DNA of 64,000 nt from the IMG/VR virus record IMGVR_UViG_3300045988_160093; one strand, 5' to 3'. This document shows, one piece after another, positions 1 to 64,000 of this stretch. Position numbers and translations under genes: made by a program. Source of the stretch: a virus. Each line of letters opens with the position of its first letter. Positions within the stretch are counted from its first letter, which is position 1. Under the pieces are notes generated by a model, which saw only the letters and a list, made by a program, of their open reading frames with translations, searched no databases and had not been told where the DNA came from.

Positions 1-24
1 GGGAAATCAAGGAAGGAAAATCTT

Positions 25-261
25 GTGATGGCAAGATGTATTCTTGTGTCACAGATGATCAGGCAGGGTTATAGCGTAACCACCGCATCGAAACTATTAG
101 GAAGAACGACGCAGACGATAAGGAGAATGCTTGTAAGCAATGACAGGTTTTTACGTTCGTCGAGAGCTTACAGGATAGCGAGTGAAGAGATACGGGACAA
201 ATGCCGTCAGTTCTCTGAATCACCAAACAGTTCCTTCGGCGTATCAGTAACCGAAGGGTGA
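25..261 (+). CDS. small HTH-like protein (uncertain)
   Basis: 78-aa ORF. The segment GYSVTTASKLLGRTTQTIRRML looks like a helix-turn-helix. The 3' end overlaps minus-strand ORF 207..596, so one of the two may be spurious. Confidence 0.3.
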   Translation: MMARCILVSQMIRQGYSVTTASKLLGRTTQTIRRMLVSNDRFLRSSRAYRIASEEIRDKCRQFSESPNSSFGVSVTEG

Positions 262-596
262 GCAGGCAAGTTATTATATGGCAATTCCTCATAACTGTTA
301 TCAGCTTCGATAACGGGTGGAATATCAACGCTCCTTCCAAGAACGGCAAGTTCATCAAGGTCGTGATTGATATGGTCTATACGCAGGTTGCCATTCTTGG
401 GGATAATCAGCTTGCCGATTTCAATCATAGTTTTCAGATACATGTTCGGGCTACGCTGGCGGACATCTTCGAGCGCTTCTCTTATATTGTCACGCTCCTC
501 GTTGAACAAGTCGTTGAGGAAATCCCTCGGCATTGCATAAGGTTCCTTCTTTTTCTTTCGGGTGATTTCATTTCGTGGTTCTTTGTCATTCATCAT
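207..596 (-). CDS. hypothetical phage protein
   Basis: 129-aa ORF with protein-like composition. Its start overlaps the stop of upstream ORF 586..1047 by 11 nt (operon packing). Confidence 0.5.
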   Translation of the reverse strand: MMNDKEPRNEITRKKKKEPYAMPRDFLNDLFNEERDNIREALEDVRQRSPNMYLKTMIEIGKLIIPKNGNLRIDHINHDLDELAVLGRSVDIPPVIEADNSYEELPYNNLPAHPSVTDTPKELFGDSEN

Positions 597-1047
597 CTTT
601 GCCTTTCAAATAAGTTTTCCTGTAAAACCTGTGAAATCTCAGACTCTTCTCACGTTCAATCTCTTTCATTTTCTTGAACAATACAGGCATTGATTCAGGA
701 GAAACGAAAAAAGACGGAGCAGGTTGCGTTATGGCAAACTGGGTGAGTTTATATAGAGACATTCCCAAGTATTCCGGTTTTTGGGAAAGTTCTATACAGG
801 TCTCGTACAGCGCATCGAAGAGTGCTTTCCTGTAGGGGTTTGTATAATTTTCCATCCTGTCCCCCTTAAAGTATTGCAGCATCCTCTGATATGCCTGGAA
901 ATGTGTAATGTAATATCTCGGAGCAGGGCTTTCTGCGGTCCTTATCCATGCCTGCTTCTGTGTCGTACAGGTGGGCGCTACCCTCCTGTATGCTTTCATG
1001 AGGTCTATAAGCCTCTGTTCGGTAATGTCCTTGTCAAGTTTTGGCAT
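586..1047 (-). CDS. hypothetical phage protein
   Basis: 153-aa ORF, tightly packed with the downstream gene. Confidence 0.55.
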   Translation of the reverse strand: MPKLDKDITEQRLIDLMKAYRRVAPTCTTQKQAWIRTAESPAPRYYITHFQAYQRMLQYFKGDRMENYTNPYRKALFDALYETCIELSQKPEYLGMSLYKLTQFAITQPAPSFFVSPESMPVLFKKMKEIEREKSLRFHRFYRKTYLKGKDDE

Positions 1048-1144
1048 ATGTATTCTCTTGCAAAATTAATAAATAAAGTCCGGTTGTCTGATTAAAGTCT
1101 CAGTTTTTAGAATGAGTTGTGTTTGTTGATTGGTAATACTCTTT

Positions 1145-1483
1145 TCATCTATTGTCTCCACTGCCATGCAGCTTATTGCGCACCTGTCGGGAACGCAGCT
1201 TCGCATAATTCATCGAGGCAATATTTTCAAGCGTGTAGCCAAGATCGTGTGACAGCGTGGCGCAATACCACAGGACATCACCGATTTCCTTTGCTATTTC
1301 AAGCTTCTTTTCGGGTGTGAATTGGGAGTCATTGTCTCGCAATACCTTCTTCACTTTGTCTGCTACCTCGCCTGCCTCACCAGTCAATCCCAAAGCCGGG
1401 TATATAATCGGCTGAGGATATATCGCGGTTTCAAGGGCGAGGTTCTGGTAGTCATTCAATGTCATTTCGTGTATTTCTGTCAT
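1145..1483 (-). CDS. mazG: MazG-like nucleotide pyrophosphohydrolase
   Basis: 112 aa. GLTGEAGEVADKVKKVLRD ... EIGDVLWYCATL ... NYAKLRSR ... GSGDNR matches the MazG/NTP-PPase EXXE and GDxLWY pattern. Confidence 0.8.
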   Translation of the reverse strand: MTEIHEMTLNDYQNLALETAIYPQPIIYPALGLTGEAGEVADKVKKVLRDNDSQFTPEKKLEIAKEIGDVLWYCATLSHDLGYTLENIASMNYAKLRSRQVRNKLHGSGDNR

Positions 1484-1548
1484 ATACTTATTTATTTTAA
1501 TTCCTAAATTTTATATAGATGTTCTGGATATTCTGGACGTTCTGGATT

Positions 1549-1878
1549 TTAGATAAACTCGTCTTCCTTCATTAGGTCAATGTCCTCGTCGGTGGCGTCG
1601 TAGGAGACAAAGTGTGTGGGGACTTGCAGGTCCTTGTCGGACAAGGCTACGGTGTGGAGGACTACGGAACGGTCTTCGAGGATGTCCTGTATCATACCGA
1701 AGCGCGTTTCGTTTATTACTTCCGCCTCGACAAGTTTCCGTGCGGCGGTGAGGATGACGGAATGCAGCATTTCTGCTTCGGTGAAGGGTGCGTCCTGCTT
1801 TTGGAATGTGCAATACCAAGATGCCGGAGCCGTGAGGATATTCCACATGGCTTTGAGTTTGTAAGTGAGTTTTTTCAT
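1549..1878 (-). CDS. hypothetical protein
   Basis: 109-aa ORF. The alternative overlapping frames are Arg/His-rich junk. Confidence 0.5.
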   Translation of the reverse strand: MKKLTYKLKAMWNILTAPASWYCTFQKQDAPFTEAEMLHSVILTAARKLVEAEVINETRFGMIQDILEDRSVVLHTVALSDKDLQVPTHFVSYDATDEDIDLMKEDEFI

Positions 1879-1897
1879 TGTTTATGTTTTTTAGATG

Positions 1898-2926
1898 TTA
1901 TATTTCTTTTATCAAGCTTATTATTTCTTCTTTGATGTTATCTACAACTTTAATCAAACCTTTTACTTCATCACATTCTTCAATCAAAGACTTTTTGTAT
2001 TCATCAGAACCTTTAACTATAATATGAATGTTGGCAGAAGTATTAAGATAACAGATGCCATGTTCATCTTGTTTTGCAAGACAACTACATTTAGCATTTA
2101 TATTATTAAAGCGAACTTTAATAACTCTATCAATAGTATCCTTGATTTCATTATATTTTATTCTGTTATCTCTCCACAACTCGTCAGGTAAGAAAGAATA
2201 TTTGACGTCATCACATACAGATGTTGCTATTTCATCTTCTATAGAAGTAAGTCTATTTGCTATAAGCTTCTGTTTTGTATCTTCATCTGTAATTTCATGC
2301 AGACCGTTACCGTCATCATATATAAGTTTACTATAATCATGCCATTGACCTTGTTGGTCTTTATAACCAATAACTTCTTGCACATCAAAGTCACCATGAC
2401 TTTTGTCAGTAAGCCAATATTTTACATATACTTTAAATCGTTCAGAAGATGGTATATAAGGCATTGTAATTGGATAAAGTTTGTCAATGAAATTGGCAAT
2501 ACCACCTGAGAAAGTATCTGAAGGGTTTTCAGCATTAATACAATAATATCTGTCAATATCTGTATATTTAACATTACCTTTCAAATCTTTATAACGGAAA
2601 AGACTACTTCTACGAGGACATTGAATATGTGATTTAAGTCCACGTTTTCTAAGACTTTCATCGCTTTCAAGACTTTCACGTTTATCAATAAAGAAATCCT
2701 TATCTGTAATAGGTGACAATGGTATTTCATCAAGCAGTTTCTTAAGTATATTCTTTGTTATACTGAAACTGTAACCACTATGTCCGTCATCCATTAAAGA
2801 TTTATAAGCTTTGAGTGCTGATTGATAACATAAACAACCATAATCAAAACTTTTACCATCCCAATTAGGGTTTTCTCTTTTACATGCAGCAGCTATTTCT
2901 CTTTCTGCCCATTGTGTCATACTCAT
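1898..2926 (-). CDS. hypothetical protein (342 aa) in a very AT-rich segment
   Basis: Long ORF with no motif I recognise. Confidence 0.6.
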   Translation of the reverse strand: MSMTQWAEREIAAACKRENPNWDGKSFDYGCLCYQSALKAYKSLMDDGHSGYSFSITKNILKKLLDEIPLSPITDKDFFIDKRESLESDESLRKRGLKSHIQCPRRSSLFRYKDLKGNVKYTDIDRYYCINAENPSDTFSGGIANFIDKLYPITMPYIPSSERFKVYVKYWLTDKSHGDFDVQEVIGYKDQQGQWHDYSKLIYDDGNGLHEITDEDTKQKLIANRLTSIEDEIATSVCDDVKYSFLPDELWRDNRIKYNEIKDTIDRVIKVRFNNINAKCSCLAKQDEHGICYLNTSANIHIIVKGSDEYKKSLIEECDEVKGLIKVVDNIKEEIISLIKEI

Positions 2927-2929
2927 AAC

Positions 2930-3070
2930 TTACTTCTCCAGCTCTTTAAGCGACAATTCTAATAAACTTTTAATCTCTTTGTATGAATATTTACCTCCGT
3001 CTCCATACCACCATTCATCAGCCTCTTTTAAAGCGCCTTTGATATACTCAACAGCTTTTTCTTTACTCAT
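2930..3070 (-). CDS. small hypothetical protein (46 aa)
   Basis: Hand-translated as MSKEKAVEYIKGALKEADEWWYGDGGKYSYKEIKSLLELSLKELEK. It fills the gap between two genes and its start overlaps the upstream stop. Confidence 0.35.
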   Translation of the reverse strand: MSKEKAVEYIKGALKEADEWWYGDGGKYSYKEIKSLLELSLKELEK

Positions 3071-3468
3071 TGCTTATCCTCCTCAATTTTTACACCGAAT
3101 GGAGTACCATCAAGGAAGGTGACATCTTTAAACATTCTCCCTGAAGTAAACCATATTCCACGGCATTTTATATATTCTTTACTAAAACTAGCACCCATCA
3201 TTTCAATGGGATAAAAAGAACACTTGTCTTTCACCCAACCAAATGGTACATGCTTCTTCATCTCCTCAATACACTCTTCTGCATTAGCAAATGGGCGGTA
3301 CTTAGGTTCTGGCTTTATGCGGTAATCGAAATCATCAACCTCAAATGTTGGATTATTGTCATCCCACCAAAGTGGTGTCTCGCCTGTAATGCATCTGCTT
3401 TGTATCGTCTTTCCTTCACTGAATGCCTGTATAAAAGGCAGAAGGGCTTTAGCTTGTTCTCTGTTCAT
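3067..3468 (-). CDS. hypothetical protein
   Basis: 133-aa ORF. Confidence 0.55.
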   Translation of the reverse strand: MNREQAKALLPFIQAFSEGKTIQSRCITGETPLWWDDNNPTFEVDDFDYRIKPEPKYRPFANAEECIEEMKKHVPFGWVKDKCSFYPIEMMGASFSKEYIKCRGIWFTSGRMFKDVTFLDGTPFGVKIEEDKQ

Positions 3469-3471
3469 ATT

Positions 3472-3630
3472 CTAATAATCATAAATTGTTACATACACAC
3501 CATTACATCTAACATCTTCAATAGATATTTCATTTTTGAGGACTTCTATGTCTATTTTAACAGGCAGTTCCCCGTATTTGTCTACTGATTTCTGCAATTC
3601 TTTTATTAGCTCTACGTTCGTCATAATTCA
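3472..3630 (-). pseudogene. small paralog of 3627..3791, frameshifted relative to its ATG (intact only from a TTG)
   Basis: The ATG at 3623 gives MTNVELI and then a stop. A one-base shift at 3600-3608 restores ELQKSVDKYGELPVKIDIEVLKNEISIEDVRCNGVYVTIYDY, colinear with the neighbouring gene. Confidence 0.35.
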
Positions 3631-3791
3631 ATAATTATAAAGTGTTACATATTCATCATGGCATACAACATCTTTAACAGAATCTTCGTTTTCTGCATAA
3701 TCTCTGAGTATTGCTGCGTCTATATAGACAGGAAGCACACCACGATTTTCTACTGTTGTCAGTAATGCTTTGATTAATTCTACATTTGTCA
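3627..3791 (-). CDS. small hypothetical protein (54 aa)
   Basis: Hand-translated as MTNVELIKALLTTVENRGVLPVYIDAAILRDYAENEDSVKDVVCHDEYVTLYNY. Paralogous to the adjacent copy. Confidence 0.45.
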
Positions 3792-3796
3792 TAATC

Positions 3797-4162
3797 TTAA
3801 TCTTTTAAAGGATTATTAAAGGGCATCCAATAAAGCACACTTGGGATATTCCAACCACGGTAATGCTTTGTTGTTGTGGTATCTACGATGTGGGCAAAGG
3901 AGATTCTCCCTTCATCATTAAGGGCAATTACCTCCCTGTCCATTTCTGGAAGCCTGTCGTTGACTGAAATCCAAGAATTTGTTCCATAAGCAAACTCATC
4001 CTTGAGATTGTCAATTACCATTTCATCATTTGCATTTGACTGCTTTATTATCTCAGTAAATGCCGTTGCCAAATTGTATGGCAGATTCTCATCCCTTGTT
4101 GGGACATTGAGTGTATGGGTTATGCCATTACTCTCAAAGGTTATTGTCAAGTTATCAATCAT
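3797..4162 (-). CDS. DUF551-like phage protein
   Basis: The C-terminal WISVNDRLPEMDREVIAL... resembles the DUF551 W-x-S-V-x-D-x-L-P pattern common in phage accessory genes. Confidence 0.5.
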   Translation of the reverse strand: MIDNLTITFESNGITHTLNVPTRDENLPYNLATAFTEIIKQSNANDEMVIDNLKDEFAYGTNSWISVNDRLPEMDREVIALNDEGRISFAHIVDTTTTKHYRGWNIPSVLYWMPFNNPLKD

Positions 4163-4272
4163 TTGTTTTCTTGTCTGTTAATTTTACTACAATATTTCCC
4201 GTCACACCAGCTCTGTCTGCCTTGTGTGTATGCGCAGTTTGCGCAAATTTGTTCGTTGCTTTGATTTCTCAT
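4159..4272 (-). CDS. small Cys-rich (zinc-ribbon-like) protein, 37 aa
   Basis: MRNQSNEQICANCAYTQGRQSWCDGKYCSKINRQENK contains CxxC ... CxxxxC. ATGA-type overlap with the downstream start. Confidence 0.4.
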   Translation of the reverse strand: MRNQSNEQICANCAYTQGRQSWCDGKYCSKINRQENK

Positions 4273-4283
4273 TTGTTTCGGTT

Positions 4284-4511
4284 TCATAGTTCTTCAATTT
4301 CTTTTTCGATTTTTTCTATGCATCTACTCACTGCCAAGATGAACTCACTTTCTAAAATGTCGGGCATTATCAATCCTTCCCCTCCAATCCTTTTAGTCCA
4401 TAAAAAAAGTTTCTCTTCCTTACAAGGTCTGTTAAGATAACGTGAAATACTTTTAAGACCTTTCAAAGACCTGTTCAGTTCGACCGCTTTTTCAAATTCT
4501 TCTCTTGTCAT
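4284..4511 (-). CDS. hypothetical protein
   Basis: 75-aa ORF. Confidence 0.45.
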   Translation of the reverse strand: MTREEFEKAVELNRSLKGLKSISRYLNRPCKEEKLFLWTKRIGGEGLIMPDILESEFILAVSRCIEKIEKEIEEL

Positions 4512-4519
4512 ATTCTATT

Positions 4520-4984
4520 CTATTTTAGGTTCAACTTCTCCTGCCATTCCTTGTCGTGGATGCTGCCGACCAACTCACAGTCCTCAAGTTTCTGTTGCGT
4601 GATTTCGTCAGAGATGCCGTCAGAAATGCCACGCACAGCGGATTTCGGGTTTTTGACACAGGTGAGCAGAAACATCGCCTCTTCATCACTCCACTCTATA
4701 ATGCCGAAGTAATTATCACGCGCATCATCCTCCATGCAACTGAAGGGGTATTCGTCCGAGCGAAGAATATCCCCCTCATATATCTCCTTGCCGTTCTTGT
4801 CGAGGAAGCCGGTGAACTGGCAGACGGTGGTGGGGTCGATTTGATGTGCCCCGGTGAAACCAATTTTGCCTTCTTCTTCAACAAATCCCAATATGTTTAA
4901 ATTACCATCAAGAGAATGGGCCAAATCACCTGAGACCCATTGTTCCTTACCTTTTCTCTTTGCCTTAAATTTAATTGTTCTCAT
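4520..4984 (-). CDS. YopX family phage protein
   Basis: MRTIKFKAK...FLDKNGKEIYEGDIL...GSIHD matches the YopX pattern (IKFRAW ... G.eIYEGDI ... GNIHD). Confidence 0.7.
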   Translation of the reverse strand: MRTIKFKAKRKGKEQWVSGDLAHSLDGNLNILGFVEEEGKIGFTGAHQIDPTTVCQFTGFLDKNGKEIYEGDILRSDEYPFSCMEDDARDNYFGIIEWSDEEAMFLLTCVKNPKSAVRGISDGISDEITQQKLEDCELVGSIHDKEWQEKLNLK

Positions 4985-5360
4985 AGTTATTCTCTAAATT
5001 AAAGTCAAAATAAATTCCCAAACCAAAGAGTAAGTGTTGGAGTTGGTGAACATATTTTATTTTTGTTCTAAAAGCATCGAAAACAAAATAGTTGCCTTCA
5101 GGATATAGAAGACATGCTCCAACAAAGTCCTGTCCATCCCACTTCCATCCGTTCTTCTCCAACATTTCATAAGTTAGGGGAATAGGCACTAAGTCTTGAG
5201 GTCTCACCTCCCTGAAGAAGTAAGCATCATCATATTCAATGTCTGGATTATAATCATCATGATAATCCTTCACGAAGTAGTTGGTTCTGTAGGTTTCCTC
5301 AATCCTTGCCAACTTCCCTCTGTTTTTTACCCAGTCCCCTGCAATGTATCTTTGTTCCAT
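4971..5360 (-). CDS. hypothetical protein (paralog family with 6703..7158)
   Basis: 129 aa. Shares IPLTYEMLEKNGWKW and YVHQLQH blocks with 6703..7158. Confidence 0.55.
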   Translation of the reverse strand: MEQRYIAGDWVKNRGKLARIEETYRTNYFVKDYHDDYNPDIEYDDAYFFREVRPQDLVPIPLTYEMLEKNGWKWDGQDFVGACLLYPEGNYFVFDAFRTKIKYVHQLQHLLFGLGIYFDFNLENNYENN

Positions 5361-5374
5361 ACTATTCTTTTTTT

Positions 5375-5827
5375 TTAACGAAAATCCTCACTTTTTGAAA
5401 ATCTTAATCCATCACTAATAAAATAGTAAGATGGGAGTGATTCCATACCATCGTACAGTTTGCCATCAGTATTATACAAATAATCCGCTATCTCCTCATT
5501 GAGGAACTGGTCAAGACTGAACACTTCATTATTTTCATCGAAGATTATCTTATCTTTCAAGAATTCCTTTATGCTTTCCAGATTGGCTTTAAAATACCTC
5601 CCATTGTGGTAGTTCCAAAGGAATTGACTACCATAGCCACGCTTCCCAAGATGCACCTTTTCTGGAATAATGTCTGAGATCATCTCGTTATATTTACTGT
5701 GCAATTTATGGAAATAGCAGGCTGTATCTACCTTATCTATAATCTCGATGTATTCCCTAAGCAGTGACTTAATTTTGCTTTTCTGTCTCCTGCTGATTTT
5801 CTCGACACAAAAAAAGTTTGTTCCCAT
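5375..5827 (-). CDS. hypothetical protein
   Basis: 150-aa ORF. Confidence 0.55.
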   Translation of the reverse strand: MGTNFFCVEKISRRQKSKIKSLLREYIEIIDKVDTACYFHKLHSKYNEMISDIIPEKVHLGKRGYGSQFLWNYHNGRYFKANLESIKEFLKDKIIFDENNEVFSLDQFLNEEIADYLYNTDGKLYDGMESLPSYYFISDGLRFSKSEDFR

Positions 5828-5832
5828 AATGT

Positions 5833-6177
5833 TTATTGTTTGTTTTTATTTGGCAATAGGTCTTCGATGTAGCACCATGTAAAATTCACCCCGGCACACT
5901 CGCAGAAGTTGTCCCATTGTATTTCCATGTCGAAATCTGCAAGGTCTATATCCGTTGTAGTGTTGAAAAGATTGTAGCCTCCTACCGTGTTGTCCCATTC
6001 CAAGCCTTTGATGAGGATGATTTTTCCGCTTTCAGGAATTTCATCGTCGGTGTGCCAAAGGGCTTGCTTGAACCATGCAACACCATCCATGAAGGATATT
6101 CTCTCCATTTCCTCGTGGAATCCTTTATCTGGATTATACTTGTTGGCTGCTGTCATTATTGCTTTATCGTCAATCAT
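5833..6177 (-). CDS. hypothetical protein
   Basis: 114-aa ORF. Confidence 0.55.
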   Translation of the reverse strand: MIDDKAIMTAANKYNPDKGFHEEMERISFMDGVAWFKQALWHTDDEIPESGKIILIKGLEWDNTVGGYNLFNTTTDIDLADFDMEIQWDNFCECAGVNFTWCYIEDLLPNKNKQ

Positions 6178-6198
6178 AGTCAGTCTATCTATAAATTG

Positions 6199-6483
6199 TT
6201 AATACTTATGGCGATTCATCCATTTTTCCGCTTTCTTTCTTTCCATTCCGAGCCTCATTGCCTCACGTGAGAGAGTAAAGGATTTACAACCTTCGCAGAT
6301 TTCCCATCGACTTTCTGCGATTTCATCTGTGAAGTGTTGCGTGTATTGTGGTTGTCGTGCGCATACAAAAACTTGGCGAGGAATATTGCAGTATTCATAA
6401 TATGGCACTTGCTCGTCATAAGATTTATTATGTGCGCAGTTAAGTGAAACATATTCATATTTCTTTCGCTGTCTGCTATTCAT
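6199..6483 (-). CDS. hypothetical Cys-rich protein
   Basis: 94-aa ORF with several Cys pairs (CNIPRQVFVC, CEGC). Confidence 0.5.
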   Translation of the reverse strand: MNSRQRKKYEYVSLNCAHNKSYDEQVPYYEYCNIPRQVFVCARQPQYTQHFTDEIAESRWEICEGCKSFTLSREAMRLGMERKKAEKWMNRHKY

Positions 6484-6485
6484 AG

Positions 6486-6692
6486 TTACTCTCCTTTCTT
6501 TGCAAGCATTTCTACCACATCAAGCAAATAATCCAATGCCTTGGGGTACATATCAAAGAAAAGTCCTTTTGCTCTTCCTGTGAAAAGATATATCACAGGA
6601 GAAATTATAAGAGCTATCGGTAGTCCAAAAATAAGGAATAATATTATAGGAATCCAAAGCAGGATTACCAGTATTCTGTATAGTATTTTCAT
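6486..6692 (-). CDS. small membrane protein
   Basis: 68 aa with a strongly hydrophobic N-terminal half (ILVILLWIPIILFLIFGLPIALIISPVIYLF). Confidence 0.5.
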   Translation of the reverse strand: MKILYRILVILLWIPIILFLIFGLPIALIISPVIYLFTGRAKGLFFDMYPKALDYLLDVVEMLAKKGE

Positions 6693-6702
6693 GATTATTT
6701 GT

Positions 6703-7158
6703 TTAGATAGTTATTTCGATGTCCTCTTTGAGAGTATAGATGAAGTTCTGTAGTTCGTGAACGAAGAATATCTCATATAACACTATTCCGTCATAAGATA
6801 CTAAGTATTTTTTCGATATGGGATAATACCGAACTTCCGTACAATTAATCTCATTTTCGTAAATGTACCATTCATAACCTTCTTCTTCTACACGGTGTCT
6901 GAACTCTTTAAATCCATTCTTTATAAGAAACTCTTTAGTGATTGGGATGCCTTCGATTTCTTCGCACCACATCCCTGTTGGCGTATCTCCCTTTTCTCTA
7001 TCAAGTTCCAACAAGGAGACGCATCCATTGAAGTTATCTGGAAATGACAGTGCATCGTCTATGCCTACGACTTTACATATTGTTCCTTGGGGTATCGTGG
7101 AGTGGTCACTGCTGATTTTTACGAAATCTCCAATTCTTAGGTCTTCTGGTTTAATCAT
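6703..7158 (-). CDS. hypothetical protein (paralog family with 4971..5360)
   Basis: 151 aa. Contains IPITKEFLIKNGFKE and FVHELQNF blocks. Confidence 0.55.
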   Translation of the reverse strand: MIKPEDLRIGDFVKISSDHSTIPQGTICKVVGIDDALSFPDNFNGCVSLLELDREKGDTPTGMWCEEIEGIPITKEFLIKNGFKEFRHRVEEEGYEWYIYENEINCTEVRYYPISKKYLVSYDGIVLYEIFFVHELQNFIYTLKEDIEITI

Positions 7159-7223
7159 TTTTTTAATCTTGTTTTACATTTAACTTAATTAAAGTTGCAG
7201 AATCTAACGTTTTCGTTAGTACT

Positions 7224-7255
7224 TTTGGCTATAAACCAAAGTTGTACTAAATTTG
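7224..7255 (+). promoter_or_regulatory. Bacteroides-type promoter (-33 TTTG / -7 TAAATTTG)
   Basis: TTTG at 7224-7227, a 20-nt spacer, then TAAATTTG at 7248-7255. Points rightward, against the surrounding minus-strand genes. Confidence 0.5.
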
Positions 7256-7259
7256 CAAC

Positions 7260-7292
7260 GTGATTTATTCAAGGAGTAACCTCCTTCTCGGC
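7260..7292. repeat. left arm of a 32-bp imperfect inverted repeat
   Basis: GTGATTTATTCA/AGGAG/TAACCTCCTT/CTCGGC is complementary to 7425-7462. Confidence 0.8.
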
Positions 7293-7338
7293 GGCAAAGC
7301 CACCGCTCTCCGTCCAATCTCCTTAGAGAAAAGACATT

Positions 7339-7366
7339 GCCCTTAGTCCTGTGCTGAGGGCTTTTT
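7339..7366 (+). terminator. intrinsic terminator-like hairpin in the leader
   Basis: GCCCTTAG-tcctgtg-CTGAGGGC followed by TTTTT. Confidence 0.6.
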
Positions 7367-7424
7367 CGTTGTGTGTCGGCTTCATATGACGACTTCCGCA
7401 AGTAATTCAGCTTCGGATGCAGTA

Positions 7425-7462
7425 GCCGAGAAAGGAGGTTAATCTCCACATGAATAAATCAC
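7425..7462. repeat. right arm of the inverted repeat (contains the SD and start codon of 7450..7569)
   Basis: GCCGAG a AAGGAGGTTA at CTCC aca TGAATAAATCAC. Confidence 0.8.
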
Positions 7463-7569
7463 ACAAAGAGAGCGGAGTGAAAGAGGTATATTGTCGATAC
7501 ATTATACGGAACGGCAAGATATATTACCCTAAAAGGGCGAAGTTCTTTCACTTTTTCGTAAAGGCGTAA
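7450..7569 (+). CDS. 39-aa highly basic small protein
   Basis: MNKSHKESGVKEVYCRYIIRNGKIYYPKRAKFFHFFVKA. AAGGAGG lies 11 nt upstream and a terminator follows. Confidence 0.4.
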   Translation: MNKSHKESGVKEVYCRYIIRNGKIYYPKRAKFFHFFVKA

Positions 7570-7590
7570 TCGATGCGTCTTAACTCTCGG

Positions 7591-7621
7591 GGAGGTGTGC
7601 CAGGAAACATCTCCTTTTTTT
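7591..7621 (+). terminator. intrinsic terminator
   Basis: GGAGGTGT-gccaggaa-ACATCTCC followed by T7. Confidence 0.65.
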
Positions 7622-7658
7622 GTTTGTCCTCCCCCTGCTGTCACCAAGGAGAGGATGG

Positions 7659-7853
7659 TTAGTTACTTTTTCTTCTCATCTCCTTTTCAAGCCGACGCTG
7701 GTAGGCTCTACGTTGTTGGCGAGTCATCTGAGTATAGGTTTCAAAGGAGTCTGGCTGAGTATCTTTATGTTGTTCAGTTTCCTCGCTAACCACAGGTCTA
7801 TTCAATAGTTTAGCAAGTCTTCTAAGACTTTGTTTTGTTCTTTCCAAATCCAT
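7659..7853 (-). CDS. hypothetical basic protein
   Basis: 64-aa ORF, Arg/Gln-rich at the C-terminus. Confidence 0.4.
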   Translation of the reverse strand: MDLERTKQSLRRLAKLLNRPVVSEETEQHKDTQPDSFETYTQMTRQQRRAYQRRLEKEMRRKSN

Positions 7854-7865
7854 ATTGATTACTTT

Positions 7866-8483
7866 TTAGTTGTTTTTTTTCTTCTTTTCGTCTGCGAGTA
7901 TGCTTTCCACATACCTCACGACTCTTTCATATTCTCTGCCTGATTTTTCGCTGTCGGCATAGGCTTTTTTAATCAGTTCTTCGCCTGTTCCGTGGAAGCA
8001 TCCGACACTCCATTTATTGTTAGAGCGTGTCCAGGTAAAATACCTTCCACTACTCCAGAAGTTCTTGAAGACTATGTAGTCTTTATTGTCACAGACTTTT
8101 GCATTTCTGATTTTTGCCTCACCATTAACATCAGCATAGCCACAGACTATAGCATTATTAAAAATATCAGCATTATCGTAGACCAAAGCTTCGTCAAAGA
8201 CCCTCGCATGGTCCCAAATCGTGGCATTACCAGAGACTTCTGCCTCACCATAAACTTTTGCATTATCATAAACCCAAGCATTATCAGAGACTATAGCATC
8301 ATCATAGACCATAGCATTACCATAAACCCAAGCATTATCAACTTGAGATAGATTTTTCTCACTTTCTATCCAGCCGCCGAGTTCTCCTGCATTTATAATT
8401 CCAAAATCTCTCAGGGCTTTTATCCTATGTAACGTATGTCCTGCATATTGTAGGGTTTCTGTAGTTAATTCATATTTCTTCAT
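7866..8483 (-). CDS. beta-helix (hexapeptide-like) repeat protein
   Basis: About ten tandem units of the form NAxVYDNAxV (e.g. DNAWVYGNAMVYDDAIVSDNAWVYDNAKVYGEAEVSGNATIWDHARVFDEALVYDNADIFNNAIV). Confidence 0.65.
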   Translation of the reverse strand: MKKYELTTETLQYAGHTLHRIKALRDFGIINAGELGGWIESEKNLSQVDNAWVYGNAMVYDDAIVSDNAWVYDNAKVYGEAEVSGNATIWDHARVFDEALVYDNADIFNNAIVCGYADVNGEAKIRNAKVCDNKDYIVFKNFWSSGRYFTWTRSNNKWSVGCFHGTGEELIKKAYADSEKSGREYERVVRYVESILADEKKKKNN

Positions 8484-8487
8484 AGTG

Positions 8488-8808
8488 CTAATCTTTTATA
8501 CGGTCTGGAACGTCTGGATGTTCTGGATATTTGTTGTATCTTTTCAGCTCGGCTTCGAGCATCGTAATGCTGTCAAGACCGATTGAAATCCTGCCGACAA
8601 AGTTGATGAACTTGATGATGTCGGGGAGGTCAAGGAAGGTGATTTCACATTCACAGAAATGAAATGCTTTGCCTCTTGCGTGTATATCCCCTGCCTCATT
8701 CAGATATTTTACCTTGAACCCATCTTCCAACAAACGGTATATCAAGGAACGTTCTACACCCATCAATCCGAATTCGGGTGGGAACTGGTTGAGTTTGTAT
8801 GTTGTCAT
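8488..8808 (-). CDS. hypothetical protein
   Basis: 106-aa ORF. Confidence 0.5.
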   Translation of the reverse strand: MTTYKLNQFPPEFGLMGVERSLIYRLLEDGFKVKYLNEAGDIHARGKAFHFCECEITFLDLPDIIKFINFVGRISIGLDSITMLEAELKRYNKYPEHPDVPDRIKD

Positions 8809-8815
8809 AATGTTG

Positions 8816-9106
8816 CTATTTTATTCCAATTGATAAAACATTGGAAAGTTTTTCTACCTTCTGTGTCAGCTCATAGTTCTGCTTGTTGAGCCTGTCTCTT
8901 TCAGCTCTCGCCTTGCCGATGTTGACGTGGGCTATGATTACCGAAGCAATCAGAATCGTTACAATCCATACGTATGGAAAGCGCCTTATACAGGCATCGA
9001 GCAGCCTGCCGATGGAGCCGACGGTCAGCCAGATGCCCTTGGCTATCAGTTTCAGTCCCTTGCGCAATGAGGCAGAGGGAGTGAATGTAATTGTCTGTTC
9101 TGTCAT
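8816..9106 (-). CDS. membrane-anchored coiled-coil protein
   Basis: 96 aa with one TM-like segment (FPYVWIVTILIASVIIAHV) and a helical tail. Confidence 0.5.
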   Translation of the reverse strand: MTEQTITFTPSASLRKGLKLIAKGIWLTVGSIGRLLDACIRRFPYVWIVTILIASVIIAHVNIGKARAERDRLNKQNYELTQKVEKLSNVLSIGIK

Positions 9107-9110
9107 AGAA

Positions 9111-9305
9111 TTAAAGTTTTATTGTTTTGTTTCTCACTACAAAGAAGCCTCCGTCGATGCACTTCTGGAATGCCTCTTCATCACCATCGTCGATGGTGGC
9201 GATGCTCTCTCCGTTTACCGTAGTACCGGTGATGTGAAAGCGCCGCTTTATTTTATCCAGAGCGTTCCGGCTCAGTCTTCTGTGCCAATAGATAACTTTC
9301 TGCAT
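9111..9305 (-). CDS. hypothetical protein
   Basis: 64-aa ORF. Confidence 0.45.
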   Translation of the reverse strand: MQKVIYWHRRLSRNALDKIKRRFHITGTTVNGESIATIDDGDEEAFQKCIDGGFFVVRNKTIKL

Positions 9306-9880
9306 ATCCTGTCCTTTATCTCCTGTATTCTTTTTCTCTCCTCATCCGTCATGTTTCTGAATCTTTCAGCATCGTCAGAGATTTTCTGCTGTAGTTCCTC
9401 TTCTTCACGCTTTGCATAAGCGGCATTGCGGTAAGGGATAAACCTTTCACGCAAGAGAGTAAGAATGTCGACCGGAGTAGGATAGAACGAGCCATAAGCC
9501 CCATTCATCAGACCATTGAGGAACAGCATGATTTCAGAAACTTTCAGATAATAGAACTCCTGCACCATTGCGGTGGCAGTATATTCAATCTGCTGGACAC
9601 TCATGCGAGAGGAGAAAAAAGAAATCTCGTTGACGTAAGACAAATGTACCATCAGCAGTTGGATGGAAGAAGAATCGCCATAAGTGTTGTTTAGAGTTAC
9701 GAGAGTAGGGGAAGTTCCGAACAGGCATCTCTCCTTGTATTTCCCGACAGTGCTGATGCAATCCGGGGAATATGCCTTGCAGAAGGAAGAGAAGGTCGGA
9801 AACCTATCCCTTAAAGGAAGCGTCGTATCGCTTGATGTCGTCGATACGCCGTGCGACTGCACCAATTCTTTGTCTGACAT
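9272..9880 (-). CDS. hypothetical protein
   Basis: 202-aa ORF. The N-terminal 77 nt overlap the upstream gene. Confidence 0.5.
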   Translation of the reverse strand: MSDKELVQSHGVSTTSSDTTLPLRDRFPTFSSFCKAYSPDCISTVGKYKERCLFGTSPTLVTLNNTYGDSSSIQLLMVHLSYVNEISFFSSRMSVQQIEYTATAMVQEFYYLKVSEIMLFLNGLMNGAYGSFYPTPVDILTLLRERFIPYRNAAYAKREEEELQQKISDDAERFRNMTDEERKRIQEIKDRICRKLSIGTED

Positions 9881-10193
9881 TATCTTTATAAATTAGTTCG
9901 TCCTCCCAACATCTGTTTCTGAGGAACGTTTCAAGGTTCTTTCTATATTGTTTGTCCGGTTGAGCCTCTACATACAGAGGAACATAATCGAGGCATTTCC
10001 GCTTGTCGGTGCGAGACATTTTCCGCCACAACTTCAAGCATTTCTGCTTGCCCACCTTCTTCTGATACAAATTCCACAGAGTTTCAAAATCGCCGTCTGA
10101 AATCTCCACCATACCATCGTCAGAGGCAGGTGGAGAGATTTCGTAACCGTGGCTTTCAAGCAGCCTGATAGCTGCCAGAATATCATCATTCAT
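9804..10193 (-). CDS. hypothetical protein (start re-set to the ATG at 10193)
   Basis: The track ORF begins at 10298, inside the upstream gene. MNDDILAAIRLLE... starts 1 nt after the upstream stop. Confidence 0.5.
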   Translation of the reverse strand: MNDDILAAIRLLESHGYEISPPASDDGMVEISDGDFETLWNLYQKKVGKQKCLKLWRKMSRTDKRKCLDYVPLYVEAQPDKQYRKNLETFLRNRCWEDELIYKDNVRQRIGAVARRIDDIKRYDASFKG

Positions 10194-10194
10194 A

Positions 10195-10506
10195 TCAGAA
10201 CGGTAAATCCTCCTCGTCCTTATGACTTGGAGCGGGCGAAGCGGCAATCTCTTCGGCAGACGGCTTCTGAGGATTGTCGTTCCATTCACGGAGGTCACCG
10301 ATTATATATTTAGAGCGTTCCTCTTTCGGGGTGCCCTTCGGTGCGATGCTGATATAGTGAGTGTCGCCATAACGGGACGGTTCTTTACGTTTGCTGATTG
10401 TCAGCTGCAAGATAGGACGGGTGGTGCCATCCTTGAAGTCCACCATCTTGATGAGCTTCTTGTCGATTTTGGACAGGTCTATGCTGCCCAGGAAAAAATC
10501 ACTCAT
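10195..10506 (-). CDS. protein with SSB-type acidic C-terminal tip
   Basis: 103 aa ending in DEEDLPF, the canonical SSB client-binding tail (D-D-D-I/L-P-F). Sits in the recombination module. Confidence 0.55.
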   Translation of the reverse strand: MSDFFLGSIDLSKIDKKLIKMVDFKDGTTRPILQLTISKRKEPSRYGDTHYISIAPKGTPKEERSKYIIGDLREWNDNPQKPSAEEIAASPAPSHKDEEDLPF

Positions 10507-10510
10507 ATTA

Positions 10511-10969
10511 CTAAATCATTGATTGGTTTCTTTCTATTTCTCTCTCACAGAACTTGATGCTTTGCGTATCTTCCGGGTCAGGAATCTCAATACCGCCGAT
10601 GGAAGACCAAGCCATGAAATTCCTGATAGCCGAAGACATCTCCTCGGAAGACAATTCAGAAGAAGACCTGTAGGTCTTTATCGTGTTGCCCAATCGGTTC
10701 TGCTTGGTTCTCTCGAAGATATGGGGACAAGCCTGACGCTTCATGTAAATCTCCGAAGCTTCGGTTTCAGTACAACCATACTGACAGGCGAAATAGCGGA
10801 GCATGAAATGATAGAAGCGGTTCTGTTGGGAGGTACGCACCTTACGTGGGTGACGAATTTCAACTTTACGTTTCTCCTGACAAGCCTTTTCAAAGACCGC
10901 ACAGGCATCGAGATAGTCACGGGGGTCGTTAAGGTCGTAAATCATCGTCGGTAGGTATTGTGTTGACAA
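10511..10969 (-). CDS. NinB/Orf-like recombination mediator
   Basis: RTSQQNRFYHFMLRYFA resembles the lambda NinB block RSLDQNRKLWACLGDV. The context supports the call. Confidence 0.45.
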   Translation of the reverse strand: MSTQYLPTMIYDLNDPRDYLDACAVFEKACQEKRKVEIRHPRKVRTSQQNRFYHFMLRYFACQYGCTETEASEIYMKRQACPHIFERTKQNRLGNTIKTYRSSSELSSEEMSSAIRNFMAWSSIGGIEIPDPEDTQSIKFCEREIERNQSMI

Positions 10970-11165
10970 TTCTCTGGAAGATGTTTCTATTGATCAAGAA
11001 CTTGTTGAAGGCTTTCAGATACAGGATTTCCTCATTCAAGCTCTTGATAAGTTTCTCGTGTCCTTCAAGGTCGTCCTTGAACTGCGCTCTCTGAACGCCG
11101 ATAAGATGGCGCAGGCGCTTCACTTCATCATTGATGTTCTTTGTTTCGTTCTTCTTGCTTCTCAT
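10929..11165 (-). CDS. small coiled-coil protein
   Basis: 78-aa ORF with heptad-like composition. Confidence 0.4.
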   Translation of the reverse strand: MRSKKNETKNINDEVKRLRHLIGVQRAQFKDDLEGHEKLIKSLNEEILYLKAFNKFLINRNIFQRIVNTIPTDDDLRP

Positions 11166-11169
11166 AAGT

Positions 11170-11889
11170 TTACAATATTATGGTTTCATTCTTTTTTGCT
11201 ATATATGTAGGGACCGCAAAACGAGAGGCAACCCTTTTCTTGAAGAGCTTCGCATCAGAATTGCGTGACGAGAGATGTATGAGGATAATGTTACGACTCT
11301 TCTCAGCGTGGCAGCGAGAAAGATTCAGAATACAATTGTCGAGCGACATGTGTGAAACCATGAGGCGCCTGCGCTGTCCTTCATCAATAACCCTCTTGCG
11401 CACGTTCTCGGCAAGAATATCGTCGTGATAGTTAGCCTCCAGCAACCAGTGGTCAACGTTGGCAAACTCATACGGCAGCGTGTAGGTGTCGGTAGCGAAG
11501 AGCATCACTCCCATATCCTTGTGGTGTATGAGATAACCGAAATTAGGCACATCGTGCTTCACGTTGAACGGAGTGATGTGATAGCTACCGAAAGCATAAG
11601 TCCTGCCAGCCTGCATCACACAAGGATTGGCAACAGACTTCTTGTCGGCGACATCCTGATTACACCCTACAGGAAATCCCATCTTGCGGTATTCCGTGAT
11701 ATGGGAAGAGTGGTCGCCGTGAGCATGGCTTACGATGCACCCGGAGATACACGACACTCTGTAGTCGATACCTTTTAGCATAGCCCTTGCCTTCACACCT
11801 GCTTCAATCAGTAAAATCTCGTCATCGTCAGAAATCAGGGCGTACCCGTTACCCGACGACGACGAGCTAAACACACGTAGTTTCATCAA
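11170..11889 (-). CDS. metallo-beta-lactamase-fold hydrolase (probable recombination nuclease)
   Basis: HAHGDHSSH is the HxHxDH motif. 4-nt overlap with recT. Confidence 0.8.
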   Translation of the reverse strand: MMKLRVFSSSSSGNGYALISDDDEILLIEAGVKARAMLKGIDYRVSCISGCIVSHAHGDHSSHITEYRKMGFPVGCNQDVADKKSVANPCVMQAGRTYAFGSYHITPFNVKHDVPNFGYLIHHKDMGVMLFATDTYTLPYEFANVDHWLLEANYHDDILAENVRKRVIDEGQRRRLMVSHMSLDNCILNLSRCHAEKSRNIILIHLSSRNSDAKLFKKRVASRFAVPTYIAKKNETIIL

Positions 11890-12788
11890 ATCGGGCAGTC
11901 TTCTACAGGTTTAGATTCCTCCTCCTTGATTTCGACAGCCTGAGCATCGAAAACAGGTTTGGTTTCATTGTTCTCCTCGTTGCGCTGCTCAACCGCAGAA
12001 GATTCATCCTCAGCGAGAGCTGACATCATCTCGATAGACAGATAGCCATACTTGGAAAGTAGCCGGCGAAGGACGGTCTTTATAGCCATAGAGTTGAAAT
12101 CGCCTTCCCATCCGACCTTGCCCTGCTGCGGTCCGTTGACCGCCTGGTCGTTAGCCATATCACAAAGAGCGTCAACCGAAGGCAGCGGATTCTTCTCAGC
12201 GTTGCGCTTGAAAGAAGGAGAGAATTTCAAGGCATATGCAGCCATTTCACCAAGAGACATGAAGAGAGTCTTGGAAAATCCGTTTACCGTCTCGAAGTGG
12301 GCGAAATAGCCGACAACCTTTTCAGATGTCTTCTCACCCGAGAGGTCGATGGCGCCGGAGAGTTTGTCTCTGCCAACCATCTCACCCTCATACACCACAT
12401 CGGCATTGATATTCTTGTACTGCCCGGTACGCATAGCCAACTGGATATATCCTCTATAACCGAGGACTATCTGCGGAGTGGGAACGCTCTTGCGCTGAGC
12501 CTTATCCCAGTTGTTGAACACGAGGATATAGGCATATCCTAACTGTTTGTTGAGAGGCAGTTTGAGAGTCGCCGCCTTGATAGCTTCCTGTATAACCTTC
12601 TTTTGTTCACATTTCTGCAACTGCGTATCGTTAGTGAACACCTCTACGAGTGACGTGGCGAACGTTCCTGCATTCTTGCCCAATACCTGTTTGAGCTGAT
12701 TCTGAACATAAGAGCTGTTGATACTCTTCGTGAAATTCATGACGCCCACTTGTGTAGGAGTCAAAGACTTTGTTACTTCTGTAGCCAT
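11886..12788 (-). CDS. recT: RecT-family single-strand annealing protein
   Basis: LGYRGYIQLAMRTGQYKNINADVVYEGE matches the RecT core block. Confidence 0.75.
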   Translation of the reverse strand: MATEVTKSLTPTQVGVMNFTKSINSSYVQNQLKQVLGKNAGTFATSLVEVFTNDTQLQKCEQKKVIQEAIKAATLKLPLNKQLGYAYILVFNNWDKAQRKSVPTPQIVLGYRGYIQLAMRTGQYKNINADVVYEGEMVGRDKLSGAIDLSGEKTSEKVVGYFAHFETVNGFSKTLFMSLGEMAAYALKFSPSFKRNAEKNPLPSVDALCDMANDQAVNGPQQGKVGWEGDFNSMAIKTVLRRLLSKYGYLSIEMMSALAEDESSAVEQRNEENNETKPVFDAQAVEIKEEESKPVEDCPI

Positions 12789-12790
12789 AT

Positions 12791-14782
12791 TTATCTTACT
12801 GTTAGTTTTTCATCCTCCGAAACGAACAATCTAATCTGCTGCCCCTCTGTGTCGAGGAAATTATCATTGTTGATACTCTCAGCATTGTCAATCACAACCG
12901 GAGCGGAAATATCATAATATTTAGCAATAGCATTGCAGATGTCAACACCAGCCATTATATATCCGGCAGAGTTGAGACCATCCGCAGCCTCTGTTCCCTT
13001 GAATGTGGCTTCACAATACGCTTCACGATTACCATTAACCAGGGTGCGGAACATCTTCCATCTGACAAGCGAGAAATGCTTGTTTACCCTATCTTCAAGG
13101 ATAGAGTCGGCACGTGTCTTGTATTCAACAAGAATATCCTCCTGTTTTTCCAAGTTGGCAATCTGCTGGGCGAGGATTCTGTTCTCCTCATTAAGTTCGC
13201 TGATATATGTGGAAACCTTGTCGAACTGAACCTTGGAAGCCAGAGTCGTTGTAAGACTCTTGATCAACAAATCAAGTTCTTTCTCTTTTGAACGAGTCTC
13301 TTCATCCACTTCCTGTATAGGAGAGTCCTCGACGTTTTCAAGAGCCTTTTCAAGTTCATGAACCTTCTCGTCAGCCGAGCAGTACTTCTCATCCTCAATC
13401 AGCAAATCCCTGATACTCACATCTGGCATGGCAGGAACATTAGCGAGATATTCGTTCTCCTTGTCAATCTCCCCGATACGGACACGGGCTTCTTCAGAGT
13501 GAATAGTGGCGCTTTCAAATTGTCGTTTCAGCTCCTCTTCGTTCATCTTTATCTTCTCAGCAACAGCACGGAGTTCAGCTATCTTGTCAGCCTTGCTTTC
13601 GTTGAACTGCGCTTTGAGTAGAGAAATTTTCTCTTTCAGCTGCTCTTCCGGAAGATATTGTCCGCAGGTCGGGCAAACATTGACGTCGTCGGGAGCCGAG
13701 AAAGAACTCCTCTGTTCCGACTCCCATTTACCACGGAAATCAACCTTCTGTTTTGTGAGGTCAGCGACAGCCTCCCGATTGTTTGCGACAATGTTTTCAC
13801 ACTGCTTCAAGACAACCTGCAGGTCAACCTTCTCGTTGTTATTGGATGCAATCTTGGCGTTGGCTTTCTTGTACTCCTTCTGGGTGTCTGCAAGAATGGA
13901 GTTATATTTATCCTCGACAACCTTTTCCCTGTCGGCAAGGATGATGCGCTGCTTCTCAATATCCTCCTTGATGCGTTTTCTCTTGACGTCAGAAGGAGAC
14001 AATGTCTTTTCCTCTATGATGGAAGCCCTAAGAGTGTCAAGTTCCTTTGTCTTCTCTTTAATCTGTCTTTCAATATCATCCCAATCCTGCTTTTCAGGAA
14101 GAGCCTTTTCCTGTTCCTTCAAGCGGACCGGCACCATGTCGAGTTTCTTGCGGAGTTCACGGATCTGAAACCGCAGATGCTTGTGATAGTCCTCGATGCT
14201 CTGCTTCTGCAGCTCTGCCAACAGGGGGTCGAACATCTGATTATCGCCGGTGATGTCAGACTGCTTGATTTCCCCGGCAAGACGGGAGAGAAATTCACGC
14301 TTTGTTGCCCAAGGCAGGGAGAGAAAATAAGTAGGGGAGGTTATAGACTTGAAGACCGTCTCGTTGACTATATCATTGATATATTTGGTATAGTCGGTAG
14401 ACGAAACGGACTGCCCGTCGATATAGCACTCCTGATAATTGCCGGAGAATACCGTCTCCGTTTCACCGTGAGGCTTTACCCATCGCTCCTTCAATGTTCT
14501 GCGGAGCGTCCTGTCAACACCGTCGATGCTGATTTCCAATTCAACCGAGTGGTCGAGACGGGGAATGTCGATGCCGTCAGCTCCATGGGTCTTGATGGCG
14601 AATGCCGTGCGATACAGATGATCCTTGTTGAACAGACACCATGTGATGGCATCGAGGACCGTGGTCTTGCCAGACTCGTTGCGTCCAAAAATGTTGGTAA
14701 CATCAGGAGCGAATGAGATTTCAAGATTAGGAAAAGCCTTGAAATTCTCAAGTCTGATTCTTTTAAAAAAAATATGCTTCAT
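12791..14782 (-). CDS. SbcC/Rad50-like coiled-coil ATPase
   Basis: N-terminal Walker A (GRNESGKTT), a long coiled coil with a central CPTCGQ zinc-hook-like CxxC, and a C-terminal VVIDNAESI Walker-B/D-loop-like segment. Confidence 0.8.
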   Translation of the reverse strand: MKHIFFKRIRLENFKAFPNLEISFAPDVTNIFGRNESGKTTVLDAITWCLFNKDHLYRTAFAIKTHGADGIDIPRLDHSVELEISIDGVDRTLRRTLKERWVKPHGETETVFSGNYQECYIDGQSVSSTDYTKYINDIVNETVFKSITSPTYFLSLPWATKREFLSRLAGEIKQSDITGDNQMFDPLLAELQKQSIEDYHKHLRFQIRELRKKLDMVPVRLKEQEKALPEKQDWDDIERQIKEKTKELDTLRASIIEEKTLSPSDVKRKRIKEDIEKQRIILADREKVVEDKYNSILADTQKEYKKANAKIASNNNEKVDLQVVLKQCENIVANNREAVADLTKQKVDFRGKWESEQRSSFSAPDDVNVCPTCGQYLPEEQLKEKISLLKAQFNESKADKIAELRAVAEKIKMNEEELKRQFESATIHSEEARVRIGEIDKENEYLANVPAMPDVSIRDLLIEDEKYCSADEKVHELEKALENVEDSPIQEVDEETRSKEKELDLLIKSLTTTLASKVQFDKVSTYISELNEENRILAQQIANLEKQEDILVEYKTRADSILEDRVNKHFSLVRWKMFRTLVNGNREAYCEATFKGTEAADGLNSAGYIMAGVDICNAIAKYYDISAPVVIDNAESINNDNFLDTEGQQIRLFVSEDEKLTVR

Positions 14783-15213
14783 CTTCTTGTTATTTGGTAA
14801 ACGAAATTTTTACATACGGTTTTGTAGTGTTTTGCTATCTCCTGAATCTCAAAGGTAGACAGCTTGTTGTTCTGATGTTTGGCAGCTTCAAGAAGGAGTA
14901 GTTTCTTCTCACCTAATTTCTCGTAGAGACCTTTTCGATAATTGTAGATGTTACCCTCGTCAAATCTATTGCAAGCCCGGCATTGGGCGTGGCAATTGTC
15001 TTCGGAGTATCTTGTAGACATGTGCCTGCGGTTTATGTAGTGACCACAATCGGCTTGGTCGATGGGTAGTATTCTGCCGCAAGAGATACATTTGAAGGCT
15101 CTACCTTCGTATTCCTGGGAGTCTCTTGTCCTGATGAATATGGAGAAGGCTCTGTCAGCCGCCATTATTGCTCTCTTCCTTTTTTCTATCGGGTTATCTG
15201 TTCTTCTAATCAT
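14779..15213 (-). CDS. ninG: NinG/Rap-like recombination endonuclease
   Basis: CISCG...DCGHYINRRHMSTRYSEDNCHAQCRACNRFDEGN matches the lambda NinG Cys/His pattern. Confidence 0.75.
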   Translation of the reverse strand: MIRRTDNPIEKRKRAIMAADRAFSIFIRTRDSQEYEGRAFKCISCGRILPIDQADCGHYINRRHMSTRYSEDNCHAQCRACNRFDEGNIYNYRKGLYEKLGEKKLLLLEAAKHQNNKLSTFEIQEIAKHYKTVCKNFVYQITRR

Positions 15214-15361
15214 AATGTTTTATTTTATTATTCAATAAATGGATGGCTCTCATGTGCGCTTCAAGACAATCGAGAGACATTGATGATATGTTGTCGAGGA
15301 TATTGTCGTAATGTTCGTCAACCATATCCCTCAACATTCCTTTCGTGTTCAATGAAATCAT
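15206..15361 (-). CDS. small hypothetical protein (51 aa)
   Basis: Hand-translated as MISLNTKGMLRDMVDEHYDNILDNISSMSLDCLEAHMRAIHLLNNKIKHYD. Overlaps the ninG start by 8 nt. Confidence 0.3.
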   Translation of the reverse strand: MISLNTKGMLRDMVDEHYDNILDNISSMSLDCLEAHMRAIHLLNNKIKHYD

Positions 15362-15377
15362 ATAATAACAGTTTAGT

Positions 15378-15460
15378 GGGCGCATACGGAATCGAACCGC
15401 CAGCGGATATTTAGATTAAAATGGCTTATTGTAGTGGTGTTCCGCTGCCACTTTGCGCCC
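15378..15460 (-). tRNA. tRNA-like gene, 83 nt, non-canonical
   Basis: Perfect 7-bp acceptor pairing (GGGCGCA/TGCGCCC), GGTTCGATTCC T-loop, and D-arm-like GTGG...CCAC. I could not fold a normal anticodon arm by eye. Confidence 0.35.
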
Positions 15461-15565
15461 TTGTAAATAAAAAGAAGCCCGACCCTCACGGGCAGGACTC
15501 CAAAGTACGAAACTTTCATATTCGCTTGCCTCCGCTGAGGCTCTAATCTATGTAATCTATGGTAG

Positions 15566-15647
15566 TGGCGAAGGGAAGAATCGAACTTCCTTGCTCTCAG
15601 GCTTTATATGCCATGACACACTTCCAGATGCTGCGCCGACCTTCACC
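15566..15647 (-). tRNA. tRNA-like gene, 82 nt, non-canonical
   Basis: Acceptor GGTGAAG/CTTCGCC (one GU), a perfect T arm GGAAG-TTCGATT-CTTCC, and a candidate anticodon loop ATATAAA on a bulged 6-bp stem. Confidence 0.35.
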
Positions 15648-15741
15648 GGTTGAGGAGCTTGTACTCCTCGAATAGAGACCCATAAAGCAGGATTTTCACC
15701 TGCAGCATGTCCTTTTCATGCTGATGTTGGTTAATATAATG

Positions 15742-15978
15742 TTAGAATAATCTCGCTCTTGAATTGTCCATATCCTCCATGGTCCTCACCTTAAACCACT
15801 TCTTCGGGCGGTTCTTCGGTGCGTAGACAACACCGAGACCGATGTACTGCGGACAGGAAAGATGGAACGGAGAGATGCTGCCGCCGAAAAATTCAGAACT
15901 CTGTTCACGGCAGCTGTTCTTGATGTGGCAGAACGATATGTAGTTCTGACACACGGGATGGGTATAAAAGTGTGACAT
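15742..15978 (-). CDS. small Cys/His-containing protein (uncertain)
   Basis: 78-aa ORF located between tRNA-like genes. Confidence 0.3.
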   Translation of the reverse strand: MSHFYTHPVCQNYISFCHIKNSCREQSSEFFGGSISPFHLSCPQYIGLGVVYAPKNRPKKWFKVRTMEDMDNSRARLF

Positions 15979-16098
15979 AAATTCATTTTAAATTAAAATC
16001 CTCCCTATCCTCACGGACGGGAAGGATTGACACATAAATAAATCAAACAAATAGTTATATGTCGAATTAGCAAAATATAATAAAAACAAAATGCGATG

Positions 16099-16181
16099 GA
16101 GACAGGACAGGACTTGAACCTGCGTCTTGCATCAGTCTTTGGAAGACCTGTGCATGCTCTCACCTTTTGAGCTACCCGCCT
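16099..16181 (-). tRNA. tRNA-like gene, 83 nt, CCA (Trp-type) anticodon loop on an elongated stem
   Basis: Acceptor AGGCGGG/CCTGTCT (5 WC + 2 GU), U8-A9, D arm GCTC-AAAAGGTGA-GAGC, and T arm GCAGG-TTCAAGT-CCTGT. The loop TTCCAAA is carried on TGCACAGGTC/GACTGATGCA (4 bp + 2x2 mismatch + 4 bp). Confidence 0.55.
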
Positions 16182-16568
16182 CTTTGAATATATGATGATG
16201 AAAGCGTAAGCCGTTTGCTTTCTTGCCCCTCTTGTGTTCCCTTTATGCTCCGCTTGCATCTTTAAAAGAAAAATGCAGTTCGTTTGTCGCTACTCAGAAA
16301 CACGCTGAGAGAGGACTTGCGTATAATTGTGCGTCCTTTTCACGGGTCGCGGCATCCACGATGCTCTCCGCTACTTTATTACACCTATACTATTTTGTTT
16401 CGATAAGTCAAAGATCGTTCGTCACGGAAGAGCCGTCGCCTCGCCTCGACTTCCTTATGGTTCGCCCCTTGGCTGATAGGGGCAAGGCATATACCGTCCA
16501 TTTGATTGGTTCCGCTCGCCGGTCTCGCTCCGGGTTGTCAGTCTTCAGCTGTCTCGGCGGATGATTTG

Positions 16569-16772
16569 TCAAGGATAAAACCTGTATCTTGATTTTATCC
16601 CAGTGTCGCATTTAATGCAGTTAATCTTACCGCTTCTCGCCATGCGGCGCAGGGTTTCGGGTTTGATACCCATTTGTTGCGCCTTCTCTTCGGTAGAGAG
16701 ATATTTTGGCATCGACGGGAACCGCTTGTCAAGTTCCTCTGCGACTATTTGTCTGATTTCTTCTGCTGTCAT
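16569..16772 (-). CDS. excisionase-like / MerR-type HTH protein
   Basis: 67 aa. YLSTEEKAQQMGIKPETLRRMARSGKI...RYRF fits the Xis/HTH_17 pattern. Confidence 0.55.
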   Translation of the reverse strand: MTAEEIRQIVAEELDKRFPSMPKYLSTEEKAQQMGIKPETLRRMARSGKINCIKCDTGIKSRYRFYP

Positions 16773-16774
16773 AA

Positions 16775-17323
16775 CTAAAAATATTTTTGCTGAAACTTGC
16801 GGCGTAGGTAGTTGACTACATCTTCAGGAGTTTTCAAGAAATCTTCATTGATAAGCATTGCAACCTGTTTTTCAAGTTCAAAGTATTCTTTCTGTTTTTC
16901 CTCCGTTCCGTATTCGTTACGGAGTTGCTTGTCGTGCTTGTTGGTGATGATATAGTTTATACCCTTGCCGAGAATTGGCATATAGCGTTTCATCTGATGC
17001 GGAGTGCATATCCTATTCATCGCTGATGCAAGTTCTCTGTATGCGTCTCCTGCTTCATTGCGGTATGTAAGCATCTTGTCATAGACGAATTTTAAAACGT
17101 CATATTTAAATGAGGGATTTATCCACATACAGAAATCAATGAATAAAATTGGATGCATGTATGTTCCCCCATTCCTCCCTCTTGATTTTAAATACACCAT
17201 TTTTGGGGTATTTAAATTCTCTCTTTTCATTATGGTTTGGATAAACTCAACAGTTTTCGAGGATGCAAAATATTTATCCAAATGCCGTTGTGTGACTCCA
17301 GTCTGTTCATTCCATTGTTTCAA
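16775..17323 (-). CDS. KilA-N domain protein
   Basis: GRNGGTYMHPILFIDFCMWINPSFKYDV matches the KilA-N core (GTyvH..la..fa.Wisp.F). Confidence 0.65.
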   Translation of the reverse strand: MKQWNEQTGVTQRHLDKYFASSKTVEFIQTIMKRENLNTPKMVYLKSRGRNGGTYMHPILFIDFCMWINPSFKYDVLKFVYDKMLTYRNEAGDAYRELASAMNRICTPHQMKRYMPILGKGINYIITNKHDKQLRNEYGTEEKQKEYFELEKQVAMLINEDFLKTPEDVVNYLRRKFQQKYF

Positions 17324-17417
17324 CAGACTTGTAGCGTTAAAAATGCGTCTCTGGTTCTCTGCTCAACCACAAAGTTGGCAAGTGGTCTCTTCATAATCTG
17401 GTTTGTTATCATTTTCT

Positions 17418-17609
17418 TCAAAGTTTTGTTCGTTCATATCTTACGAAATTCAATCTGTATGCCTTGATGCGGATTTGCTCCGCAAGCTCCGTGTCATGAC
17501 GGAAAGCCAAGGCTCTGCGGACCGTCTGCTCGCTGACCCCAAATATTGCAGCCAGTTTTTTTAGTGTACCGTAACGCAGTTTTATCGGTTTTTTCTTGTT
17601 TGGTATCAT
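17418..17609 (-). CDS. Cro-like HTH regulator
   Basis: 63 aa. LKKLAAIFGVSEQTVRRAL is an HTH. Divergent from the CI-like gene. Confidence 0.5.
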   Translation of the reverse strand: MIPNKKKPIKLRYGTLKKLAAIFGVSEQTVRRALAFRHDTELAEQIRIKAYRLNFVRYERTKL

Positions 17610-17816
17610 ATCTTTTTCTATATTTGCAGCACTATAACCTAATTGTAGGTTTGTGTAACTTATGTGTGGTAGGTTTATGTAACCTATTACATTTGCAAAA
17701 GTAGGTTATTATAACTTGATTTGCAAGAAAATCAGGGAGAAAGTGAGTTATATTAACCTTATTATAGGTTTTAATACAACTGTTCACATTGACACCTATT
17801 TAATAAAGGAGGACTT
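17610..17816. promoter_or_regulatory. immunity-switch intergenic region with operator repeats and divergent promoters
   Basis: GTAGGTTTGTGTAAC (17645), GTAGGTTTATGTAAC (17669), GTAGGTTATTATAAC (17701) and TATAGGTTTTAATAC (17763). AACCTA-N4/5-TAGGTT palindromes are present. -7 boxes: TATATTTG 17619-26 (+), TACATTTG 17688-95 (+), CAAAAGTA 17696-703 (-). Confidence 0.6.
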
Positions 17817-18275
17817 ATGGCATACACAAGTGAAAAGATGAACGAGATTAGAGACAGGCTCGCTTGCGTGCTTGAACAGAAAGGATTGTCCAAGAACGCC
17901 ATGGCGAGAGCTGCGAACATAAATACGTCTAATTTCTGTCGGAAACTGAAGAAGGATTCTTCAGACAACCTGACTGAGAATAATGTCAGGAACGTTGCCC
18001 TTGCTTTTAATCTCAACCTGGGCTGGTTAGAAGACGGTGTAGGGGAGATGTTCGGAGCACCTTCGGCTATCGAAAGTATGCAGGCGTTTGACAAGGTGTT
18101 CAAATCTGACAAGGACAAGACGGCAAACGTTACACAAAGTGCAGAAAGGACACTCGCAGATTTGGACAGCACAAACAAAATCCTGATGGATCAGCTTGAA
18201 AGCAAGAATATGGAAATAGAACGCCTCAACAAGCGTATAGACCAACTTCTTGCTATAATAGAGAAAATGAAATAA
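17817..18275 (+). CDS. CI-like XRE-family repressor with coiled-coil C-terminus
   Basis: EQKGLSKNAMARAANINTSNFCRKLK is an XRE-type HTH. AAGGAGG lies upstream. Divergent from the Cro-like gene. Confidence 0.65.
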   Translation: MAYTSEKMNEIRDRLACVLEQKGLSKNAMARAANINTSNFCRKLKKDSSDNLTENNVRNVALAFNLNLGWLEDGVGEMFGAPSAIESMQAFDKVFKSDKDKTANVTQSAERTLADLDSTNKILMDQLESKNMEIERLNKRIDQLLAIIEKMK

Positions 18276-18294
18276 AACAAAAGCTATTGAGCTT

Positions 18295-18720
18295 ATGAAG
18301 GCTAATTTTTTACAATACCTTGATGAGGTAATCTTAGGCAAGGTAGAGAGGACTCTTGTATGGAGAGTCACACGTTTCGGTATCGGCATCCTGCCGTTGC
18401 TGGCGTCACTAATGTTTGTAACACACATATTCCTGCTTATCCGAGGATATGACTTCGGATTGGCTTACGTGTTCTGCAGCTATTCCTTTACGGGTTTCCT
18501 CGTATGGATAGCAATAAGCGTCACATTCCAGTTTAATTGGATGCACAGGGCATTCATCAGCTATAACTATCTGGTGAGCTTCTGCGTGGATTTCAATAGA
18601 GAGGTGGGACTGGGAGGCTGGCTTATGCCTGCAAGGTGGTTCGTGTTCGCCTTGGGAGTCTTAATGCTTGCGGATTTCATCTGGGAAAACGGATGGAAGA
18701 AGATGGGGAAGATTAATTAA
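18295..18720 (+). CDS. multi-pass membrane protein
   Basis: 141 aa with about four hydrophobic helices. Directly downstream of the repressor. Confidence 0.5.
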   Translation: MKANFLQYLDEVILGKVERTLVWRVTRFGIGILPLLASLMFVTHIFLLIRGYDFGLAYVFCSYSFTGFLVWIAISVTFQFNWMHRAFISYNYLVSFCVDFNREVGLGGWLMPARWFVFALGVLMLADFIWENGWKKMGKIN

Positions 18721-18739
18721 AAACTCAAAACTAAATAAA

Positions 18740-19069
18740 ATGAATTGGATTTTGTTGGGTAGTCTGTTGTTTGCGAAGATTTTACATAATGCAACAACGC
18801 TTGCTTACGGTGACTTTAAAGGGTCTTCAAAAACTGCATATCAGTATCTGACTCTCGCTACAGGTTTTGGCGGTTTCGTTTGGTATGGTTGTTTGATTGG
18901 TTCGTTCTTTGTAATGAAATGGTATTTGCCGCTTGTTTTGTTCATCCTTACAATACCTCTTGGTTTCTTAACTCCTCGTGACCAAATGAAGAGAATATAC
19001 TGTTCGTTTGCTTTGCCGCCTGTTTTAGCAGTTTGTGTGGTCTTGCTTGTGTTGTTGGCTTTAGCTTAA
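18740..19069 (+). CDS. membrane protein (start re-set to MNWILLG)
   Basis: Hydrophobic segments. The track's upstream extension overlaps the previous gene. Confidence 0.5.
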   Translation: MNWILLGSLLFAKILHNATTLAYGDFKGSSKTAYQYLTLATGFGGFVWYGCLIGSFFVMKWYLPLVLFILTIPLGFLTPRDQMKRIYCSFALPPVLAVCVVLLVLLALA

Positions 19070-19086
19070 CTTATAAAGTAAAGAAT

Positions 19087-19512
19087 ATGGAAATGAAGAA
19101 AATTTTGCGTTGGATTGCAGTACTGCCTGCAACGGTATTGTGTTCAGTCGTTACCTTTGTCTTGGGAAAATTGTTTGCATGGTTTGTTGTTAACAAATTC
19201 TTTATACTATCAAGTAATAGTGAAGATAGTTGGGGGTATATAATTAGTACGGCTCTCGCTAACTATGCAGCTGGTATGTTGGGAGTCTCTGCAGGGGCTG
19301 CAGTCGCTCCAAGTCACAAATATACAGTTTCGATAGTTCTGACTGTTATACTTTTATGCCTGTTTTGTATTTCTATAGGTGTTGAAAGTATTTTGGACGA
19401 TTTTAAGTGGTATCAATATGTTTATATGGCTTTGATGCTTGTAGGTGCAATACTTGGTGTATTGCAAGTAAAAGAAGAAGAGAGGGATAAAAGTAATAGG
19501 GGTGAAAAATAA
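19087..19512 (+). CDS. membrane protein (start re-set to MEMKKILRW)
   Basis: About four TM-like helices. Confidence 0.5.
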   Translation: MEMKKILRWIAVLPATVLCSVVTFVLGKLFAWFVVNKFFILSSNSEDSWGYIISTALANYAAGMLGVSAGAAVAPSHKYTVSIVLTVILLCLFCISIGVESILDDFKWYQYVYMALMLVGAILGVLQVKEEERDKSNRGEK

Positions 19513-19541
19513 TGTAGGTTGCCTTTCTGTAATAGAGGTAT

Positions 19542-19853
19542 TTGCGTACTTGTTGGCACTACCGTTCTTTATTGTGTTTTTTGTGTCTTGGTCTTTACCT
19601 GGACACGAAAAGACTTTCGTTGCTATGTTGCATTGGTTGTGTATTAAGCTTGTTAGGAATAGCTCATTTCAACCAACAATTCAAACAACTCTTGTTTACA
19701 TTATTTTGTGGTGTAGTTCTTGTTTGTGGTGGTTTATTGTTTAAGTTTGAACCTTGTAGAAGTATTGCATTGGCAATTCTTATTTTGTCCATATTGTCTT
19801 ATGGTAAGATTTTCATATTTGTTGTAAAAAAGATGATAAAGTCTTTTTCTTAG
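19542..19853 (+). CDS. membrane protein (frame uncertain; alternative is 19502..19744)
   Basis: Both overlapping frames are hydrophobic and neither has an ATG start. Confidence 0.3.
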   Translation: MRTCWHYRSLLCFLCLGLYLDTKRLSLLCCIGCVLSLLGIAHFNQQFKQLLFTLFCGVVLVCGGLLFKFEPCRSIALAILILSILSYGKIFIFVVKKMIKSFS

Positions 19854-20101
19854 TCCTACCGCTTTGCCTTCTCGATGTTGTACTCCTCAAACGAAGGATG
19901 CTCGCCGTAATTGGCAGAAAACAGGTCATTTTCTGTCACTGTCGGGGTCTTTTTGACTTGATTTGCGCCAATTTTGGGGTGTACTGTAGTAAGTCTTTGT
20001 TCTTCTTCATAATGATAATATATTTAACTTAATATTTGACTTATTCTTAGCTAATGAAAGCCTGTGTCTCCTCTCCACTCCTCTGCATTTGTTAATAGGT
20101 C

Positions 20102-20908
20102 TTATTTTGTTACCGGCTCTTTTTCGTGAAAAGTCGGAGCTACGATATGACTCTTTCCATCATTGCTGAAATACACGTTGCTTTGCTTTGAGTAAGCCGT
20201 TCTCGTGCGTCCGCTCTCGATGATTAGAGAGCCGTCAGCGCATCTGTATGCCTGACTGCGTGTAATATCCTTTGGGTTCTTGTTCAGAGGGACGATGCGG
20301 ATTATTCTCTTTACAATCTTGCGTTCGGTAAGATAGCTGGTAATCTTCATAGCCTGATACCTTGTTCCGTTTGTCAAGTCCATGATCGTAGCATACGAAC
20401 AGCCGAGATAATCCTCACAGAAGTCTGTTTTCAGCATACGTACTTCTTTCTTCCGGGCAGACCGTATTTCTTTGACAGTCTTTCCGTCCTCTGCATTATG
20501 GTGCGTATTGAAAACTTCGGTGATGACGTTTATCTTGTTCTCAACAACTATGCGCTTGACAAGGAATTTCAGTTGTGGCATAAAGAGGTTTTTCAAATCC
20601 CCTTCGCACAATTTATATGAATAATCACGATTTGTATATAGTTTCCTCGCTATGTACCTTATTACACCGTTCTCGTTGCGTTCTTCTCTCACGTAACCAT
20701 ATTCCATTGCATCAGCAACAAGTCTTTTGAACTTGTCTTTTGTCATATGCAGAGTCTTGGCAGCGTTGTTGAGAGATGTATAAATGAGGTCGGATGAACG
20801 GAACATCAACTTAATCTTGATAGCAAAACAGAAGGCTTCTAAACGTTTCTTGTCGCTTAGAGCCTTCTGCGCTTCTTTTACGGATATTTTAATCAAATTG
20901 TATTCCAT
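20102..20908 (-). CDS. hypothetical protein (start re-set to MEYNLIKISVK)
   Basis: The track start (TTG at 21031) lies inside a promoter-like TATCTTTGCAACGC. The first ATG downstream is at 20908. Confidence 0.5.
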   Translation of the reverse strand: MEYNLIKISVKEAQKALSDKKRLEAFCFAIKIKLMFRSSDLIYTSLNNAAKTLHMTKDKFKRLVADAMEYGYVREERNENGVIRYIARKLYTNRDYSYKLCEGDLKNLFMPQLKFLVKRIVVENKINVITEVFNTHHNAEDGKTVKEIRSARKKEVRMLKTDFCEDYLGCSYATIMDLTNGTRYQAMKITSYLTERKIVKRIIRIVPLNKNPKDITRSQAYRCADGSLIIESGRTRTAYSKQSNVYFSNDGKSHIVAPTFHEKEPVTK

Positions 20909-21028
20909 AAAGTACAAAAGCGAAGCCCCATAAAGTGATGTAGACTTTACAGGGCTTCTATATAAATCTGGCTTGCACCAGAAAGGAGGCAATGTTATTT
21001 TCAGTCCTACATCAACCGAATTGCGTTG

Positions 21029-21036
21029 CAAAGATA
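21029..21036 (-). promoter_or_regulatory. -7 box TATCTTTG (minus strand)
   Basis: The plus strand reads CAAAGATA. The extended motif is TATCTTTGCAACGC. Confidence 0.4.
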
Positions 21037-21146
21037 GTGTATAGTAACCTAATCTGCAAGTTATTAAAGGTTATTTAACTTAGGGGTCAGAACCTGAATT
21101 AATAATAATTATGATAGGTTTGTGTAAGGATTTATATGGATTTTCG

Positions 21147-21154
21147 TATCTTTG
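21147..21154 (+). promoter_or_regulatory. -7 box TATCTTTG (plus strand) upstream of the attP region and int
   Basis: TATCTTTGCAGACG. Confidence 0.4.
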
Positions 21155-21174
21155 CAGACGAAAATATACGTTTT

Positions 21175-21480
21175 AAATTAAATACGAATTAAATACACGT
21201 CAGAAAGGAGGATTGTGTAAATAATTGATATTCAATATTTTGAACTTGATAGGTTCGAACCCCAAGCGGATCACTTGGGGAGGTTTCTAAGCCTCCCTTT
21301 TTTGTATCTGATAATCAAGTAGTTACGTTGTAAAACATTGAATATCAAAGGATTAGAGATAAAGAAATAATTGATTTTAGCCAACAAAAGGTGTATATGT
21401 ACGTATCAGATACGTATGAAATGTTACACAAAATAAATACAAATTAAATACACGGGACTGAAAATTTAAATACACGTATT
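21175..21480. other. candidate attP (arm-type repeats, inverted repeats, T-loop-like core)
   Basis: TTAAATACACG occurs at 21189, 21444 and 21466, with the variant TTAAATACG at 21178. The 12-bp inverted repeat TTGATATTCAAT (21225) / ATTGAATATCAA (21337) flanks GGTTCGAACCCC (21252-21263). Confidence 0.45.
21279..21303 (+). terminator. intrinsic terminator between the 21147 promoter and int
   Basis: GGAGG-tttctaag-CCTCC followed by CTTTTTT. Preceded by a 7-bp hairpin CCCCAAG/CTTGGGG (21260-21280). Confidence 0.5.
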
Positions 21481-21556
21481 TAATTTGGGCTTAAAACGCT
21501 GATAGAAAAGCGTTTGCGTGATAGAATACAGGGAAACTGAAAACTAAATTTAACAT

Positions 21557-22705
21557 TTGCCTATGAAGATAGCGAAAATAAAGCTCATCTTTGACCGTCG
21601 CCACAAGGCTGCGAAAGATAAGGAAGGAGCGATAGATTTAAGGATTGCATACGGAGGAAAGCAGAAATTCTTGTCAACCGGTGTAGCGGTCTTGCCAACA
21701 CAATGGGATGCAAAGCAGGAGTGTGTGAAGTTCCGTCCGGATGCGGTTGCCGTAAATTCCATGTTGCGCCAGCTTGTAAACAGATGCCACGAGATGATTG
21801 ACGAGATGGCGGAGAAAGGTGCGGTGGACTTGGCTAAGTTGAGCAGGGTGACGGACAGCAGGACCTACGATATGACCTTCATCGAGTATATAAACAAGAG
21901 AATACCTGAAAGGAATGTCTCGGAGCATACAAGGAACAGGTATAGGTGCTTTGTGAGGGCTTTTGAGCAGTGGGGGAGGATGATGTACTTTACCGACATC
22001 ACGGAGAGTAATATCCGCTCTTTCGATGAATGGCTGCACAGGAGGATAGTGGACGGGAAGCCTCTCATGCAGAGCACAATCGCCACATATCACAAGTATC
22101 TGAAACTTTTCATCAATGATGCGATGACCGACGAGTTGGTGAGTGATAATCCCTATCAGAGCAAGAGGATTCATATAGACAAGGCGGAAGGTGGGCAGAT
22201 TGCCTGCCTGACCGCTGAGCAGGTGGAGAAGATTGAGAATCTGGACATCAGGGACGCCAGCTTGGAGAGGACGAGGGATTTGTTCTTGTTTCAGTGTTAT
22301 ACCGGTCTTGCCTATTCGGATTTGATGAAATTCCGCTTGTCTGACTGCGAGAAGGAGGATGATGGCAGCTACAGGCTGAACGACAGGAGAACGAAGACGA
22401 ACACGGAATACACTCTTTATCTTACCGACAAGGCTGTAGCCATTGCGGAGAAATACGACGGGATCCTGCCGTGCATCAGCAATCAGAAATACAATATGTT
22501 CCTGAAAGCCATCGGTCAGATGATTGGTGAACCGAAGCTGCACTCCCATATGGGCAGGAGTACGTTCGCTTCGATGATGCTGAACAACGGAGTGAGCACC
22601 GACATCATCAAACATGCTCTCGGTCATACGACAACTCTACAGACCAACAGGTATGCGACGATGCGAGACAAGACGATTAAGGATGCGTTCAAGAAGATGA
22701 AATGA
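21557..22705 (+). CDS. int: tyrosine recombinase / phage integrase (Bacteroidota type)
   Basis: 382 aa. The N-terminal arm-binding/SAM-like region is typical of Bacteroides integrases. The C-terminus has HSHMGRSTFAS (H-x-x-R), LGH and NRYA (catalytic Tyr). Confidence 0.9.
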   Translation: MPMKIAKIKLIFDRRHKAAKDKEGAIDLRIAYGGKQKFLSTGVAVLPTQWDAKQECVKFRPDAVAVNSMLRQLVNRCHEMIDEMAEKGAVDLAKLSRVTDSRTYDMTFIEYINKRIPERNVSEHTRNRYRCFVRAFEQWGRMMYFTDITESNIRSFDEWLHRRIVDGKPLMQSTIATYHKYLKLFINDAMTDELVSDNPYQSKRIHIDKAEGGQIACLTAEQVEKIENLDIRDASLERTRDLFLFQCYTGLAYSDLMKFRLSDCEKEDDGSYRLNDRRTKTNTEYTLYLTDKAVAIAEKYDGILPCISNQKYNMFLKAIGQMIGEPKLHSHMGRSTFASMMLNNGVSTDIIKHALGHTTTLQTNRYATMRDKTIKDAFKKMK

Positions 22706-22785
22706 AATGTTACATAGGTATAAGAGAAAACCTTTGGGCGTATGGTCGTTCGTGGTTTCCGTGTGTAAGGTTTAAATAAAAAAAA

Positions 22786-22815
22786 AGAGGATGCGGTGTG
22801 GTGGCTGCATCCTCT
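22786..22815. terminator. bidirectional terminator (strong for the minus-strand operon)
   Basis: AGAGGATGC-12 nt-GCATCCTCT with an A9 run on the left, which is a T-run for minus-strand transcripts. Confidence 0.6.
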
Positions 22816-22848
22816 TTGTCTATTATGCGGATAGATAAAATCTATTGT

Positions 22849-23202
22849 TTACATTTCTCTCAAAGGCTTAGTATAAGCGTTGAGCATCTTGATTTCGGCA
22901 AGTTTCTTTTGCAAAGCTCCGATAAGGTTCATTGTTTCAACCTCTGACAGATAAAGATTTGTCTTATGTGCCGGGTCGTCTTCGGTTATCTCTACGTTTA
23001 TCGCAAAAGGACACAGACACTTTTTGTCGTTGGTTGTTATAGTAGAGAAAGCTGCGGACAAATCAATTGTACCTGTTTCAGCTAATATCTCTTCTGTTTG
23101 TGAATTGTCAAGCATCGTTTGTGTGGTTGACAAAACCTCTACATAATTCTTATCGCCTTTGGCTTCTGCGATAGGGGTAACGAGTTCAATAAATCTTTTC
23201 AT
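22849..23202 (-). CDS. hypothetical protein
   Basis: 117-aa ORF. Confidence 0.5.
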   Translation of the reverse strand: MKRFIELVTPIAEAKGDKNYVEVLSTTQTMLDNSQTEEILAETGTIDLSAAFSTITTNDKKCLCPFAINVEITEDDPAHKTNLYLSEVETMNLIGALQKKLAEIKMLNAYTKPLREM

Positions 23203-23219
23203 ATGTCTTTTTTTTAAAA

Positions 23220-24062
23220 TTAATTATTTTGTTCTATAATTGGCAGGATGCCGTGTTTCTTCAATAGGTTGTACAGGAAGAAACGCCCTTTCTGTGTCCA
23301 TTTCGTATTGTACACGATAGTCTTTGTCCCGTTGGTGCGTGTTATTTCCACTGGTTCGGACTGCACGTAGCCACAGGATATGTATTTGGAATAGAGAATC
23401 CACGACGTGCCGACTTTGTGCTGTATACCAAGGTTGCGAAGCAGGATATTGAAAGCCTTTGCGGATTTTCCGTAGTCCTGTGCGATGGTGGTTACGAGGA
23501 TTGTACTCTTGCACTGGAGAACCATATCCACATAGCTTACCTTGGGTTGCATCTTGCTTACTGCGGTGTTGAGTTCTGTGATTTGTGCGTCCTTGACTTC
23601 GATTTCCTGTGCCTGACGTTTGTTCTCCAGAGTAAGCTGTTGTTTCTGTTCCTCGGATTCTACAAGCTGCTTGAGAGCGTCAAGGTAGGTTTCGGGGAGT
23701 TGAGGCTTGTTGTTCTTCTCTAAGGTTTCAAGTCTGTTGATGATTTTTTCACGGAGAAGGGCATCGTAACCACTGGCGAGGATGAGGCAACCTTTAGGGG
23801 TTAACCTGTAACACGGTCTTTTTTCTCCCTTTTTGTCGGTGTATTCAACCGGCTCAAAATTGAGCTGGTTCACGCCTTGTTCCAAAAGTTCGCGAATATC
23901 ACGCATTACATTCTTGTGTTGTTTACCTGTAACCTCTGCGATTTCAAGCGAAGTCATTCCTGTTCCTGATACTCTGTCGCTAACGGATAAAGAGTTTGTG
24001 CTTCTGTTGGTAGTTCCAAGAATGTTGTCTATTACATTTATACTGTTCATTGAGTTTGCCAT
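23220..24062 (-). CDS. Rha-family / KilAC (ANT) antirepressor-like regulator
   Basis: N-terminal TSLEIAEVTGKQHKNVMRDIRELL (Rha pattern). C-terminal TTIAQDYGKSAKAFNILLRNLG...WTQKGRFFL (KilA-C/ANT pattern). Confidence 0.75.
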   Translation of the reverse strand: MANSMNSINVIDNILGTTNRSTNSLSVSDRVSGTGMTSLEIAEVTGKQHKNVMRDIRELLEQGVNQLNFEPVEYTDKKGEKRPCYRLTPKGCLILASGYDALLREKIINRLETLEKNNKPQLPETYLDALKQLVESEEQKQQLTLENKRQAQEIEVKDAQITELNTAVSKMQPKVSYVDMVLQCKSTILVTTIAQDYGKSAKAFNILLRNLGIQHKVGTSWILYSKYISCGYVQSEPVEITRTNGTKTIVYNTKWTQKGRFFLYNLLKKHGILPIIEQNN

Positions 24063-24186
24063 ATTTATATATGTAAGGTAAAAAAATGTCCCTATCCTCG
24101 GAGGTAGCAGCTCGTCAGACAGGGACTATATATAGAATTTGTCTATAATTCAAATTTCAGGTGCGTTCTGCTACAACTCACGCTTG

Positions 24187-24194
24187 CAAAGATA
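24187..24194 (-). promoter_or_regulatory. -7 box TATCTTTG (minus strand) upstream of the antirepressor
   Basis: The plus strand reads CAAAGATA. The extended motif is TATCTTTGCAAGCG. Confidence 0.4.
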
Positions 24195-24305
24195 TAGTGT
24201 AAATTGTTGCGTTTTTCCGTTCTCGCCATTTCGGTGAGATTTCTTATAAAAAAATTGCTCGTCCTGCCGATAGCCCAGCTGATGGTCAACGCTCAGTCTT
24301 TGAAT

Positions 24306-24428
24306 TTAATGACTGTGCAGTTCATACCATCCGTTTACAAGACAGAAGATGATGAAGAGAATCCAGAAGATTAACTTTATCTTCTCCATCATCTCCTCCT
24401 CTTTCCATTTTCTTTCGTATCTTTTCAT
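24306..24428 (-). CDS. small single-TM protein (40 aa)
   Basis: MKRYERKWKEEEMMEKIKLIFWILFIIFCLVNGWYELHSH. The start overlaps the upstream stop. Confidence 0.3.
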   Translation of the reverse strand: MKRYERKWKEEEMMEKIKLIFWILFIIFCLVNGWYELHSH

Positions 24429-24847
24429 TACGCTGCTTTTTTAGTTAGTGATTTCAGTTTATACATATTCTTCAAAAGTAAGGATTTTATTTCCTCGTGA
24501 TATTCGCTCGGTTGATTGCAGACTCCTCGACTCTGCACTATAGAGAAGATCTTTAGGTCTATCTCTATCGTCTCCGTGTGCTCTCCGTTTACCTGTGCTG
24601 ATAATATCAGCGTGTCGGGCTTCTTGTAATATCCACAAGCGAATACACAATGATGCATCATTTCACCTTCCTCTTTGAACTCCTCGATGGATTTCAGAGG
24701 TTGGATGGTTATCGAGCCATTCTCAACTTTGAAGCCGATGAATTTCTTGATGAAGTTCTCAAAGTATTTCTCAGCCTGCTCGTCGTTCATCCTCTCCATC
24801 GCTGCCCTCTGCCTTTCCTCTCGTTCCTCTTCTCTTTCAAGTCTCAA
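24428..24847 (-). CDS. PcfJ-like protein, C-terminal part
   Basis: EEGEMMHHCVFACGYY...ILSAQVNGEHTETIEIDL...IVQSRGVCNQ matches the PcfJ-like block (EG..M.HCV ... T.E ... Q.RG..N). Non-ATG start. Confidence 0.55.
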   Translation of the reverse strand: MRLEREEEREERQRAAMERMNDEQAEKYFENFIKKFIGFKVENGSITIQPLKSIEEFKEEGEMMHHCVFACGYYKKPDTLILSAQVNGEHTETIEIDLKIFSIVQSRGVCNQPSEYHEEIKSLLLKNMYKLKSLTKKAA

Positions 24848-25583
24848 AGCATATAGATTGTGCGTTGTATGGGAGGTTCATCGGGCAAACATAGAACGGA
24901 TTGTGCAGGTCATAATGAAGTTTCTCTGCCATAGAGACGGTGTCACTCCATAGGTTGTAATCAAGTTCCTCGGTCAAATATCCGTGCTTCCATGCAAGTT
25001 TGACAATCTCCTGCTTGAATTGCAGTCTGTTCAGCAAAAGAAGTTCGGCAACCCTCGGTCTTTGCTTGAGGATAGTTTCAATGAATGGGAATGTGTCAAC
25101 GTGTAAATCATCTGGAAGCCAGACATAGTTCCTGCCTATCAGGTAGAACTGGTTCTCCCTGTAGTTACAGATAACCTTTTCGGCTTTCCTCGAACGGACG
25201 AATAATTTTGAGTAGGATATATCAGTCAGGCGGTTGTAATATCCGTTCTTCCTGTTGGTCCTAACCTCCATCGGGCTGTCCATCAAAAAGGTGTCGTAAT
25301 AACCGCAGGTTGCGAAACGCTGCTTTGCTCTCACAACGTTTCCGTGTGCGCTTACCCATACCTGCATGAACTCCCTGCAAACATTGTTCTTCTTCTTGTG
25401 TTTCACAAAGGAGAAATACCTCACAACTGAAAATTCCTTCTTCTGTTCCAACACTGCGTAATAGACTTTGCTATTACATTTTGGAGTCTCTTTGCTGAAT
25501 TTCTCGACGATATGTCGAGGCAGAGGAAGGAGTGTCTGTGACAACTCCTCCGCTCTCTTCTGTATTTTCGTTCTTGGTCTCAT
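24837..25583 (-). CDS. PcfJ-like protein, N-terminal part (probably one gene split by a frameshift)
   Basis: 248-aa ORF that ends 11 nt inside the next ORF. See the finding on the frame junction. Confidence 0.45.
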   Translation of the reverse strand: MRPRTKIQKRAEELSQTLLPLPRHIVEKFSKETPKCNSKVYYAVLEQKKEFSVVRYFSFVKHKKKNNVCREFMQVWVSAHGNVVRAKQRFATCGYYDTFLMDSPMEVRTNRKNGYYNRLTDISYSKLFVRSRKAEKVICNYRENQFYLIGRNYVWLPDDLHVDTFPFIETILKQRPRVAELLLLNRLQFKQEIVKLAWKHGYLTEELDYNLWSDTVSMAEKLHYDLHNPFYVCPMNLPYNAQSICFET

Positions 25584-25849
25584 ATTTTATATCTCCCTTG
25601 TTTTGTTGCTTTCCCGAACATTGTTAGCTGTGTCCGTCCAAAACTTTGTGTGTCACTATAATAAGGCGTATAAGTTAAGGCTACATCTTCATCTCTATAG
25701 CTTTTTGCATAAATGAAATGGCTGCTTAGTCTAACACCTTTCTTCACAAAATGAATTAATGCCCTTTTCGCTTCTTTAAGTGTGCGATACTTTATCTCTT
25801 GCGAAATTATAGGATTAAAAATGCCAATAATATAATAATCTATCTTCAT
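25580..25849 (-). CDS. hypothetical protein
   Basis: 89-aa ORF with a 4-nt overlap with the downstream gene. Confidence 0.5.
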   Translation of the reverse strand: MKIDYYIIGIFNPIISQEIKYRTLKEAKRALIHFVKKGVRLSSHFIYAKSYRDEDVALTYTPYYSDTQSFGRTQLTMFGKATKQGRYKI

Positions 25850-25850
25850 A

Positions 25851-26231
25851 TCAGAACAGGCTTAACTCTTGGTGTTTCGGGTTCTTAGTCTCTTGCTTTG
25901 CCCTCTTGGGTTTCATCGCTACCGTCTTGGGCTGCGGTTTCGGCTCTGTAGGTTTCTCGGTCGAAACGTTCTCGGGCAATGGCTCTGGCTTCACATCGTC
26001 TTCTTGGTAGTAGTGGATAATGTGGTTGAGCATCGTCTCATCATCCCAGTAGCACGTCCTGCACCCTCTCGCTTCGTCCGTCGGTGCGTCCTTGACTGCC
26101 TTGAAAGCCTCGCCAGTTACGTACTCCGCAAGTTCTTTCAGGCTTTTGTTCGGTTTCGACAACAACGATTTAAAGTCGCTGTCCTTCTCTGCCTGTTTGT
26201 CAATGAGTTTCTTTAGATAATCTGTCAACAT
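25851..26231 (-). CDS. PcfK-like protein
   Basis: 126 aa. ...MLNHIIHYYQEDDVKPEP followed by a Lys/Pro-rich tail resembles the PcfK-like family (HYY-x-ED block). Confidence 0.5.
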   Translation of the reverse strand: MLTDYLKKLIDKQAEKDSDFKSLLSKPNKSLKELAEYVTGEAFKAVKDAPTDEARGCRTCYWDDETMLNHIIHYYQEDDVKPEPLPENVSTEKPTEPKPQPKTVAMKPKRAKQETKNPKHQELSLF

Positions 26232-26237
26232 AAGCTA

Positions 26238-26591
26238 CTATACTTTGAAATTGAAAATACGTTTGTTCTTCTCGTTCTCCTGCTTGATTAGGACCTTGTA
26301 AGACTCCCATTTCAATATCAGTTCCTCGAGCATCTTAAACGGTTTCTCTGTTGTTCTAACCAAAGACAAAAGAGTGTTCCGCTTCAATCCTCGGTAAAAG
26401 TGTTTCCGCTGGATTACGAAAAACTTCTCTCCGTCTCTCTGCTCGATCGAGATGTTTTCACCCTCGATGTTGACAACTCCTGACTCCATTTCAATGGTAA
26501 TATCAATCTTGTTGTTGTCCTTAATCCATTGTTGGATGTCACTCCAACAACGGATTATCTGAATGTTCTTGTTTACGTCTGTCTTTTTCAT
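26238..26591 (-). CDS. hypothetical protein
   Basis: 117-aa ORF. Confidence 0.5.
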   Translation of the reverse strand: MKKTDVNKNIQIIRCWSDIQQWIKDNNKIDITIEMESGVVNIEGENISIEQRDGEKFFVIQRKHFYRGLKRNTLLSLVRTTEKPFKMLEELILKWESYKVLIKQENEKNKRIFNFKV

Positions 26592-26827
26592 TCTGCAAGA
26601 TGATAATTAAATTCTTTCATCGCTCTTGATAGAGTCGAGAAAGGTACGGACTGCAAAATGTGTCCTCCGTTCTCGTCGCAAAGTACTACATTGTAGTCTT
26701 CGTCAATTCCCTCTCTTGTCAAAAGGACGTACATCCCTTTGTATTTCGCATATCCTTTCTGCATTACTTCAACGTTCTGGATAGCTTCTTTCAGAACCTT
26801 TTTTCGCATTCTGTCATACATATTCAT
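26588..26827 (-). CDS. hypothetical protein
   Basis: 79-aa ORF with 4-nt overlaps on both sides. Confidence 0.5.
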   Translation of the reverse strand: MNMYDRMRKKVLKEAIQNVEVMQKGYAKYKGMYVLLTREGIDEDYNVVLCDENGGHILQSVPFSTLSRAMKEFNYHLAE

Positions 26828-27108
26828 TTCGTTTTGATGTTTAACTCCTTGTTGATAGTCTCTCGGATTGTCTTAGATAAATACTGTCGATACCACTTGC
26901 CGTTTTTGCTAACCTTACAGATATAGCATGAGCCTGTCTTACGGTTAACCACTATCGGGTATGTCTTTCCGTTGGCTTCGTACTTGTAAGACGTAACAAG
27001 CGTGTCTCTTGCTGCTTTCGCCTGTACAAAGGTGTTGCCCTTTCTCGTCGTCTGCCCTGCTGCAAATATCGTGCAGAATAGGGCTACTGTCAATAGTAGA
27101 TGTTTCAT
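26824..27108 (-). CDS. secreted small protein (signal peptide)
   Basis: MKHLLLTVALFCTIFAAGQ looks like a signal peptide. Confidence 0.5.
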   Translation of the reverse strand: MKHLLLTVALFCTIFAAGQTTRKGNTFVQAKAARDTLVTSYKYEANGKTYPIVVNRKTGSCYICKVSKNGKWYRQYLSKTIRETINKELNIKTK

Positions 27109-27284
27109 AACTCTTCCGCTTTAATGGTAGTTCCTTGATAATCGCTTGCGGTCAAGATATATTCGTCCGCTGAAGCTTTGTAATACTCTGTTGCAACTTT
27201 GTTTGTTGCGTCTTCTCTGTCTTCTGCATCGACAAAAAACTCTTTCGTCAATGTCTCGGTTACTGTTACTTTAAACTTTTTCAT
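27105..27284 (-). CDS. DpnD/PcfM-like small protein (59 aa)
   Basis: MKKFKVTVTETLTKEFFVDAEDREDATNKVATEYYKASADEYILTASDYQG fits the DpnD/PcfM pattern. ATGA overlap with the next gene. Confidence 0.5.
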   Translation of the reverse strand: MKKFKVTVTETLTKEFFVDAEDREDATNKVATEYYKASADEYILTASDYQGTTIKAEEL

Positions 27285-27368
27285 AATCTTGTATTTTAAA
27301 TGTTAGAAAATTGGTAGCCAGTGGCGGTGTCGCTCCGCTTGGTTTCTCTCCCTCACTGGCTTTAGGTT

Positions 27369-27512
27369 TCATTTCAAAATCTCTTTAAGTGAGATTAGGT
27401 GCTTCTGAAGCTCTGCTAACGTTGAGAGCTGCGCTACGGTGTCACAATAGTTCATCAGTGCTCTCACGCTCTCGTTTATAGCTTTCAATTCGGTGATTAC
27501 TTCTGCTGTCAT
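27369..27512 (-). CDS. small hypothetical protein (start re-set to MTAEVITELK)
   Basis: ATGA overlap with the upstream stop at 27509-27512. Confidence 0.4.
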   Translation of the reverse strand: MTAEVITELKAINESVRALMNYCDTVAQLSTLAELQKHLISLKEILK

Positions 27513-27781
27513 TTCTCTGTAAAAATTAAAGTTATTATATTTTCTGTTGTCACTTGCGTTATACAAACGCTCGGATCAATAGATTTCTTTCTCTCGTTGA
27601 CGGTTGAGGCTATATCCTCTATCTCGCCTTCCTGCATCTTGATGTATGCTTTGGTCTCGGTGCGGTATAGGATTGTCTTCCGTCCGTTAATCTCACCTAT
27701 CAAGGTATTAATTAGCTCTCGTCCTGTGCCCTCGTCGAATATCCTCTTCAACAATGTAGGGCTTGCGCTTCTTGTTGTCAT
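27509..27781 (-). CDS. hypothetical protein
   Basis: 90-aa ORF. Confidence 0.5.
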   Translation of the reverse strand: MTTRSASPTLLKRIFDEGTGRELINTLIGEINGRKTILYRTETKAYIKMQEGEIEDIASTVNERKKSIDPSVCITQVTTENIITLIFTEK

Positions 27782-28080
27782 ACTCCGTACAGATTTACTA
27801 TTATACTATAATGCCCTAAAGCATCGAAAATTCTCATGCTCGTTGCCGTTCTGCCTTTAATCTCTATATCCCTGCACCACTGCTGCACCTCCTTTATGGT
27901 TTCTTTCTTGTCGCAAATGATATTCAGAATACTGCTTTCAGGCACTACGAATACCCTAACATTCCTGTCTATACCGACAACGCCCTGGAATGTGTACGTG
28001 TCGTTCTTCTCTTCTTTTGTAAACTTGTCGAAAAGGCTGTCAATCGCTTTTAATAGATTAATCCACGCTAAATCTTTCAT
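27778..28080 (-). CDS. hypothetical protein (start re-set to MKDLAWINLL)
   Basis: The track's N-terminal extension overlaps 28095..28316. Confidence 0.5.
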   Translation of the reverse strand: MKDLAWINLLKAIDSLFDKFTKEEKNDTYTFQGVVGIDRNVRVFVVPESSILNIICDKKETIKEVQQWCRDIEIKGRTATSMRIFDALGHYSIIVNLYGV

Positions 28081-28094
28081 ATAGTTTCTTTTTT

Positions 28095-28316
28095 TTATCC
28101 GAACACATTGTAGAGCTTCGCCCTGCCGTGTGTCTCTCTTAGTTCTTTCAACATAGAGCGTTTCAATTCGCCCTGAAAATTCTCTCTGATGTATTTCTCG
28201 CACGTTTTCTTGTTCCAGAAATACACTACCGAATTGCCTATTCCGTTTTTCAGGCAAAACCACATCTGCCCTCCGAGAACATCGGATAGCCCTGCTTTCT
28301 GTGCTTCAAATGTCAT
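28095..28316 (-). CDS. hypothetical protein
   Basis: 73-aa ORF. Confidence 0.45.
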   Translation of the reverse strand: MTFEAQKAGLSDVLGGQMWFCLKNGIGNSVVYFWNKKTCEKYIRENFQGELKRSMLKELRETHGRAKLYNVFG

Positions 28317-28359
28317 ATCCTAATCGTTATAATTTTAAGTTCAAATTAAATTGCTCGGT

Positions 28360-28630
28360 GTACGTTGAGCGCCCAACGTCTACAAGCATGTAGCCTAACT
28401 TCTGCGGTTAACGTCTGCATATCGACGTGTGATTTTTACGTTATCACACAAACGGATTACGTTGTCTCGGTTTACAGTGTTGTCTCACGATTTCCGCTTT
28501 CAGTCCTTTTTATTAATGAGGGAGTCGGCTCAAAGGGAACTTCTAATCGCAAATCTATACCCTCCACGTGTGTAGGTAGGGTAGACGTTGCATCTACCCC
28601 GAACGGCTTAAATACCGTATCTACCCTTGA
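28360..28630. promoter_or_regulatory. ACGT-core repeat / short-palindrome cluster (regulatory region or origin candidate)
   Basis: Eight ACGT cores fall in about 230 bp: TACGTTG x2, AACGTCT x2, TTACGTT x2, ACGTGTG x2. Palindromes: GTGTGAT/ATCACAC and GGGTAGA-cgttgca-TCTACCC, plus an extra TCTACCC. Confidence 0.4.
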
Positions 28631-28767
28631 AACTTGCTGCAACCGTGCAAACTCGGTGTGCCGTTGATTAGACAGGTACACTCGTCAAACTCTGGAGCTA
28701 TCGGGCTGAAATAATACCTGCAAAACTTGCAATAAATGCAGCAATACGACTGTTTCTCTGTTATCAT
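28621..28767 (-). CDS. small Cys-rich protein (48 aa)
   Basis: MITEKQSYCCIYCKFCRYYFSPIAPEFDECTCLINGTPSLHGCSKFQG. AGGAGG lies 8 nt upstream. Confidence 0.35.
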   Translation of the reverse strand: MITEKQSYCCIYCKFCRYYFSPIAPEFDECTCLINGTPSLHGCSKFQG

Positions 28768-28778
28768 AGTTATTCCTC

Positions 28779-28883
28779 CTATTCTTTCGTAAACTCGTTA
28801 TAATGTCTACCTACATAAATACCCAGAATGTAGCCAACTACCATTGTGACTACAGATAACCAAATCAATAAATCAGTTGTCAT
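28779..28883 (-). CDS. small single-TM protein (34 aa)
   Basis: MTTDLLIWLSVVTMVVGYILGIYVGRHYNEFTKE. Confidence 0.3.
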   Translation of the reverse strand: MTTDLLIWLSVVTMVVGYILGIYVGRHYNEFTKE

Positions 28884-29088
28884 CGACTACCCTCCCATCT
28901 ATTTTTGGATATGTGGCATCAATCAATCTGCACACGTGGTCGCAACCGTCGTATCTCTCTAACGTGCCGTCCTGCTCCATTTCCTGAAGGAGTAGATATA
29001 CATCACTCTTTAGTTGCTCGTTCTCTCTGCTGGCGGTGCAGCTACACAAGCTAACAACCGCCAATGTTGCTAATACTAAGTTCTTCAT
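28873..29088 (-). CDS. lipoprotein (start re-set to MKNLVLATLAV)
   Basis: Signal peptide with a lipobox-like VSLCSC. Confidence 0.55.
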   Translation of the reverse strand: MKNLVLATLAVVSLCSCTASRENEQLKSDVYLLLQEMEQDGTLERYDGCDHVCRLIDATYPKIDGRVVDDN

Positions 29089-29114
29089 ATCGTTTCTTTT
29101 TAAGTTAAATTCGT

Positions 29115-29162
29115 GCCGTGCGTGGGCTTGAACCACGGTGTGAGCCTCTATACTCTCACGGC
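29115..29162 (-). other. tRNA acceptor/T-arm minihelix-like element
   Basis: The minus strand reads GCCGTG-...-CGTGG-TTCAAGC-CCACG-CACGGC. This is a perfect T-arm-like hairpin closed by a 6-bp stem. Confidence 0.35.
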
Positions 29163-29175
29163 TAAGGGTTATCTT

Positions 29176-29240
29176 CTCGCAGGTGTCCGTATGTTAAGTA
29201 TGTCAATGACCGCTTGTCTTTAGTTGACGTTGCAAAGGTA
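29176..29240. repeat. copy A of a ~65-bp promoter/leader block
   Basis: About 80% identical to 30141..30204 by hand alignment. Contains TTGACATACTTAACATACG and GACGTTGCAAA. Confidence 0.8.
29233..29240 (-). promoter_or_regulatory. -7 box TACCTTTG (minus strand) with -33 TTTG at 29260-29263
   Basis: The plus strand reads CAAAGGTA, with CAAA 19 nt further right. Confidence 0.5.
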
Positions 29241-29359
29241 TAGAAATATTCCGATAATACAAAAGAAAATACAGGAATAATGTAATAATTAACACGGATT
29301 TAACTATTATAGCCCTTGTGTTAACTTTTGTTTGTAAATATCGGGTATATCTTATAATA

Positions 29360-29391
29360 TTTGGTGTATTCTTATAAATTAGTTATCTTTG
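29360..29391 (+). promoter_or_regulatory. Bacteroides-type promoter for the first HTH paralog
   Basis: TTTG at 29360-63, a 20-nt spacer, then TATCTTTG at 29384-91. Confidence 0.5.
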
Positions 29392-29426
29392 CATCCATTA
29401 TTAATATAATATATATATTATATAAT

Positions 29427-29678
29427 ATGGATTTAAAGAAAGCTATTAGGGCGCATGGCTCAACAATTAGCGCTTGTGCGGATTATCTGGGTATAACACA
29501 ACCGTCATTAACAGAACAAATTAAAAATGGGACTATCGGTTTAAAACGTGTTGAACTGATAGCTAAATTTATTGGCTGTTCTCTGCCCGAACTGGTTGCA
29601 GACGATAACGACAACAACAAGTGTGAGGTTCTCTGCCCTCACTGTAAAAAACCGATAACAATCACAATATGCGGTTGA
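29427..29678 (+). CDS. XRE-type HTH protein with C-terminal CPHC knuckle (paralog 1; start re-set)
   Basis: MDLKKAIRAHGSTISACADYLGITQPSLTEQIKNG...CEVLCPHCKKPITITICG. Confidence 0.6.
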   Translation: MDLKKAIRAHGSTISACADYLGITQPSLTEQIKNGTIGLKRVELIAKFIGCSLPELVADDNDNNKCEVLCPHCKKPITITICG

Positions 29679-29679
29679 T

Positions 29680-29967
29680 ATGAGATTTAAATCAGTGCTT
29701 AAAAAATACAAGTTGACACAAAATGACTTAGCAGAGAGACTCAACATCAATCGTGTATCAGTGTGTCGATTACTCGCAGATGATAACGACATCAGACTGT
29801 CTACAATAGTCAAGATAGCACACGCTGTAGGATGCTCCCCAGCTGAGCTAATCGATGATACAGTAGTAGAGACTACAGATGACTCTAATACTAACACTGT
29901 CGCCCTGACCTGTCCTCACTGTCACAAGAGCATCCGCCTGAGCATCCAGAGCGATGGCAACGACTAA
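29680..29967 (+). CDS. XRE-type HTH protein with C-terminal CPHC knuckle (paralog 2)
   Basis: LTQNDLAERLNINRVSVCRLL...LTCPHCHKSIRLSIQSDGND. Confidence 0.6.
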   Translation: MRFKSVLKKYKLTQNDLAERLNINRVSVCRLLADDNDIRLSTIVKIAHAVGCSPAELIDDTVVETTDDSNTNTVALTCPHCHKSIRLSIQSDGND

Positions 29968-29998
29968 TTTTGCGAAAGTGTTCAAAACTTCGCATCCG
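29903..29998. repeat. copy A of a ~95-bp repeat covering the gene 3' end plus downstream hairpin
   Basis: Contains a 58-nt stretch (29920-29977) identical to 30619-30676. Confidence 0.85.
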
Positions 29999-30140
29999 TT
30001 TCTCTTGATTTTTGTAATTTCCATATTCTTATCTCCTATATTAGTTATACATTGTCCTCTTGTCGGTCTCGCTCCGATTATAAGGTCTACCCCTCAAGAG
30101 GTGTTAATCGTTAATCACTCTGTTATGTGTTCTCCTGCTC

Positions 30141-30204
30141 CTCGCAGGTGTCTCGTATGTTAAGTATGTCAAAGGTCGCTGTCCTAATCGACGTTGCAAA
30201 TGTA
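30141..30204. repeat. copy B of the ~65-bp promoter/leader block
   Basis: See 29176..29240. Confidence 0.8.
30197..30204 (-). promoter_or_regulatory. -7 box TACATTTG (minus strand) with -33 TTTG at 30225-30228
   Basis: The plus strand reads CAAATGTA, with CAAA 20 nt further right. Transcription would run antisense through paralogs 2 and 1. Confidence 0.5.
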
Positions 30205-30358
30205 GGGATAAAACCATACATCGCCAAATAATTAACACGAAAATGTAGGGATTTAACGCTAATTTAACTAAAACAAGATGAAATGTTAAACCCATACATA
30301 ATTTATTAACACTTGCTAAACGTCGTGGTATAGGCATACATATATAAGATATAAGCTG

Positions 30359-30366
30359 TATCTTTG
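30359..30366 (+). promoter_or_regulatory. -7 box TATCTTTG for HTH paralog 3
   Basis: Lies 25 nt upstream of the ATG at 30391. Confidence 0.4.
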
Positions 30367-30390
30367 CCGTAATACTATAACCTTACATAT

Positions 30391-30666
30391 ATGGATATAA
30401 AAAAAATTGCTAAAGAAAAAGGCTACACGATGGCGAGAATAGCCGACGAATTAGGGATTAACCGTGTAACCCTCGCACAATCCCTCAATGGTAATCCAAC
30501 ACTACACAAGTTGCAGGATATAGCTAATGTTCTGGGATGCTCTGTTGGGGACTTCTTCCGTGACGAGATGGGGGAGGATAAGTCTAACAATCCATCCGTC
30601 TCCCTGACCTGCCCTCATTGTCACAAGAGCATCCGCCTGAGCATCCAGAGCGATGGCAACGACTAA
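30391..30666 (+). CDS. XRE-type HTH protein with C-terminal CPHC knuckle (paralog 3)
   Basis: YTMARIADELGINRVTLAQSL...LTCPHCHKSIRLSIQSDGND. Confidence 0.6.
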   Translation: MDIKKIAKEKGYTMARIADELGINRVTLAQSLNGNPTLHKLQDIANVLGCSVGDFFRDEMGEDKSNNPSVSLTCPHCHKSIRLSIQSDGND

Positions 30667-30697
30667 TTTTGCGAAAAGTGTTCTAAATTTCGCATTC
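30602..30697. repeat. copy B of the ~95-bp 3'-end repeat
   Basis: See 29903..29998. Confidence 0.85.
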
Positions 30698-30699
30698 GG

Positions 30700-31659
30700 T
30701 CTCAAAATTCTCGGGTATGTATGTTCTAAACTTCTTATTTGTAAAGATAAAATCAAAAAGAACAATCTGCGTTAAGCCAAATGTATAAATTGTCAATCTT
30801 ACACAAGTGAGACGAGAGAGACAACGACAATGAGGGACTTAATGATTTGATTGTCAAAAAAGTTGAAAAAAGGCGAGGTTAAGGGATTTTGACGAATTTT
30901 GCAAAATCTCTTCCCAACATCTGCGAGAGCGGAAAATCACACATTATATAATGCTAACTTAGCGCCACATACGTATTGACATTGCTGTCGTGCGTGTGTG
31001 GCGTTCTTTGTCTTCCTGTATCTCCGTGCGCCCCCAGATGTGTTTTCGCTTCTGCTTCCTCGATGCCGTACCGTGTGCCTTGTTCCCTTCCCTCCAGATG
31101 CGTTCAGGAGGGCGAAAAAAATCGAAAATCGAGCGAAAATCAATACATAATCAATACACGATGTCGTGTGCACGTGTGTAAGTAGCTGATGTGTAGCGAG
31201 TTGGCACGTTAGGTTCTGTTCCTATTAGGAGTAACACGTGATTTTTTTTGCGACACGATACCTTCTTTTCTGCGATACATGCGTGATGTGTGCGTGTGCG
31301 ATGCGAGTACGAGGGTGAGGATGGTTGCTGGCAGCACGGACACGTGGCGATGGTGTGGACGATGCGGAGCGGTGGACGGGTGGCACACGCAGGTGCATCA
31401 CACGCATACCCAGACCCCCGGGGGCATAGGTACCTCGGATGCGGGTTCACTCGTAGAAAGCACACATACTTTTCAAGGGGGGGGCTATAGGTACCCCCTT
31501 AAGAGGAGGTAAGTATATATTTTTCAATTTCCTTTATGGTGTTGATATTATACTGATTGTCAAATATTATTTCATGGTATTGGTATTTGTGAAAGCTGTT
31601 GGTGCAGGAAGGATATATAGGAGAATGTTTAAAAGGATAACATTAAAAACAGATAGAAT
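30700..31659. other. ORF-free, compositionally skewed region (ori / packaging-site candidate)
   Basis: Only Arg/Cys/His-rich junk ORFs. A pyrimidine-rich arm (about 30990-31100), an AT-rich core with short direct repeats (31105-31160) and a purine-rich arm (about 31290-31400). CCCCCGGGGG and two GGGGC(T)ATAGGTACC copies are present. Confidence 0.5.
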
Positions 31660-32373
31660 ATGATAGCAAGGTTATTGTCATTTGATGTGGGTATAAATCC
31701 ATATTGTGTAAGGAAGAAGGAGTGGGTCCAGTTAGCTACAGCCGCTATTGGTGCTATAGGTTCGTTGATTGGCGGTGCAGCATCAGCGAAGAAGGCGAAG
31801 AAGGCGGAGTTGGAGTTAGCAGCGAAGCAGAACAGGGAGGAAGCTTGGTTTCAGCGTCGTTACAATGAGAACTATGCCGATACTGCAGCAGGCAGGGCGA
31901 TGATCAACGAGGCGAAGGATTATGCTCGTGAGAATTGGAAGAAGGCGAGTGGTGCAGCAGCGGTGACGGGTGGTACGGATGCAGCTACTGCTCAGGCTAA
32001 GGAGGCTGGCAACAAGGTAGTCGGAGATGCTATTAGGAATATGGCAGCTCAGGACACTGCGAGGAAGGATTCTGCAGAGAATACCCATTTGCGTATGCAG
32101 GACAACTATTCGAATCAGAAGATAGCGTTGGCACAACAGAATGCGAGCAATGTAGCATCCACTGCTGCAGGTTTGAGTAATGCTGCTATGACTGCTGCTG
32201 CATCGTTTGGTGATGGTACGAAGAAGGCTCCCGATTTGAAGGGGGAGAGCAATGAAGGTTTGGTTACTCAGACTGGTGCTGATGGTAACACTACTGCGGT
32301 GCCGAAGGGTGGCAAGACGATATTTGAAGAGATAGACGAGAGTCCTTATAGAGAACAGGAAAAGTATTTGTGA
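31660..32373 (+). CDS. virion-associated protein candidate with Gly/Ala-zipper hydrophobic segment
   Basis: 237 aa. WVQLATAAIGAIGSLIGGAASA followed by an Ala/Lys/Gln-rich helix. The stop is adjacent to the next start. Confidence 0.5.
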   Translation: MIARLLSFDVGINPYCVRKKEWVQLATAAIGAIGSLIGGAASAKKAKKAELELAAKQNREEAWFQRRYNENYADTAAGRAMINEAKDYARENWKKASGAAAVTGGTDAATAQAKEAGNKVVGDAIRNMAAQDTARKDSAENTHLRMQDNYSNQKIALAQQNASNVASTAAGLSNAAMTAAASFGDGTKKAPDLKGESNEGLVTQTGADGNTTAVPKGGKTIFEEIDESPYREQEKYL

Positions 32374-32374
32374 T

Positions 32375-34003
32375 ATGGTGAAGAAAGAGAATACGCAGAC
32401 TCCGTTAGGTACGGTAAATCCGTATGATGGCAATACGACTCCGAAGGATAATGTGCAGAGTGGTACGACTCAGGCGCCTAATTTATGGGCTAATGGAGGC
32501 AGTGTTTTGGGCAATGCAGTGAATAATGTTTTCGGTGCTCCTCAGACTGCTGTGAATACTCAGGCTAATGTTCAGCAGACGGGGAATGTGGTTCAGAACG
32601 GAAACACAGTTTCAAATGTAGATGCAACCTCAAACGGAAACGTAGTTCAGAATGCAGGTGCAACCCCAAATGTGGGCGCAACGCCAAACGGGAATGCCGT
32701 TGCAGAAGGTAAGGATGGGAATAATGTTCCGACCGTCACCGATGCTAAGAATGGGAGCGAAGCTCAGAATGCAGTCACTACTACTGAAGGGAACGAAGTG
32801 CAGAGTGGAGATAAATCTACTGAAGGAAATCCGCAAGAGGATGTAAAGCAGCCCGAATTGAATGAAGACGAGCAGGCTTTGCTTGCAATGCAGAATGCGT
32901 CCATGGAGGATTATAGGAAGAGATACAAGCAGGCGAGTGACATCACGCAGGGGGTTTATGATTATCTCAATGGTGGTTCCGATGCAGAGGAAGAGCCTTA
33001 CAAGAAGAAGAACGAAAGCAAGAAGAAACTTTTAGCATTGGCTGACGCATTGAGACACATCGGCAATCTTTTCTACGTAAACAAGGGTGCTACTCCACAG
33101 CAGTTCAATTCGCCTGTCTTGATGCAGGAACAGCGATACCAGCAGGAGAAAGCCGAAAGAGAAAAGAAGAGGGCTTCACAAGCTAAAGCGGCAATGGACA
33201 AAGCCAAGATGGATGCTGATGCAGCGTATAAGGATGCGATGCTTGGTATGAAGCAAAATGATTTCATGCGCAATGTCTATAACGATAATAGAAGATATGG
33301 TCTTGACAAGGATAAGTTCGCCTGGCAGAAGGATAAGGACACGCAGAGTCTCGGTTTGAAGAAGCAGGGACTTGAAGAGACCGTAAGGCACAACAAGGCG
33401 AATGAGGCACAGGGCAGGGAAAGGAATGCCATTGCCCGTCAGAGATTGGCTATAGCGAGAGCTAAGGAGGCGAGAGAGGCGAGAGATGCAGGTCCGGGTT
33501 CACTCGGTAAGGGCAGCAGAACGTTTGTTACTCCACAAGGTGTCGTATATACATTGAGCAGAAATTACTTGCAGCCTGCAAACATTGTGACCATCTATAA
33601 CAAGATGAAAGAGCATGGTTGTTTGAAGAAGGGCAGCGAGAATACATATAAGTTTGATTCAGACCTTTTGGAGCAATTAGGATTGGGAGGATCCGGCGGC
33701 TCTACGGCAAAGATGCTCAGCGCGATATTGTGTTCGGCTACTGATAACCCGACGGCACATTATTGGCATTGGAAGTTGGGTTCACCGCTGGGCTACGAAT
33801 ACGAAGGTGGTATGAGTGACGAGCTGAAAGCTAAATTGGTCGGTACAGGCAAACCAAGGAAAGCAGCAAGCAAGCCAAAGCCAGCAAGCAGACCAGTGAG
33901 TAAGTCAGTGAGCAAGTCAGTGACTAAGCCAAAACCGAAAAAGTCTGCAAACCATCAGAATGGAGGAAGAAAGGGAAATAACCGTAGTAATTTGGTAATA
34001 TAA
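32375..34003 (+). CDS. low-complexity virion protein candidate
   Basis: 542 aa. The N-terminal region is Asn/Gly/Val-rich with repeats (NGNVVQN, GATPNVGATPNGNAV), the centre is Lys/Arg-rich, and the tail is KPKPASRPVSKSVSKSVTKPKPKK. The stop is 1 nt before the giant ORF start. Confidence 0.55.
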   Translation: MVKKENTQTPLGTVNPYDGNTTPKDNVQSGTTQAPNLWANGGSVLGNAVNNVFGAPQTAVNTQANVQQTGNVVQNGNTVSNVDATSNGNVVQNAGATPNVGATPNGNAVAEGKDGNNVPTVTDAKNGSEAQNAVTTTEGNEVQSGDKSTEGNPQEDVKQPELNEDEQALLAMQNASMEDYRKRYKQASDITQGVYDYLNGGSDAEEEPYKKKNESKKKLLALADALRHIGNLFYVNKGATPQQFNSPVLMQEQRYQQEKAEREKKRASQAKAAMDKAKMDADAAYKDAMLGMKQNDFMRNVYNDNRRYGLDKDKFAWQKDKDTQSLGLKKQGLEETVRHNKANEAQGRERNAIARQRLAIARAKEAREARDAGPGSLGKGSRTFVTPQGVVYTLSRNYLQPANIVTIYNKMKEHGCLKKGSENTYKFDSDLLEQLGLGGSGGSTAKMLSAILCSATDNPTAHYWHWKLGSPLGYEYEGGMSDELKAKLVGTGKPRKAASKPKPASRPVSKSVSKSVTKPKPKKSANHQNGGRKGNNRSNLVI

Positions 34004-34004
34004 T

Positions 34005-37000
34005 ATGGCAGACAAGATAACGCAGGTATATAATGCCTATAAGGCAGACGGAGCAACGCGAGCTCAGAGCGAGCAGCAGTTCCGTAATTGGATGTACGGC
34101 GACAATTATCGCCGTGGAGTATGGAATGATTTGAGAAAGCAGGGTGCTCAAGTAGGTACGTTTGAGCATTTCACCGAAGCTTTGGGCTATAAAATGAATC
34201 CCAAAGTGAAGAGCAAGGTTGCCAAGCAAGCCATTCAGTATGGTGCACCGAAAGTCCCTGACAACTGGGGGCAGATGGATATGGGCAGGACATTCGCCAA
34301 TGACGAGATGGAGCAGCAGCTTGAAACACAAAGGAACAATCAGGCTTCGTCCAATGCAAAGAAGACCGGAAGTAACGAGCCTATAGCTCAAAGAGTGAAA
34401 GAAAAGTTGAATAGGACACATCTGAAGGAGGCGAGCAAGTCTGGGACTATTATGAATCCGTTGACAGGTGAGCCTATAAACAATGTTCCTACTTACAGGG
34501 AAAAGAAAGAAGGCAAGTACTGGAATCCTATTACGGAAACAGATATGGGTGATGCTGTACTTGACTGGAGTACTACTGATGCCAATGGCGATAAGGTGGC
34601 GCAGACTCAAACCAAGCAGAACTTTGAGGCTGATGCAGCGGCAAAGGCAATAGCAAATGAGCTGACTAAAACTGCTGACTATAAGGGGAAATGGGCTAAA
34701 TTTGATAGCGAATTTGAAAAACATCACGGACTTGTGTATCATCCTGCCGAATACGAAGAGAATAAGAAGTATAGAGAGGAAGGATTTGACGATAATTCCA
34801 AAATGCTGTATGAGAAGTATGCTCCAAAGCTTGAAGATGTAAGCGCACTCCTCGGCAGTAAGAACGCAAAGGAAGCCATTGTAGCGGCGGCTTCAAAATT
34901 AGGTATAACACCTGATGATTTTCTGAATCGCTATGTCGTCCCGGCAACTGAAAAAGCCAATGAAGAAGAATACCATAAGCGAGGCATAGAACATTTTATG
35001 CCAAAGAACGCTTGGGAAAATATGAAAGCCAATTTCGCTGTGTCGTCTTTGGGTAACGCAGCAAATAAAAGCTTGGTTCCAGAGGAATATCAGAACATGC
35101 GCAATGAAGCAGTAGAAACGTATTCTGATGCGAACAGCAAGACGCTTGACGAGAAAGGTGTGTTCAGTAAGGAAGGAATACAGGCACTTGGACGAAATAT
35201 TTCCGGAGGTACGGCAAGGGTTATGCCGGATGCCGTAGGTTTTGTTATTGCCGGCGCTGAAGCGAAAGGTGTTGTCAAAGGTCTTGAAATAGGATGGAAA
35301 GCTCTGCGAGGAACAGGTTTGGTAACAAAAGTACTTGGCAAGGCAGTTCCAAAGACATTGACTTCTCTGACGAAGAAATATGGCGCACAGACAGCAGGAA
35401 GAATCCTCAATGCGGTGAACAATGAAAGCATAGGAAGCTTCATACAGGCTAATGCAAGGCAGTTTGCGCAAGGTTCCTTGACAATGGGTATTTTTGAAGC
35501 AAACAATTACCTTGCTACAGAAGGTCGGGAGAAAATAAAAGAAGGCAAATGGGGGGAGTTTGCCGAAGGACTCTACACTTCCGGAATGTCAGGCTTGGGT
35601 ACAGGTATGCTATTTTCAGGAATAGGTACGGTAACTGGCGCTCTTGGTCGTAACCTTGGTGTAACAGGCAGAGAGACAACAAGACTTGAAAAACTAAAGC
35701 ATGGAACTGAGAAAGCCTTGTTCTCTGCCTCGGCATTATTTGTAGAAGGACTTGGTTTCAGGGCAGAGGATCTATATGACGAAGCAAAGAAAGGCGAGCT
35801 TACTTTTGGTAGCGTTCTTGAAAACGGAGGAAAGGGAGTTATCGACAAGATAACAATGGATTTAGGAATGGCGGCAGGTAAAGGAAAACGCCCCAGTCTA
35901 AAACAAATGGTAGTCGGTGCGGTTGCCAACACTAATCCACACGTTAAATTCTCTGCCGTAGAGAAGAACGAGCTGATGAAAAGTACAGGAGGCAAGAGCT
36001 TGTTTGAAGCGTTGGATGGTATAGCGGAAGGCAAGAATGTTTCTCCTGTGTACAGAACGAAGATGAGCGAGTTTTTCAATGATCCGAACATCTCAAGACG
36101 TACAAAGCAAAAGGTGGCTTATGTTGTAGGTAAAACTATAGACACCAATATGCCGAGGACGGAAAGGGTTTCTATTTCACAAGGAACATCAGGGACACAG
36201 GAGGTCCGCACGTATTCCAAAGACGGAGAACTACTGACTGTCGATGTATATAAAAATGCAGAAGCCGCAGAAGTGGCAAAACAGGAAATCTACGCAAAGA
36301 GAGACAAGAATGATTTTATCGCATTGTGGGTAGACAGCCTGAAACCGACACAATCTGAGAATAATACAGCCTTGGAAAACACAGCAAAAGAGCTGGGCTA
36401 TGATGACGTAGGCGTTTTCCTGGCAGACTGGGATGAAGCTCAGAAAAGCAGCGATGCGGATTTTCTTTCAAAAGTCTCAAAGACGATAAACGAAAACATC
36501 GGAAAGATTGTTGCAGACAGACACAAGCAGATGCTTGATGCAAAAAGAGCAATCAATGAGGAATACGATGTAGATATAGACAAGGTCTTGGATAAAAACC
36601 CCGTTATGTGGAAAGACAAAGAACGGGAAGCAGTAAAAGAGTTGGGCAGTCGTTTGAAGAAAGGTTTTTCAGACAAGAACGATGAGGCTCATAATAATGC
36701 TATAGCCCGTCAGGACGGTGCTGATTTGTCAGAGCAGACTGAACTTGAGGATTCAGAAAAAGTCATTGAGTCATCGCAAGCAGTCAACGAGAGACTTGAT
36801 TCGGCAGTCGAGGCATGGCGAAAGATGCAGGAAGAGAACCCTGACCTTGCAGAGTGGATGAAGAACAATCCTGATTCGACGGTGGAAGAGCTAAGAGAAA
36901 ACTTCGGTGATTATGTAGCCGATGCGTATATGGAGTTAAGCAATGCCAAGGCTATGCGAGACGGTTTTATTCAGAATACCGGCGAAAAGATTGAGGATGC

Positions 37001-40000
37001 CGTAAAGAACCAAGTGGAGCAGGCGAAGTTTACCGGCACCATGCAGAATAAGGAAGGCTCAAAAGTTGTAACAGATAACAGTGTTACTGTTTTTGCAGAC
37101 AAAGACGGAAACGAATACACACTTGTTGGCGGAGACGTCATTGTTGATTCGGCAGGAGACGGTTCGTATAGTGCAGGAAAATCGGGACTTGTAATATTCC
37201 GTGACAAGGATGGTAATCTTATTCAGCGTACAAACTTCGATGGGCTGAATGAAGTAGGGACTTTCTCATTGGAAGACTATGCCAACCGCATCCGCACAAC
37301 CCTGCAGGAACAGAAGACAGCCGAGATTCAGAGTACCGAAACACCGTTGCCGGAGAGTCAAAATAAAGAAACGCCGAAAGAAGAATTACCATCCGAGGCG
37401 CCAAAGAGTGAAGAACCGAAAGAAGAAGATTTTATCCGAAACTCCAATTCGGAAGAAAAGTTATCGTCAGAAAAAGACGAATGGGGGAATCCTCTGATAA
37501 AGGCAAGTGACGGTAGTGTAGACTTCGGTGAAATAAGTGAAGGTTACGGGCTACAGGCAGCTCCTATCAGACTTAGCCTTGGTGAGAATAAGAAGAACCC
37601 CGAAACAGGCAAGGATGAAGGTTATGGCTTGTTGCATATTGAAGCAAGGCATGGTGATCAGATAAGGAAAGCCGGTTTTAATTCTATTGAAGAGTTTGTA
37701 GAATCAATAGCCAGAGACTATACGGAGATACGTGAGGGGGTCCAAATAGGAACTACACAGACTTATCTCATTGTCAAAAAAGACGGTCATGCAAATACTC
37801 TTTATATCGAGCTTTCGCGTGACGGTAAATATTGGAACGTGAACAGCGCAGGAATATTCAAGGAGAAATATGTAAACAGAAAAAACGAAATCAAGCCTGA
37901 ACCCACGGTGGGGAGTAGTACAAGCACCGATACTACTGGAGTTAATCACGGCCTTAACGAGGGTGCAACCGTCACCAGCGGGAATTCTCCCATGATTTCT
38001 GATAGCAAAGATACGACAAAATCCTCAGACTTGCAAGAGGGTAATGAAACTTTAACATTCAAGAATACAGAAGCAGCCAAGGAAGAGTCGAATTACGAGA
38101 AGAACGACATTCCTATGGACAATGAGGGTGAGCCGGTATACGAGCAGGTGCCCAAGGAGAGGACTGCACAGGATTTGTTTGACAAGTTGGGCGATGGCAA
38201 TGTAGCTCACAATTACGCTCAGATAAGAATAGAAGGAGCAGAGAAAGAGCTGAAAGAAGCCAAGAAGAAAGAGCCGAAGATAGGTACGAAGATAAACGAG
38301 TATCTAAAGAAGAAGCAGGAATATGAAGACAGAGTGAAAGCCGCAGAGGACAAGGTGGCTTATTGGGAAAGCGTGAAGGAGGAAATAGAGAAGCTTACCC
38401 ATACCACACCCGAAGAGCTGAAAGAAGCACAGGAAGAACTTGACGGAACGGCAGCACGGGAAGAGTACAAGAAAACGGTAGGCGAGACACAGCCTGCAGA
38501 CGGCGTGTCTTTGGCAGCTGAGTTTGTAGTAGACGCAAGGATTACACCTGAGAGTTTCAGAAAAGAGACAGGTCTGAGCGCTGCTGATCAGCGGACGTTT
38601 GTCGGTATGATTGCAGGTGCCGAGAAAGGCGGCAAGTCTATAGAGAGACTTGGTGAAGAACTGGTAGAGTATGACAACGCGTATTATGGCGGAGCGTATT
38701 TCCATGGAGATTCCAACGATGCAAGGAGTGCCATCATTTCCGCTTTGATGAGTGCCAAGTCGAGAAAAGGTCTGAGAGAGATGGCTCAGCCCGATATGGA
38801 GAGAGAAGTCCGTGAACGTGCACGGATGAGAGATGAGGCTTATCACGAGAGATACGGCATGGATTATGAGGAATATTTGTCATATTCTGAGCAGGAGATG
38901 CCACATATATTGGGAAAATTGAATAACTTTGACGAGCAAAAGTATTTGCAGGACAAAGCAGAAGAAATTACTAATCAAATAAATAAAGAACATGGAAAAA
39001 CCGATAGAGAAAATGACTCCTCAAGAGAAGAGTCAGTACATGGTGCAGGCGATAAAGTATTGCCTGAAGAAAGGATTGATGACCGAGGAAGAGGTGAAAG
39101 CCCCAAGGAACATGGAGGAAGAGAAAAGGCTGAGCGCCGAGGCAATACTGAGGATGCGCCTCTACATGAAACGCCATCCGGAGGAGAAGTAGAGAAGGGG
39201 GAACGTAAAGAAGAAAAACCGTCAGACCCATCCGACGCAGCCGAAGGAATGCGAGGAGCTGCCGAGCAATTCCATGAAGAAAGAGTGGAGAAGGCACGCA
39301 AGGCGTATGAGGAAGCCAAGGCGAGCGGTGATGTGTCAGAGACGAAACGCACGAAAGACGAATACAGGAAAGCCCTTGACGACAAGTTGAAGGCGCAGGG
39401 TATTGGTCTTATTGAGAGGAGGAAGACTATAGCCAAGGAGATGGGTGAAGAACCGAAGGTTGAAAAGCCTAAAGGTGAAGGTCCGAAAGTCGGTGAGAAG
39501 CAGTGGGAGGATATGACACCTACGGAGAGAGCCGAGAAAGCCGATGCCGATCCATTGACCGAAGACGAGATACGCAGCGATGAAGACAACAAGGAGCTTG
39601 CAGCAGCGGCAATAGCCTATCTCAATGGTGATAAGAGTTTGTTAAACCAAATAGCTTATTTAAAAATTTACGGAAATGTTAGGAGTAGACATGAGGATGT
39701 TCCCGGCAATAGCGGAACAGAAGACACATCACAGCTGGCTGCAACCGATAATGGAGGCGGCGAAGGAATGGAGCTGGAGTCAGGACGAGGCAGCGGAGGA
39801 ACTGCTGAGCCGATGGATAGAGGAGCAGGCGGAGAGACTGCACCCGGAAAGCAAGAGAGCGGAGAGACTGGTAAGGGAAACGCTGATACTCCTGCTGGAG
39901 AAGGAAGCCATATCGAAGGTGAAGGAGGAGCACCCGGACTGGGCGGACTACCTGCCGGAAGTGGTGGACGCACAGGAAGCGGCAATGCTGGGAGCACGGG

Positions 40001-43000
40001 AAGTGTGGGCAGAGGACGAGGACGAGGAAGCGGCAGCAGACCTTCTAAGTCAAATGGAAAGCGGAAGCCTGCAGCCAAGCAAGGAACTACTTTCCCGAAT
40101 AGCAAAGGGCGAGATGTAAAGCAGGAGACAAAAGATGCGAAAGCGGCGATGTTGGCGGCTTTTGCAGAGTTCAACAAGAGGAACAAGAAGGACAAGAATA
40201 TCCTTTCTTCATCCTTCCTGCTCGGTTTAGAAAAACATCTTCCAACAGCCGAAGCTCTCGAATATCTGCCAGACGTGATGAAAGCGACAGGCAGATACGG
40301 TGTTGCCCTTATCGGTGAAGGAATCTACAAGACAAAGGAATGGATAAAGAATGTACGTGAAGCAATCTTCGATGTAATGAAAGAAGGTGGTTTCTCAGAT
40401 GCAGACATCGACGAGTATATCAGAGAGATGTGGCACATGCCTTGGGAGATGGATGGGGAAACCCACAAGATAGGCGAATGGGCAAGCATCAAGGGGTATG
40501 CTGGTCTTAGAGAGAGCCTGAAAGAACCTTTGCGTAAGAAGTTTGACAAGCAGGTACTTGCGGAGCCGACGGAAGTAAAGGTGGGTGACAGAAAGAATAT
40601 TGAAGAGACTTTGCCTTTCCTTCTACCTCAGCAGCAGGACGATGTGCTGAAAGCCGAAACACAGTTCTTTGATGAGAGCCATAAGGACAAAGCCCACGCC
40701 AACGGCAAAGGATATATGTTTACCAACGGTACTGGAACGGGTAAGACGTACACAGGACTTGGCATCATCAAGAGAATGGTGAAGCAGGGCAAAGGAAGAA
40801 TCCTTATCATTACTCCAAGCCAGCAGAAAGTAAAAGACTGGATAAATGACGGAAAGAACCTTTGCCTTGACATCAGAGACCTTGATGATTGGGCAAACGA
40901 GCGAGGCAGCACTGCCACGAACGAGAAAGGCGATGGTGTTGTGATTACAACCTTTGCTAATTTCGGCACGAACAAGAGGCTGCTTGAAGACCAATTCGAT
41001 GCGATTGTCTATGACGAGAGCCATAGAATCATGGAGAATAAGAATGCCACCGAGACAGCACGAAGCAGACAACACTACATGCTCAGCAACAGGAACGAGA
41101 GTTACGCCTTGATGAGATTGGAGGAAATCAATCCTGACTGCATGAAGATGCGTGGTCTTGCAGAAGACTTTGAGGATGCGCGAAAGAAAGAGGTAGAGCG
41201 AATACAAGCCGAATACCGAAAGGAGCATCCGTCAGAGAATGAGAAGGAGATGAGATTCCATACATCCAAGTCGCTGCCAAAGGACATCCATTCTTTTAGT
41301 ATTTCAGACAAGGCGAAATTCCCCGAGCTTGGCAAGATATACGAAGACTATATCAAGGCGAGAGACTATTATATTAATAATGTGAAGCCAAAACTGGAGA
41401 AGCAGGCAAAGGAATCCGTAGACAAAACAAAGGTGGTGTTCCTTTCCGCTACTCCGTTCAATACAAGAGAGAACATAGAGTATGCCGAAGGTTATCTCTT
41501 CTCATACCCAGAGAGAAATGAAATGGGGCAGAGCGGCAAGACGCAGTTCTTCCTTGAACATTTCGGTGCAGGATACAAATACCGCTATCACAGACTGGAG
41601 AGCAGTACATCAAATGCCGAAGCACTCGCCAAGCAGGAGATAGCTTTCAGTGACTGGTTGCAGAATGACTTGGGTACGATGAGCGGTAGGGTGATCGACA
41701 GTCCGTTTGACTATTCAAGAGATTTCCCTACGGTATCAGTAGAACACGCTGACGAGTTCAATACAGCCTGCGAGGAGATTTCACGAGACAAGATATTCGG
41801 TGACGCATACAGGAAGGTGCTTGGTGACTACAATTATGGTAGCGCCCTGTTTGAGACAATGAAGGTGTCAGCCCTCCTACCGAGATTGAGAGAACACCTT
41901 GCAGCAGGTCGAAAGATAGTAATCTTCCATAGGCGAGTGACGAGCAAGGAACCATTGAAAGCCCCGTTCGGAATGATACTTGGCGAGCAGGCAGAGCAGA
42001 CCATCAAAGCACTGCCGAAGGAAAAGCAGCCGGAAGCAAGAACCCGTCTGAACGAATTGAGGGACAGGTATTCGGGATTGCTTGAGTGGGAGAAGACCTT
42101 GGATTTCAGTATGCCGAGAGAACAGCTTGCAAAAGCTTTCGGAGAAGACAACGTGTTGTATTTCAGCGGCAGCGAGAACAAGAAAGTGAAGAGTGAAGCC
42201 GTAAAGCAGTTCAACGACGACAACAGCGGCAAGAACATCATTGTGATACAGGAAGCGAGCGGTAAGGAAGGTATCTCCCTCCATGACACCACAGGCAAGC
42301 ATCAGAGAGTATGTATCACTTTGGCTTTGCCTCAGAGTCCTATCACAGCCCTGCAGATAGAAGGAAGAACATACCGAATAGGCAACGAGAGCAATGCCAT
42401 CTTTGAATATCCTGTACTTGGACTTACAAGCGAATACAACCTTTTTGCAAGCAAGTTCAACAGACAGGTGTCGACGACTGAGAACCTTGCCCTTGGTAGC
42501 CAGGCGAGAAACCTAAGAGACAGTTTCGCAAGAGGCATCGAGGAACATAGCGGTGTTGTCCCCATTGACCAGCAGGGCGTGGGTGGCAAGGAGTTCGATA
42601 AAGGTGATGCCAACGAGAACGACCCGTTTGACAATGCAGTCCTTGACTACTATACCAACCAAAGGTTGAACAAGAACAACCGAGAGGGAGTAGACTACTT
42701 CCCGACCCCCGAACCCCTTGGCTACAAGATGGTGGAATGGGCAAATATTGGAGAGGGAGATTCGGTATTGGAGCCGAGTGCCGGTCATGGTGCGATAGCG
42801 AGATATGTTCCACAATCAAACGAGCTTGTGGCTATAGAGCCAAGCATGAGCCTGTTTGCAAAGCTACAGATGAAAGCAGGAGGCTTGGGCAGGAAATTCC
42901 AGAACGAGACCTTTGAGGCATATCATATAAGCAACAAGCATGATACAATCGTGATGAATCCACCATTCGGACACGCAGGAGCCACAGCGATAGCGCATAT

Positions 43001-46000
43001 AGAAAAGGCGTTCGGACATTTGGAGGAAGGCGGACGTATGGTAGCCATCATCCCGAGGGGTGCGATGGACAAGAAGTTCGACAAATGGTATGACAATGAG
43101 AAGACCGCGGCAATGCGAGCCGAGGTGGACCTTCCTGATATAGTATTCCAGCAGGCAGGAACATCGGTAAGATGCAGAGTGGTAGTCGTTGACAAGATAA
43201 CCGACTCTAAACTCCGTGAGCAGGCGCATATGGAGAAGGCGGATTTGAGTGGTCATTACGACAAGATAGAAGATTTCTTCAACGACCTGCGAAATATAGA
43301 AGTCCCCGACAGGATCATCGATACCAACTTCAAGATGCAGAAGATGAGCAAGAGTGCAGTCAAGAGCTTGAAGGAAATCAGGGATGTATGGTCAGCAGAT
43401 GTTGACAAGGACGGTGTGCACGTCAGGACAAGCAGCTGGATGGGTTACGACATCAGCTTTACGGGTAGCGAAGACCCGAAGCGATGGAAGGACAAGATGG
43501 CGGCGACTTATGACAAGTACGCCCAGATGGAGAAGTCGGAATTGAGAGAAGGCAACAAAGCCGTGTTCGGTGAGTTGAAAGAGCTTGCATGCAAACTTGC
43601 AGGAATGACCGAAGACGAGATGAGAAGGTATCTCGTAAGCAAGGGGGCAGGTAGTGTAAAGTTCCGCAAGAACGACAATCTAACCCCCGAAGAGCGCCGG
43701 TCAGAGGAGCGCATGGAGGAACATCATGTCGAAGTTGCCAAGGCGGCGGAGAATCTGAATACGAAAGTTAACGTGTGTGTGGACATCAATGATGTGACGA
43801 ATGCGGAGGCGAGATCAGCTATAGAAAGAGGTGAGAAAGTGAAAGCTTGGTACGATACCCGAACGGGAGAGGTGCACGTTTATCTTCCAAATGTCACAGA
43901 CAAGTATGACGCACAGATGAGCGTAGCCCACGAGGTGGTAGCCCACAAGGGAATGAGAGGACTCCTTGGTGAGGAAGGCTATCGGAGTATGATGCGCAGA
44001 ATGTACACACACCTTTCCAATGAGGAAGCGAAGGAGGTGAACGAGCGCATGATGAAGAACGGATGGGACTTCTATACAGCAATGGACGAGTGGGTGGCAG
44101 ACAAGGCAGAGGAAAGCGTGTTCACACCAAAGTATGTAGTGATGAAAGACGGTCTGCACCGATACCCATTGGATAAGGTATTCCATATCGTGACGGAGGC
44201 TATGCACGATGTAGGGTATAGGATTAATCCGAACGTGGACGATGTGAAGTACTGGTTGTGGGCGAGCAAGAAGGGATTGAAGAACGGCGATGCCTACACG
44301 GAAATGAAGCGCAACTCGTTCTTGTGGCGACTGAACCACAATACATCGAATGACGGAATTGAGAACGGAGAGTTCGTGGAAACAGGCGGAGTCAGATTCA
44401 GTAATGGAAATAGTAAGTTGAATGGCGAAGATTCAGAAAAATTATTCGCATCTTTGCAAAACAAAAAAGGAAAGGAATATTATGACACAGTTACAGAAAT
44501 CGCAAGAAGAGTTGTCGAACGAAGAAACGGCAAGGCAACAGTTCTTGAAGAATCCAATGGAAAATCGGAGAGTGATACTAATGAGAGCTTCTACGGAGGA
44601 TTTAAAAGTGTTGCTCACTGCGCTGCTTCAATCATCACACATGACGTTGAAAGAAGCGTTTATGCAGATGTCGCGAACAGGGAAAATAAAAGCCGCGGGT
44701 CTGAATCCGCTGGAGAAGGCTTATATGCAAACATTGACAAGAATGTACGGTCACAAGGACTTGGAGCAGAGAACAAGGAGGGGTTGGCTAACCGAGTCAA
44801 CAGAGAAATTTTCAGCAGACTTAAAGACTGGGCTGAGCAAAACCACGCTTGGCTTGATAGACGAAATTTTGGAAAAAAATATCCAACTTCCAATAAAATA
44901 GGCGAAGGCGAGGAAGCAGAAGTATATTTATCAAAAGACGGTAAGAGCGTACTTAAAATCATTCATAATGATACTTATCTAAATCCTGTAGGAAGCAAAC
45001 TTGATGAACTTGCATATGAGAATATAGCATTGGGTGATAACGAGCGTAAGGTTATCGGTTTCATGAAAGACCCGTATGCTTTCAATGATAATATGCTTAT
45101 TCTTGTTGAACAGCCTTATGTTGAAGGCAAAACCGTTGATGAAATTTACGGAGGAGACACTCCCGAAGCCTTGGCTTTTATAGACAAGGTTATGAAAGAT
45201 AAAGGTTTTGAAGTCAAGGAAACCCCATTTAGCGAAGACTTGGATGATTGGCTTGTGAAGACCTACTACAATAGAGATTTTACAATACGTGACGTAAACA
45301 CGGGAAATGTAATTGTAGATAAAGACGGGAAACCACATGTCATTGATGTTTATGCTTTTATTAATCACGGTGAATTTGAGAAGTATGGTGATAATAGTAT
45401 TCCTGCTAATACTGCTAATTTTGAAATCGATTTCACCAAACCGACAAATAAAAGTGCTGAAAGAAAAGTTAACTCACAAGCAAAGGGTAGTGGCAACATC
45501 CGTTTCCGTAAAGACGACAAGGCGAAGCATGAGTCAACCTTGTTCCGCAAACCCAGTCTTGACAGGAGCAAGAACGATACACCTCTGATGTCAGCGACAA
45601 AGGACTCCATCGACAAGGCACTCAACAATTGGAACGCACGAAGAATAGAATGTTGGACCGACGACAAGCACGGACTGAGAGTATTCCAACAGAAGCTTGC
45701 CGAAGGATTGACGAAAGGCATGAACGACAGTATGGACTCCTATCATGGAGCCATTAACCAAAGTTCCATTGTCAGAGAGAAACAATACCAGTTTGAGACG
45801 AGAGAGCTGAAAACGATGAACGATGCCGTGAAGGAATGTACCCGAAAGCTTGGCGGCGGTATGGAAGGATATGAAGAGCTGAATAAGTATGCCTACGTGA
45901 AGAGCGGTCTTGAAAGAAACAGAGTGTTGTTCGTGAGAGACGCAGCAGAGCAGGTAGACAAAAAAATCATGAAGCTCAACAAAGAAGCCCTCGACAAGGA

Positions 46001-48857
46001 CCCACAGGCGACGACCCTCGCCAAGATGGGAGTTGAAGAGTTCAGAGACGCATTCCATTCAGAAAAAAAGTTCCAGGAAACATTGCTCAATTCCGGCAAG
46101 ATAAGCCTTGCAGAATACTACAAAGCCCTTGACGACTTCATAAAAGGTTTCAGTTTTCCACATACAGGTGACGCAGGAAAGAACGCCTTGATAGACAAGC
46201 TCAATGATTGGTATGCCGACAAGATAGGCGGCAAGTATGACGAGAATGAGAATGACTATTCCGGAATAAGGAAATTCGACGACTTTGACAGTGACGCAGA
46301 AAGGATAGACTACGTGATGAATACGGAAGCCACTTTGGGCGAAGGGTCAAAGAACAAGTTGTGGCAAGGAATAGGCGGAGTGACACGTTTCGCCATAGAC
46401 AACGACTATAATTATGGAGTGATAAGCAAGGATGTTCATAGCAGAGTCTCAAGTATGTTCAGTTGGTATATTCCTATGCGAGGATTCAAGGAAGACACGA
46501 TGGAGGATATGTACGCTTATATGCACAATGAGATTTCCGATGGAGGCAATGTCAGTTCGGTAGTAAAGAGAGCCGACGGACGAACGACACTTGCCGACAG
46601 TCCGTTGGGAACGGCAGCAGCCCTTGCGGAGCGCAGTATCTCAAACGGCGAGGACAACCGCAACAAGCAGAGACTTTACAGACTCGTGAACCAGTGGCTG
46701 AAAGACCACACTACGACCAACGAGGACGGAAAGATAGAACTTACCGAAGAAGCCCCGGCAGTGATCAGTGAGGTGTGGTATAAGAAAGTCACCGACCATA
46801 CGACAGGTGAAACATATTGGGAAGCCGTAATGCCGGATATAGACGGAGAGAAGGACCCCAAGCAGATACGCGCGAAAGTGGAACGCTTTGAAGAGAATAT
46901 GCGCAATGCAGAGAAAAACGGCAACGCTACACGAACACTGCAGAAGGGAACGTTTGCCAAGCCATTCAAGGTGGCGAAACACAAGAACGAGCACGTTGTC
47001 TTTGTCAATGTAAACGGAAAGCAGAAGATGATAATCATGCAAGGCAATCCACGTCCTGCACAGGCAATCAACGGAGATACGGCAAGCGATGTGACAGCAG
47101 GCAGGCTGATGAGAGGAATGAGTGCGATGTTCACATCATACAACATAACGTTCAGTGTCACGAATACAAGCAGAGACACCTTCTTCGCCAACAACAACGT
47201 TGCAATCAGAGAAAATGCTGCATATTACGCTCGCTTCGTGAAGAACCAAGCCCTTATGGGAGGTTCTATGCTTCAAGGAACCGTTATGATGAACATGCCG
47301 AAGGTGAAAGGAATGTACTATCAGTTGTGGTCAGACTACAAAAAAGGCAAGAAGCTTACAGGCAAGTACGGTAAATATTTCGAGGAGTATATGAACAACG
47401 GCGGCAAGACAGGCTTCGTACAGACCAAGACGATAGAAGACTTGGAGAAACATATCAGAAATGAAGCTACGCAAAAGATGCTGTCAGCCTCGACGTTGGG
47501 CAAGGTAATGAGTAAGGTGCCCGAAGTGATAGAAGCCTTGAATGAAAGGTCAGAGAATATGAACCGCTTTGCTTGCTACGTGACAAGCAGGGAGATGGGA
47601 AGAAGCGTCATGCGCAGCGTTTCAGATGCGAAGGAGGTCAGCACGAACTTCAACCGCAAGGGTTCAGGAAGCAAAGCCTTCAAAGGAACGAACGCAAAGG
47701 CATGGGAGAAATGGCAGGGATGGTTATATGATAGAGCCAAGAGCTACTATCTCTTCTTCAATGCCGGAATGCAGGGCTTGTCTGTGCTGACCAACAACTT
47801 TGTGAGGCACAAGGTGAAGACCGCGGCCTTTGCAGTAGGAATCCCGATATTGTTCGCGAGCAGTATAATACCGGCCCTCAACAGTTGGATAGCATCCTGC
47901 TTTGACGAGGACGACCAGTATGACAACCTTAGCGAGTGGGAGAGGAGAAACAATATCTGCATATACGCAGGACATTCCAACTGGGTAAAGGTGCCGTTGC
48001 CGATTGAGCTGAGAGCCTTCTACGGCTTTGGAGACATAGCGTTAGGTGTGACAAATCCAGCCTTCCGTTCAGAAAAAGGATTGTGGCTTGACATGCTGTC
48101 ACAGGTGACGCAGATACTACCAGTTGACTTTATGGGAGAAGGCGGAGATTTTTGGGGAGCTTTAATGCCAGATGTTGCCAAACCACTTTACCACGTTTGG
48201 GTTAACAGAGACTGGACCGGCAAGCCTATATACAAAGACTACGATTATCTGAAATACGAGCCCGAATACCAAAAGGTGTTCCAGGGAGAAAACGAGTGGT
48301 TTGTATCGTTCAGCAAATTTATAAACGAGATGAGCGGCGGTAACGAGCACGTGAAAGGTTCTCTTGACGGAAAATGGAACAACCCTGCAATATGGGGTGA
48401 AATCATCACCGGATATGGAGGCGGTGCATTGTCGGATGCCATACGTACAGGAAAGCTGGCAACGAGAGTAGCCACATGGAATTGGGAAGATTTCTCCACA
48501 AGAGAAGTACCGATGGTAAGAGCCTTGTACAGTTCGGCAACCGAGAAAACAAAATACTACAGGTCGCTCAGCAAGTATGCCCATTATAAGGAAGATGCCG
48601 ACAAATACCTGCATGACTTCAAGGCAAATCTGAAAAGCGACAATCCGTTGTATGTGATGAAGGCAATCAGCGATATGAAGCGAGAGTCGCCGGAGTTCGT
48701 GAGGATGGCGAAAATCCACGGGTTTGAGAAGAGTATCAAGGACCTAAAGAAAATCGCCAACAACGAGAAGATTCCGAAGAAAGCCCGCGATGAGGCAAAA
48801 GAGCTCATCAACCAAGAGAAAGTAAAACTCGTGAAAGAATTTGAAAGTGACGAATAG
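34005..48857 (+). CDS. giant (4950 aa) polyvalent protein: helicase + methyltransferase + zincin + kinase-like modules
   Basis: Uninterrupted 14.85-kb ORF with multiple recognisable catalytic motifs (listed as sub-features). Sits in the structural half and is translationally coupled to two upstream genes. Confidence 0.9.
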   Translation: MADKITQVYNAYKADGATRAQSEQQFRNWMYGDNYRRGVWNDLRKQGAQVGTFEHFTEALGYKMNPKVKSKVAKQAIQYGAPKVPDNWGQMDMGRTFANDEMEQQLETQRNNQASSNAKKTGSNEPIAQRVKEKLNRTHLKEASKSGTIMNPLTGEPINNVPTYREKKEGKYWNPITETDMGDAVLDWSTTDANGDKVAQTQTKQNFEADAAAKAIANELTKTADYKGKWAKFDSEFEKHHGLVYHPAEYEENKKYREEGFDDNSKMLYEKYAPKLEDVSALLGSKNAKEAIVAAASKLGITPDDFLNRYVVPATEKANEEEYHKRGIEHFMPKNAWENMKANFAVSSLGNAANKSLVPEEYQNMRNEAVETYSDANSKTLDEKGVFSKEGIQALGRNISGGTARVMPDAVGFVIAGAEAKGVVKGLEIGWKALRGTGLVTKVLGKAVPKTLTSLTKKYGAQTAGRILNAVNNESIGSFIQANARQFAQGSLTMGIFEANNYLATEGREKIKEGKWGEFAEGLYTSGMSGLGTGMLFSGIGTVTGALGRNLGVTGRETTRLEKLKHGTEKALFSASALFVEGLGFRAEDLYDEAKKGELTFGSVLENGGKGVIDKITMDLGMAAGKGKRPSLKQMVVGAVANTNPHVKFSAVEKNELMKSTGGKSLFEALDGIAEGKNVSPVYRTKMSEFFNDPNISRRTKQKVAYVVGKTIDTNMPRTERVSISQGTSGTQEVRTYSKDGELLTVDVYKNAEAAEVAKQEIYAKRDKNDFIALWVDSLKPTQSENNTALENTAKELGYDDVGVFLADWDEAQKSSDADFLSKVSKTINENIGKIVADRHKQMLDAKRAINEEYDVDIDKVLDKNPVMWKDKEREAVKELGSRLKKGFSDKNDEAHNNAIARQDGADLSEQTELEDSEKVIESSQAVNERLDSAVEAWRKMQEENPDLAEWMKNNPDSTVEELRENFGDYVADAYMELSNAKAMRDGFIQNTGEKIEDAVKNQVEQAKFTGTMQNKEGSKVVTDNSVTVFADKDGNEYTLVGGDVIVDSAGDGSYSAGKSGLVIFRDKDGNLIQRTNFDGLNEVGTFSLEDYANRIRTTLQEQKTAEIQSTETPLPESQNKETPKEELPSEAPKSEEPKEEDFIRNSNSEEKLSSEKDEWGNPLIKASDGSVDFGEISEGYGLQAAPIRLSLGENKKNPETGKDEGYGLLHIEARHGDQIRKAGFNSIEEFVESIARDYTEIREGVQIGTTQTYLIVKKDGHANTLYIELSRDGKYWNVNSAGIFKEKYVNRKNEIKPEPTVGSSTSTDTTGVNHGLNEGATVTSGNSPMISDSKDTTKSSDLQEGNETLTFKNTEAAKEESNYEKNDIPMDNEGEPVYEQVPKERTAQDLFDKLGDGNVAHNYAQIRIEGAEKELKEAKKKEPKIGTKINEYLKKKQEYEDRVKAAEDKVAYWESVKEEIEKLTHTTPEELKEAQEELDGTAAREEYKKTVGETQPADGVSLAAEFVVDARITPESFRKETGLSAADQRTFVGMIAGAEKGGKSIERLGEELVEYDNAYYGGAYFHGDSNDARSAIISALMSAKSRKGLREMAQPDMEREVRERARMRDEAYHERYGMDYEEYLSYSEQEMPHILGKLNNFDEQKYLQDKAEEITNQINKEHGKTDRENDSSREESVHGAGDKVLPEERIDDRGRGESPKEHGGREKAERRGNTEDAPLHETPSGGEVEKGERKEEKPSDPSDAAEGMRGAAEQFHEERVEKARKAYEEAKASGDVSETKRTKDEYRKALDDKLKAQGIGLIERRKTIAKEMGEEPKVEKPKGEGPKVGEKQWEDMTPTERAEKADADPLTEDEIRSDEDNKELAAAAIAYLNGDKSLLNQIAYLKIYGNVRSRHEDVPGNSGTEDTSQLAATDNGGGEGMELESGRGSGGTAEPMDRGAGGETAPGKQESGETGKGNADTPAGEGSHIEGEGGAPGLGGLPAGSGGRTGSGNAGSTGSVGRGRGRGSGSRPSKSNGKRKPAAKQGTTFPNSKGRDVKQETKDAKAAMLAAFAEFNKRNKKDKNILSSSFLLGLEKHLPTAEALEYLPDVMKATGRYGVALIGEGIYKTKEWIKNVREAIFDVMKEGGFSDADIDEYIREMWHMPWEMDGETHKIGEWASIKGYAGLRESLKEPLRKKFDKQVLAEPTEVKVGDRKNIEETLPFLLPQQQDDVLKAETQFFDESHKDKAHANGKGYMFTNGTGTGKTYTGLGIIKRMVKQGKGRILIITPSQQKVKDWINDGKNLCLDIRDLDDWANERGSTATNEKGDGVVITTFANFGTNKRLLEDQFDAIVYDESHRIMENKNATETARSRQHYMLSNRNESYALMRLEEINPDCMKMRGLAEDFEDARKKEVERIQAEYRKEHPSENEKEMRFHTSKSLPKDIHSFSISDKAKFPELGKIYEDYIKARDYYINNVKPKLEKQAKESVDKTKVVFLSATPFNTRENIEYAEGYLFSYPERNEMGQSGKTQFFLEHFGAGYKYRYHRLESSTSNAEALAKQEIAFSDWLQNDLGTMSGRVIDSPFDYSRDFPTVSVEHADEFNTACEEISRDKIFGDAYRKVLGDYNYGSALFETMKVSALLPRLREHLAAGRKIVIFHRRVTSKEPLKAPFGMILGEQAEQTIKALPKEKQPEARTRLNELRDRYSGLLEWEKTLDFSMPREQLAKAFGEDNVLYFSGSENKKVKSEAVKQFNDDNSGKNIIVIQEASGKEGISLHDTTGKHQRVCITLALPQSPITALQIEGRTYRIGNESNAIFEYPVLGLTSEYNLFASKFNRQVSTTENLALGSQARNLRDSFARGIEEHSGVVPIDQQGVGGKEFDKGDANENDPFDNAVLDYYTNQRLNKNNREGVDYFPTPEPLGYKMVEWANIGEGDSVLEPSAGHGAIARYVPQSNELVAIEPSMSLFAKLQMKAGGLGRKFQNETFEAYHISNKHDTIVMNPPFGHAGATAIAHIEKAFGHLEEGGRMVAIIPRGAMDKKFDKWYDNEKTAAMRAEVDLPDIVFQQAGTSVRCRVVVVDKITDSKLREQAHMEKADLSGHYDKIEDFFNDLRNIEVPDRIIDTNFKMQKMSKSAVKSLKEIRDVWSADVDKDGVHVRTSSWMGYDISFTGSEDPKRWKDKMAATYDKYAQMEKSELREGNKAVFGELKELACKLAGMTEDEMRRYLVSKGAGSVKFRKNDNLTPEERRSEERMEEHHVEVAKAAENLNTKVNVCVDINDVTNAEARSAIERGEKVKAWYDTRTGEVHVYLPNVTDKYDAQMSVAHEVVAHKGMRGLLGEEGYRSMMRRMYTHLSNEEAKEVNERMMKNGWDFYTAMDEWVADKAEESVFTPKYVVMKDGLHRYPLDKVFHIVTEAMHDVGYRINPNVDDVKYWLWASKKGLKNGDAYTEMKRNSFLWRLNHNTSNDGIENGEFVETGGVRFSNGNSKLNGEDSEKLFASLQNKKGKEYYDTVTEIARRVVERRNGKATVLEESNGKSESDTNESFYGGFKSVAHCAASIITHDVERSVYADVANRENKSRGSESAGEGLYANIDKNVRSQGLGAENKEGLANRVNREIFSRLKDWAEQNHAWLDRRNFGKKYPTSNKIGEGEEAEVYLSKDGKSVLKIIHNDTYLNPVGSKLDELAYENIALGDNERKVIGFMKDPYAFNDNMLILVEQPYVEGKTVDEIYGGDTPEALAFIDKVMKDKGFEVKETPFSEDLDDWLVKTYYNRDFTIRDVNTGNVIVDKDGKPHVIDVYAFINHGEFEKYGDNSIPANTANFEIDFTKPTNKSAERKVNSQAKGSGNIRFRKDDKAKHESTLFRKPSLDRSKNDTPLMSATKDSIDKALNNWNARRIECWTDDKHGLRVFQQKLAEGLTKGMNDSMDSYHGAINQSSIVREKQYQFETRELKTMNDAVKECTRKLGGGMEGYEELNKYAYVKSGLERNRVLFVRDAAEQVDKKIMKLNKEALDKDPQATTLAKMGVEEFRDAFHSEKKFQETLLNSGKISLAEYYKALDDFIKGFSFPHTGDAGKNALIDKLNDWYADKIGGKYDENENDYSGIRKFDDFDSDAERIDYVMNTEATLGEGSKNKLWQGIGGVTRFAIDNDYNYGVISKDVHSRVSSMFSWYIPMRGFKEDTMEDMYAYMHNEISDGGNVSSVVKRADGRTTLADSPLGTAAALAERSISNGEDNRNKQRLYRLVNQWLKDHTTTNEDGKIELTEEAPAVISEVWYKKVTDHTTGETYWEAVMPDIDGEKDPKQIRAKVERFEENMRNAEKNGNATRTLQKGTFAKPFKVAKHKNEHVVFVNVNGKQKMIIMQGNPRPAQAINGDTASDVTAGRLMRGMSAMFTSYNITFSVTNTSRDTFFANNNVAIRENAAYYARFVKNQALMGGSMLQGTVMMNMPKVKGMYYQLWSDYKKGKKLTGKYGKYFEEYMNNGGKTGFVQTKTIEDLEKHIRNEATQKMLSASTLGKVMSKVPEVIEALNERSENMNRFACYVTSREMGRSVMRSVSDAKEVSTNFNRKGSGSKAFKGTNAKAWEKWQGWLYDRAKSYYLFFNAGMQGLSVLTNNFVRHKVKTAAFAVGIPILFASSIIPALNSWIASCFDEDDQYDNLSEWERRNNICIYAGHSNWVKVPLPIELRAFYGFGDIALGVTNPAFRSEKGLWLDMLSQVTQILPVDFMGEGGDFWGALMPDVAKPLYHVWVNRDWTGKPIYKDYDYLKYEPEYQKVFQGENEWFVSFSKFINEMSGGNEHVKGSLDGKWNNPAIWGEIITGYGGGALSDAIRTGKLATRVATWNWEDFSTREVPMVRALYSSATEKTKYYRSLSKYAHYKEDADKYLHDFKANLKSDNPLYVMKAISDMKRESPEFVRMAKIHGFEKSIKDLKKIANNEKIPKKARDEAKELINQEKVKLVKEFESDE
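37470..37870 (+). other. domain with the YGLLHIEARHGDQI motif (candidate nuclease/toxin-type module)
   Basis: A compact globular-looking segment between low-complexity linkers, with conserved-looking His/Arg/His (H at about aa 1211). Confidence 0.3.
40600..42480 (+). other. SNF2/DEAD-like superfamily-2 helicase module
   Basis: Walker A GTGTGKTY (40728), DESH box (41013), SATPF, and C-terminal QEASGKEGISLHD and QIEGRTYRIGN blocks. Confidence 0.8.
42690..43200 (+). other. N6-adenine DNA methyltransferase module
   Basis: Motif I VLEPSAGHGAIA and motif IV NPPF (42957). Confidence 0.75.
43700..44300 (+). other. zincin-like metallopeptidase module
   Basis: HEVVAH (HExxH) at 43929 within MSVAHEVVAHKGMRGLLGEEGY. 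Confidence 0.6.
44890..45400 (+). other. protein-kinase-like fold module
   Basis: G-loop GEGEEAEV, Lys in SVLKI, hinge LVEQPYVEG, catalytic-loop-like IRDVNTGNVIV, and an IDV in place of DFG. Confidence 0.6.
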
Positions 48858-48867
48858 AAACGAAAGA

Positions 48868-48900
48868 AAAAAGGAAGAGTCTTGATTGGCTCTTCCTTTT
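48868..48900. terminator. bidirectional terminator between convergent operons
   Basis: AAAAGGAAGAG-tcttgattgg-CTCTTCCTTTT. Confidence 0.7.
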
Positions 48901-48904
48901 ATAG

Positions 48905-49531
48905 TTAAGGGAACGGGTGCATCCCCTTGCGCAGCCTGCCCGGTTTGTAGCTCAAGAGAGCGTTGTGGATTTCCTCTAAAGACAATTCCATCTGCTGCTC
49001 CTTTGATGCAGTGACAGGGTCCTTTGCGGTAAGGTACAACAAAAGGTATTCATACAAGCATCCGTTTACGATGTAGTCGTGGATAGCATCCGTCAAAGGA
49101 GTCAAGGCGTTTTCGTTCCACCAATCGCCCACCGACATTGCGATGTCAATCTCTTCGTTGTCCCTTATCCTGTCAGACGCAGCAGGAATATCCTCCTGCT
49201 TCAATACCGAAGCGAGTTTCCTTTTGGCAAGAGAAAGATATTTGTTGAACCATCTTTGCAAGAGAGGACCAACGGCATCCGTGTTCTCGATATTGTTGTC
49301 CTGCAAGCCCTTCTCGTTGCGCCTACTACGGGTGATGATACTCAGTTCGGCTTCAACATCATAGATAAGCTGGGGGCGCATAATATAAATATGGTATTCC
49401 CTTTTCTGTTTGCCACATACATTAGCCCTGCCGGTCATGCGATTGCAGTCACATTCCAGTTCAGAGGAAATGGCATATCTCTCAACGGCATCACATTGAG
49501 GATTGTTCGGGTCGTGATAAATGTTACTCAT
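48905..49531 (-). CDS. hypothetical structural-module protein
   Basis: 208-aa ORF with a 4-nt overlap with the rhomboid gene. Confidence 0.55.
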   Translation of the reverse strand: MSNIYHDPNNPQCDAVERYAISSELECDCNRMTGRANVCGKQKREYHIYIMRPQLIYDVEAELSIITRSRRNEKGLQDNNIENTDAVGPLLQRWFNKYLSLAKRKLASVLKQEDIPAASDRIRDNEEIDIAMSVGDWWNENALTPLTDAIHDYIVNGCLYEYLLLYLTAKDPVTASKEQQMELSLEEIHNALLSYKPGRLRKGMHPFP

Positions 49532-49986
49532 AAGAATTTCAGTTTTAGTAAATGATACACACTATACATTATTATATATCCAAGGAAGAGAGAATATATA
49601 TGGATGAAGAAGTTAACCCCAGGCAGCAGTCCGATCAGAACGGCAAACGGGAGAATCCTCCTGCACATAGGATAAAAACCTGCAGAGTAAGCCCACGTTG
49701 CACCGATATGCGCAAACAGGACCGCAGACAATCCCATAGTGGCAGTATCACCCATAGGAAGAAAAGAAGCAGCCACAGCAGCAATGTAAGCCACAATGCC
49801 AACATTCTTTCTGAATGACAACAGGGCAACCAAATTGGCAAGCAAGTGAAAGACGTTCGCATGGGAAAACGGATAGAAGAAATGAGATACACCATATTCA
49901 TTCCATACGAACGAACATCTGTACCCAAGCAGGAACGCCAAGAAAACGGCAACCGCTATAGAAGCGTTAGTCAAGTTAAATTTCAT
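49528..49986 (-). CDS. minimal rhomboid-family intramembrane serine protease
   Basis: 152 aa with about 6 TM helices. Contains HANVFHLLAN (HxxxxHxxxN), GLSAV (GxSx catalytic Ser) and NFFIHIYSLFLG (catalytic His helix). Confidence 0.7.
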   Translation of the reverse strand: MKFNLTNASIAVAVFLAFLLGYRCSFVWNEYGVSHFFYPFSHANVFHLLANLVALLSFRKNVGIVAYIAAVAASFLPMGDTATMGLSAVLFAHIGATWAYSAGFYPMCRRILPFAVLIGLLPGVNFFIHIYSLFLGYIIMYSVYHLLKLKFL

Positions 49987-50744
49987 TCTTCAACAATTAT
50001 GGTTACGAGATTCTTTACAATCGGGTCGTGTCGGGAATATAGCTGCAAGGTAGCCATACCGCTTTCCCTTCCAAAGACAGAGAAGGAATTGTCATTATGA
50101 GACGCGACCTGCATGATGGCGAGATTGAGAGAAGTCGCTTCAATATCATTGGTAGCATCTTCATCAATAGAGTAAGAGATAACAGCCGTCTCGCCTTTTT
50201 TTACCTTTACGGCAGCATCCGGTACATGGATAGCTGTAGTGTAAGGATATTTCGGAGCCATCGGCGGTGTACGGTCGAAGCACTTTAGAATCGGAGTCAG
50301 GATGCGCTCAGACATTTCAGAATAGTCAGCAGCCCTCTTCGGGTTGATTGGAGCCCACCACAACATCAGCATCTTCTTTATTATGAAATCAGAGCCAAGA
50401 CGGGCAAGAGTATCTTTATTGGCATTGTTGAATCTGTCAGAAACCTCCATCCTGTATTTCACGGCAGCACTGTCCGACAAGTCAAGGAAAACCGCATTGT
50501 CAGCAGCAGTCAGATATTTCTGCGTAGCAAAGTCAGACATAAACGTTTTCAGTTCCTCAGCCGCCGTGAGCATATCCCTTTGGAGTTTCCTCTCCTTGTA
50601 TTCATCATCACCAGCCTGCTCGTGATATGCAAGTCTTGTAGCCTTTTCATCAGCCGCCCTGTCAGAATTGGAAGTGATGAGCGTTTCAGACTTGACCGCA
50701 TCCAAAATCGTGGAGCGTAAAAGAATAAGTTGTATAGTCTTCAT
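49983..50744 (-). CDS. hypothetical structural-module protein
   Basis: 253-aa ORF. Confidence 0.55.
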   Translation of the reverse strand: MKTIQLILLRSTILDAVKSETLITSNSDRAADEKATRLAYHEQAGDDEYKERKLQRDMLTAAEELKTFMSDFATQKYLTAADNAVFLDLSDSAAVKYRMEVSDRFNNANKDTLARLGSDFIIKKMLMLWWAPINPKRAADYSEMSERILTPILKCFDRTPPMAPKYPYTTAIHVPDAAVKVKKGETAVISYSIDEDATNDIEATSLNLAIMQVASHNDNSFSVFGRESGMATLQLYSRHDPIVKNLVTIIVEE

Positions 50745-50755
50745 ATAGTATGTAT

Positions 50756-51226
50756 TTATGATATTTCACCTGTAGTCTCGTCAAGAGGCGAAGAAGAAGT
50801 CACCACCTTGGACCTGTTGAAAACAGAGTTGCGGATATTGGAAAGCAAGACATCACACTCCGTAATATATTTCTTAGCCAGTTCAGAACCCGTCATAGAC
50901 AAGTACTGAGCAAGACAATACGCACGAGCATAACTTGACACAAGGTCGTTATACATCTCCGTAAGGTCGTCAGTAATACCATTGTTGACTGAAATGAGAA
51001 TCTCATCCCCATCCTTATGATAATTGTTTATACACTCAGGAGCGATGGCGACAACCGATAGAACGGCATCCTTGGCAAGTCCCGTTATCAGTCCTTTCTC
51101 CCTTGACGAGAGGGCGAACGTAGTATAAGTCGGTTCGCCACCTTCGTTCTTAATCCTCTTGCTGATCATCGCCAGCTGGTCCTGCACATTGTCAAAGACC
51201 GAAGAAATGTCAATTTTTATTCTCAT
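50756..51226 (-). CDS. hypothetical structural-module protein
   Basis: 156-aa ORF. Confidence 0.55.
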   Translation of the reverse strand: MRIKIDISSVFDNVQDQLAMISKRIKNEGGEPTYTTFALSSREKGLITGLAKDAVLSVVAIAPECINNYHKDGDEILISVNNGITDDLTEMYNDLVSSYARAYCLAQYLSMTGSELAKKYITECDVLLSNIRNSVFNRSKVVTSSSPLDETTGEIS

Positions 51227-51238
51227 AACATTATAATA

Positions 51239-53371
51239 TTAAATAGAAGCCTCGGTAACACCTTCCCTTTCCTTTACCCTCTTCTGCATAACCTTCCAAG
51301 TCGGGCGCTCCATATCATAGAGAGAAACCCACAAGGCAATGGCAGTAGACATAACGACATCATCATGGTTGTCCCTGCCGACGATATTACCCATAGAACC
51401 ATCCTCTCTGCGCTCGTAAATCCTCAACTCCTGGTAGCAAGTCTCGTCAGGCTCGTTCCATAGCTTATCATCAACGGCAGCAATGAGATTGTCGATAATC
51501 TGGACCTTGGTCAGTTTGTTGGTCTGGAATCCGAATTTCATCACAATCTTGTCAGCGACCTCTTCCGACCCCGTAGAACGCTGATACAAGTTTTCATAGA
51601 AGTCAGCTATCTCCTCGATGAGAGTAGCGAAGTGGTCACCCTCGGTATTGGAGTTACGCTCCCTGTCGGCAGTGTTGGACTCAATGACAAGCAGGGCATT
51701 GTCGTAGAAGTGTGCCAATGCAGCAGCCTTCCAAGCAAGCAAATCATGACGGCAGTGTCCCCTCCATCGGGCAACGACCTGCGGGATGCCACCCTTCATT
51801 TCCGGCATCAGTCCCTTGCGGTCGATAACCGTCATTACCGTATAGTCAGAACCTTGGCTCTTGCCACCAATATCCACCGCAACGACATACCTGTTCTTGA
51901 TGTTCAGAATGTTGTTGTTAGGCAAGTTCCATATCTTCAAGTCTCCATCCTCGCAAAAGTCAATCTGAGCTTTAAGATAGAAGCTCTTGCTTTTCTTCAT
52001 GCCATAAGGCAGACGGATGTCAGCCCTGTAAAGCGGTTCACGCAAGTATCTCTCTTTGAGTTCGTCAATAGCGTACTGATCGAAGACAAGGTTACCGCTG
52101 TTTCGGAAAGCCTCTACCGGGTCAACGGGAGCCTCCGTCGCCATATAAGCGTGGTTCTTGAATTTGTTTCTCGTATGCCGATACCAGTTGATAGCCTGAA
52201 AGCAAGCCCCCAGTTTCCACATACGCCAGAAGAACCTTCCCGATTCACGGAAACCTTTAGGCTTTGCCTGACTATCCTTGTTGACGAGAAGCCATCGTGC
52301 AAACTCATACCTGTTATCCACCTTCTCCATATCGTGTTCGATGTGGAAGAACGGAACAAAGATAAACTTGTAGGCATCGTTGTTGTCGGGATTCATGGCG
52401 CTTTGGCATTTGTCGTAGAAGAATCCCGACATACCACGACCTGTAGACTCAAAAATCTCAATGTTGTCAGGAATACGCAAGATACTACCCGACACAGAAG
52501 ACAATACAGCTTCCGGGTCATGCTCGTCAGACTGCTTCCAATAAGCCACCTCAGAGTAGTGGGCGCAATGAAAGTTAGAACCGCGAACATTATCATAGTT
52601 GTCAAAAGACGCAACCGTGATAGTAGAAGTACGCACAGGCTTTCTTCCGTCAGTCACAACGAAGTCGTCGGTAGAACCCTCATACGGAGACATCTGCAGC
52701 TGTCTTCCAGGCAGACCGATGGTCCATCCTTTCTGCTTCTCGATAGCCTTGCGGTACATCGCCTTAATCTTCTTTGATGTAGCCTTCACCTGAGAGAGGA
52801 CAATAGAGTTCCATCCGTCGGGGTGTCTGAAATCCTGCATCCATTTGATGTAAAGCTGCGAAAGTGTGGAGCCACCCCATTGCCTCGCCTTCAAGATGAT
52901 GACAAATATAGGTTGGTTGGATTTTCTCAGAGACTCGAAAAGTGCCAGCAGTCTGCGTTGAGGATAGTTCAATCTGAACGGAACCATCATACCCGTAGTC
53001 TTGTCCTCGATTTTATCGGTGAGATAGAGAGCGAACTCCGGGTCCTCACGCATACGAGCCTTACATATTTCAAAAGACACCGCCGTAGATAGTTGTTCAG
53101 AATAATCCTTTCCCCACACATCAGTGATATATTTCTGAATAGAACCGACGCTGACAACATCTTTCAGTACCCTGTTCAGAAGACACTCCTTCGGTACATA
53201 CATAAGAGGATAAATCATATCAGGAATCTCTATCCTCACCCTGTTCTCGAAGTCGTAGCATCCCCTTCCTGTCACAGGGTCATATTCACCGAAGATTTCC
53301 TTCATCCTCTCATCATCTTCGGCAATCAGTTCCTCTATTTTCTTCTCAAGTTCCTCTTCCGTCATATTCAA
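51239..53371 (-). CDS. terL: terminase large subunit
   Basis: 710 aa. ATPase block VIILKARQWGGST. Nuclease-type acidic blocks VAVDIGGKSQGSDYTVMTVID and NHDDVVMSTAIALW. Confidence 0.8.
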   Translation of the reverse strand: MNMTEEELEKKIEELIAEDDERMKEIFGEYDPVTGRGCYDFENRVRIEIPDMIYPLMYVPKECLLNRVLKDVVSVGSIQKYITDVWGKDYSEQLSTAVSFEICKARMREDPEFALYLTDKIEDKTTGMMVPFRLNYPQRRLLALFESLRKSNQPIFVIILKARQWGGSTLSQLYIKWMQDFRHPDGWNSIVLSQVKATSKKIKAMYRKAIEKQKGWTIGLPGRQLQMSPYEGSTDDFVVTDGRKPVRTSTITVASFDNYDNVRGSNFHCAHYSEVAYWKQSDEHDPEAVLSSVSGSILRIPDNIEIFESTGRGMSGFFYDKCQSAMNPDNNDAYKFIFVPFFHIEHDMEKVDNRYEFARWLLVNKDSQAKPKGFRESGRFFWRMWKLGACFQAINWYRHTRNKFKNHAYMATEAPVDPVEAFRNSGNLVFDQYAIDELKERYLREPLYRADIRLPYGMKKSKSFYLKAQIDFCEDGDLKIWNLPNNNILNIKNRYVVAVDIGGKSQGSDYTVMTVIDRKGLMPEMKGGIPQVVARWRGHCRHDLLAWKAAALAHFYDNALLVIESNTADRERNSNTEGDHFATLIEEIADFYENLYQRSTGSEEVADKIVMKFGFQTNKLTKVQIIDNLIAAVDDKLWNEPDETCYQELRIYERREDGSMGNIVGRDNHDDVVMSTAIALWVSLYDMERPTWKVMQKRVKEREGVTEASI

Positions 53372-55332
53372 CCTTGTTTAAGCATTTGTTGAGCGTTCTG
53401 CACATTCTGCTCAGACATCATCTGCTGCTGCGGCGACATCTGCTGCTGTTGCATTGCGAGCTGCTGTTGCATAGCCGCCTGAGCCTCGGCAGACTGAACC
53501 TGCTGCAAGAGCATATCCTTGAACGGCAGATTGATACACTGTAGATACTGAGAGATGTTGATTGCGCCAAGCTGGAGCAACTGCAATGCTGTATCATTAA
53601 TCTGTGACTGATAAGCGACAGAAGCCGTGCTCTCCTTGATAGAAATCTTGAACATCACATCACGAGCCGAAAGCCGGTCATATTCAATGATGCTTGTATT
53701 ATCCTTGTTCATAATCGGTCTTCCGTTGTCGTAATATTGCTTGATGTTAGACACCTTCTTCTTGGCAAGTTTCTCCGTAAACACCGTCATGTCAGAAAGC
53801 AGAGAATAAAGAGAAGTCGTAGCGTTCTGCTGCTCCATCGCATAACGAGAAAACGAAGTGCCGGCAGAAGGAGTCTTGCCCTGCAAAGCGCCGCTCACAT
53901 TTGTAATCTCCTTTGTAAGGTTGAGCTGCATCTGCAACAACTCCGTAGTGCCAATCTGTACTGCATTAGATGTAATAATCTCCGGTCTCGCATTCGGGTT
54001 AAGACGGGAAGTCTCATAGAAGATGATGCCGTCATACTCGGTAAATTCATCCGCAAAATCCTGTGGCGTCATATCGTCAGGAATACAACCCTTTGGGACG
54101 ATAGTGATACCCTTTGCAGAAGAACGAGCCGCCATATCGTGCATTACAATAAGACGATTGATATACCTCTGCTGATCGATGATGTTAGACATGAACGGAT
54201 GCACCTCACCATTAACGAACGGGTAAAGTTTAAGCGTGAACGGATGCGCATTGTATTCATAGGGACATTCACCTTCACATAAGATAGTTCCGTCGGGAGC
54301 AAGAAAAGAGTAATACCAGAACACATCTTCAATCGGGCTTGTCGTTATGTAAGCCCTCTGTTCCTTCGGTACACCCACCTTGTCATAAGCCTCCTTCCTC
54401 TTTCTGTTAATCTCCTTTATACGGGGAAGGTCTTTCAATTCAATCCTGAACCTTGCATCGTCAGCGTTCCCTGCTATAGGGTCTTCACACTGTAATCTCT
54501 GTTTGGACTCCTTTGTCCACACCTCGATAACCCTGCGGCAACTCCTGTCGGCAGACGAAAAGAAATTGATATTGGAGAGATTTCCGCCGTCATTCTGCTG
54601 CAAGTCAGAAGTCTCGTCATAGCAGTCACCCATATTGAAAATGCGGTCGATGTCCTCAATCGTCCATCCCAATTCAGGTTTTGCGAATTTTGAATACAAT
54701 TCAGGGCGAGAGCAGTCATGAAGGAGACCAATGGTAGTAACGTCCTGGTGACGGGGATCAGTGCCCCCATCCCAGAACGCCATGTTCGGGTTACAATAGT
54801 CCGTCCATGTATCATAGACTCCATCACGCTCCTCGTAACATTCCCGACAAAGAGCGACGCCGCCAGTGAGATAATCCCGGAAAACGGTAGAGAGTACATC
54901 CGGCATGAAGGTGTCCTGCCAGTTAGCCTGCAGTGTAGCCGACATCATATCCGAAAGCCATTGGGAATCATGGGTACGAGCAAAGCAGACAGGTTCGGTA
55001 GCCTGTTTTTCATACATACCAGCAAGAGTGGAGAAGACAGAAATCATGATATTGTTCGTAAGAGGGACATTACCCTTCTTTTTCAGATACTCCCTTTCTG
55101 TGATATATCCACATTTGTAGTAAATCACATCACCCCATTGGTCACCGAAAGTATAATTGTTTGTCCTTTCCCTGACCTCTCTGAGTTTTCTCTTGTTCTC
55201 CCAAAGTTGGTTGCAACGTGCGACAAGGTTGTAATCCCTCTTGCCGCAGGAAACGGTCCGCTTCCTTCGAATAGACGTTGCCTTGCCCTTGTCGGACACA
55301 TCATTAAGAGTATATAAACGTTTAAGTGGCAT
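53368..55332 (-). CDS. portal protein (start re-set to ATG 55332)
   Basis: 654 aa with a 4-nt overlap with terL and a Gln-rich C-terminal tail. The call rests on size and synteny only. The promoter box at 55350-57 argues against the GTG at 55350. Confidence 0.6.
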   Translation of the reverse strand: MPLKRLYTLNDVSDKGKATSIRRKRTVSCGKRDYNLVARCNQLWENKRKLREVRERTNNYTFGDQWGDVIYYKCGYITEREYLKKKGNVPLTNNIMISVFSTLAGMYEKQATEPVCFARTHDSQWLSDMMSATLQANWQDTFMPDVLSTVFRDYLTGGVALCRECYEERDGVYDTWTDYCNPNMAFWDGGTDPRHQDVTTIGLLHDCSRPELYSKFAKPELGWTIEDIDRIFNMGDCYDETSDLQQNDGGNLSNINFFSSADRSCRRVIEVWTKESKQRLQCEDPIAGNADDARFRIELKDLPRIKEINRKRKEAYDKVGVPKEQRAYITTSPIEDVFWYYSFLAPDGTILCEGECPYEYNAHPFTLKLYPFVNGEVHPFMSNIIDQQRYINRLIVMHDMAARSSAKGITIVPKGCIPDDMTPQDFADEFTEYDGIIFYETSRLNPNARPEIITSNAVQIGTTELLQMQLNLTKEITNVSGALQGKTPSAGTSFSRYAMEQQNATTSLYSLLSDMTVFTEKLAKKKVSNIKQYYDNGRPIMNKDNTSIIEYDRLSARDVMFKISIKESTASVAYQSQINDTALQLLQLGAINISQYLQCINLPFKDMLLQQVQSAEAQAAMQQQLAMQQQQMSPQQQMMSEQNVQNAQQMLKQG

Positions 55333-55349
55333 ACGAAAAACTTTTTTCA

Positions 55350-55357
55350 CAAAAATA
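55350..55357 (-). promoter_or_regulatory. -7 box TATTTTTG (minus strand) for the portal/terL operon
   Basis: The plus strand reads CAAAAATA. Confidence 0.45.
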
Positions 55358-55486
55358 CAAATATGCGGATTGTGTTTTTCCGAACCCGCACATCGTCAGC
55401 GGTGTGAACGAGAACCAAGGAGAAAAATAATCAAGACATATCATAGCAGTTTCGGCGAGAACGGAAATAACGGGTAGTAAAAGACT

Positions 55487-55494
55487 TATTTTTG
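55487..55494 (+). promoter_or_regulatory. -7 box TATTTTTG (plus strand) for the scaffold/capsid operon
   Basis: Lies 24 nt upstream of the ATG at 55518. Confidence 0.45.
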
Positions 55495-55517
55495 CGGTAT
55501 AAACAATCCAATGAACT

Positions 55518-56297
55518 ATGAGCGCTAAGGATAACAAAGAAGAAATAATCGAGGAGCAGCAGGTGCAAGAACCAGCACCAGAGCCTACCCCAAACAGGGA
55601 CGCCTACAAAGCCTCCTTTGGAGAAGACTATCCCGATGTGGACTTTGAAGACAAGGAGACACGTTACGGGAAGATGGTAGAAGACCGCAACGCCCTGAGA
55701 AGCTACAGAAAGTCGGGAGCGAAACTGAATGATACGTTCAGCAAGAACCGTTGGCTTGCAGCCATGCTGCAGGACATTTCAGAGAACGAAGACCCGGACT
55801 ATTCACCCCTTGACTGGATGGCAGACCACGGCATTGACATCAATGAAGCCATGCAGGACGAAAGTGTCAGAAAGAAAGTATCAGAAAAGATTGCCAAGTT
55901 CCAGCAGGCGCAGCTTGAAGGCGAGAAAGAAAACGAGGAGCGACAAGCCAATTTCGCAAAATCAGCAGAAGCCCTGAAAACTCTGAATCTCGGCGAAGAC
56001 AAAGAAAGAGAAGTATGGGTGGATTTCTTCTCAAATGTCATAGACCCGGCATTAAGAGGAGAGGTCAGCAAAGAGACATGGCAGATGATCGTGAACGGCA
56101 TGAACTACGACAACGACATTGCGGAAGCCAAGGAGACATCAGCGATGAAGGCAAGAAACGAGAAGATTGCCAACAAGGTAAAGAAATTTGACGAGCCTAT
56201 GCCTCCAAGCCTTTCACAGGGCGGTTCGGGACAACAGGCAACGACCAAGCCGAAGAAGAGAGGATTCTTCGATGATTTGAAAGAAGCAGGATATTAA
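55518..56297 (+). CDS. scaffolding-like protein
   Basis: 259 aa, acidic and helical. Positioned between the portal and capsid genes. Confidence 0.45.
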   Translation: MSAKDNKEEIIEEQQVQEPAPEPTPNRDAYKASFGEDYPDVDFEDKETRYGKMVEDRNALRSYRKSGAKLNDTFSKNRWLAAMLQDISENEDPDYSPLDWMADHGIDINEAMQDESVRKKVSEKIAKFQQAQLEGEKENEERQANFAKSAEALKTLNLGEDKEREVWVDFFSNVIDPALRGEVSKETWQMIVNGMNYDNDIAEAKETSAMKARNEKIANKVKKFDEPMPPSLSQGGSGQQATTKPKKRGFFDDLKEAGY

Positions 56298-56321
56298 GTT
56301 GAAAATTAAATTTAAGTTTAT

Positions 56322-58049
56322 ATGAGAAGAATGAGAAAGTTTTTTGAGAATAAGACTATGGCAGCACAGCTTCTGCTTATAGTCTTGGCTGTCATAACAG
56401 GCGGTATCGGAATGGCAGCAGGTGCGACAATCGGTGCAGAAGGACCAGAACCTGTAGGTAAAGAAGAGCCCCATGACCCGGCAGACCCCGATGCAGGTAC
56501 AGGTCAGAGACCAGATGCGGATGGCAATCAGAACGCAAGACTTGCTCCTGGTGATACTACTGCAGGTCAGAACCTTGACGGAACACAGGCATCATCCACA
56601 CAGGCACGCCAAGGCGGTCTTGAAGACGAAGAGTGGGACTCGGAGGTAACCAAGTTCCAGCCTTTCCGTAACCCGTTGCTGGCATTGGCAAGACAGGTAA
56701 CACGAAAGGTGAACATCAGTAACTGGACAGTCAGCCACGGCAGAGTGGGTGGTGAAACCCTTGACGGAAGAACCAAGGTGAAGATTACGGCAGAGTCAGA
56801 CGGTTCAATCAAGTTGACCTCTACCAATTTCCGTGGTTCACTGAAACCATTCTATAAGTGTTCAACGCTGCTCGTACCAAGCGTTTCCGGATATTCCAAG
56901 AACTCAACAAGCACCAATCTCGTGAAAGAGGGTGGACTTATGCTCTATGTGGTAGAGAACACAGGAACTGCAGTTATCTGTCGTGCGGTGAACGGCATTC
57001 CGACCGATGATGTCATTCAGGACGATTTGGACTCAAAGAAATGCCCGGAGATTCCAGCCGACACATACATCTGTGCCGCTTCCACTGCAATGTCAGAAAG
57101 CCAGTTGCTGCTGACGCCGGAGAACTACCAGCCACGCAAAGAAGTGTTCTATGTGCAGAAGAAAGGTTTCAACATCGTGTTCACCGACGACTACGAGAAG
57201 ACAAAGAAGAAGCAGCCGCTCAAAGTTGCCGACCTCAAAGCCGACTCGGTGTATAAATACAATATGCGAGCAAACCGAACCTATTGGGCAGGAATACAGG
57301 GCAAGTTCCAAGTGCGCAACCAAGACGGCTCAATGGAAGACGTGTTTACGACCAAAGGTATTCTGTGGCAGCTCACCAACTCATACGAGTATGAGAAGGG
57401 CAAGCTGAAATTGGCAGACTTGGTAGCAATCAGTAAGTTGCAGTTTACCACATTCTCGCAGACCGACAGTGCTTATGTATTCTGTGGAAAAGACGCGATG
57501 GAAGAGTTGCTCAACCTGCAGATGACCGGCACCACACGCATCATCAACTTTGAGGATGTGAAAGACATGGAGCTTGACTTCAAGCGTTTCAAGAGCACTT
57601 ATGGTACACTGAACTTCATTTGGGACCAGGGACTCGACTCTCTCGGCTATAAGGACGCAATGGTCGTTGTAGACCTCAAAGGCGCAACCCGATACGTGAA
57701 GATGGGTCAGAAAGACCAGACCAACGATATGTCGAAGGGAGCAGGCGAAATCCGTGAAGCAAAGCGTTACATCAGAACAGAGGCAGACGGAATCGCACTC
57801 AGAGGCTACAACTCAATCATCGTGCTACCTGTAGGCAGAGCATCAGGTCTGCCAGAGTCACAGATGCGTTCAAAGGTAATCAGCTCGCCAGTACTGCCAG
57901 CCGACAATGCGACAACCGACAAGATGATTGTGGCGCTTACCGCAGACTACAAGGACACCTACAAGAAGGGTCACGCTTATCAGGCGACTGTTTCAGACGG
58001 CACTGTGACATGGAACGAATATACAGGATATACGTCAGTCATAATGTAA
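56322..58049 (+). CDS. major capsid protein candidate with N-terminal TM-like helix and disordered propeptide-like region
   Basis: 575 aa. Follows the scaffold-like gene and is followed by a very strong terminator. Called on position and size only. Confidence 0.55.
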   Translation: MRRMRKFFENKTMAAQLLLIVLAVITGGIGMAAGATIGAEGPEPVGKEEPHDPADPDAGTGQRPDADGNQNARLAPGDTTAGQNLDGTQASSTQARQGGLEDEEWDSEVTKFQPFRNPLLALARQVTRKVNISNWTVSHGRVGGETLDGRTKVKITAESDGSIKLTSTNFRGSLKPFYKCSTLLVPSVSGYSKNSTSTNLVKEGGLMLYVVENTGTAVICRAVNGIPTDDVIQDDLDSKKCPEIPADTYICAASTAMSESQLLLTPENYQPRKEVFYVQKKGFNIVFTDDYEKTKKKQPLKVADLKADSVYKYNMRANRTYWAGIQGKFQVRNQDGSMEDVFTTKGILWQLTNSYEYEKGKLKLADLVAISKLQFTTFSQTDSAYVFCGKDAMEELLNLQMTGTTRIINFEDVKDMELDFKRFKSTYGTLNFIWDQGLDSLGYKDAMVVVDLKGATRYVKMGQKDQTNDMSKGAGEIREAKRYIRTEADGIALRGYNSIIVLPVGRASGLPESQMRSKVISSPVLPADNATTDKMIVALTADYKDTYKKGHAYQATVSDGTVTWNEYTGYTSVIM

Positions 58050-58082
58050 GGTTTAAAGATTGTTTTTTCAGAGGTTAACAAC

Positions 58083-58124
58083 GGGAGCGAAGCCCAGCCT
58101 ACAGGCTCCTTCGCTCCCATTTTA
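58083..58124 (+). terminator. strong intrinsic terminator after the capsid gene
   Basis: GGGAGCGAAG-16 nt-CTTCGCTCCC followed by ATTTT. Confidence 0.7.
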
Positions 58125-58137
58125 AGTAAAAGCAGAT

Positions 58138-58539
58138 ATGATAAAGATATATAGATACAACCAGTTCAAGAATACCGTAATGCTGACACTACGAGCCCCC
58201 GGCGGTATGATGGGAAGACTTGTCTTTGACAACGGAAATGTCGCTACCCGTATATTGCCGACAGCAAGAGTATCGTCAGAGTTCTGGCAGCAGGTCATAG
58301 ACGAGAGCAATCTCGTAAAGGACGGCATGATAACCTGTATACAGGAAATAAAAGAGGATGGCGACGACACGGTTATGCAGAATGTCACCTATAATAATAT
58401 AGAGAGTGTAACGTCATTGCAGATGGCGATGGATTATTGTGCGGACACCTACGGGGAAAAGGCAAGAACCATCAATGAAGCCTTGAATATAGCACATCAG
58501 CATGGTGACGACTTTCCGAATTTGGAAAAACGTTCTTGA
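58138..58539 (+). CDS. hypothetical head/neck protein
   Basis: 133-aa ORF. Confidence 0.55.
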   Translation: MIKIYRYNQFKNTVMLTLRAPGGMMGRLVFDNGNVATRILPTARVSSEFWQQVIDESNLVKDGMITCIQEIKEDGDDTVMQNVTYNNIESVTSLQMAMDYCADTYGEKARTINEALNIAHQHGDDFPNLEKRS

Positions 58540-58548
58540 AGATAAGGC

Positions 58549-59220
58549 ATGAAGGTAAGCGAGATTATATACAGAGTAAAAGCAGCCATCGACGAGCTGC
58601 CCAATTCAGGAGAAGGGGATATTGTAGGTGATGAGGCTTATGATAATCTGTCAAGCATCATCAGAGACAAGATACCCTACGCCTTGGAGTGGGTGCTTAC
58701 CAATGCCCCACAAACGAAGATAGACAGCAGTATGGTGACATCGTTTGAGGGAGGCAGCACAGAAAGCGGTGGGCAGCTTGAAATGACATTCGGAGTAGAC
58801 TACATGGTTACGGTGAAGCTACCCGACAATTTTCTGCGTATATTATCCGCACGTTTATCTTCGTGGTATTATAGTCCAGTTCCTGTGAGTGAGTTTTCAG
58901 AAACCGCATTGTTGCAGCAGAACAGGGTAGCAAAAGGCTGTCCCGATATGCCGGTGACGGTGTTGTGTACAGAAGACAGAAACAAGGTGCTGAAAATGTA
59001 TACGGCAGAAAGCAAGAAAGACAAGTTGTATGTAGAGATGATATGCAAGCCCGAAACCACGGCTGCTGACGACACGGCGGATATAGCGGTGCCGACAAAG
59101 GCATTGAAATCCTTCATCTATTATATAGCATATCTTACACTATTGGCGTTTAGGGACGCTTCGGCAAGTAATTTCCTTGCGGAGGCATCAAGAGAACTAT
59201 CTATAAACAAGGAAGAGTGA
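58549..59220 (+). CDS. hypothetical head/neck protein
   Basis: 223-aa ORF. Confidence 0.55.
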   Translation: MKVSEIIYRVKAAIDELPNSGEGDIVGDEAYDNLSSIIRDKIPYALEWVLTNAPQTKIDSSMVTSFEGGSTESGGQLEMTFGVDYMVTVKLPDNFLRILSARLSSWYYSPVPVSEFSETALLQQNRVAKGCPDMPVTVLCTEDRNKVLKMYTAESKKDKLYVEMICKPETTAADDTADIAVPTKALKSFIYYIAYLTLLAFRDASASNFLAEASRELSINKEE

Positions 59221-59732
59221 TGGAAAAGATAAAGATAGGCAATGACATAGCGATAACTTGGAAGCTGTATGTATATTCAGCGGCAGGACTCGGAACGCTC
59301 GACAAAAGCCAGATAAGGATATTCGTGAAGAACGAATACGACACGCTGGAGATTGTGGACTTTTCTTTGGAAGACAACGTGGTCAGCTTCATATTCAAAG
59401 CAGAGATGCAGAACAGAATCGGCATCTATGAGCTGGAACTGACAGACAGGACCGAAGGAGTACGTAACATCTGCGAGCCGCACGCCTTTGCTCTTGTAAG
59501 CCATTCTACGGAAGAGGCAGGAGATACCGAAAAGTACGACAAGGACGGAAACTATATAGTAAAGCTGTCGAGCAATGTGCTGACGGTAAAAGGAGTGTCG
59601 AGCGATGCTGCGATATATGCGAGGGTTGTGGTATTAGAGAACAAAGTCACTGTTTTAGAGGATAAAGTTGCAAGTCATGAAAACTGCGCCAACACTCCGA
59701 TAACGAATGAAGAAATTGATAATTTATTTTAA
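59217..59732 (+). CDS. structural protein with coiled-coil and C-terminal EIDNLF motif
   Basis: 171 aa with a 4-nt overlap with the upstream gene. Confidence 0.55.
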   Translation: MMEKIKIGNDIAITWKLYVYSAAGLGTLDKSQIRIFVKNEYDTLEIVDFSLEDNVVSFIFKAEMQNRIGIYELELTDRTEGVRNICEPHAFALVSHSTEEAGDTEKYDKDGNYIVKLSSNVLTVKGVSSDAAIYARVVVLENKVTVLEDKVASHENCANTPITNEEIDNLF

Positions 59733-59738
59733 TAAAGT

Positions 59739-61046
59739 ATGGAAGAAAAAAAATATTTAAATGACACAGGACTTGAGCACTTGGTAAGCAAGGTTAAGTC
59801 TGCTCTATCAGAAAAGCAGGCAAAGGGAGACTATGCACAGTTGGTGAACGGCAAGGTTCCTTCAGAAATGCTGCCAGCCTATGTGGATGACGTGGTGGAA
59901 TTTGGAGGTATGCCCGACAAGGGTATCAAGATTCTACAGAACTCTACGGCTGAGTGGACAAAAGTTATTTATGACAGTAATACCAAGAAATTCTATGCTA
60001 CCAAAGGTGTAGAGGTAGAAGACAGTTCAGCTCTTACACCAGAGGGAACTGCAAAACCAAAGATCTTGGAGGTGTATAGTAACTGGTCTGAGAGAGAGAA
60101 TTTTCAGGAACTCACCACTGGTGTACCCTATTCCGGTAAAATCTACATTGACACGACAGGGAACAAGCAGTACCGTTGGAGCGGCAGCGAACTTGTGGAA
60201 ATAAGTTCGGGAGGAGTAGTACTTGGTGAAACAGACAGTACGGCATATCCCGGAAACAAGGGAGCAGCAAATGCAGAGAAGATTGAGGGTATCCTTAAAG
60301 GAGACCTTCCATTGGCATCACTGAGCATTACCCCAAGCTGGAAGGCATACACCCAGACAGGCGAGGCTCTCACTTTCCCCTCAACGTCAAACCTTTCCAC
60401 CATTTATGGTTATAAGGTGACATTTGCAGGAAAGTACAAGTGGACAAAGGATGATGCCCATAAGGCACCTACGGCAGTTGCTGGTGGAGACTGGGCAGCC
60501 AAGGCATTGCCTGCAAGTGGAGAATTCTCAGAGGAAATTACAGTGGAGAACATAACTTCTGACAGGACATTCACTGCAAAGGTATCTGCCAAGAAGCAGG
60601 GACTTGTGCTTGCAAATGGCATCATCCGTCAGGCAGACAGTACAGACCTTGACTATTCTTCTGCATCAGCAAGGGTACATTTCCAGTATAAGTGTGTTGC
60701 AGCATCAGTAACAGAAGCTGCTCCATCAGCAAGCACTCTGACAAGTCTTCTGACAAGTGTGGTAGTTCCAACACCAAGCAAGAAGTATGAGCTTCGTGAT
60801 GGCAAGTCTAAGACGGCTACAGGTGTCACTACTAACAGCACAAGCTATTATATGTATGCCTATCCGTCAGTGCTTGGCAACCTCAGCAAGATTGTGATGA
60901 ATGATGCTACTCCATTGCTTGATGGAGGCTTCAATCTCACAAAGGTCACTGTGACAGACCCAGAGACCAAGAAAGAGTTGGAATATAATGTTTATACAAG
61001 TGTGCAGCGTGGTGCTTTCACTAATGCTAAACTTGAAATGGCTTAA
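59739..61046 (+). CDS. tail fibre/spike-like protein
   Basis: 435 aa. The N-terminal MEEKKYLNDTGLEHL motif is shared with 61584..62690. Also contains GETDSTAYPGNKG. Confidence 0.55.
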   Translation: MEEKKYLNDTGLEHLVSKVKSALSEKQAKGDYAQLVNGKVPSEMLPAYVDDVVEFGGMPDKGIKILQNSTAEWTKVIYDSNTKKFYATKGVEVEDSSALTPEGTAKPKILEVYSNWSERENFQELTTGVPYSGKIYIDTTGNKQYRWSGSELVEISSGGVVLGETDSTAYPGNKGAANAEKIEGILKGDLPLASLSITPSWKAYTQTGEALTFPSTSNLSTIYGYKVTFAGKYKWTKDDAHKAPTAVAGGDWAAKALPASGEFSEEITVENITSDRTFTAKVSAKKQGLVLANGIIRQADSTDLDYSSASARVHFQYKCVAASVTEAAPSASTLTSLLTSVVVPTPSKKYELRDGKSKTATGVTTNSTSYYMYAYPSVLGNLSKIVMNDATPLLDGGFNLTKVTVTDPETKKELEYNVYTSVQRGAFTNAKLEMA

Positions 61047-61055
61047 ACAGGAGGA

Positions 61056-61544
61056 TTGAAAATGACAGTAAGAAAAGGTTTAGGACAGGCGAATATTCTT
61101 CGCACTAACAATAATACTTCAACAGGCTATGGTATTGTCTATGCAGATGAAGTAAGTGGTCACAGGACTGTGGCTAATCTCACTGCATTGTATGCTCTGA
61201 ATGACTGGCAGCTGTCTGCAAGTGGAGATAATACTGGCAGTGATGCAATAGGTCAGTTATGGTATGTGGTGGATGCTGATGGCAAGGGAAATGGTGCCCT
61301 TTATCAGTTGAAGGACTGGAGCAAAAGAAAAGAAGCTGCAGGCTGGAGTGAATTCAAGGGTACAGGTGGTGAAGTAGACCTTTCAGGTTATGCTACAACA
61401 ACAGCCTTGAATGATGCTGTAGCAGGCATTGACACCAAGCTTGCACAGAAGGTAGACACTACAGTTGCAGAGACTACTTATGTCAAGAACTCAGACTTGG
61501 CTTCATTGTCAAATGAGGAGATTGACACCTTGTGGAACGCATAA
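61056..61544 (+). CDS. fibre-associated protein with C-terminal EIDTLW motif
   Basis: 162 aa. AGGAGG lies upstream. Confidence 0.5.
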   Translation: MKMTVRKGLGQANILRTNNNTSTGYGIVYADEVSGHRTVANLTALYALNDWQLSASGDNTGSDAIGQLWYVVDADGKGNGALYQLKDWSKRKEAAGWSEFKGTGGEVDLSGYATTTALNDAVAGIDTKLAQKVDTTVAETTYVKNSDLASLSNEEIDTLWNA

Positions 61545-61583
61545 ATCAGAAACAAATATTAATCATTAATTTTTCATATTATT

Positions 61584-62690
61584 ATGGCAGAAAGAAAATA
61601 CATTACAGACGAGAACCTTAAAAGATTTGGTACAAACGTCAAGCTGGCTATCAAGGCTTCAGAGACTACTCTTGATGGCAAAATCACCAATGTTGCTAAC
61701 ATTGCAAACAATGGTGTGACAGCGGCAGCAGGAGCACTTGCAGAGGCAAAGAAGAAAATTGCAAAGGGTGCTCTTGCAACAATCAATGGTCAGTCACTTG
61801 AGAATGGTGGCAACATTGAACTTGACTTCACTGTAGCAGAGTTTGTCACTAAGCTTCCTGATGTGGCAACAGCTTCAAAGAGCAAGATTTATTTGGTGGC
61901 ATCCAGTGCAAGTGGAACCCAGAACACCTATGCTGAGTATATCAAGATAACTGTAGATGGTACAGACAAATTTGAGAAGCTTGGTGAGTATAAGGCAGAG
62001 ATGGATCTTACTCCTTATGCCAAGGCTGCAGACCTTACTGCCCATACAGGTAATAAGAGCAATCCTCATGGAGTAACCAAGACACAGATAGGTCTTGGTA
62101 ATGTGGACAATACAAGTGACAGCACCAAGGCTAACGCAGCAGGCAACCCTATCCATGATGCTATTGCACAGAAGGTAAATAATGATGCCATTGCTTCAAC
62201 TACTGCCTTGGGTCTTATCAAGGCTGGAACTACATCTGGCAAGACCTATGGTGTGAATGTAAATGCTTCTACAGGTGCAGCTACAGTAAGTGTTCCATGG
62301 ACAGACCAGAATGTTTATCAGGCAGTATTGCCAACGTCAGATGCCAATGCTTATCCTATCCTTGGTTCTGCTGAGAAGAGTCTTGCTGACGGAAAGGCAG
62401 CACAGAGTGTTTATCTCAAAGGTCTGACTTTCACTCCAAAGGGCAGTGTGCTGAGTGTAGGTACAGGTGAGATGGTGGCTGCTAAATTTACTGGTGCTCT
62501 TGAGGGCAATGCCAAGACTGCAACATCAGCAACAAGTGCAACAAAGGCAACCCAGGATGGCAATGGCAACAACATTGCAAGTACTTATCAGACACAGGCA
62601 GCGTTCAATAACTTCAAGGCTGAATTCAAGGATCTGACTCCTACAGAGATTGACAACCTGTGGGCTACTGCTCCAGATACACTTTCCTAA
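61584..62690 (+). CDS. tail fibre protein
   Basis: SNPHGVTKTQIGLGNVDNTSD is the classic phage tail-fibre repeat motif. N-terminal MAERKYITDENL and C-terminal EIDNLW. Confidence 0.7.
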   Translation: MAERKYITDENLKRFGTNVKLAIKASETTLDGKITNVANIANNGVTAAAGALAEAKKKIAKGALATINGQSLENGGNIELDFTVAEFVTKLPDVATASKSKIYLVASSASGTQNTYAEYIKITVDGTDKFEKLGEYKAEMDLTPYAKAADLTAHTGNKSNPHGVTKTQIGLGNVDNTSDSTKANAAGNPIHDAIAQKVNNDAIASTTALGLIKAGTTSGKTYGVNVNASTGAATVSVPWTDQNVYQAVLPTSDANAYPILGSAEKSLADGKAAQSVYLKGLTFTPKGSVLSVGTGEMVAAKFTGALEGNAKTATSATSATKATQDGNGNNIASTYQTQAAFNNFKAEFKDLTPTEIDNLWATAPDTLS

Positions 62691-62729
62691 GTAAGGGAGG
62701 TTACTGAGTTTACGTTTTAATTCAACAAT

Positions 62730-62767
62730 GGGAAGGAGTGTCGGATAACTGACTTCCTTCCCTTTTT
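62730..62767 (+). terminator. intrinsic terminator
   Basis: GGGAAGGAGT-12 nt-ACTTCCTTCCC followed by TTTTT. Confidence 0.7.
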
Positions 62768-62786
62768 AAATTCAAATGAAGAAACT

Positions 62787-63557
62787 ATGGCTGATATAAT
62801 AAAGATGACCAGTTCTCTGTTGGTGAGGATTTTCAGTAATATAAAGAGGGAACTTAACAAGAAGGCAAATTCAGATGATGTGGTCCTCATTGATTATATA
62901 GGACAACCAGACTGGGTAGCCTCTCTTGATGGTAGTAGCAGAGTGCCAAGAGAGAATCTTCCTGTAATGGGAGCCATCCAGGAGTTTAGAATGGGGGTGG
63001 CAAGTACTCTGAATAACAGTTCTACTAATGGATGGGACTATATTGTCTTTGACACTTCAAGGCAGAAGTTTGTAGCATATAAAGCAGGAGCATATTATTC
63101 CAATTGGTCAGACAGTGCAGACTATGTGAATAAATCTACCTTCAAACCACGTACAGATAGACTCTTTGTATGCAATACAAACGGCAAGTTCTACAGATAT
63201 TATGGTGGTAGTCTGGTAGAATGTTGCATGCCTATTACTTACTCTCCTTGGGTAAAGCAGACTAAGAATAATTCAACACATACCTTTGGCGGTATAGTAG
63301 TGGATTCTACAGGTATTGGCAGCGATGGAGCTGTTATGGAGGTATATAAGGGAGAAACTGTAGGTGACCTGACTAAATGGAAAATGAGAATTTATAACTT
63401 TGTAGATACACCATTGAAAATAGGCAGAATACCAAAAACTGGTTCTACAGATGATTCCTATTATATGCAATCCTATAAACCTGTGGCAAATAAAATGAAT
63501 ATTGTAGAGTTTTGGGCTGAAACTACAGATATTAAGATAACAGTGAAGAGGGTGTAA
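62787..63557 (+). CDS. hypothetical tail/receptor-binding candidate
   Basis: 256-aa ORF downstream of the fibre genes. Confidence 0.5.
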   Translation: MADIIKMTSSLLVRIFSNIKRELNKKANSDDVVLIDYIGQPDWVASLDGSSRVPRENLPVMGAIQEFRMGVASTLNNSSTNGWDYIVFDTSRQKFVAYKAGAYYSNWSDSADYVNKSTFKPRTDRLFVCNTNGKFYRYYGGSLVECCMPITYSPWVKQTKNNSTHTFGGIVVDSTGIGSDGAVMEVYKGETVGDLTKWKMRIYNFVDTPLKIGRIPKTGSTDDSYYMQSYKPVANKMNIVEFWAETTDIKITVKRV

Positions 63558-63562
63558 AAGAT

Positions 63563-63646
63563 ATGAGAAAGATAGAACGTATCTTCGTGCATTGCACTGC
63601 TTCTCTTCTCTGTCTTGTGGCTTACATCGCTGTGATGCAGGACTAA
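63563..63646 (+). pseudogene. 27-aa remnant resembling the N-terminus of an amidase_2-type endolysin
   Basis: MRKIERIFVHCTAS resembles the (A)IFVHCSAT start of the T7-lysozyme-type N-acetylmuramoyl-L-alanine amidase. The frame closes after 27 codons. Confidence 0.35.
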
Positions 63647-63819
63647 AAGCCGATGGGCATGGCTCGCTGCAGAGCTGATTTTTGTATAATGACATTTTTT
63701 TGTACCTTGCATAAAAAGAACGTAACATAGGGCATAACTTTTTGTTTCCGTGTGGATGATTGCCGAACTTTGCATCAAGTCCAATGGTGGACGAAACGAC
63801 ACAAACACATTTTTTTATT

Positions 63820-64000
63820 ATGGAAGCAGAGAAGATTATATGTTGTGACGGAGCGAGGAACAATGACGCTCTGGCATGGGCTACGATGGCAAACAAGGGG
63901 AACGACCCTATGGCGATGGCGGCAATGATGAACGGAGGGATGAACAACTGGAACAACTCTCCTTGGATGTACCTTATTTTCCTTGCCCTGTTCGGCGGCA
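63820..64000 (+). CDS. partial ORF running off the window (small membrane protein, holin-like position)
   Basis: MEAEKIICCDGARNNDALAWATMANKGNDPMAMAAMMNGGMNNWNNSPWMYLIFLALFGG... The hydrophobic segment starts at the window edge. Confidence 0.4.
   Translation, partial: MEAEKIICCDGARNNDALAWATMANKGNDPMAMAAMMNGGMNNWNNSPWMYLIFLALFGG

Follow-up and report, generated by a model that had tools for sequence, protein, structure and literature searches.

The 4950-aa protein encoded at nt 34005-48857 of the window (the whole 64,000-nt stretch of virus DNA analysed here, IMG/VR record IMGVR_UViG_3300045988_160093) is a further member of a described class, the giant phage polyvalent proteins which in short-tailed phages are packed into the capsid and injected along with the DNA, here in a temperate Bacteroides-type phage. 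Our preferred reading, to which we assign a probability of roughly 70%, is that this giant is a phage-type polyvalent protein acting as the third member of an ejection cassette in a temperate podovirus-like Bacteroidales phage, and that it delivers cargo. Sequence and profile matches place several unrelated activities in the one polypeptide: an SF2 ATPase, an N6A methyltransferase, a Kinase-PolyVal domain, an HExxxH peptidase-like module, a BECR-like domain and LPD38. Kinase-PolyVal and LPD38, both defined for phage polyvalent proteins by Iyer et al. (2017), are hallmark domains of the class and score above their curated thresholds, and the gene has a late/virion location together with the portal and terminase genes. 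Polyvalent proteins have also been described in which an SNF2-type ATPase is combined with a methyltransferase and an HExxxH peptidase. The original prediction, made from the sequence alone, thus had the polyvalent identity and the domain list essentially right. It had further called the size and the combination undescribed, and in this it was mistaken: cultured Bacteroides phage relatives in GenBank are larger (5553 and 5391 aa), and among the 150 best metagenomic cluster representatives, which share just one module with the giant, 22 measure at least 4950 aa (maximum 6565 aa).

The giant gene and its neighbourhood

The giant and the flanking features needed to place it are as follows.

34005..48857, + strand: 4950-aa polyvalent protein, whole ORF (ORF list, translation, Pfam/PHROG matches)
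31660..32373, + strand: 237-aa protein, cassette gene 1, candidate T7 gp14/N4 gp52-type outer-membrane ejection protein (weak Pfam/PDB profile matches)
32375..34003, + strand: 542-aa protein, cassette gene 2 (position and size as the virion proteins Bcep22 gp74 and JC1 gp68)
48872..48897, no strand: hairpin with a 10-bp stem and 6-nt loop between an A-run and a T-run (read from the sequence; absent from the list of the consensus scan)
49528..49986, - strand: 152-aa four-TM rhomboid-like protein (hydrophobic segments; Pfam Rhomboid)

The ORF list and the translation agree with the predicted single uninterrupted frame of 4950 aa covering about 23% of the window; it starts with ATG, contains zero internal stops and spans 14853 nt (23.2%). 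All peptides quoted for the giant were located by script where they had been placed, among them GLYTSGMSG...GALG (aa 522-548, nt 35568-35648), YGLLHIEARHGDQI (aa 1207-1220, nt 37623-37664) and the NPPF motif (aa 2985-2988). Megablast of the gene against phage genomes gave no match, an NCBIfam search returned nothing but sub-threshold noise, and when the whole protein was searched against PDB sequences just one marginal methyltransferase match emerged.

Since the gene is split in some relatives (three ORFs in L004, two in L010), an artefact of assembly or annotation, for example several genes joined into a chimera, had to be considered, but most of these splits are scaffold N-gaps: those in L010 and the one between L004_b and L004_c fall on runs of N, and the other one, in L004/L005, reflects the loss of 1 nt compared with the window. 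L003, an independent assembly from another sample, spans the ORF start at 92-94% nucleotide identity and reaches window nt 37417; L010, also independent, is 92-95% identical to window nt 38068-58857; and the L004 and L005 assemblies are 65-80% identical over the entire giant gene. Collinearity with the window extends to three independent assemblies, and cultured phages carry uninterrupted genes of 3633-5553 aa, leaving the artefact a negligible probability. The giant ORF is not an assembly chimera, as the same gene, identically ordered, recurs in assemblies made independently from other samples.

The predicted coupling to two upstream genes is seen in the coordinates: the first ORF ends at 32373 and the next ATG is at 32375, and the second ends at 34003, followed by an ATG at 34005. 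Both of these genes had been proposed to encode internal proteins, a proposal which for the 237-aa protein stands, weakly. Its top Pfam match is T7_gp14 (profile positions 3-166 of 187, E = 6.6e-4, below the curated cut-off), and three of five members of its family match the same profile, all below the cut-off and the best at 6.1e-5. Its best PDB profile match is N4 gp52 (9yf4, E = 0.13), a hydrophobic Gly/Ala segment lies near its N-terminus (aa 21-44), and it is homologous to the small gene 5' of the giant in phages BKO1-TP3 and BF1-TP2. The 542-aa protein gave no such backing: it has no Pfam, PHROG or PDB match, gp15-type proteins included, and consists of a low-complexity N/Q/G/T-rich N-terminus, a charged middle and a basic tail, without a hydrophobic segment. 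BLASTP similarity to its Bcep22 and JC1 counterparts is nil, so that the link is one of position and size only.

The giant adjoins the terminase and portal genes, in agreement with its predicted place in the virion half. Immediately downstream, on the opposite strand, are a P22-type portal gene (E = 1.6e-33) and a likely terminase gene, past which come putative head- and tail-module genes (tail-fibre PHROG matches). The hairpin, which by its sequence is likely to be a bidirectional terminator, sits between the giant ORF and the convergent minus-strand genes. Integrase, Rha/ANT and RecT genes indicate that the phage is temperate. The ORF list contains no tape-measure candidate within the window, and no tRNAs were found. 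The 152-aa protein matches Pfam Rhomboid just below the cut-off (E = 6e-4, 20.5 bits against 22.6) and its relatives BF1-TP2 gp59 and BS-TP4 gp8 are annotated as rhomboid; it may be a processing protease, its tie to the giant being speculative.

Modules of the giant and their junctions

Upstream of its C-terminal region, the giant is divided as follows.

34005..37349, + strand: N-terminal region, aa 1-1115 (mildly hydrophobic Gly-rich stretches at aa 399-429 and 528-553)
37350..37997, + strand: swappable cassette 1, aa 1116-1331, YGLLHIEARHG domain, putative PBECR-like RNase (weak Pfam PBECR3)
38952..40304, + strand: Glu/Lys/Gly-rich low-complexity tract, aa ~1650-2100 (composition per 150-aa window)
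40533..42644, + strand: SF2 (SWI2/SNF2 / Strawberry-notch-like) ATPase-helicase, aa ~2177-2880 (Pfam, PHROG, motifs)
42672..43154, + strand: N6-adenine DNA methyltransferase, aa ~2890-3050, VLEPSAGHG ... NPPF (PHROG, Pfam)
43329..43646, + strand: small alpha/beta domain 3' of the methyltransferase, aa ~3109-3214 (AF2 pLDDT 88-96)
43656..43673, + strand: junction motif 1, (G)SVKFRK, aa 3218-3223 (AF2 linker, pLDDT <50)
43689..44294, + strand: zincin-like metallopeptidase module, aa ~3229-3430, HExxxH variant (HEVVAH at aa 3309-3314, nt 43929-43946)
44397..45512, + strand: swappable cassette 2, aa 3465-3836, with Kinase-PolyVal (PF18762)

A set of 5.8 billion proteins, searched with three segments of the giant, contained only five homologues of the N-terminal region (aa 1-1115). 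This region has no Pfam match, tblastn with the N-terminal 1130 aa found no match in phage genomes, and its only part resembling the N-terminus of BKO1-TP3 gp55 is aa 3-168 (E = 4e-6). The glycine-zipper segments predicted here are in place, although their hydrophobicity is only mild (1.0-1.25 on the Kyte-Doolittle scale); the one strongly hydrophobic stretch of the giant is aa 4599-4634 (mean 2.06).

[quoted passage not shown] Tested against the PBECR nucleases (PF18809-18814), it reached 16.5 bits with PBECR3 against a cut-off of 30, and three of 11 relatives matched PBECR3 weakly (best 4e-4). We keep the resemblance as a lead because in P0004 the same slot, with near-identical flanks, is filled by a module recorded as PBECR2; in L004_a the cassette is missing. 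The domain retrieved 718 cluster representatives at E ≤ 1e-3, mostly within giant proteins, and its identity of 45-60% over hundreds of clusters implies purifying selection. Composition and motif position further bear out a predicted Glu/Lys/Gly-rich disordered tract carrying GRGRGRGSGS (aa 2002-2011, nt 40008-40037), in which charged residues rise to 47% (aa 1651-1800) and glycine to 19% (aa 1951-2100).

The SF2/SNF2-like helicase and NPPF N6-adenine methyltransferase of the original prediction are both recovered by Pfam, PHROG and motifs. The helicase matches ResIII (3e-13, 50.5 bits against a cut-off of 22.5), AAA_34, Helicase_C_4, Helicase_C and phrog_10691 (E = 9e-243), and its translation contains GTGTGKT, VYDESH, SAT and QIEGRTYRIG, with Walker A, DExH and motif VI all present; a first DESH (aa 2223) comes before Walker A, and the true motif II is VYDESH further along. 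The methyltransferase has motifs I and IV (NPPF) and matches phrog_6263 'DNA methyltransferase' (E = 2.6e-21) and, below the cut-off, Pfam MTS (8e-4). The small alpha/beta domain that follows is conserved in P0034-P0042 and, by analogy, is probably the LPD36 of Iyer's ATPase-methylase-LPD36 module.

A metallopeptidase-like module is present where an HExxH zincin had been proposed, but the motif is actually HEVVAH, which corresponds to the HEXXXH variant of zincin described by Iyer et al. (2017). The residues H, E, H, G and R and the downstream E3362 and E3369 are invariant in five relatives of 24-66% identity, and the AF2 topology runs from three strands to the HExxxH helix and on to helices with the invariant Glu (pLDDT mostly 80-93). 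The module has no Pfam match, the zincin alignment used as a profile against the PDB found nothing relevant, and Foldseek of the LPD36-zincin-kinase segment against the PDB gave nothing significant; the best PDB match was anthrax lethal factor (E = 0.42). The zincin fold is proposed from motif and topology only.

The protein-kinase-like fold was correctly foreseen: Kinase-PolyVal matches aa 3604-3783 (nt 44814-45353) at E = 2.6e-15, with 57.2 bits against a cut-off of 27, and the translation retains the G-loop GEGEEAEV, VLK, RDVNTGN and IDV, while the AF2 model of the cassette is unusable (pLDDT 30-50). Such a kinase module is not new, contrary to what had been supposed: Iyer et al. (2017) already describe the Kinase-PolyVal clade and regard it as typical of the polyvalent proteins encoded by Bacteroidetes and Verrucomicrobia (pro)phages.

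The effector modules of the giant are swappable, being gained, lost and reordered as cassettes. L010 (flanks at 93-95% nucleotide identity) and L004 lack cassette 2, which is bordered by GGVRFSN (aa 3463) and GNIRFRK (aa 3832), and the junctions left are clean and in frame; in P0034 and P0039 the cassette is placed before the zincin. The short motif G-x-[VI]-R-F-R is found at module junctions of the giant. The linker with junction motif 1 lies between two confidently modelled domains, and is both the exact insertion point of an extra LPD3 module in L004_b and P0037 and the exact point where P0034 and P0039 carry the kinase. In the form G-x-[VI]-[RK]-[FY]-R, the motif occurs at all three indel junctions in the window protein and flanks both ends of the zincin module of BF1-TP2 and, in relatives, of the inserts carrying LPD3 and the kinase. 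Its conservation is at the protein level and not at the DNA level; since the Arg codons vary from one motif copy to the next, a DNA recombination site was rejected as the main reading. In the wider metagenomic set, the strict motif brackets only two of 45 zincin modules (0.6 expected) and is thus lineage-restricted or degenerate; many other zincin modules have a different conserved leader.

A tentative and rather doubtful extension is that the giant is a polyprotein with punctuation, in which G-x-[VI]-[RK]-[FY]-R would mark every exchangeable boundary in this lineage and serve as the cleavage site freeing the effectors after injection, the cutter being the built-in HExxxH peptidase or, for the TM helix, the phage rhomboid-like protease. 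If true, the common junction would also allow module shuffling between phages, in the manner of the VENN or DPxGL motifs that set off toxin cassettes in polymorphic toxins.

The C-terminal chassis

The remainder of the giant is a single region which we term the chassis.

45570..48854, + strand: C-terminal chassis, aa ~3856-4950, mostly helical, ~1000 aa (LPD38, tblastn, AF2)

It contains one TM helix, AAFAVGIPILFASSIIPALNSWIA (aa 4607-4630, nt 47823-47894), strongly hydrophobic and located where predicted, and LPD38 (aa 4636-4837, nt 47910-48515), whose Pfam match is 1e-28 to 2e-30 (101-106 bits against a cut-off of 27) and which is stated to be of phage type only (Iyer et al., 2017). The chassis has tblastn matches in 334 phage records, among them those of Stx, Ralstonia, Burkholderia, Vibrio and Bacteroides phages, and displays an invariant motif, ...RFAAYVTSR..GRS...DAKE.S.NFNRKGSG, at aa ~4513-4553. 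In L011 it forms a stand-alone 1098-aa gene beside the portal gene. The AF2 model (pLDDT 75.6, pTM 0.71) matches 78 viral proteins in BFVD at E ≤ 1e-3 (top TM 0.70); Foldseek against the PDB gave no significant match and lent no support to a relation with T7 gp16. The C-terminal half of the PTXU04 polyvalent protein also matches the model (Foldseek E = 2.7e-18), and knock-down of that protein strongly lowers plating efficiency. The present work adds that the chassis is shared by hundreds of phages and lacks a solved structure. Because these phages include the Shiga-toxin phages, the structure is unsolved and the chassis is essential in the only phage tested, PTXU04, it is a sensible structural target for understanding how podoviruses deliver very large cargo.

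Proposed role and comparison with known systems

We infer packaging and ejection of the window giant, together with all of its enzymatic activities and targets and any self-cleavage. The three translationally abutting genes (237, 542 and 4950 aa) would be made late and their products packed into the capsid near the portal; at infection these would be expelled via the short tail, ahead of or with the DNA, in parallel to T7 gp14/15/16 and N4 gp52/51/50. The universally conserved ~1000-aa chassis (TM helix plus LPD38) would serve packaging and/or form an envelope-spanning conduit, and the rest of the giant would be cargo reaching the cytoplasm. This cargo would comprise a BECR-like RNase, an SNF2-type ATPase and N6-adenine methyltransferase that may shield or remodel incoming DNA against restriction, and an HExxxH metallopeptidase and truncated protein kinase that may modify host proteins. 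The metallopeptidase would probably cut the polypeptide into working units, and exchange of cargo cassettes would give related phages different effector sets. The original idea of an ejected multi-effector fits the homologues JC1 gp69 and phi24B gp47, which mass spectrometry places in virions, packaging of the giant itself being argued by analogy. Counted against ejection are the passage of a ~550 kDa protein through the tail channel, the T7_gp14 match below the curated threshold with a matchless 542-aa protein beside it, the lack of a lytic transglycosylase domain such as Bcep22 gp75 and T7 gp16 have, and the dissimilarity of the chassis (in fold and sequence) and of the N-terminus (in sequence) to T7 gp16 or solved ejection proteins.

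The helicase and methyltransferase had suggested an analogy with P1 DarB, which proves loose. BLASTP aligns the methyltransferase at 24% identity (E = 2e-4) and the area of helicase motif VI at E = 5e-4, and the DarB order is reversed, with the methyltransferase before the helicase; an orthologue of DarB was rejected on these grounds. A functional DarB equivalent, whose helicase-methyltransferase shields the incoming genome from type I restriction while the other modules are secondary, would accord with the intact motifs of both enzyme superfamilies, with the alignable methyltransferase and with the routine annotation of relatives as 'DarB-like antirestriction'. We nevertheless find it unlikely, considering that the similarity is so marginal and the order reversed, that the chassis-bearing giants BF1-TP2 gp68 and Shigella phage 75/02 gp68 (a Stx phage) lack a helicase-methyltransferase, and that even a laboratory host does not make the PTXU04 relative dispensable.

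The giant might instead be a purely structural ejection or tail-extension protein whose enzyme-like modules are decayed, inactive passengers, given that the chassis alone is conserved across distant phages, that close relatives lose modules without obvious harm and that the phi24B authors proposed a conduit role for gp47. The helicase, methyltransferase, kinase and peptidase have, however, kept their catalytic signatures intact, the peptidase residues stay invariant at 24-66% identity and the identity of the YGLLHIEARHG domain across hundreds of clusters implies purifying selection, making this reading very unlikely. It is highly improbable, too, that the giant is an unpackaged cytoplasmic multi-enzyme, late or early, which acts on host or phage DNA during replication: packaging is known from homologues alone and the N-terminal 1100 aa are unique, but the gene lies within the virion module, abutting genes for internal-protein-like products, and purified virions contain homologues that have this chassis. 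Cargo delivery by an ejected polyvalent protein remains our preferred reading. The giant is a well-delimited example, from a gut Bacteroidales phage, of a class with almost untested biology, and its close relatives that differ only by whole modules (with or without kinase; nuclease variant A, B or none) are natural isogenic comparisons which could show how each injected effector acts against Bacteroides defence systems.

The ejection cassettes of T7 (gp14/15/16) and N4 (gp52/51/50) likewise combine a small membrane protein, a medium protein and a very large one, the last of which brings an enzymatic payload into the cell and in N4 also has a zincin-like domain. PDB sequence searches with the giant and with the 542-aa protein and a fold search with the chassis found no similarity to gp16, gp50, gp15 or gp51. 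The payload also differs, as the giant has no RNA polymerase and, by Pfam, no lytic transglycosylase/SLT domain, unlike T7 gp16 and Bcep22 gp75. P1 DarB (2255 aa) is virion-packaged, joins an N6-adenine methyltransferase to an SF2 helicase and is encoded next to the portal gene, but it lacks the LPD38 chassis, peptidase, kinase and RNase and belongs to a myovirus with a DarA/Hdf/DdrA/DdrB loading system. The 'LPD5/LPD38' protein of Stx phages phi24B (gp47, 2811 aa) and 933W type shares the LPD38 chassis and a peptidase domain, and its gene closes the late operon behind small genes. It is roughly half as long, with LPD5, LPD1 and MuF_C as cargo and without helicase, methyltransferase or kinase. 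This phi24B protein is abundant in virions, invisible to cryo-EM and a proposed ejection protein.

The DarB-like Lessievirus virion proteins Bcep22 gp75 (4602 aa) and JC1 gp69 (4515 aa) have the chassis and LPD38 in common with the giant (E = 1e-21 to 2e-28), as does the 4545-aa giant gp07 of Ralstonia phage Heva, and all three also carry both an SNF2-type ATPase and an adenine methyltransferase. Bcep22 and JC1 are temperate podoviruses of ~60 kb in which the giant takes up ~22% of the genome and comes last in a cassette of ~240-aa, ~530-aa and 4500-5550-aa products at the end of the virion module; Bcep22 gp73/74/75 (242/532/4602 aa) match the window cassette in order and sizes, as do JC1 gp67/68/69. 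From CsCl-purified JC1 virions, 51 unique peptides of gp69 were recovered, and gp67 and gp68 are also virion-associated. Only the chassis of the Bcep22, JC1 and Heva giants aligns, however, the sequence upstream being unrelated: Bcep22 gp75 has an N-terminal SLT transglycosylase, its methyltransferase before its helicase and an LPD3, and lacks the kinase, the YGLLHIEARHG domain and the N-terminal 1100 aa of the window protein.

The closest sequenced phages (portal 34-37% identical) are the cultured temperate Bacteroides phages BKO1-TP3 (gp55, 5553 aa), BS-TP4 (gp3, 5391 aa) and BF1-TP2 (gp68, 3633 aa), whose giants are not discussed in the paper describing them. They share the order of small gene, mid-size gene and giant, a nearby rhomboid gene, the family of the 237-aa upstream protein, the HExxxH peptidase module and, at 28-30% identity, the chassis. 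None of the three has the kinase or the N-terminal region of the window protein, and their cargo differs, with ddrB-ParB, InPase and SNF2 in BKO1-TP3 and InPase, ART-PolyVal and PBECR5 in BF1-TP2. The picture drawn by Iyer et al. (2017) and by the work on Bcep22, JC1 and phi24B is left unchanged; to it are added here a shared chassis, swappable effector modules and the short junction motif G-x-[VI]-R-F-R.

Integrity of the giant open reading frame

The gene for the giant polyvalent protein lies at 34005-48857 on the (+) strand. ORF listing and translation bear out the original prediction of a single uninterrupted frame, which begins with ATG, runs for 4950 codons and occupies 23.2% of the window. 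Random sequence contains about one stop per 20 codons, so an open frame of this length cannot be due to chance. Every peptide quoted in the original prediction was found at the position assigned to it. An assembly chimera, named at the outset as something that could refute the prediction, is contradicted by three independent metagenome assemblies from other samples, all collinear with the gene. L003 aligns at 92-94% nucleotide identity across the ORF start, L010 at 92-95% identity from nt 38068 past the portal gene, and L004/L005 at 65-80% identity over the entire giant gene. All except one of the splits called in the gene in these relatives fall at scaffold N-runs, the exception being a 1-nt deletion in L004/L005. 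We conclude that the gene is real and correctly delimited, and no chimera.

The deletion lies at 6075-6105 of L004 (the L005 sequence is the same), equivalent to window position ~40500 and giant residue ~2163. Just upstream of the helicase module, it breaks the giant in two: an ORF of 1973 aa, followed by a second one in a different frame. Both assemblies have an identical sequence here, which could be a pseudogene, a frameshift site or a genuine arrangement as two genes.

Domain anatomy of the giant protein

Modules of the giant protein, gene on the (+) strand
aa 1116-1331 (nt 37350-37997): YGLLHIEARHG domain, named after its motif; sub-threshold match to Pfam PBECR3
aa ~1650-2100: Glu/Lys/Gly-rich low-complexity tract with an RGG-like repeat
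aa ~2177-2880: SF2 ATPase (ResIII, AAA_34, Helicase_C_4); Walker A, DESH and motif VI intact
aa ~2890-3050: NPPF adenine methyltransferase
aa ~3109-3214: small domain, confidently modelled
aa ~3229-3430: peptidase-like module with HExxxH
aa 3604-3783: Kinase-PolyVal (57 bits, cut-off 27)
aa ~3856-4950: C-terminal unit with TM helix and LPD38 (the chassis)

A search of 5.8 billion proteins gave only five homologues of residues 1-1115, and the phage genome collection gave none; just the first ~170 aa of the giant resemble the N-terminus of BKO1-TP3 gp55. The YGLLHIEARHG domain that follows matches no Pfam model above threshold. An exhaustive HMMER search returned 718 cluster representatives of this family (224 at E<=1e-30, typically 45-60% identity), mostly within giant proteins of 2000-6565 aa, with some stand-alone at ~200-350 aa. 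Among the best 150 of the 718, 89 are at least 2000 aa long and 22 at least 4950 aa, the largest having 6565 aa. Given these numbers, the identities and the usual location inside giants, the domain is a common and strongly conserved module without a curated model. Its sequence makes it a candidate nuclease, a lead rather than a result, which is strengthened only in that P0004, a relative of the giant, fills precisely this slot with a module recorded as PBECR2.

The small domain at aa ~3109-3214 is, by analogy, probably the LPD36 of the 'SWI2/SNF2 ATPase-adenine methylase-LPD36' module described by Iyer et al. The predicted metallopeptidase motif reads H-E-V-V-A-H, that is HExxxH and not HExxH, a variant explicitly recorded in polyvalent proteins (Iyer et al.). 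Five relatives, the most distant at 24% identity, all retain this motif, the G and R after it and two glutamates further downstream without change. The AF2 topology (three strands, a helix with HExxxH and then helices bearing the invariant Glu) agrees with the description of the zincin core. Foldseek returned no significant match for the module, the best being anthrax lethal factor (E 0.42). We regard aa ~3229-3430 as a probable, not a proven, zincin-like peptidase.

As for the hydrophobic segments originally predicted, the TM helix at aa 4599-4634 is strongly hydrophobic and the only such segment of the giant, whereas hydrophobicity is only mild in the N-terminal 'glycine zipper' stretches. 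The helix lies within the chassis, a short way downstream of an invariant ...NFNRKGSG motif. The conserved chassis is about five times as long as the 189-residue LPD38 Pfam model, and tblastn finds it in 334 phage records, including Vibrio, Stx-converting and other Escherichia, Ralstonia, Burkholderia, Shigella and Bacteroides phages. An AF2 model built with 24 homologues is mostly helical (pLDDT 75.6, pTM 0.71); it has no match in the PDB and 78 matches among predicted viral proteins at E<=1e-3 over ~1000 residues (top TM-score 0.70). These are typically the last fragments of large polyvalent proteins, other parts of which carry lysozyme, RelA/SpoT or methylase domains. The chassis is a widespread unit, now delimited, without a solved structure. 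In L011 (1671-7710), a related 62-kb contig, it forms a stand-alone 1098-aa gene with LPD38 adjoining the portal gene. Separate genes upstream encode a D12-class adenine methyltransferase and an AAA_21/AAA_15 ATPase, an arrangement that resembles similar functions in an 'unfused' layout.

Cassette exchange and the junction peptide

L010 lacks window nt 44390-45529 (~1140 nt), exactly the kinase cassette (aa ~3465-3836). The kinase-less junction, at 10677-10705 of L010, is clean and in frame, and both flanks are 93-95% identical to the window. L004 lacks the kinase cassette and likewise the YGLLHIEARHG cassette. Absence from so close a relative, and from L004, indicates at the sequence level a recent gain or loss of an entire effector module. 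Other relatives of the giant differ by insertion or order: L004_b (one ORF of the split giant in L004) and P0037 have an additional LPD3 module, placed after the LPD36-like domain and before the zincin, and P0034 and P0039 have the kinase upstream of the zincin, not downstream. In the more distant Bacteroides phages, chassis and zincin are retained but the cargo is different (ddrB-ParB, InPase, ART-PolyVal, PBECR5). This natural set of cassette variants is potentially useful.

Copies of the junction motif
Giant aa 3218 (window 43656-43673): GSVKFRK
Giant aa 3463 (window 44391-44408): GGVRFSN
Giant aa 3832 (window 45498-45515): GNIRFRK
L004_b insert, one per end, aa 1059 and 1308: GVRFRM and GEIRFRN
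BF1-TP2 gp68, aa 1547, 1753, 2258 and 2479: four [VI]RFR copies

Module junctions are the exact positions at which the peptide G-x-[VI]-[RK]-[FY]-R recurs. Its first copy in the window sits in a linker modelled at low confidence, with a confidently modelled domain on either side; the copies in BF1-TP2 gp68 bracket ART-PolyVal and the zincin module, with PBECR5 starting right after the second copy. Analogous copies are present in P0034 and P0039, and the motif also occurs in P0037. Codons vary between copies, and the motif is therefore conserved as a peptide. In a wider set of 89 giants, [GDE][VIT][RKH][FY]R occurs 43 times as against 10.0 +/- 3.5 in shuffles, a roughly 4-fold excess. The strict motif precedes just 2 of the 45 zincin modules in that set, many others having a different conserved leader, and it is not general for all of them. 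We read it as lineage-restricted junction punctuation; that it may also be a processing site is speculation. The motif is a potentially useful outcome, as are the delimitation of the chassis, the YGLLHIEARHG family and the N-terminal region of 1100 aa.

The phage, the proposed ejection and known systems

Features downstream of the giant gene
48872-48897: 10-bp hairpin flanked by A6 and T4, directly after the giant stop, between convergent genes
48905-49531, (-): 208-aa protein, matches phrog_19255 (family of unknown function)
49528-49986, (-): rhomboid-like four-TM protein, 152 aa; four hydrophobic segments, near-threshold Rhomboid match (E 6e-4)
49983-50744, (-): 253-aa protein, matches phrog_19255
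Downstream of the giant, opposite strand: likely large terminase
Downstream of the giant, opposite strand: P22-type portal (Pfam E 1.6e-33)
Beyond terminase and portal, (+): putative head- and tail-module genes, some ORFs with tail-fibre PHROG matches

The phage is temperate, since the left half of the window encodes a tyrosine integrase, a Rha/ANT antirepressor, RecT and an SMC-like ATPase. No ORF in the window is fit to be a tape-measure protein, which, with the P22-type portal and the relatives found, points to a short tail. The closest sequenced phages are the cultured temperate Bacteroides phages BKO1-TP3, BS-TP4 and BF1-TP2 (portal 34-37% identity). The hairpin, missed by a consensus terminator scan, is likely a bidirectional terminator. 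The rhomboid-like gene, whose relatives are annotated as rhomboid proteases, is convergent with the giant gene on the opposite strand, with the 208-aa gene in between; the 208-aa and 253-aa genes, which flank the rhomboid-like gene, are likely paralogues. The single TM helix of the giant includes Gly, Pro and Ser (AVGIPILFASSIIPAL); that it might be a substrate of the rhomboid-like protein is pure speculation. At 1898-2926, (-), the N-terminal 132 aa of a 342-aa protein match Pfam Tad3, a type I Thoeris inhibitor family (E 3.8e-21; 75.5 bits, cut-off 27), making this a predicted anti-defence gene.

Three abutting genes encode 237, 542 and 4950 aa, the giant coming last. The 237-aa protein begins with a hydrophobic Gly/Ala segment. 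T7_gp14 is the top Pfam match, over nearly the whole model, in three of its five family members, always below the cut-off, and the best PDB profile match is N4 gp52 (E 0.13), a gp14-like outer-membrane channel protein. The 542-aa protein matched nothing in Pfam, PHROG or the PDB. Its first ~170 aa (window 32375-32900) are of Asn/Gln/Gly/Thr/Val-rich low complexity with loose GN.V.N-like repeats, after which come a region dense in charged residues and a basic tail rich in Lys, Ser and Pro.

By analogy, we put at roughly 70% the probability that the giant is packed in the capsid and then ejected, the chassis serving in packaging and/or conduit formation and the upstream modules being cargo delivered into the cell. 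The ATPase-methyltransferase pair would shield or remodel DNA, other cargo might cleave RNA or phosphorylate host proteins, and the peptidase module could process the giant itself; these proposals draw on the established activities of the domain families and on Iyer et al.

Of the features that define phage-type polyvalent proteins (Iyer et al. 2017), the giant shows those tested, the zincin among them being probable, and it belongs to this known class, within which its size and architecture, originally thought undescribed, are unremarkable. It was rejected as an orthologue of DarB: BLASTP aligned the two only over the methyltransferase (24% identity, E 2e-4) and a short part of the helicase, and their domains come in opposite order. 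The helicase-methyltransferase unit has a closer full-length match in Serratia phage Parlo and Klebsiella phage vB_KpnP_ZX1 (35% identity, ~90% coverage). Compared with the large ejection proteins T7 gp16 and N4 gp50, the giant fails similarity tests against the PDB in sequence and, for the chassis, in fold, and may be functionally alike by position and inference. N4 provides a mechanistic precedent, a small/medium/giant ejection cassette whose giant member brings an enzyme into the cell. Plating of coliphage PTXU04 drops strongly upon knock-down of its 2198-aa polyvalent protein, the C-terminal half of which matches the chassis model. The 2811-aa LPD38 protein gp47 of Stx phage phi24B is abundant in virions, cannot be seen by cryo-EM and has been proposed as an ejection protein carried in the capsid. 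The same three-gene layout is found in the Burkholderia phages Bcep22 (gp73/74/75; 242/532/4602 aa) and JC1 (gp67/68/69). All three JC1 proteins were detected in CsCl-purified virions, the 4515-aa protein, whose gene makes up 22.1% of the genome, with 51 unique peptides.

Follow-up and report, generated by a model that had tools for sequence, protein, structure and literature searches.

This work reports that the window, by which we mean the whole 64,000-nucleotide stretch of viral DNA analysed here, encodes in its portal and terminase operon a 152-aa protein that profile searches and a structural model confirm as a genuine minimal rhomboid with complete catalytic residues, and that this mini-rhomboid is found across more than 100 related phages together with a capsid protein that, unusually, begins with a signal-peptide-like membrane anchor. 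Based on these findings, we propose that the most likely job of the rhomboid, with a probability of roughly 0.45, is to remove the membrane anchor of the major capsid protein (MCP), replacing the missing prohead protease. In tailed phages, capsid maturation is understood to rely on soluble proteases inside the prohead, and a rhomboid conserved between the terminase genes, together with anchored MCPs, would point to an undescribed membrane-coupled assembly step.

The rhomboid gene shares a minus-strand operon with the portal and terminase genes, which from its first gene to its last reads as follows:

53368..55350, minus strand: portal protein, 660 aa, first gene of the operon (Pfam P22_portal, E 1.6e-33; PHROG 156, E 2.8e-62)
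51239..53371, minus strand: large terminase subunit (TerL), 710 aa, in one operon with the rhomboid (PHROG terminase match)
50756..51226, minus strand: third PHROG 19255 paralogue, 156 aa, between the terminase and the 253-aa protein
49983..50744, minus strand: PHROG 19255 paralogue, 253 aa, its stop overlapping the rhomboid start by 4 nt
49528..49986, minus strand: mini-rhomboid intramembrane serine protease, 152 aa, with six predicted transmembrane helices (ORF, Pfam, profile and model)
48905..49531, minus strand: PHROG 19255 paralogue, 208 aa, its start overlapping the rhomboid stop by 4 nt

The rhomboid ORF begins with ATG, spans exactly the coordinates first noted for it, and shares an ATGA with the ORF on either side, so that both 4-nt overlaps described in the earlier note on this DNA are present in the ORF coordinates. 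The 208-aa paralogue closes the operon and is convergent with the giant ORF. A 71-aa hydrophobic ORF upstream of the portal gene (55322..55537) has relatives only in the closest phage; it looks like translated intergenic DNA and was not counted as a gene.

Searched against the Pfam Rhomboid profile (PF01694; MEROPS S54), the single 152-aa sequence scored 20.5 bits (E 6e-4, profile positions 7-137 of 143), and the single-sequence evidence is borderline because this score falls just under the gathering cut-off of 22.6 bits. Pfam Rhomboid was the sole family match, a PHROG search returning none, and the PDB sequence matches obtained with the single sequence or an 11-sequence profile were rejected as chance monobody matches. 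An exhaustive HMMER search with the mini-rhomboid gathered 293 representative relatives, mostly of 140-180 aa; among the 116 mini-rhomboids aligned, 94 matched Pfam Rhomboid, the best at 8.9e-16. The family profile matched the full-length GlpG proteins of H. influenzae and E. coli at E values of 6e-10 to 1e-7. The catalytic motifs coincide in this alignment, where those of the window protein fall as follows:

49834..49863, minus strand: H42-x4-H47-x3-N51 in transmembrane helix 2, aligned to GlpG HLSNLHILFNL
49723..49734, minus strand: G85-L-S87-A in transmembrane helix 4, with the predicted catalytic Ser (S87, 49726..49728), aligned to GlpG GLSGVVYA
49579..49602, minus strand: predicted catalytic H129 (49600..49602) and then S132-x3-G136 in transmembrane helix 6, aligned to GlpG AHISGLIVGL

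All three rhomboid hallmarks that had been read from the letters alone, HxxxxHxxxN, GxSx and the catalytic His helix, therefore occur in order and in alignment with GlpG, and the motif assignment stands in profile searches. Across the 116 diverse mini-rhomboids, H47, G85, S87 and H129 are invariant, and H42, N44 and N51 are conserved at 90% or more; this complete or nearly complete conservation of the Ser, the His and the H-x3-N argues for retained catalysis. In the H-x4-H-x3-N of GlpG, the second His and the Asn contribute to the oxyanion hole. The residue at +4 from the catalytic Ser is F91, where GlpG has tyrosine, and S132-x3-G136 can be read as a variant form of the helix-packing motif AHxxGxxxG: over the stretch H129-IY-S132-LFL-G136, the family consensus has the second Gly as the majority residue and a variable first position. 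The WR motif of the L1 loop is absent from both the window protein and the family consensus, the loop being only about 20 residues long, with a W28 that is conserved in close relatives only and is followed by no Arg.

The profile search and the structure prediction that the earlier note had suggested both came out in favour of a rhomboid. An AlphaFold2 model built on the 116-sequence alignment has six long helices with a pLDDT of 96 and a pTM of 0.90, and this depth was needed, as an 11-sequence alignment gave an unusable model (pLDDT 55). When the model was compared with the PDB by Foldseek, the best 29 matches were all GlpG or iRhom (probability 1.0), with TM up to 0.69, and the closest viral fold matches were entries named 'Protein glpG-like protein' from Podoviridae sp. 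ctzXp5 and ctsfx1. Averaged over the 116 members, the loops hold 8.5 K+R on the cytoplasmic side vs 1.0 on the periplasmic side, and the predicted topology is N-in/C-in, which turns the active site towards the periplasm.

The mini-rhomboids, of about 145-175 aa, are a distinct family in a large clade of Bacteroides/Prevotella phages, whose genomes also encode a giant polyvalent protein, a portal of the P22 type and a capsid protein of the SU10/DUF5309 type. The gene order in the relatives is TerS-like, rhomboid, TerL, divergent from the scaffold and MCP genes; the TerL homologue lies directly downstream of the rhomboid gene in most of them, the two are nearly always translationally coupled, and the rhomboid gene mostly lies 1.2-2 kb from the MCP start. 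This synteny, with its frame overlaps, persists in relatives ranging from 97% to about 28% identity. The suggestion that the gene is an operon-embedded late gene and not a stray moron is upheld by this retention of frame overlaps with head and packaging genes in distant relatives, and in the related phages examined, the earlier note having proposed a survey of head modules in related viromes, the gene recurs in coupling to TerL. The best explanation is that the mini-rhomboid is a core late gene of the clade, co-expressed with the portal and the terminase.

The same gene arrangement is found in three cultured Bacteroides phages, BF1-TP2, BS-TP4 and BKO1-TP3, whose MCPs are gp56, gp11 and gp47, respectively. 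In GenBank, gp59 of BF1-TP2 is named 'rhomboid family intramembrane serine protease' and gp8 of BS-TP4 'rhomboid domain-containing protein', and both are true homologues at the same operon position. Such labels in phage records are automatic only: the paper describing these two isolates makes no mention of their rhomboid genes, and literature searches on phage rhomboid or intramembrane protease, capsid and prohead returned annotation-level mentions, with the role discussed in no paper found. The novelty that had been claimed thus holds for the maturation role, which is undescribed in the literature found, but not for the gene itself, whose presence was already labelled in cultured phages. Among GenBank phages, no match was found for the region by megablast or for the window rhomboid and MCP by tblastn, nor was there one for the MCP from locus L006 by tblastn; the cultured Bacteroides phages were reached by tblastn only with an L005-type MCP. 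Separately, gp5 of BS-TP4 is labelled 'YajC' (Sec-translocon), a label that would have suited a Sec-linked story; Pfam gives this protein only weak SH3-like matches, and the label was dropped.

The proposed substrate is encoded on the opposite strand, behind a charged protein:

55518..56297, plus strand: highly charged protein, 259 aa, immediately upstream of the MCP (PHROG 22323, unknown function; no Pfam match)
56322..58049, plus strand: MCP, 575 aa, HK97 fold of the SU10/DUF5309 type, proposed substrate
56322..56438, plus strand: MCP residues 1-39, signal-peptide-like membrane anchor (Kyte-Doolittle 2.3-2.6)
56439..56663, plus strand: MCP residues 40-114, acidic, Pro/Gly-rich low-complexity linker from the anchor to the conserved capsid fold (alignments)

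The MCP profile matches the 'major capsid of VP1' (PDB 9in6, E 1e-14), and MCP homologues in related loci carry Pfam SU10_MCP. The hydrophobic N-terminus that had been pointed out in the capsid-protein candidate is confirmed: the basic start, MRRMRKFFENK, is followed at residues 12-39 by 28 uncharged residues, which include a TGGIG helix-breaker and close with the small residues GMAAGATIGA. Anchor and linker together are an N-terminal add-on, absent in anchor-less homologues such as the MCPs of SU10 and Microcystis phage Mel-JY34, which begin directly with the core, and the succession of basic stretch, hydrophobic anchor and acidic linker opens every MCP in the rhomboid-bearing loci.

Among 43 representative MCP N-termini, the mean net charge is +2.3 in the N-flank and -2.2 in the C-flank, with a basic N-flank and an acidic C-flank in 40 of them, and the anchors are predicted to be N-in/C-out (type II) because of these flanks. 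The uncharged stretch typically has 17-37 residues; in most cases its last residues are small, and D or E comes next. The layout of a Sec-type signal peptide, with a basic n-region, a hydrophobic h-region and a small-residue c-region, is thereby present, and the A-x-A-like sequences at the anchor ends could be cleavage sites for signal peptidase I of the host. The anchors also contain helix-destabilising G/S clusters, a trait of rhomboid substrates, and the element G-x(1-4)-[GSA]-[VI]-x-[ML]-A, an ad hoc expression of descriptive use only, was found in 23 of 36 MCP cluster representatives vs 5 of 151 background windows. The published recognition motif of AarA and GlpG has a large, hydrophobic P2' residue; in the MCP anchors, a small or acidic residue is usual at P2'. 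A 'Q rule' is cited in PMC10367356, by which signal peptidase I of Bacteroidetes leaves Gln at +1 of the mature protein; the MCP anchors do not follow it, as only 4 of the 43 have Gln near the point where the uncharged stretch ends (positions -6 to +4).

The association of the rhomboid with anchored MCPs is what ties the two proteins together. Of the first 109 sequences with an MCP, 106 also had the rhomboid, and the other three are cut off upstream. When the MCPs were clustered at 70% identity and the counts corrected by hand, 22 clusters had both anchor and rhomboid, 3 the anchor only, none the rhomboid only, and 9 informative clusters neither (Fisher p = 4e-6, kinship ignored; since the co-occurrence is largely that of one clade, this statistic overstates independence). 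Neither an anchor nor a rhomboid goes with the MCPs of SU10 and Mel-JY34. Locus L033 was treated as uninformative because its contig ends 625 bp past the TerS-like gene, with no rhomboid match in that span. In the three anchored lineages L145/L146, L149 and L162, no rhomboid was found within the 1-10 kb examined on each side; TerL is immediately adjacent to the TerS-like gene in L162, and has neither a rhomboid nor a TerS-like gene beside it in L146. These lineages indicate that the rhomboid is not always needed, or that it is located elsewhere in their genomes, and no replacement protease stood out in the ORF lists of L146, L149, L162 and L180. Because the MCPs in rhomboid-bearing loci are all anchored, and the anchor-less homologues in the loci examined are never accompanied by a rhomboid, the MCP appears, on sequence grounds, to be a credible rhomboid substrate.

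As the earlier note had stated, no classical prohead protease is recognisable, neither among the head-module ORFs (Pfam and PHROGs) nor among the ten largest ORFs elsewhere (Pfam), and the mini-rhomboid itself has no homology to a known prohead protease family in Pfam and PHROG searches. The 259-aa protein is D/E/K-rich, is conserved just ahead of the MCP across the loci sampled, and is probably the scaffolding protein and not a protease. In the head and packaging modules checked, only the MCP and the rhomboid exceeded the transmembrane threshold.

Based on these observations, we tentatively read the HK97-fold MCP of this widespread clade, tailed phages of gut Bacteroidota, at somewhat short of an even chance, as a membrane-targeted precursor that is released by the phage rhomboid instead of a prohead protease; catalytic activity, substrate, cleavage site, insertion geometry and timing are what we infer in this scheme. 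First, the mini-rhomboid would be embedded in the inner membrane of the host, its two ends in the cytoplasm and its active site opening towards the periplasmic leaflet, and would act through an S87/H129 dyad, H47 and N51 being aligned with the oxyanion-hole residues of GlpG. The MCP precursor would reach the membrane via its N-terminal anchor, in which the Gly/Ser-rich helix-breaker, followed by the hydrophobic-x-hydrophobic-Ala element, would be level with the rhomboid active site within the outer leaflet. A cut in the anchor would then free the capsid domain, which would assemble with the separate scaffold protein. The predicted N-in orientation of the anchor is opposite to that of canonical rhomboid substrates, the well-studied TatA and Spitz being N-out, and simple type II insertion would place the capsid domain in the periplasm. 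One answer to this topology problem, offered as speculation, is a loop insertion, in which the acidic linker of 50-75 residues could be long enough for the capsid domain to loop back through the membrane.

A different substrate would also account for an active rhomboid: the enzyme could cut another membrane protein, either a lysis component (a holin or antiholin, a signal-anchored endolysin or a spanin) or a protein of the host envelope, for the sake of lysis timing, receptor removal or superinfection exclusion, the MCP anchor being an unrelated trait of the lineage. Small transmembrane and lysis-like genes do occur elsewhere, for example at 16202..17181 of locus L006 beside DUF5675, and a Glyco_hydro_19 gene lies near the rhomboid in L111; the three anchored lineages without a nearby rhomboid, the orientation of the MCP anchor unlike that of canonical substrates, and the 175-aa rhomboid of Stenotrophomonas phages DLP3/DLP5, which lies outside the structural modules, fit this reading as well. 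However, in most relatives the gene has a set place, in overlapping frames, between the TerS-like gene and TerL and not in a lysis region, no protein of the module besides the MCP and the rhomboid passed the transmembrane threshold, and the rhomboid accompanies no anchor-less MCP homologue, and we consider this alternative unlikely.

Alternatively, host signal peptidase I or another host enzyme may cut the MCP anchor, and the rhomboid may degrade the very numerous leftover anchors, or stalled precursors, in the membrane, a role like that of a signal-peptide peptidase or of quality control. The Sec-like character of the anchors with their A-x-A-like ends agrees with this, leftover signal peptides would be N-in as predicted for the anchor, the membrane load would probably be high with the MCP as the most abundant late protein, and host enzymes could suffice in the lineages that lack a rhomboid. 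Yet known signal-peptide clearance is performed by SppA or RseP-type enzymes and not by rhomboids, the Q rule is unmet by nearly all anchors, and a signal peptidase I cut implies export of the capsid domain and hence the same topological problem, which makes this explanation decidedly improbable.

The earlier note had gone further, in proposing that virion components in general are first membrane-tethered and then released by the rhomboid, with the MCP, the 31660 protein and the giant protein as substrates. As for the MCP, the hypothesis has gained support, but the other two proteins did not bear it out. All three have Gly-rich hydrophobic stretches; however, the stretch in the 31660 protein is below the transmembrane threshold used, and this protein has a weak match to T7_gp14, an internal virion or ejection protein, a type whose hydrophobic segments insert into the membrane in the course of infection. 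The stretch proposed in the giant polyvalent protein, at about residue 527, was not flagged, the sole flagged segment being residues 4604-4627, just N-terminal to the LPD38 domain, and no co-occurrence tying either protein to the rhomboid was found, so that the wider model is very doubtful. Least probable of all is a rhomboid that does not cut and serves, like a derlin or iRhom, in membrane thinning or as a chaperone or dislocase for insertion or extraction of the MCP anchor. Rhomboid-fold pseudoproteases with such roles are known and the model also matches iRhom structures, but pseudoproteases typically lose the catalytic residues that are kept here across the 116 members.

If release of the MCP by the rhomboid is true, capsid assembly in these phages would be coupled to the cell membrane, and a rhomboid would process a substrate in a non-canonical N-in orientation. 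The natural substrates of bacterial-type rhomboids are mostly unknown, and these enzymes would gain a clear and abundant candidate substrate whose orientation challenges the usual rule. The mini-rhomboids (143-175 aa) are, to our knowledge, among the smallest catalytically complete rhomboids, a size attractive for structural and mechanistic work, and since the gene pair is also present in three cultured Bacteroides phages, the idea is directly testable.

Capsid proteins with a signal peptide have a parallel in other phages of Bacteroidota: the MCPs of the Porphyromonas gingivalis phages (Nixviridae) are predicted to start with a signal peptide, and their cleavage was attributed by the authors to phage prohead proteases (PMC10367356). 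In the phages studied here, by contrast, such a protease was not found and the rhomboid is conserved instead. With GlpG, the mini-rhomboid has in common the six-helix core, the HxxxxHxxxN of helix 2, the GxSx of helix 4, the His of helix 6, an aromatic residue at +4 from the Ser and the predicted N-in/C-in topology. It differs in its length of 152 aa vs the 180-196 aa of crystallised GlpG constructs, being about 30-40 residues shorter, in a strongly reduced L1 loop without the WR motif, in the Ser replacing the first Gly of the helix-6 GxxxG, in having no cytoplasmic domain, in its low identity (14-18%), and in being phage-encoded within a head and packaging operon. The WR motif is characteristic of most rhomboid proteases and is not catalytic. 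The 'rhomboid membrane protein' of DLP3/DLP5 (175 aa), by comparison, lies among the non-structural genes of a Stenotrophomonas siphophage.

AarA of Providencia stuartii trims a short N-terminal segment beside the membrane helix of TatA and thereby activates it (PMC3712462). Its cut, IATA↓A, falls after a small residue with a hydrophobic P4 and resembles the V-x-M-A of the MCP anchors. TatA is N-out and is cut N-terminal to its helix, whereas the MCP anchor is predicted to be N-in with the candidate site C-terminal to the helix, and the substrate would be a capsid protein. In its proposed role, the removal of an N-terminal pro-region of the MCP by a protease of the head cluster, the rhomboid resembles HK97 gp4 and T4 gp21. 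These classical prohead proteases are soluble, are packaged inside the prohead and act after shell assembly, whereas the rhomboid has an unrelated fold and is integral to the membrane, and would therefore have to act before or outside shell closure.

The open reading frame at 49528..49986 on the minus strand starts with ATG, encodes 152 aa and overlaps the preceding ORF 49983..50744 and the following ORF 48905..49531, the second and third of three PHROG 19255 paralogues, by a 4-nt ATGA at each end. It carries H42-x4-H47-x3-N51, G85-L-S87-A and H129 followed by S132-x3-G136, and the three rhomboid motifs and 4-nt overlaps described in the earlier note are all in place. Alone, the protein matches Pfam Rhomboid at a borderline level (E 6e-4; score 20.5 bits, cut-off 22.6; positions 7-137 of the 143-position profile), and a single-sequence search of PDB sequences returned no meaningful match. 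A word-indexed search found 12 close relatives only; exhaustive HMMER searching, with the alignment of close relatives as query, yielded 293 representatives, nearly all of 140-180 aa. H47, G85, S87 and H129 are invariant in a 116-member alignment (identity down to about 22%), H42, N44 and N51 are conserved in at least 90%, and 94 of the 116 members individually match Pfam Rhomboid. With the family profile, whole-length matches to GlpG of H. influenzae and E. coli were obtained (E 6e-10 to 1e-7), with the helix-2, helix-4 and helix-6 motifs in register, and weaker matches to iRhom1/2. AlphaFold2 modelling, for which a deep alignment was needed (pLDDT 55 only with a shallow one), gave six long helices with pLDDT 96 and pTM 0.90; the best 29 PDB fold matches were all GlpG or iRhom, and the best viral ones were 155-160-aa proteins of metagenomic podovirus records already labelled "glpG-like". 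The profile search and structure prediction, both suggested in the earlier note, agree that the window protein is a predicted rhomboid, a new subfamily member of a known enzyme family, and the gene of its relatives is already auto-annotated in databases. Loops 1, 3 and 5 carry 1.0 Lys and Arg per protein, compared with 8.5 for the two termini and loops 2 and 4 together, and therefore a GlpG-like topology with the active site toward the periplasm is predicted.

The gene lies among the following features.

34005..48857, plus strand: polyvalent protein, 4950 aa, with helicase, methyltransferase and LPD38
48905..49531, minus strand: PHROG 19255 paralogue (function unassigned in PHROG)
49983..50744, minus strand: PHROG 19255 paralogue
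50756..51226, minus strand: PHROG 19255 paralogue
51239..53371, minus strand: large terminase (TerL)
53368..55350, minus strand: P22-type portal
55518..56297, plus strand: scaffold-like protein, highly charged, divergent operon
56322..58049, plus strand: major capsid protein (MCP), 575 aa

The MCP profile matches the solved "major capsid of VP1" (PDB 9in6, E 1e-14), and homologues of the window MCP carry Pfam SU10_MCP. Neither the head-module ORFs, compared with Pfam and PHROGs, nor the ten largest of the remaining ORFs, compared with Pfam, gave a match to a prohead protease, in keeping with the earlier statement that no classical one is recognisable. A 71-aa hydrophobic ORF in the portal/scaffold divergent intergenic region (55322..55537, minus) is kept in the closest relative only and is probably not a gene but translated promoter DNA. 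Within the polyvalent protein, a ResIII/SNF2-like helicase spans about aa 2223-2810, a methyltransferase follows at about aa 2951-3018 and LPD38 lies at the C-terminus; homologues of this protein in relatives, of up to about 6,000 aa, carry ART-PolyVal, MuF_C, RadC and other domains. Elsewhere in the window, the N-terminal 132 residues of 1898..2926 (minus) match Pfam Tad3, the type I Thoeris inhibitor (E 3.8e-21), making it a likely anti-defence gene; 11170..14782 and 23220..24062 (minus) hold a recombination module (MBL-fold protein, RecT, SMC/AAA_15-like ATPase) and a Rha/ANT antirepressor-type protein, a hint that the phage may be temperate or pseudolysogenic, as the cultured 'TP' relatives are. 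The window yielded no tRNA genes.

The earlier note had also suggested a survey of related head modules, in which the gene proved to keep overlapping frames with packaging genes, in most relatives beside TerL. A 56%-identity relative on a 75-kb IMG/VR contig has a gene order identical to the window, and distant members (28-45% identity) have a TerS-like 140-150-aa protein, the rhomboid and TerL in this order, with overlapping frames and divergent from scaffold and MCP; a P22-type portal and a polyvalent protein of 2,700-6,000 aa lie close by. In one exception (locus L111) the rhomboid lies near a putative endolysin. PHROG 19255 occurs in 28 of the fetched loci only, the window-like subgroup, and elsewhere the TerS-like protein adjoins the rhomboid. 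Its homologue in the window (586..1047, minus, E 5e-28) is about 50 kb from the terminase; therefore, genes have been reordered in the window lineage. Among reference genomes, close rhomboid relatives were confined to three small contigs from metagenome bins, assigned to Prevotella, Bacteroides and a "Clostridium" bin. Three cultured Bacteroides phages, BF1-TP2, BS-TP4 and BKO1-TP3, share the arrangement; BF1-TP2 gp59 and BS-TP4 gp8 are labelled rhomboids and BKO1-TP3 gp50, wrongly, a glycoside hydrolase, and the paper describing the isolates makes no mention of the gene. GenBank records L113 (PQ571263.1), L195 (PQ571277.1) and L196 (PQ571269.1) contain misannotations: the large terminase is a 'tail spike protein' in the records of all three Bacteroides phages, MCPs are labelled DUF5309 or DUF2951, and 'YajC' for BS-TP4 gp5 is without Pfam support.

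The hydrophobic N-terminus quoted earlier for the capsid-protein candidate is present: the window MCP begins MRRMRKFFENK, then TMAAQLLLIVLAVITGGIGMAAGATIGA, then EGPEPVGKEEPHDPADPD..., with Kyte-Doolittle values of 2.3-2.6. In every MCP of a rhomboid-bearing locus, a basic start leads into an uncharged stretch of 17-37 residues, which has a Gly/Ser helix-breaker (TGGxG, GASSG, LGAD) and a hydrophobic-x-hydrophobic-Ala end and is followed by an acidic, Pro/Gly-rich linker. Across the clade's HK97-fold MCPs (window 56322..56663; fetched loci L001-L112, L148-L194), this signal-peptide-like anchor and a 50-75-aa acidic linker form the start, which is unusual in a capsid protein independently of the rhomboid's role. 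In the head and packaging modules checked, only the MCP and the rhomboid pass the transmembrane threshold.

Loci were fetched via the MCP, not via the rhomboid, in three walks. A rhomboid was present in 106/109 of the first sequences, the remaining three being cut short on the upstream side; none of the about 27 third-walk loci whose MCPs lack an anchor (Mel-JY34-like or other) had one, even at E < 100 for the loci re-checked, and SU10 and Microcystis phage Mel-JY34 have neither anchor nor rhomboid. With MCPs clustered at 70% identity, threshold artefacts hand-corrected and rhomboid-less counts limited to informative loci, anchored MCPs formed 22 clusters with and 3 without a rhomboid and anchor-less MCPs 0 and 9 (Fisher p = 4e-6, which overstates independence because the anchored MCPs belong essentially to a single clade). 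Three anchored lineages have no rhomboid in the fetched DNA (L145/L146, L149, L162), the TerS-like gene directly abutting TerL in L162, and L179/L180, with an internal hydrophobic segment at about MCP residues 65-95, have none visible. The MCPs of these loci (L146 9431..10810; L149 9374..10777; L162 9311..10777) and of L179/L180 differ in N-terminal hydrophobic build, with either a longer segment or an internal one that precedes a VAGVAGxGxH-like stretch.

Based on this strong but phylogenetically non-independent co-occurrence and the lack of alternatives in the module, we propose, at a probability of roughly 0.45, that the phage rhomboid may mature a capsid precursor that is anchored in the membrane, a proposal with a real topological problem. 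Canonical rhomboid substrates are N-out. The anchor flanks are net +2.3 (N) and -2.2 (C), and therefore N-in/C-out is predicted, as for a Sec signal peptide; the chain direction is thus wrong for a rhomboid substrate, and full export of the capsid protein is implausible and makes no sense. The anchor depth fits, since the helix-breaker and small residues would be in the outer leaflet, level with the active site. Speculatively, a loop-insertion intermediate could form, as in signal peptides, and the 50-75-residue acidic linker would thread back to the cytoplasm. Host signal peptidase I could instead cut the A-x-A-like anchor ends; however, the Bacteroidetes Q rule for this enzyme, as cited in PMC10367356, is followed in only 4 of 43 representatives.

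The earlier idea of rhomboid release of tethered virion proteins gains support for the MCP, through the co-occurrence and the want of another module candidate, and not for two further proposed substrates. The 237-aa protein at 31660..32373 (plus) weakly matches Pfam T7_gp14, an internal virion/ejection protein (E 6.6e-4), and its hydrophobic stretch is below the transmembrane threshold used; in the giant polyvalent protein the quoted stretch was not flagged, the sole flagged segment being residues 4604-4627, just N-terminal to LPD38. Neither is tied to the rhomboid, and 31660..32373 probably makes up an ejection-protein block with the adjacent ORF 32375..34003 and the giant one.

In the literature searched, phage rhomboids appear as annotation labels only (Stenotrophomonas phages DLP3/DLP5), and no paper connects capsid maturation with any intramembrane protease, rhomboids included. 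The proposed rhomboid maturation of the capsid precursor could be put to a direct test in BF1-TP2, BS-TP4 and BKO1-TP3. Among known systems, Porphyromonas phage MCPs have predicted signal peptides, whose cleavage the authors assign to prohead proteases (PMC10367356), and, compared with GlpG, the mini-rhomboid does without the WR motif and has a shortened L1 loop.
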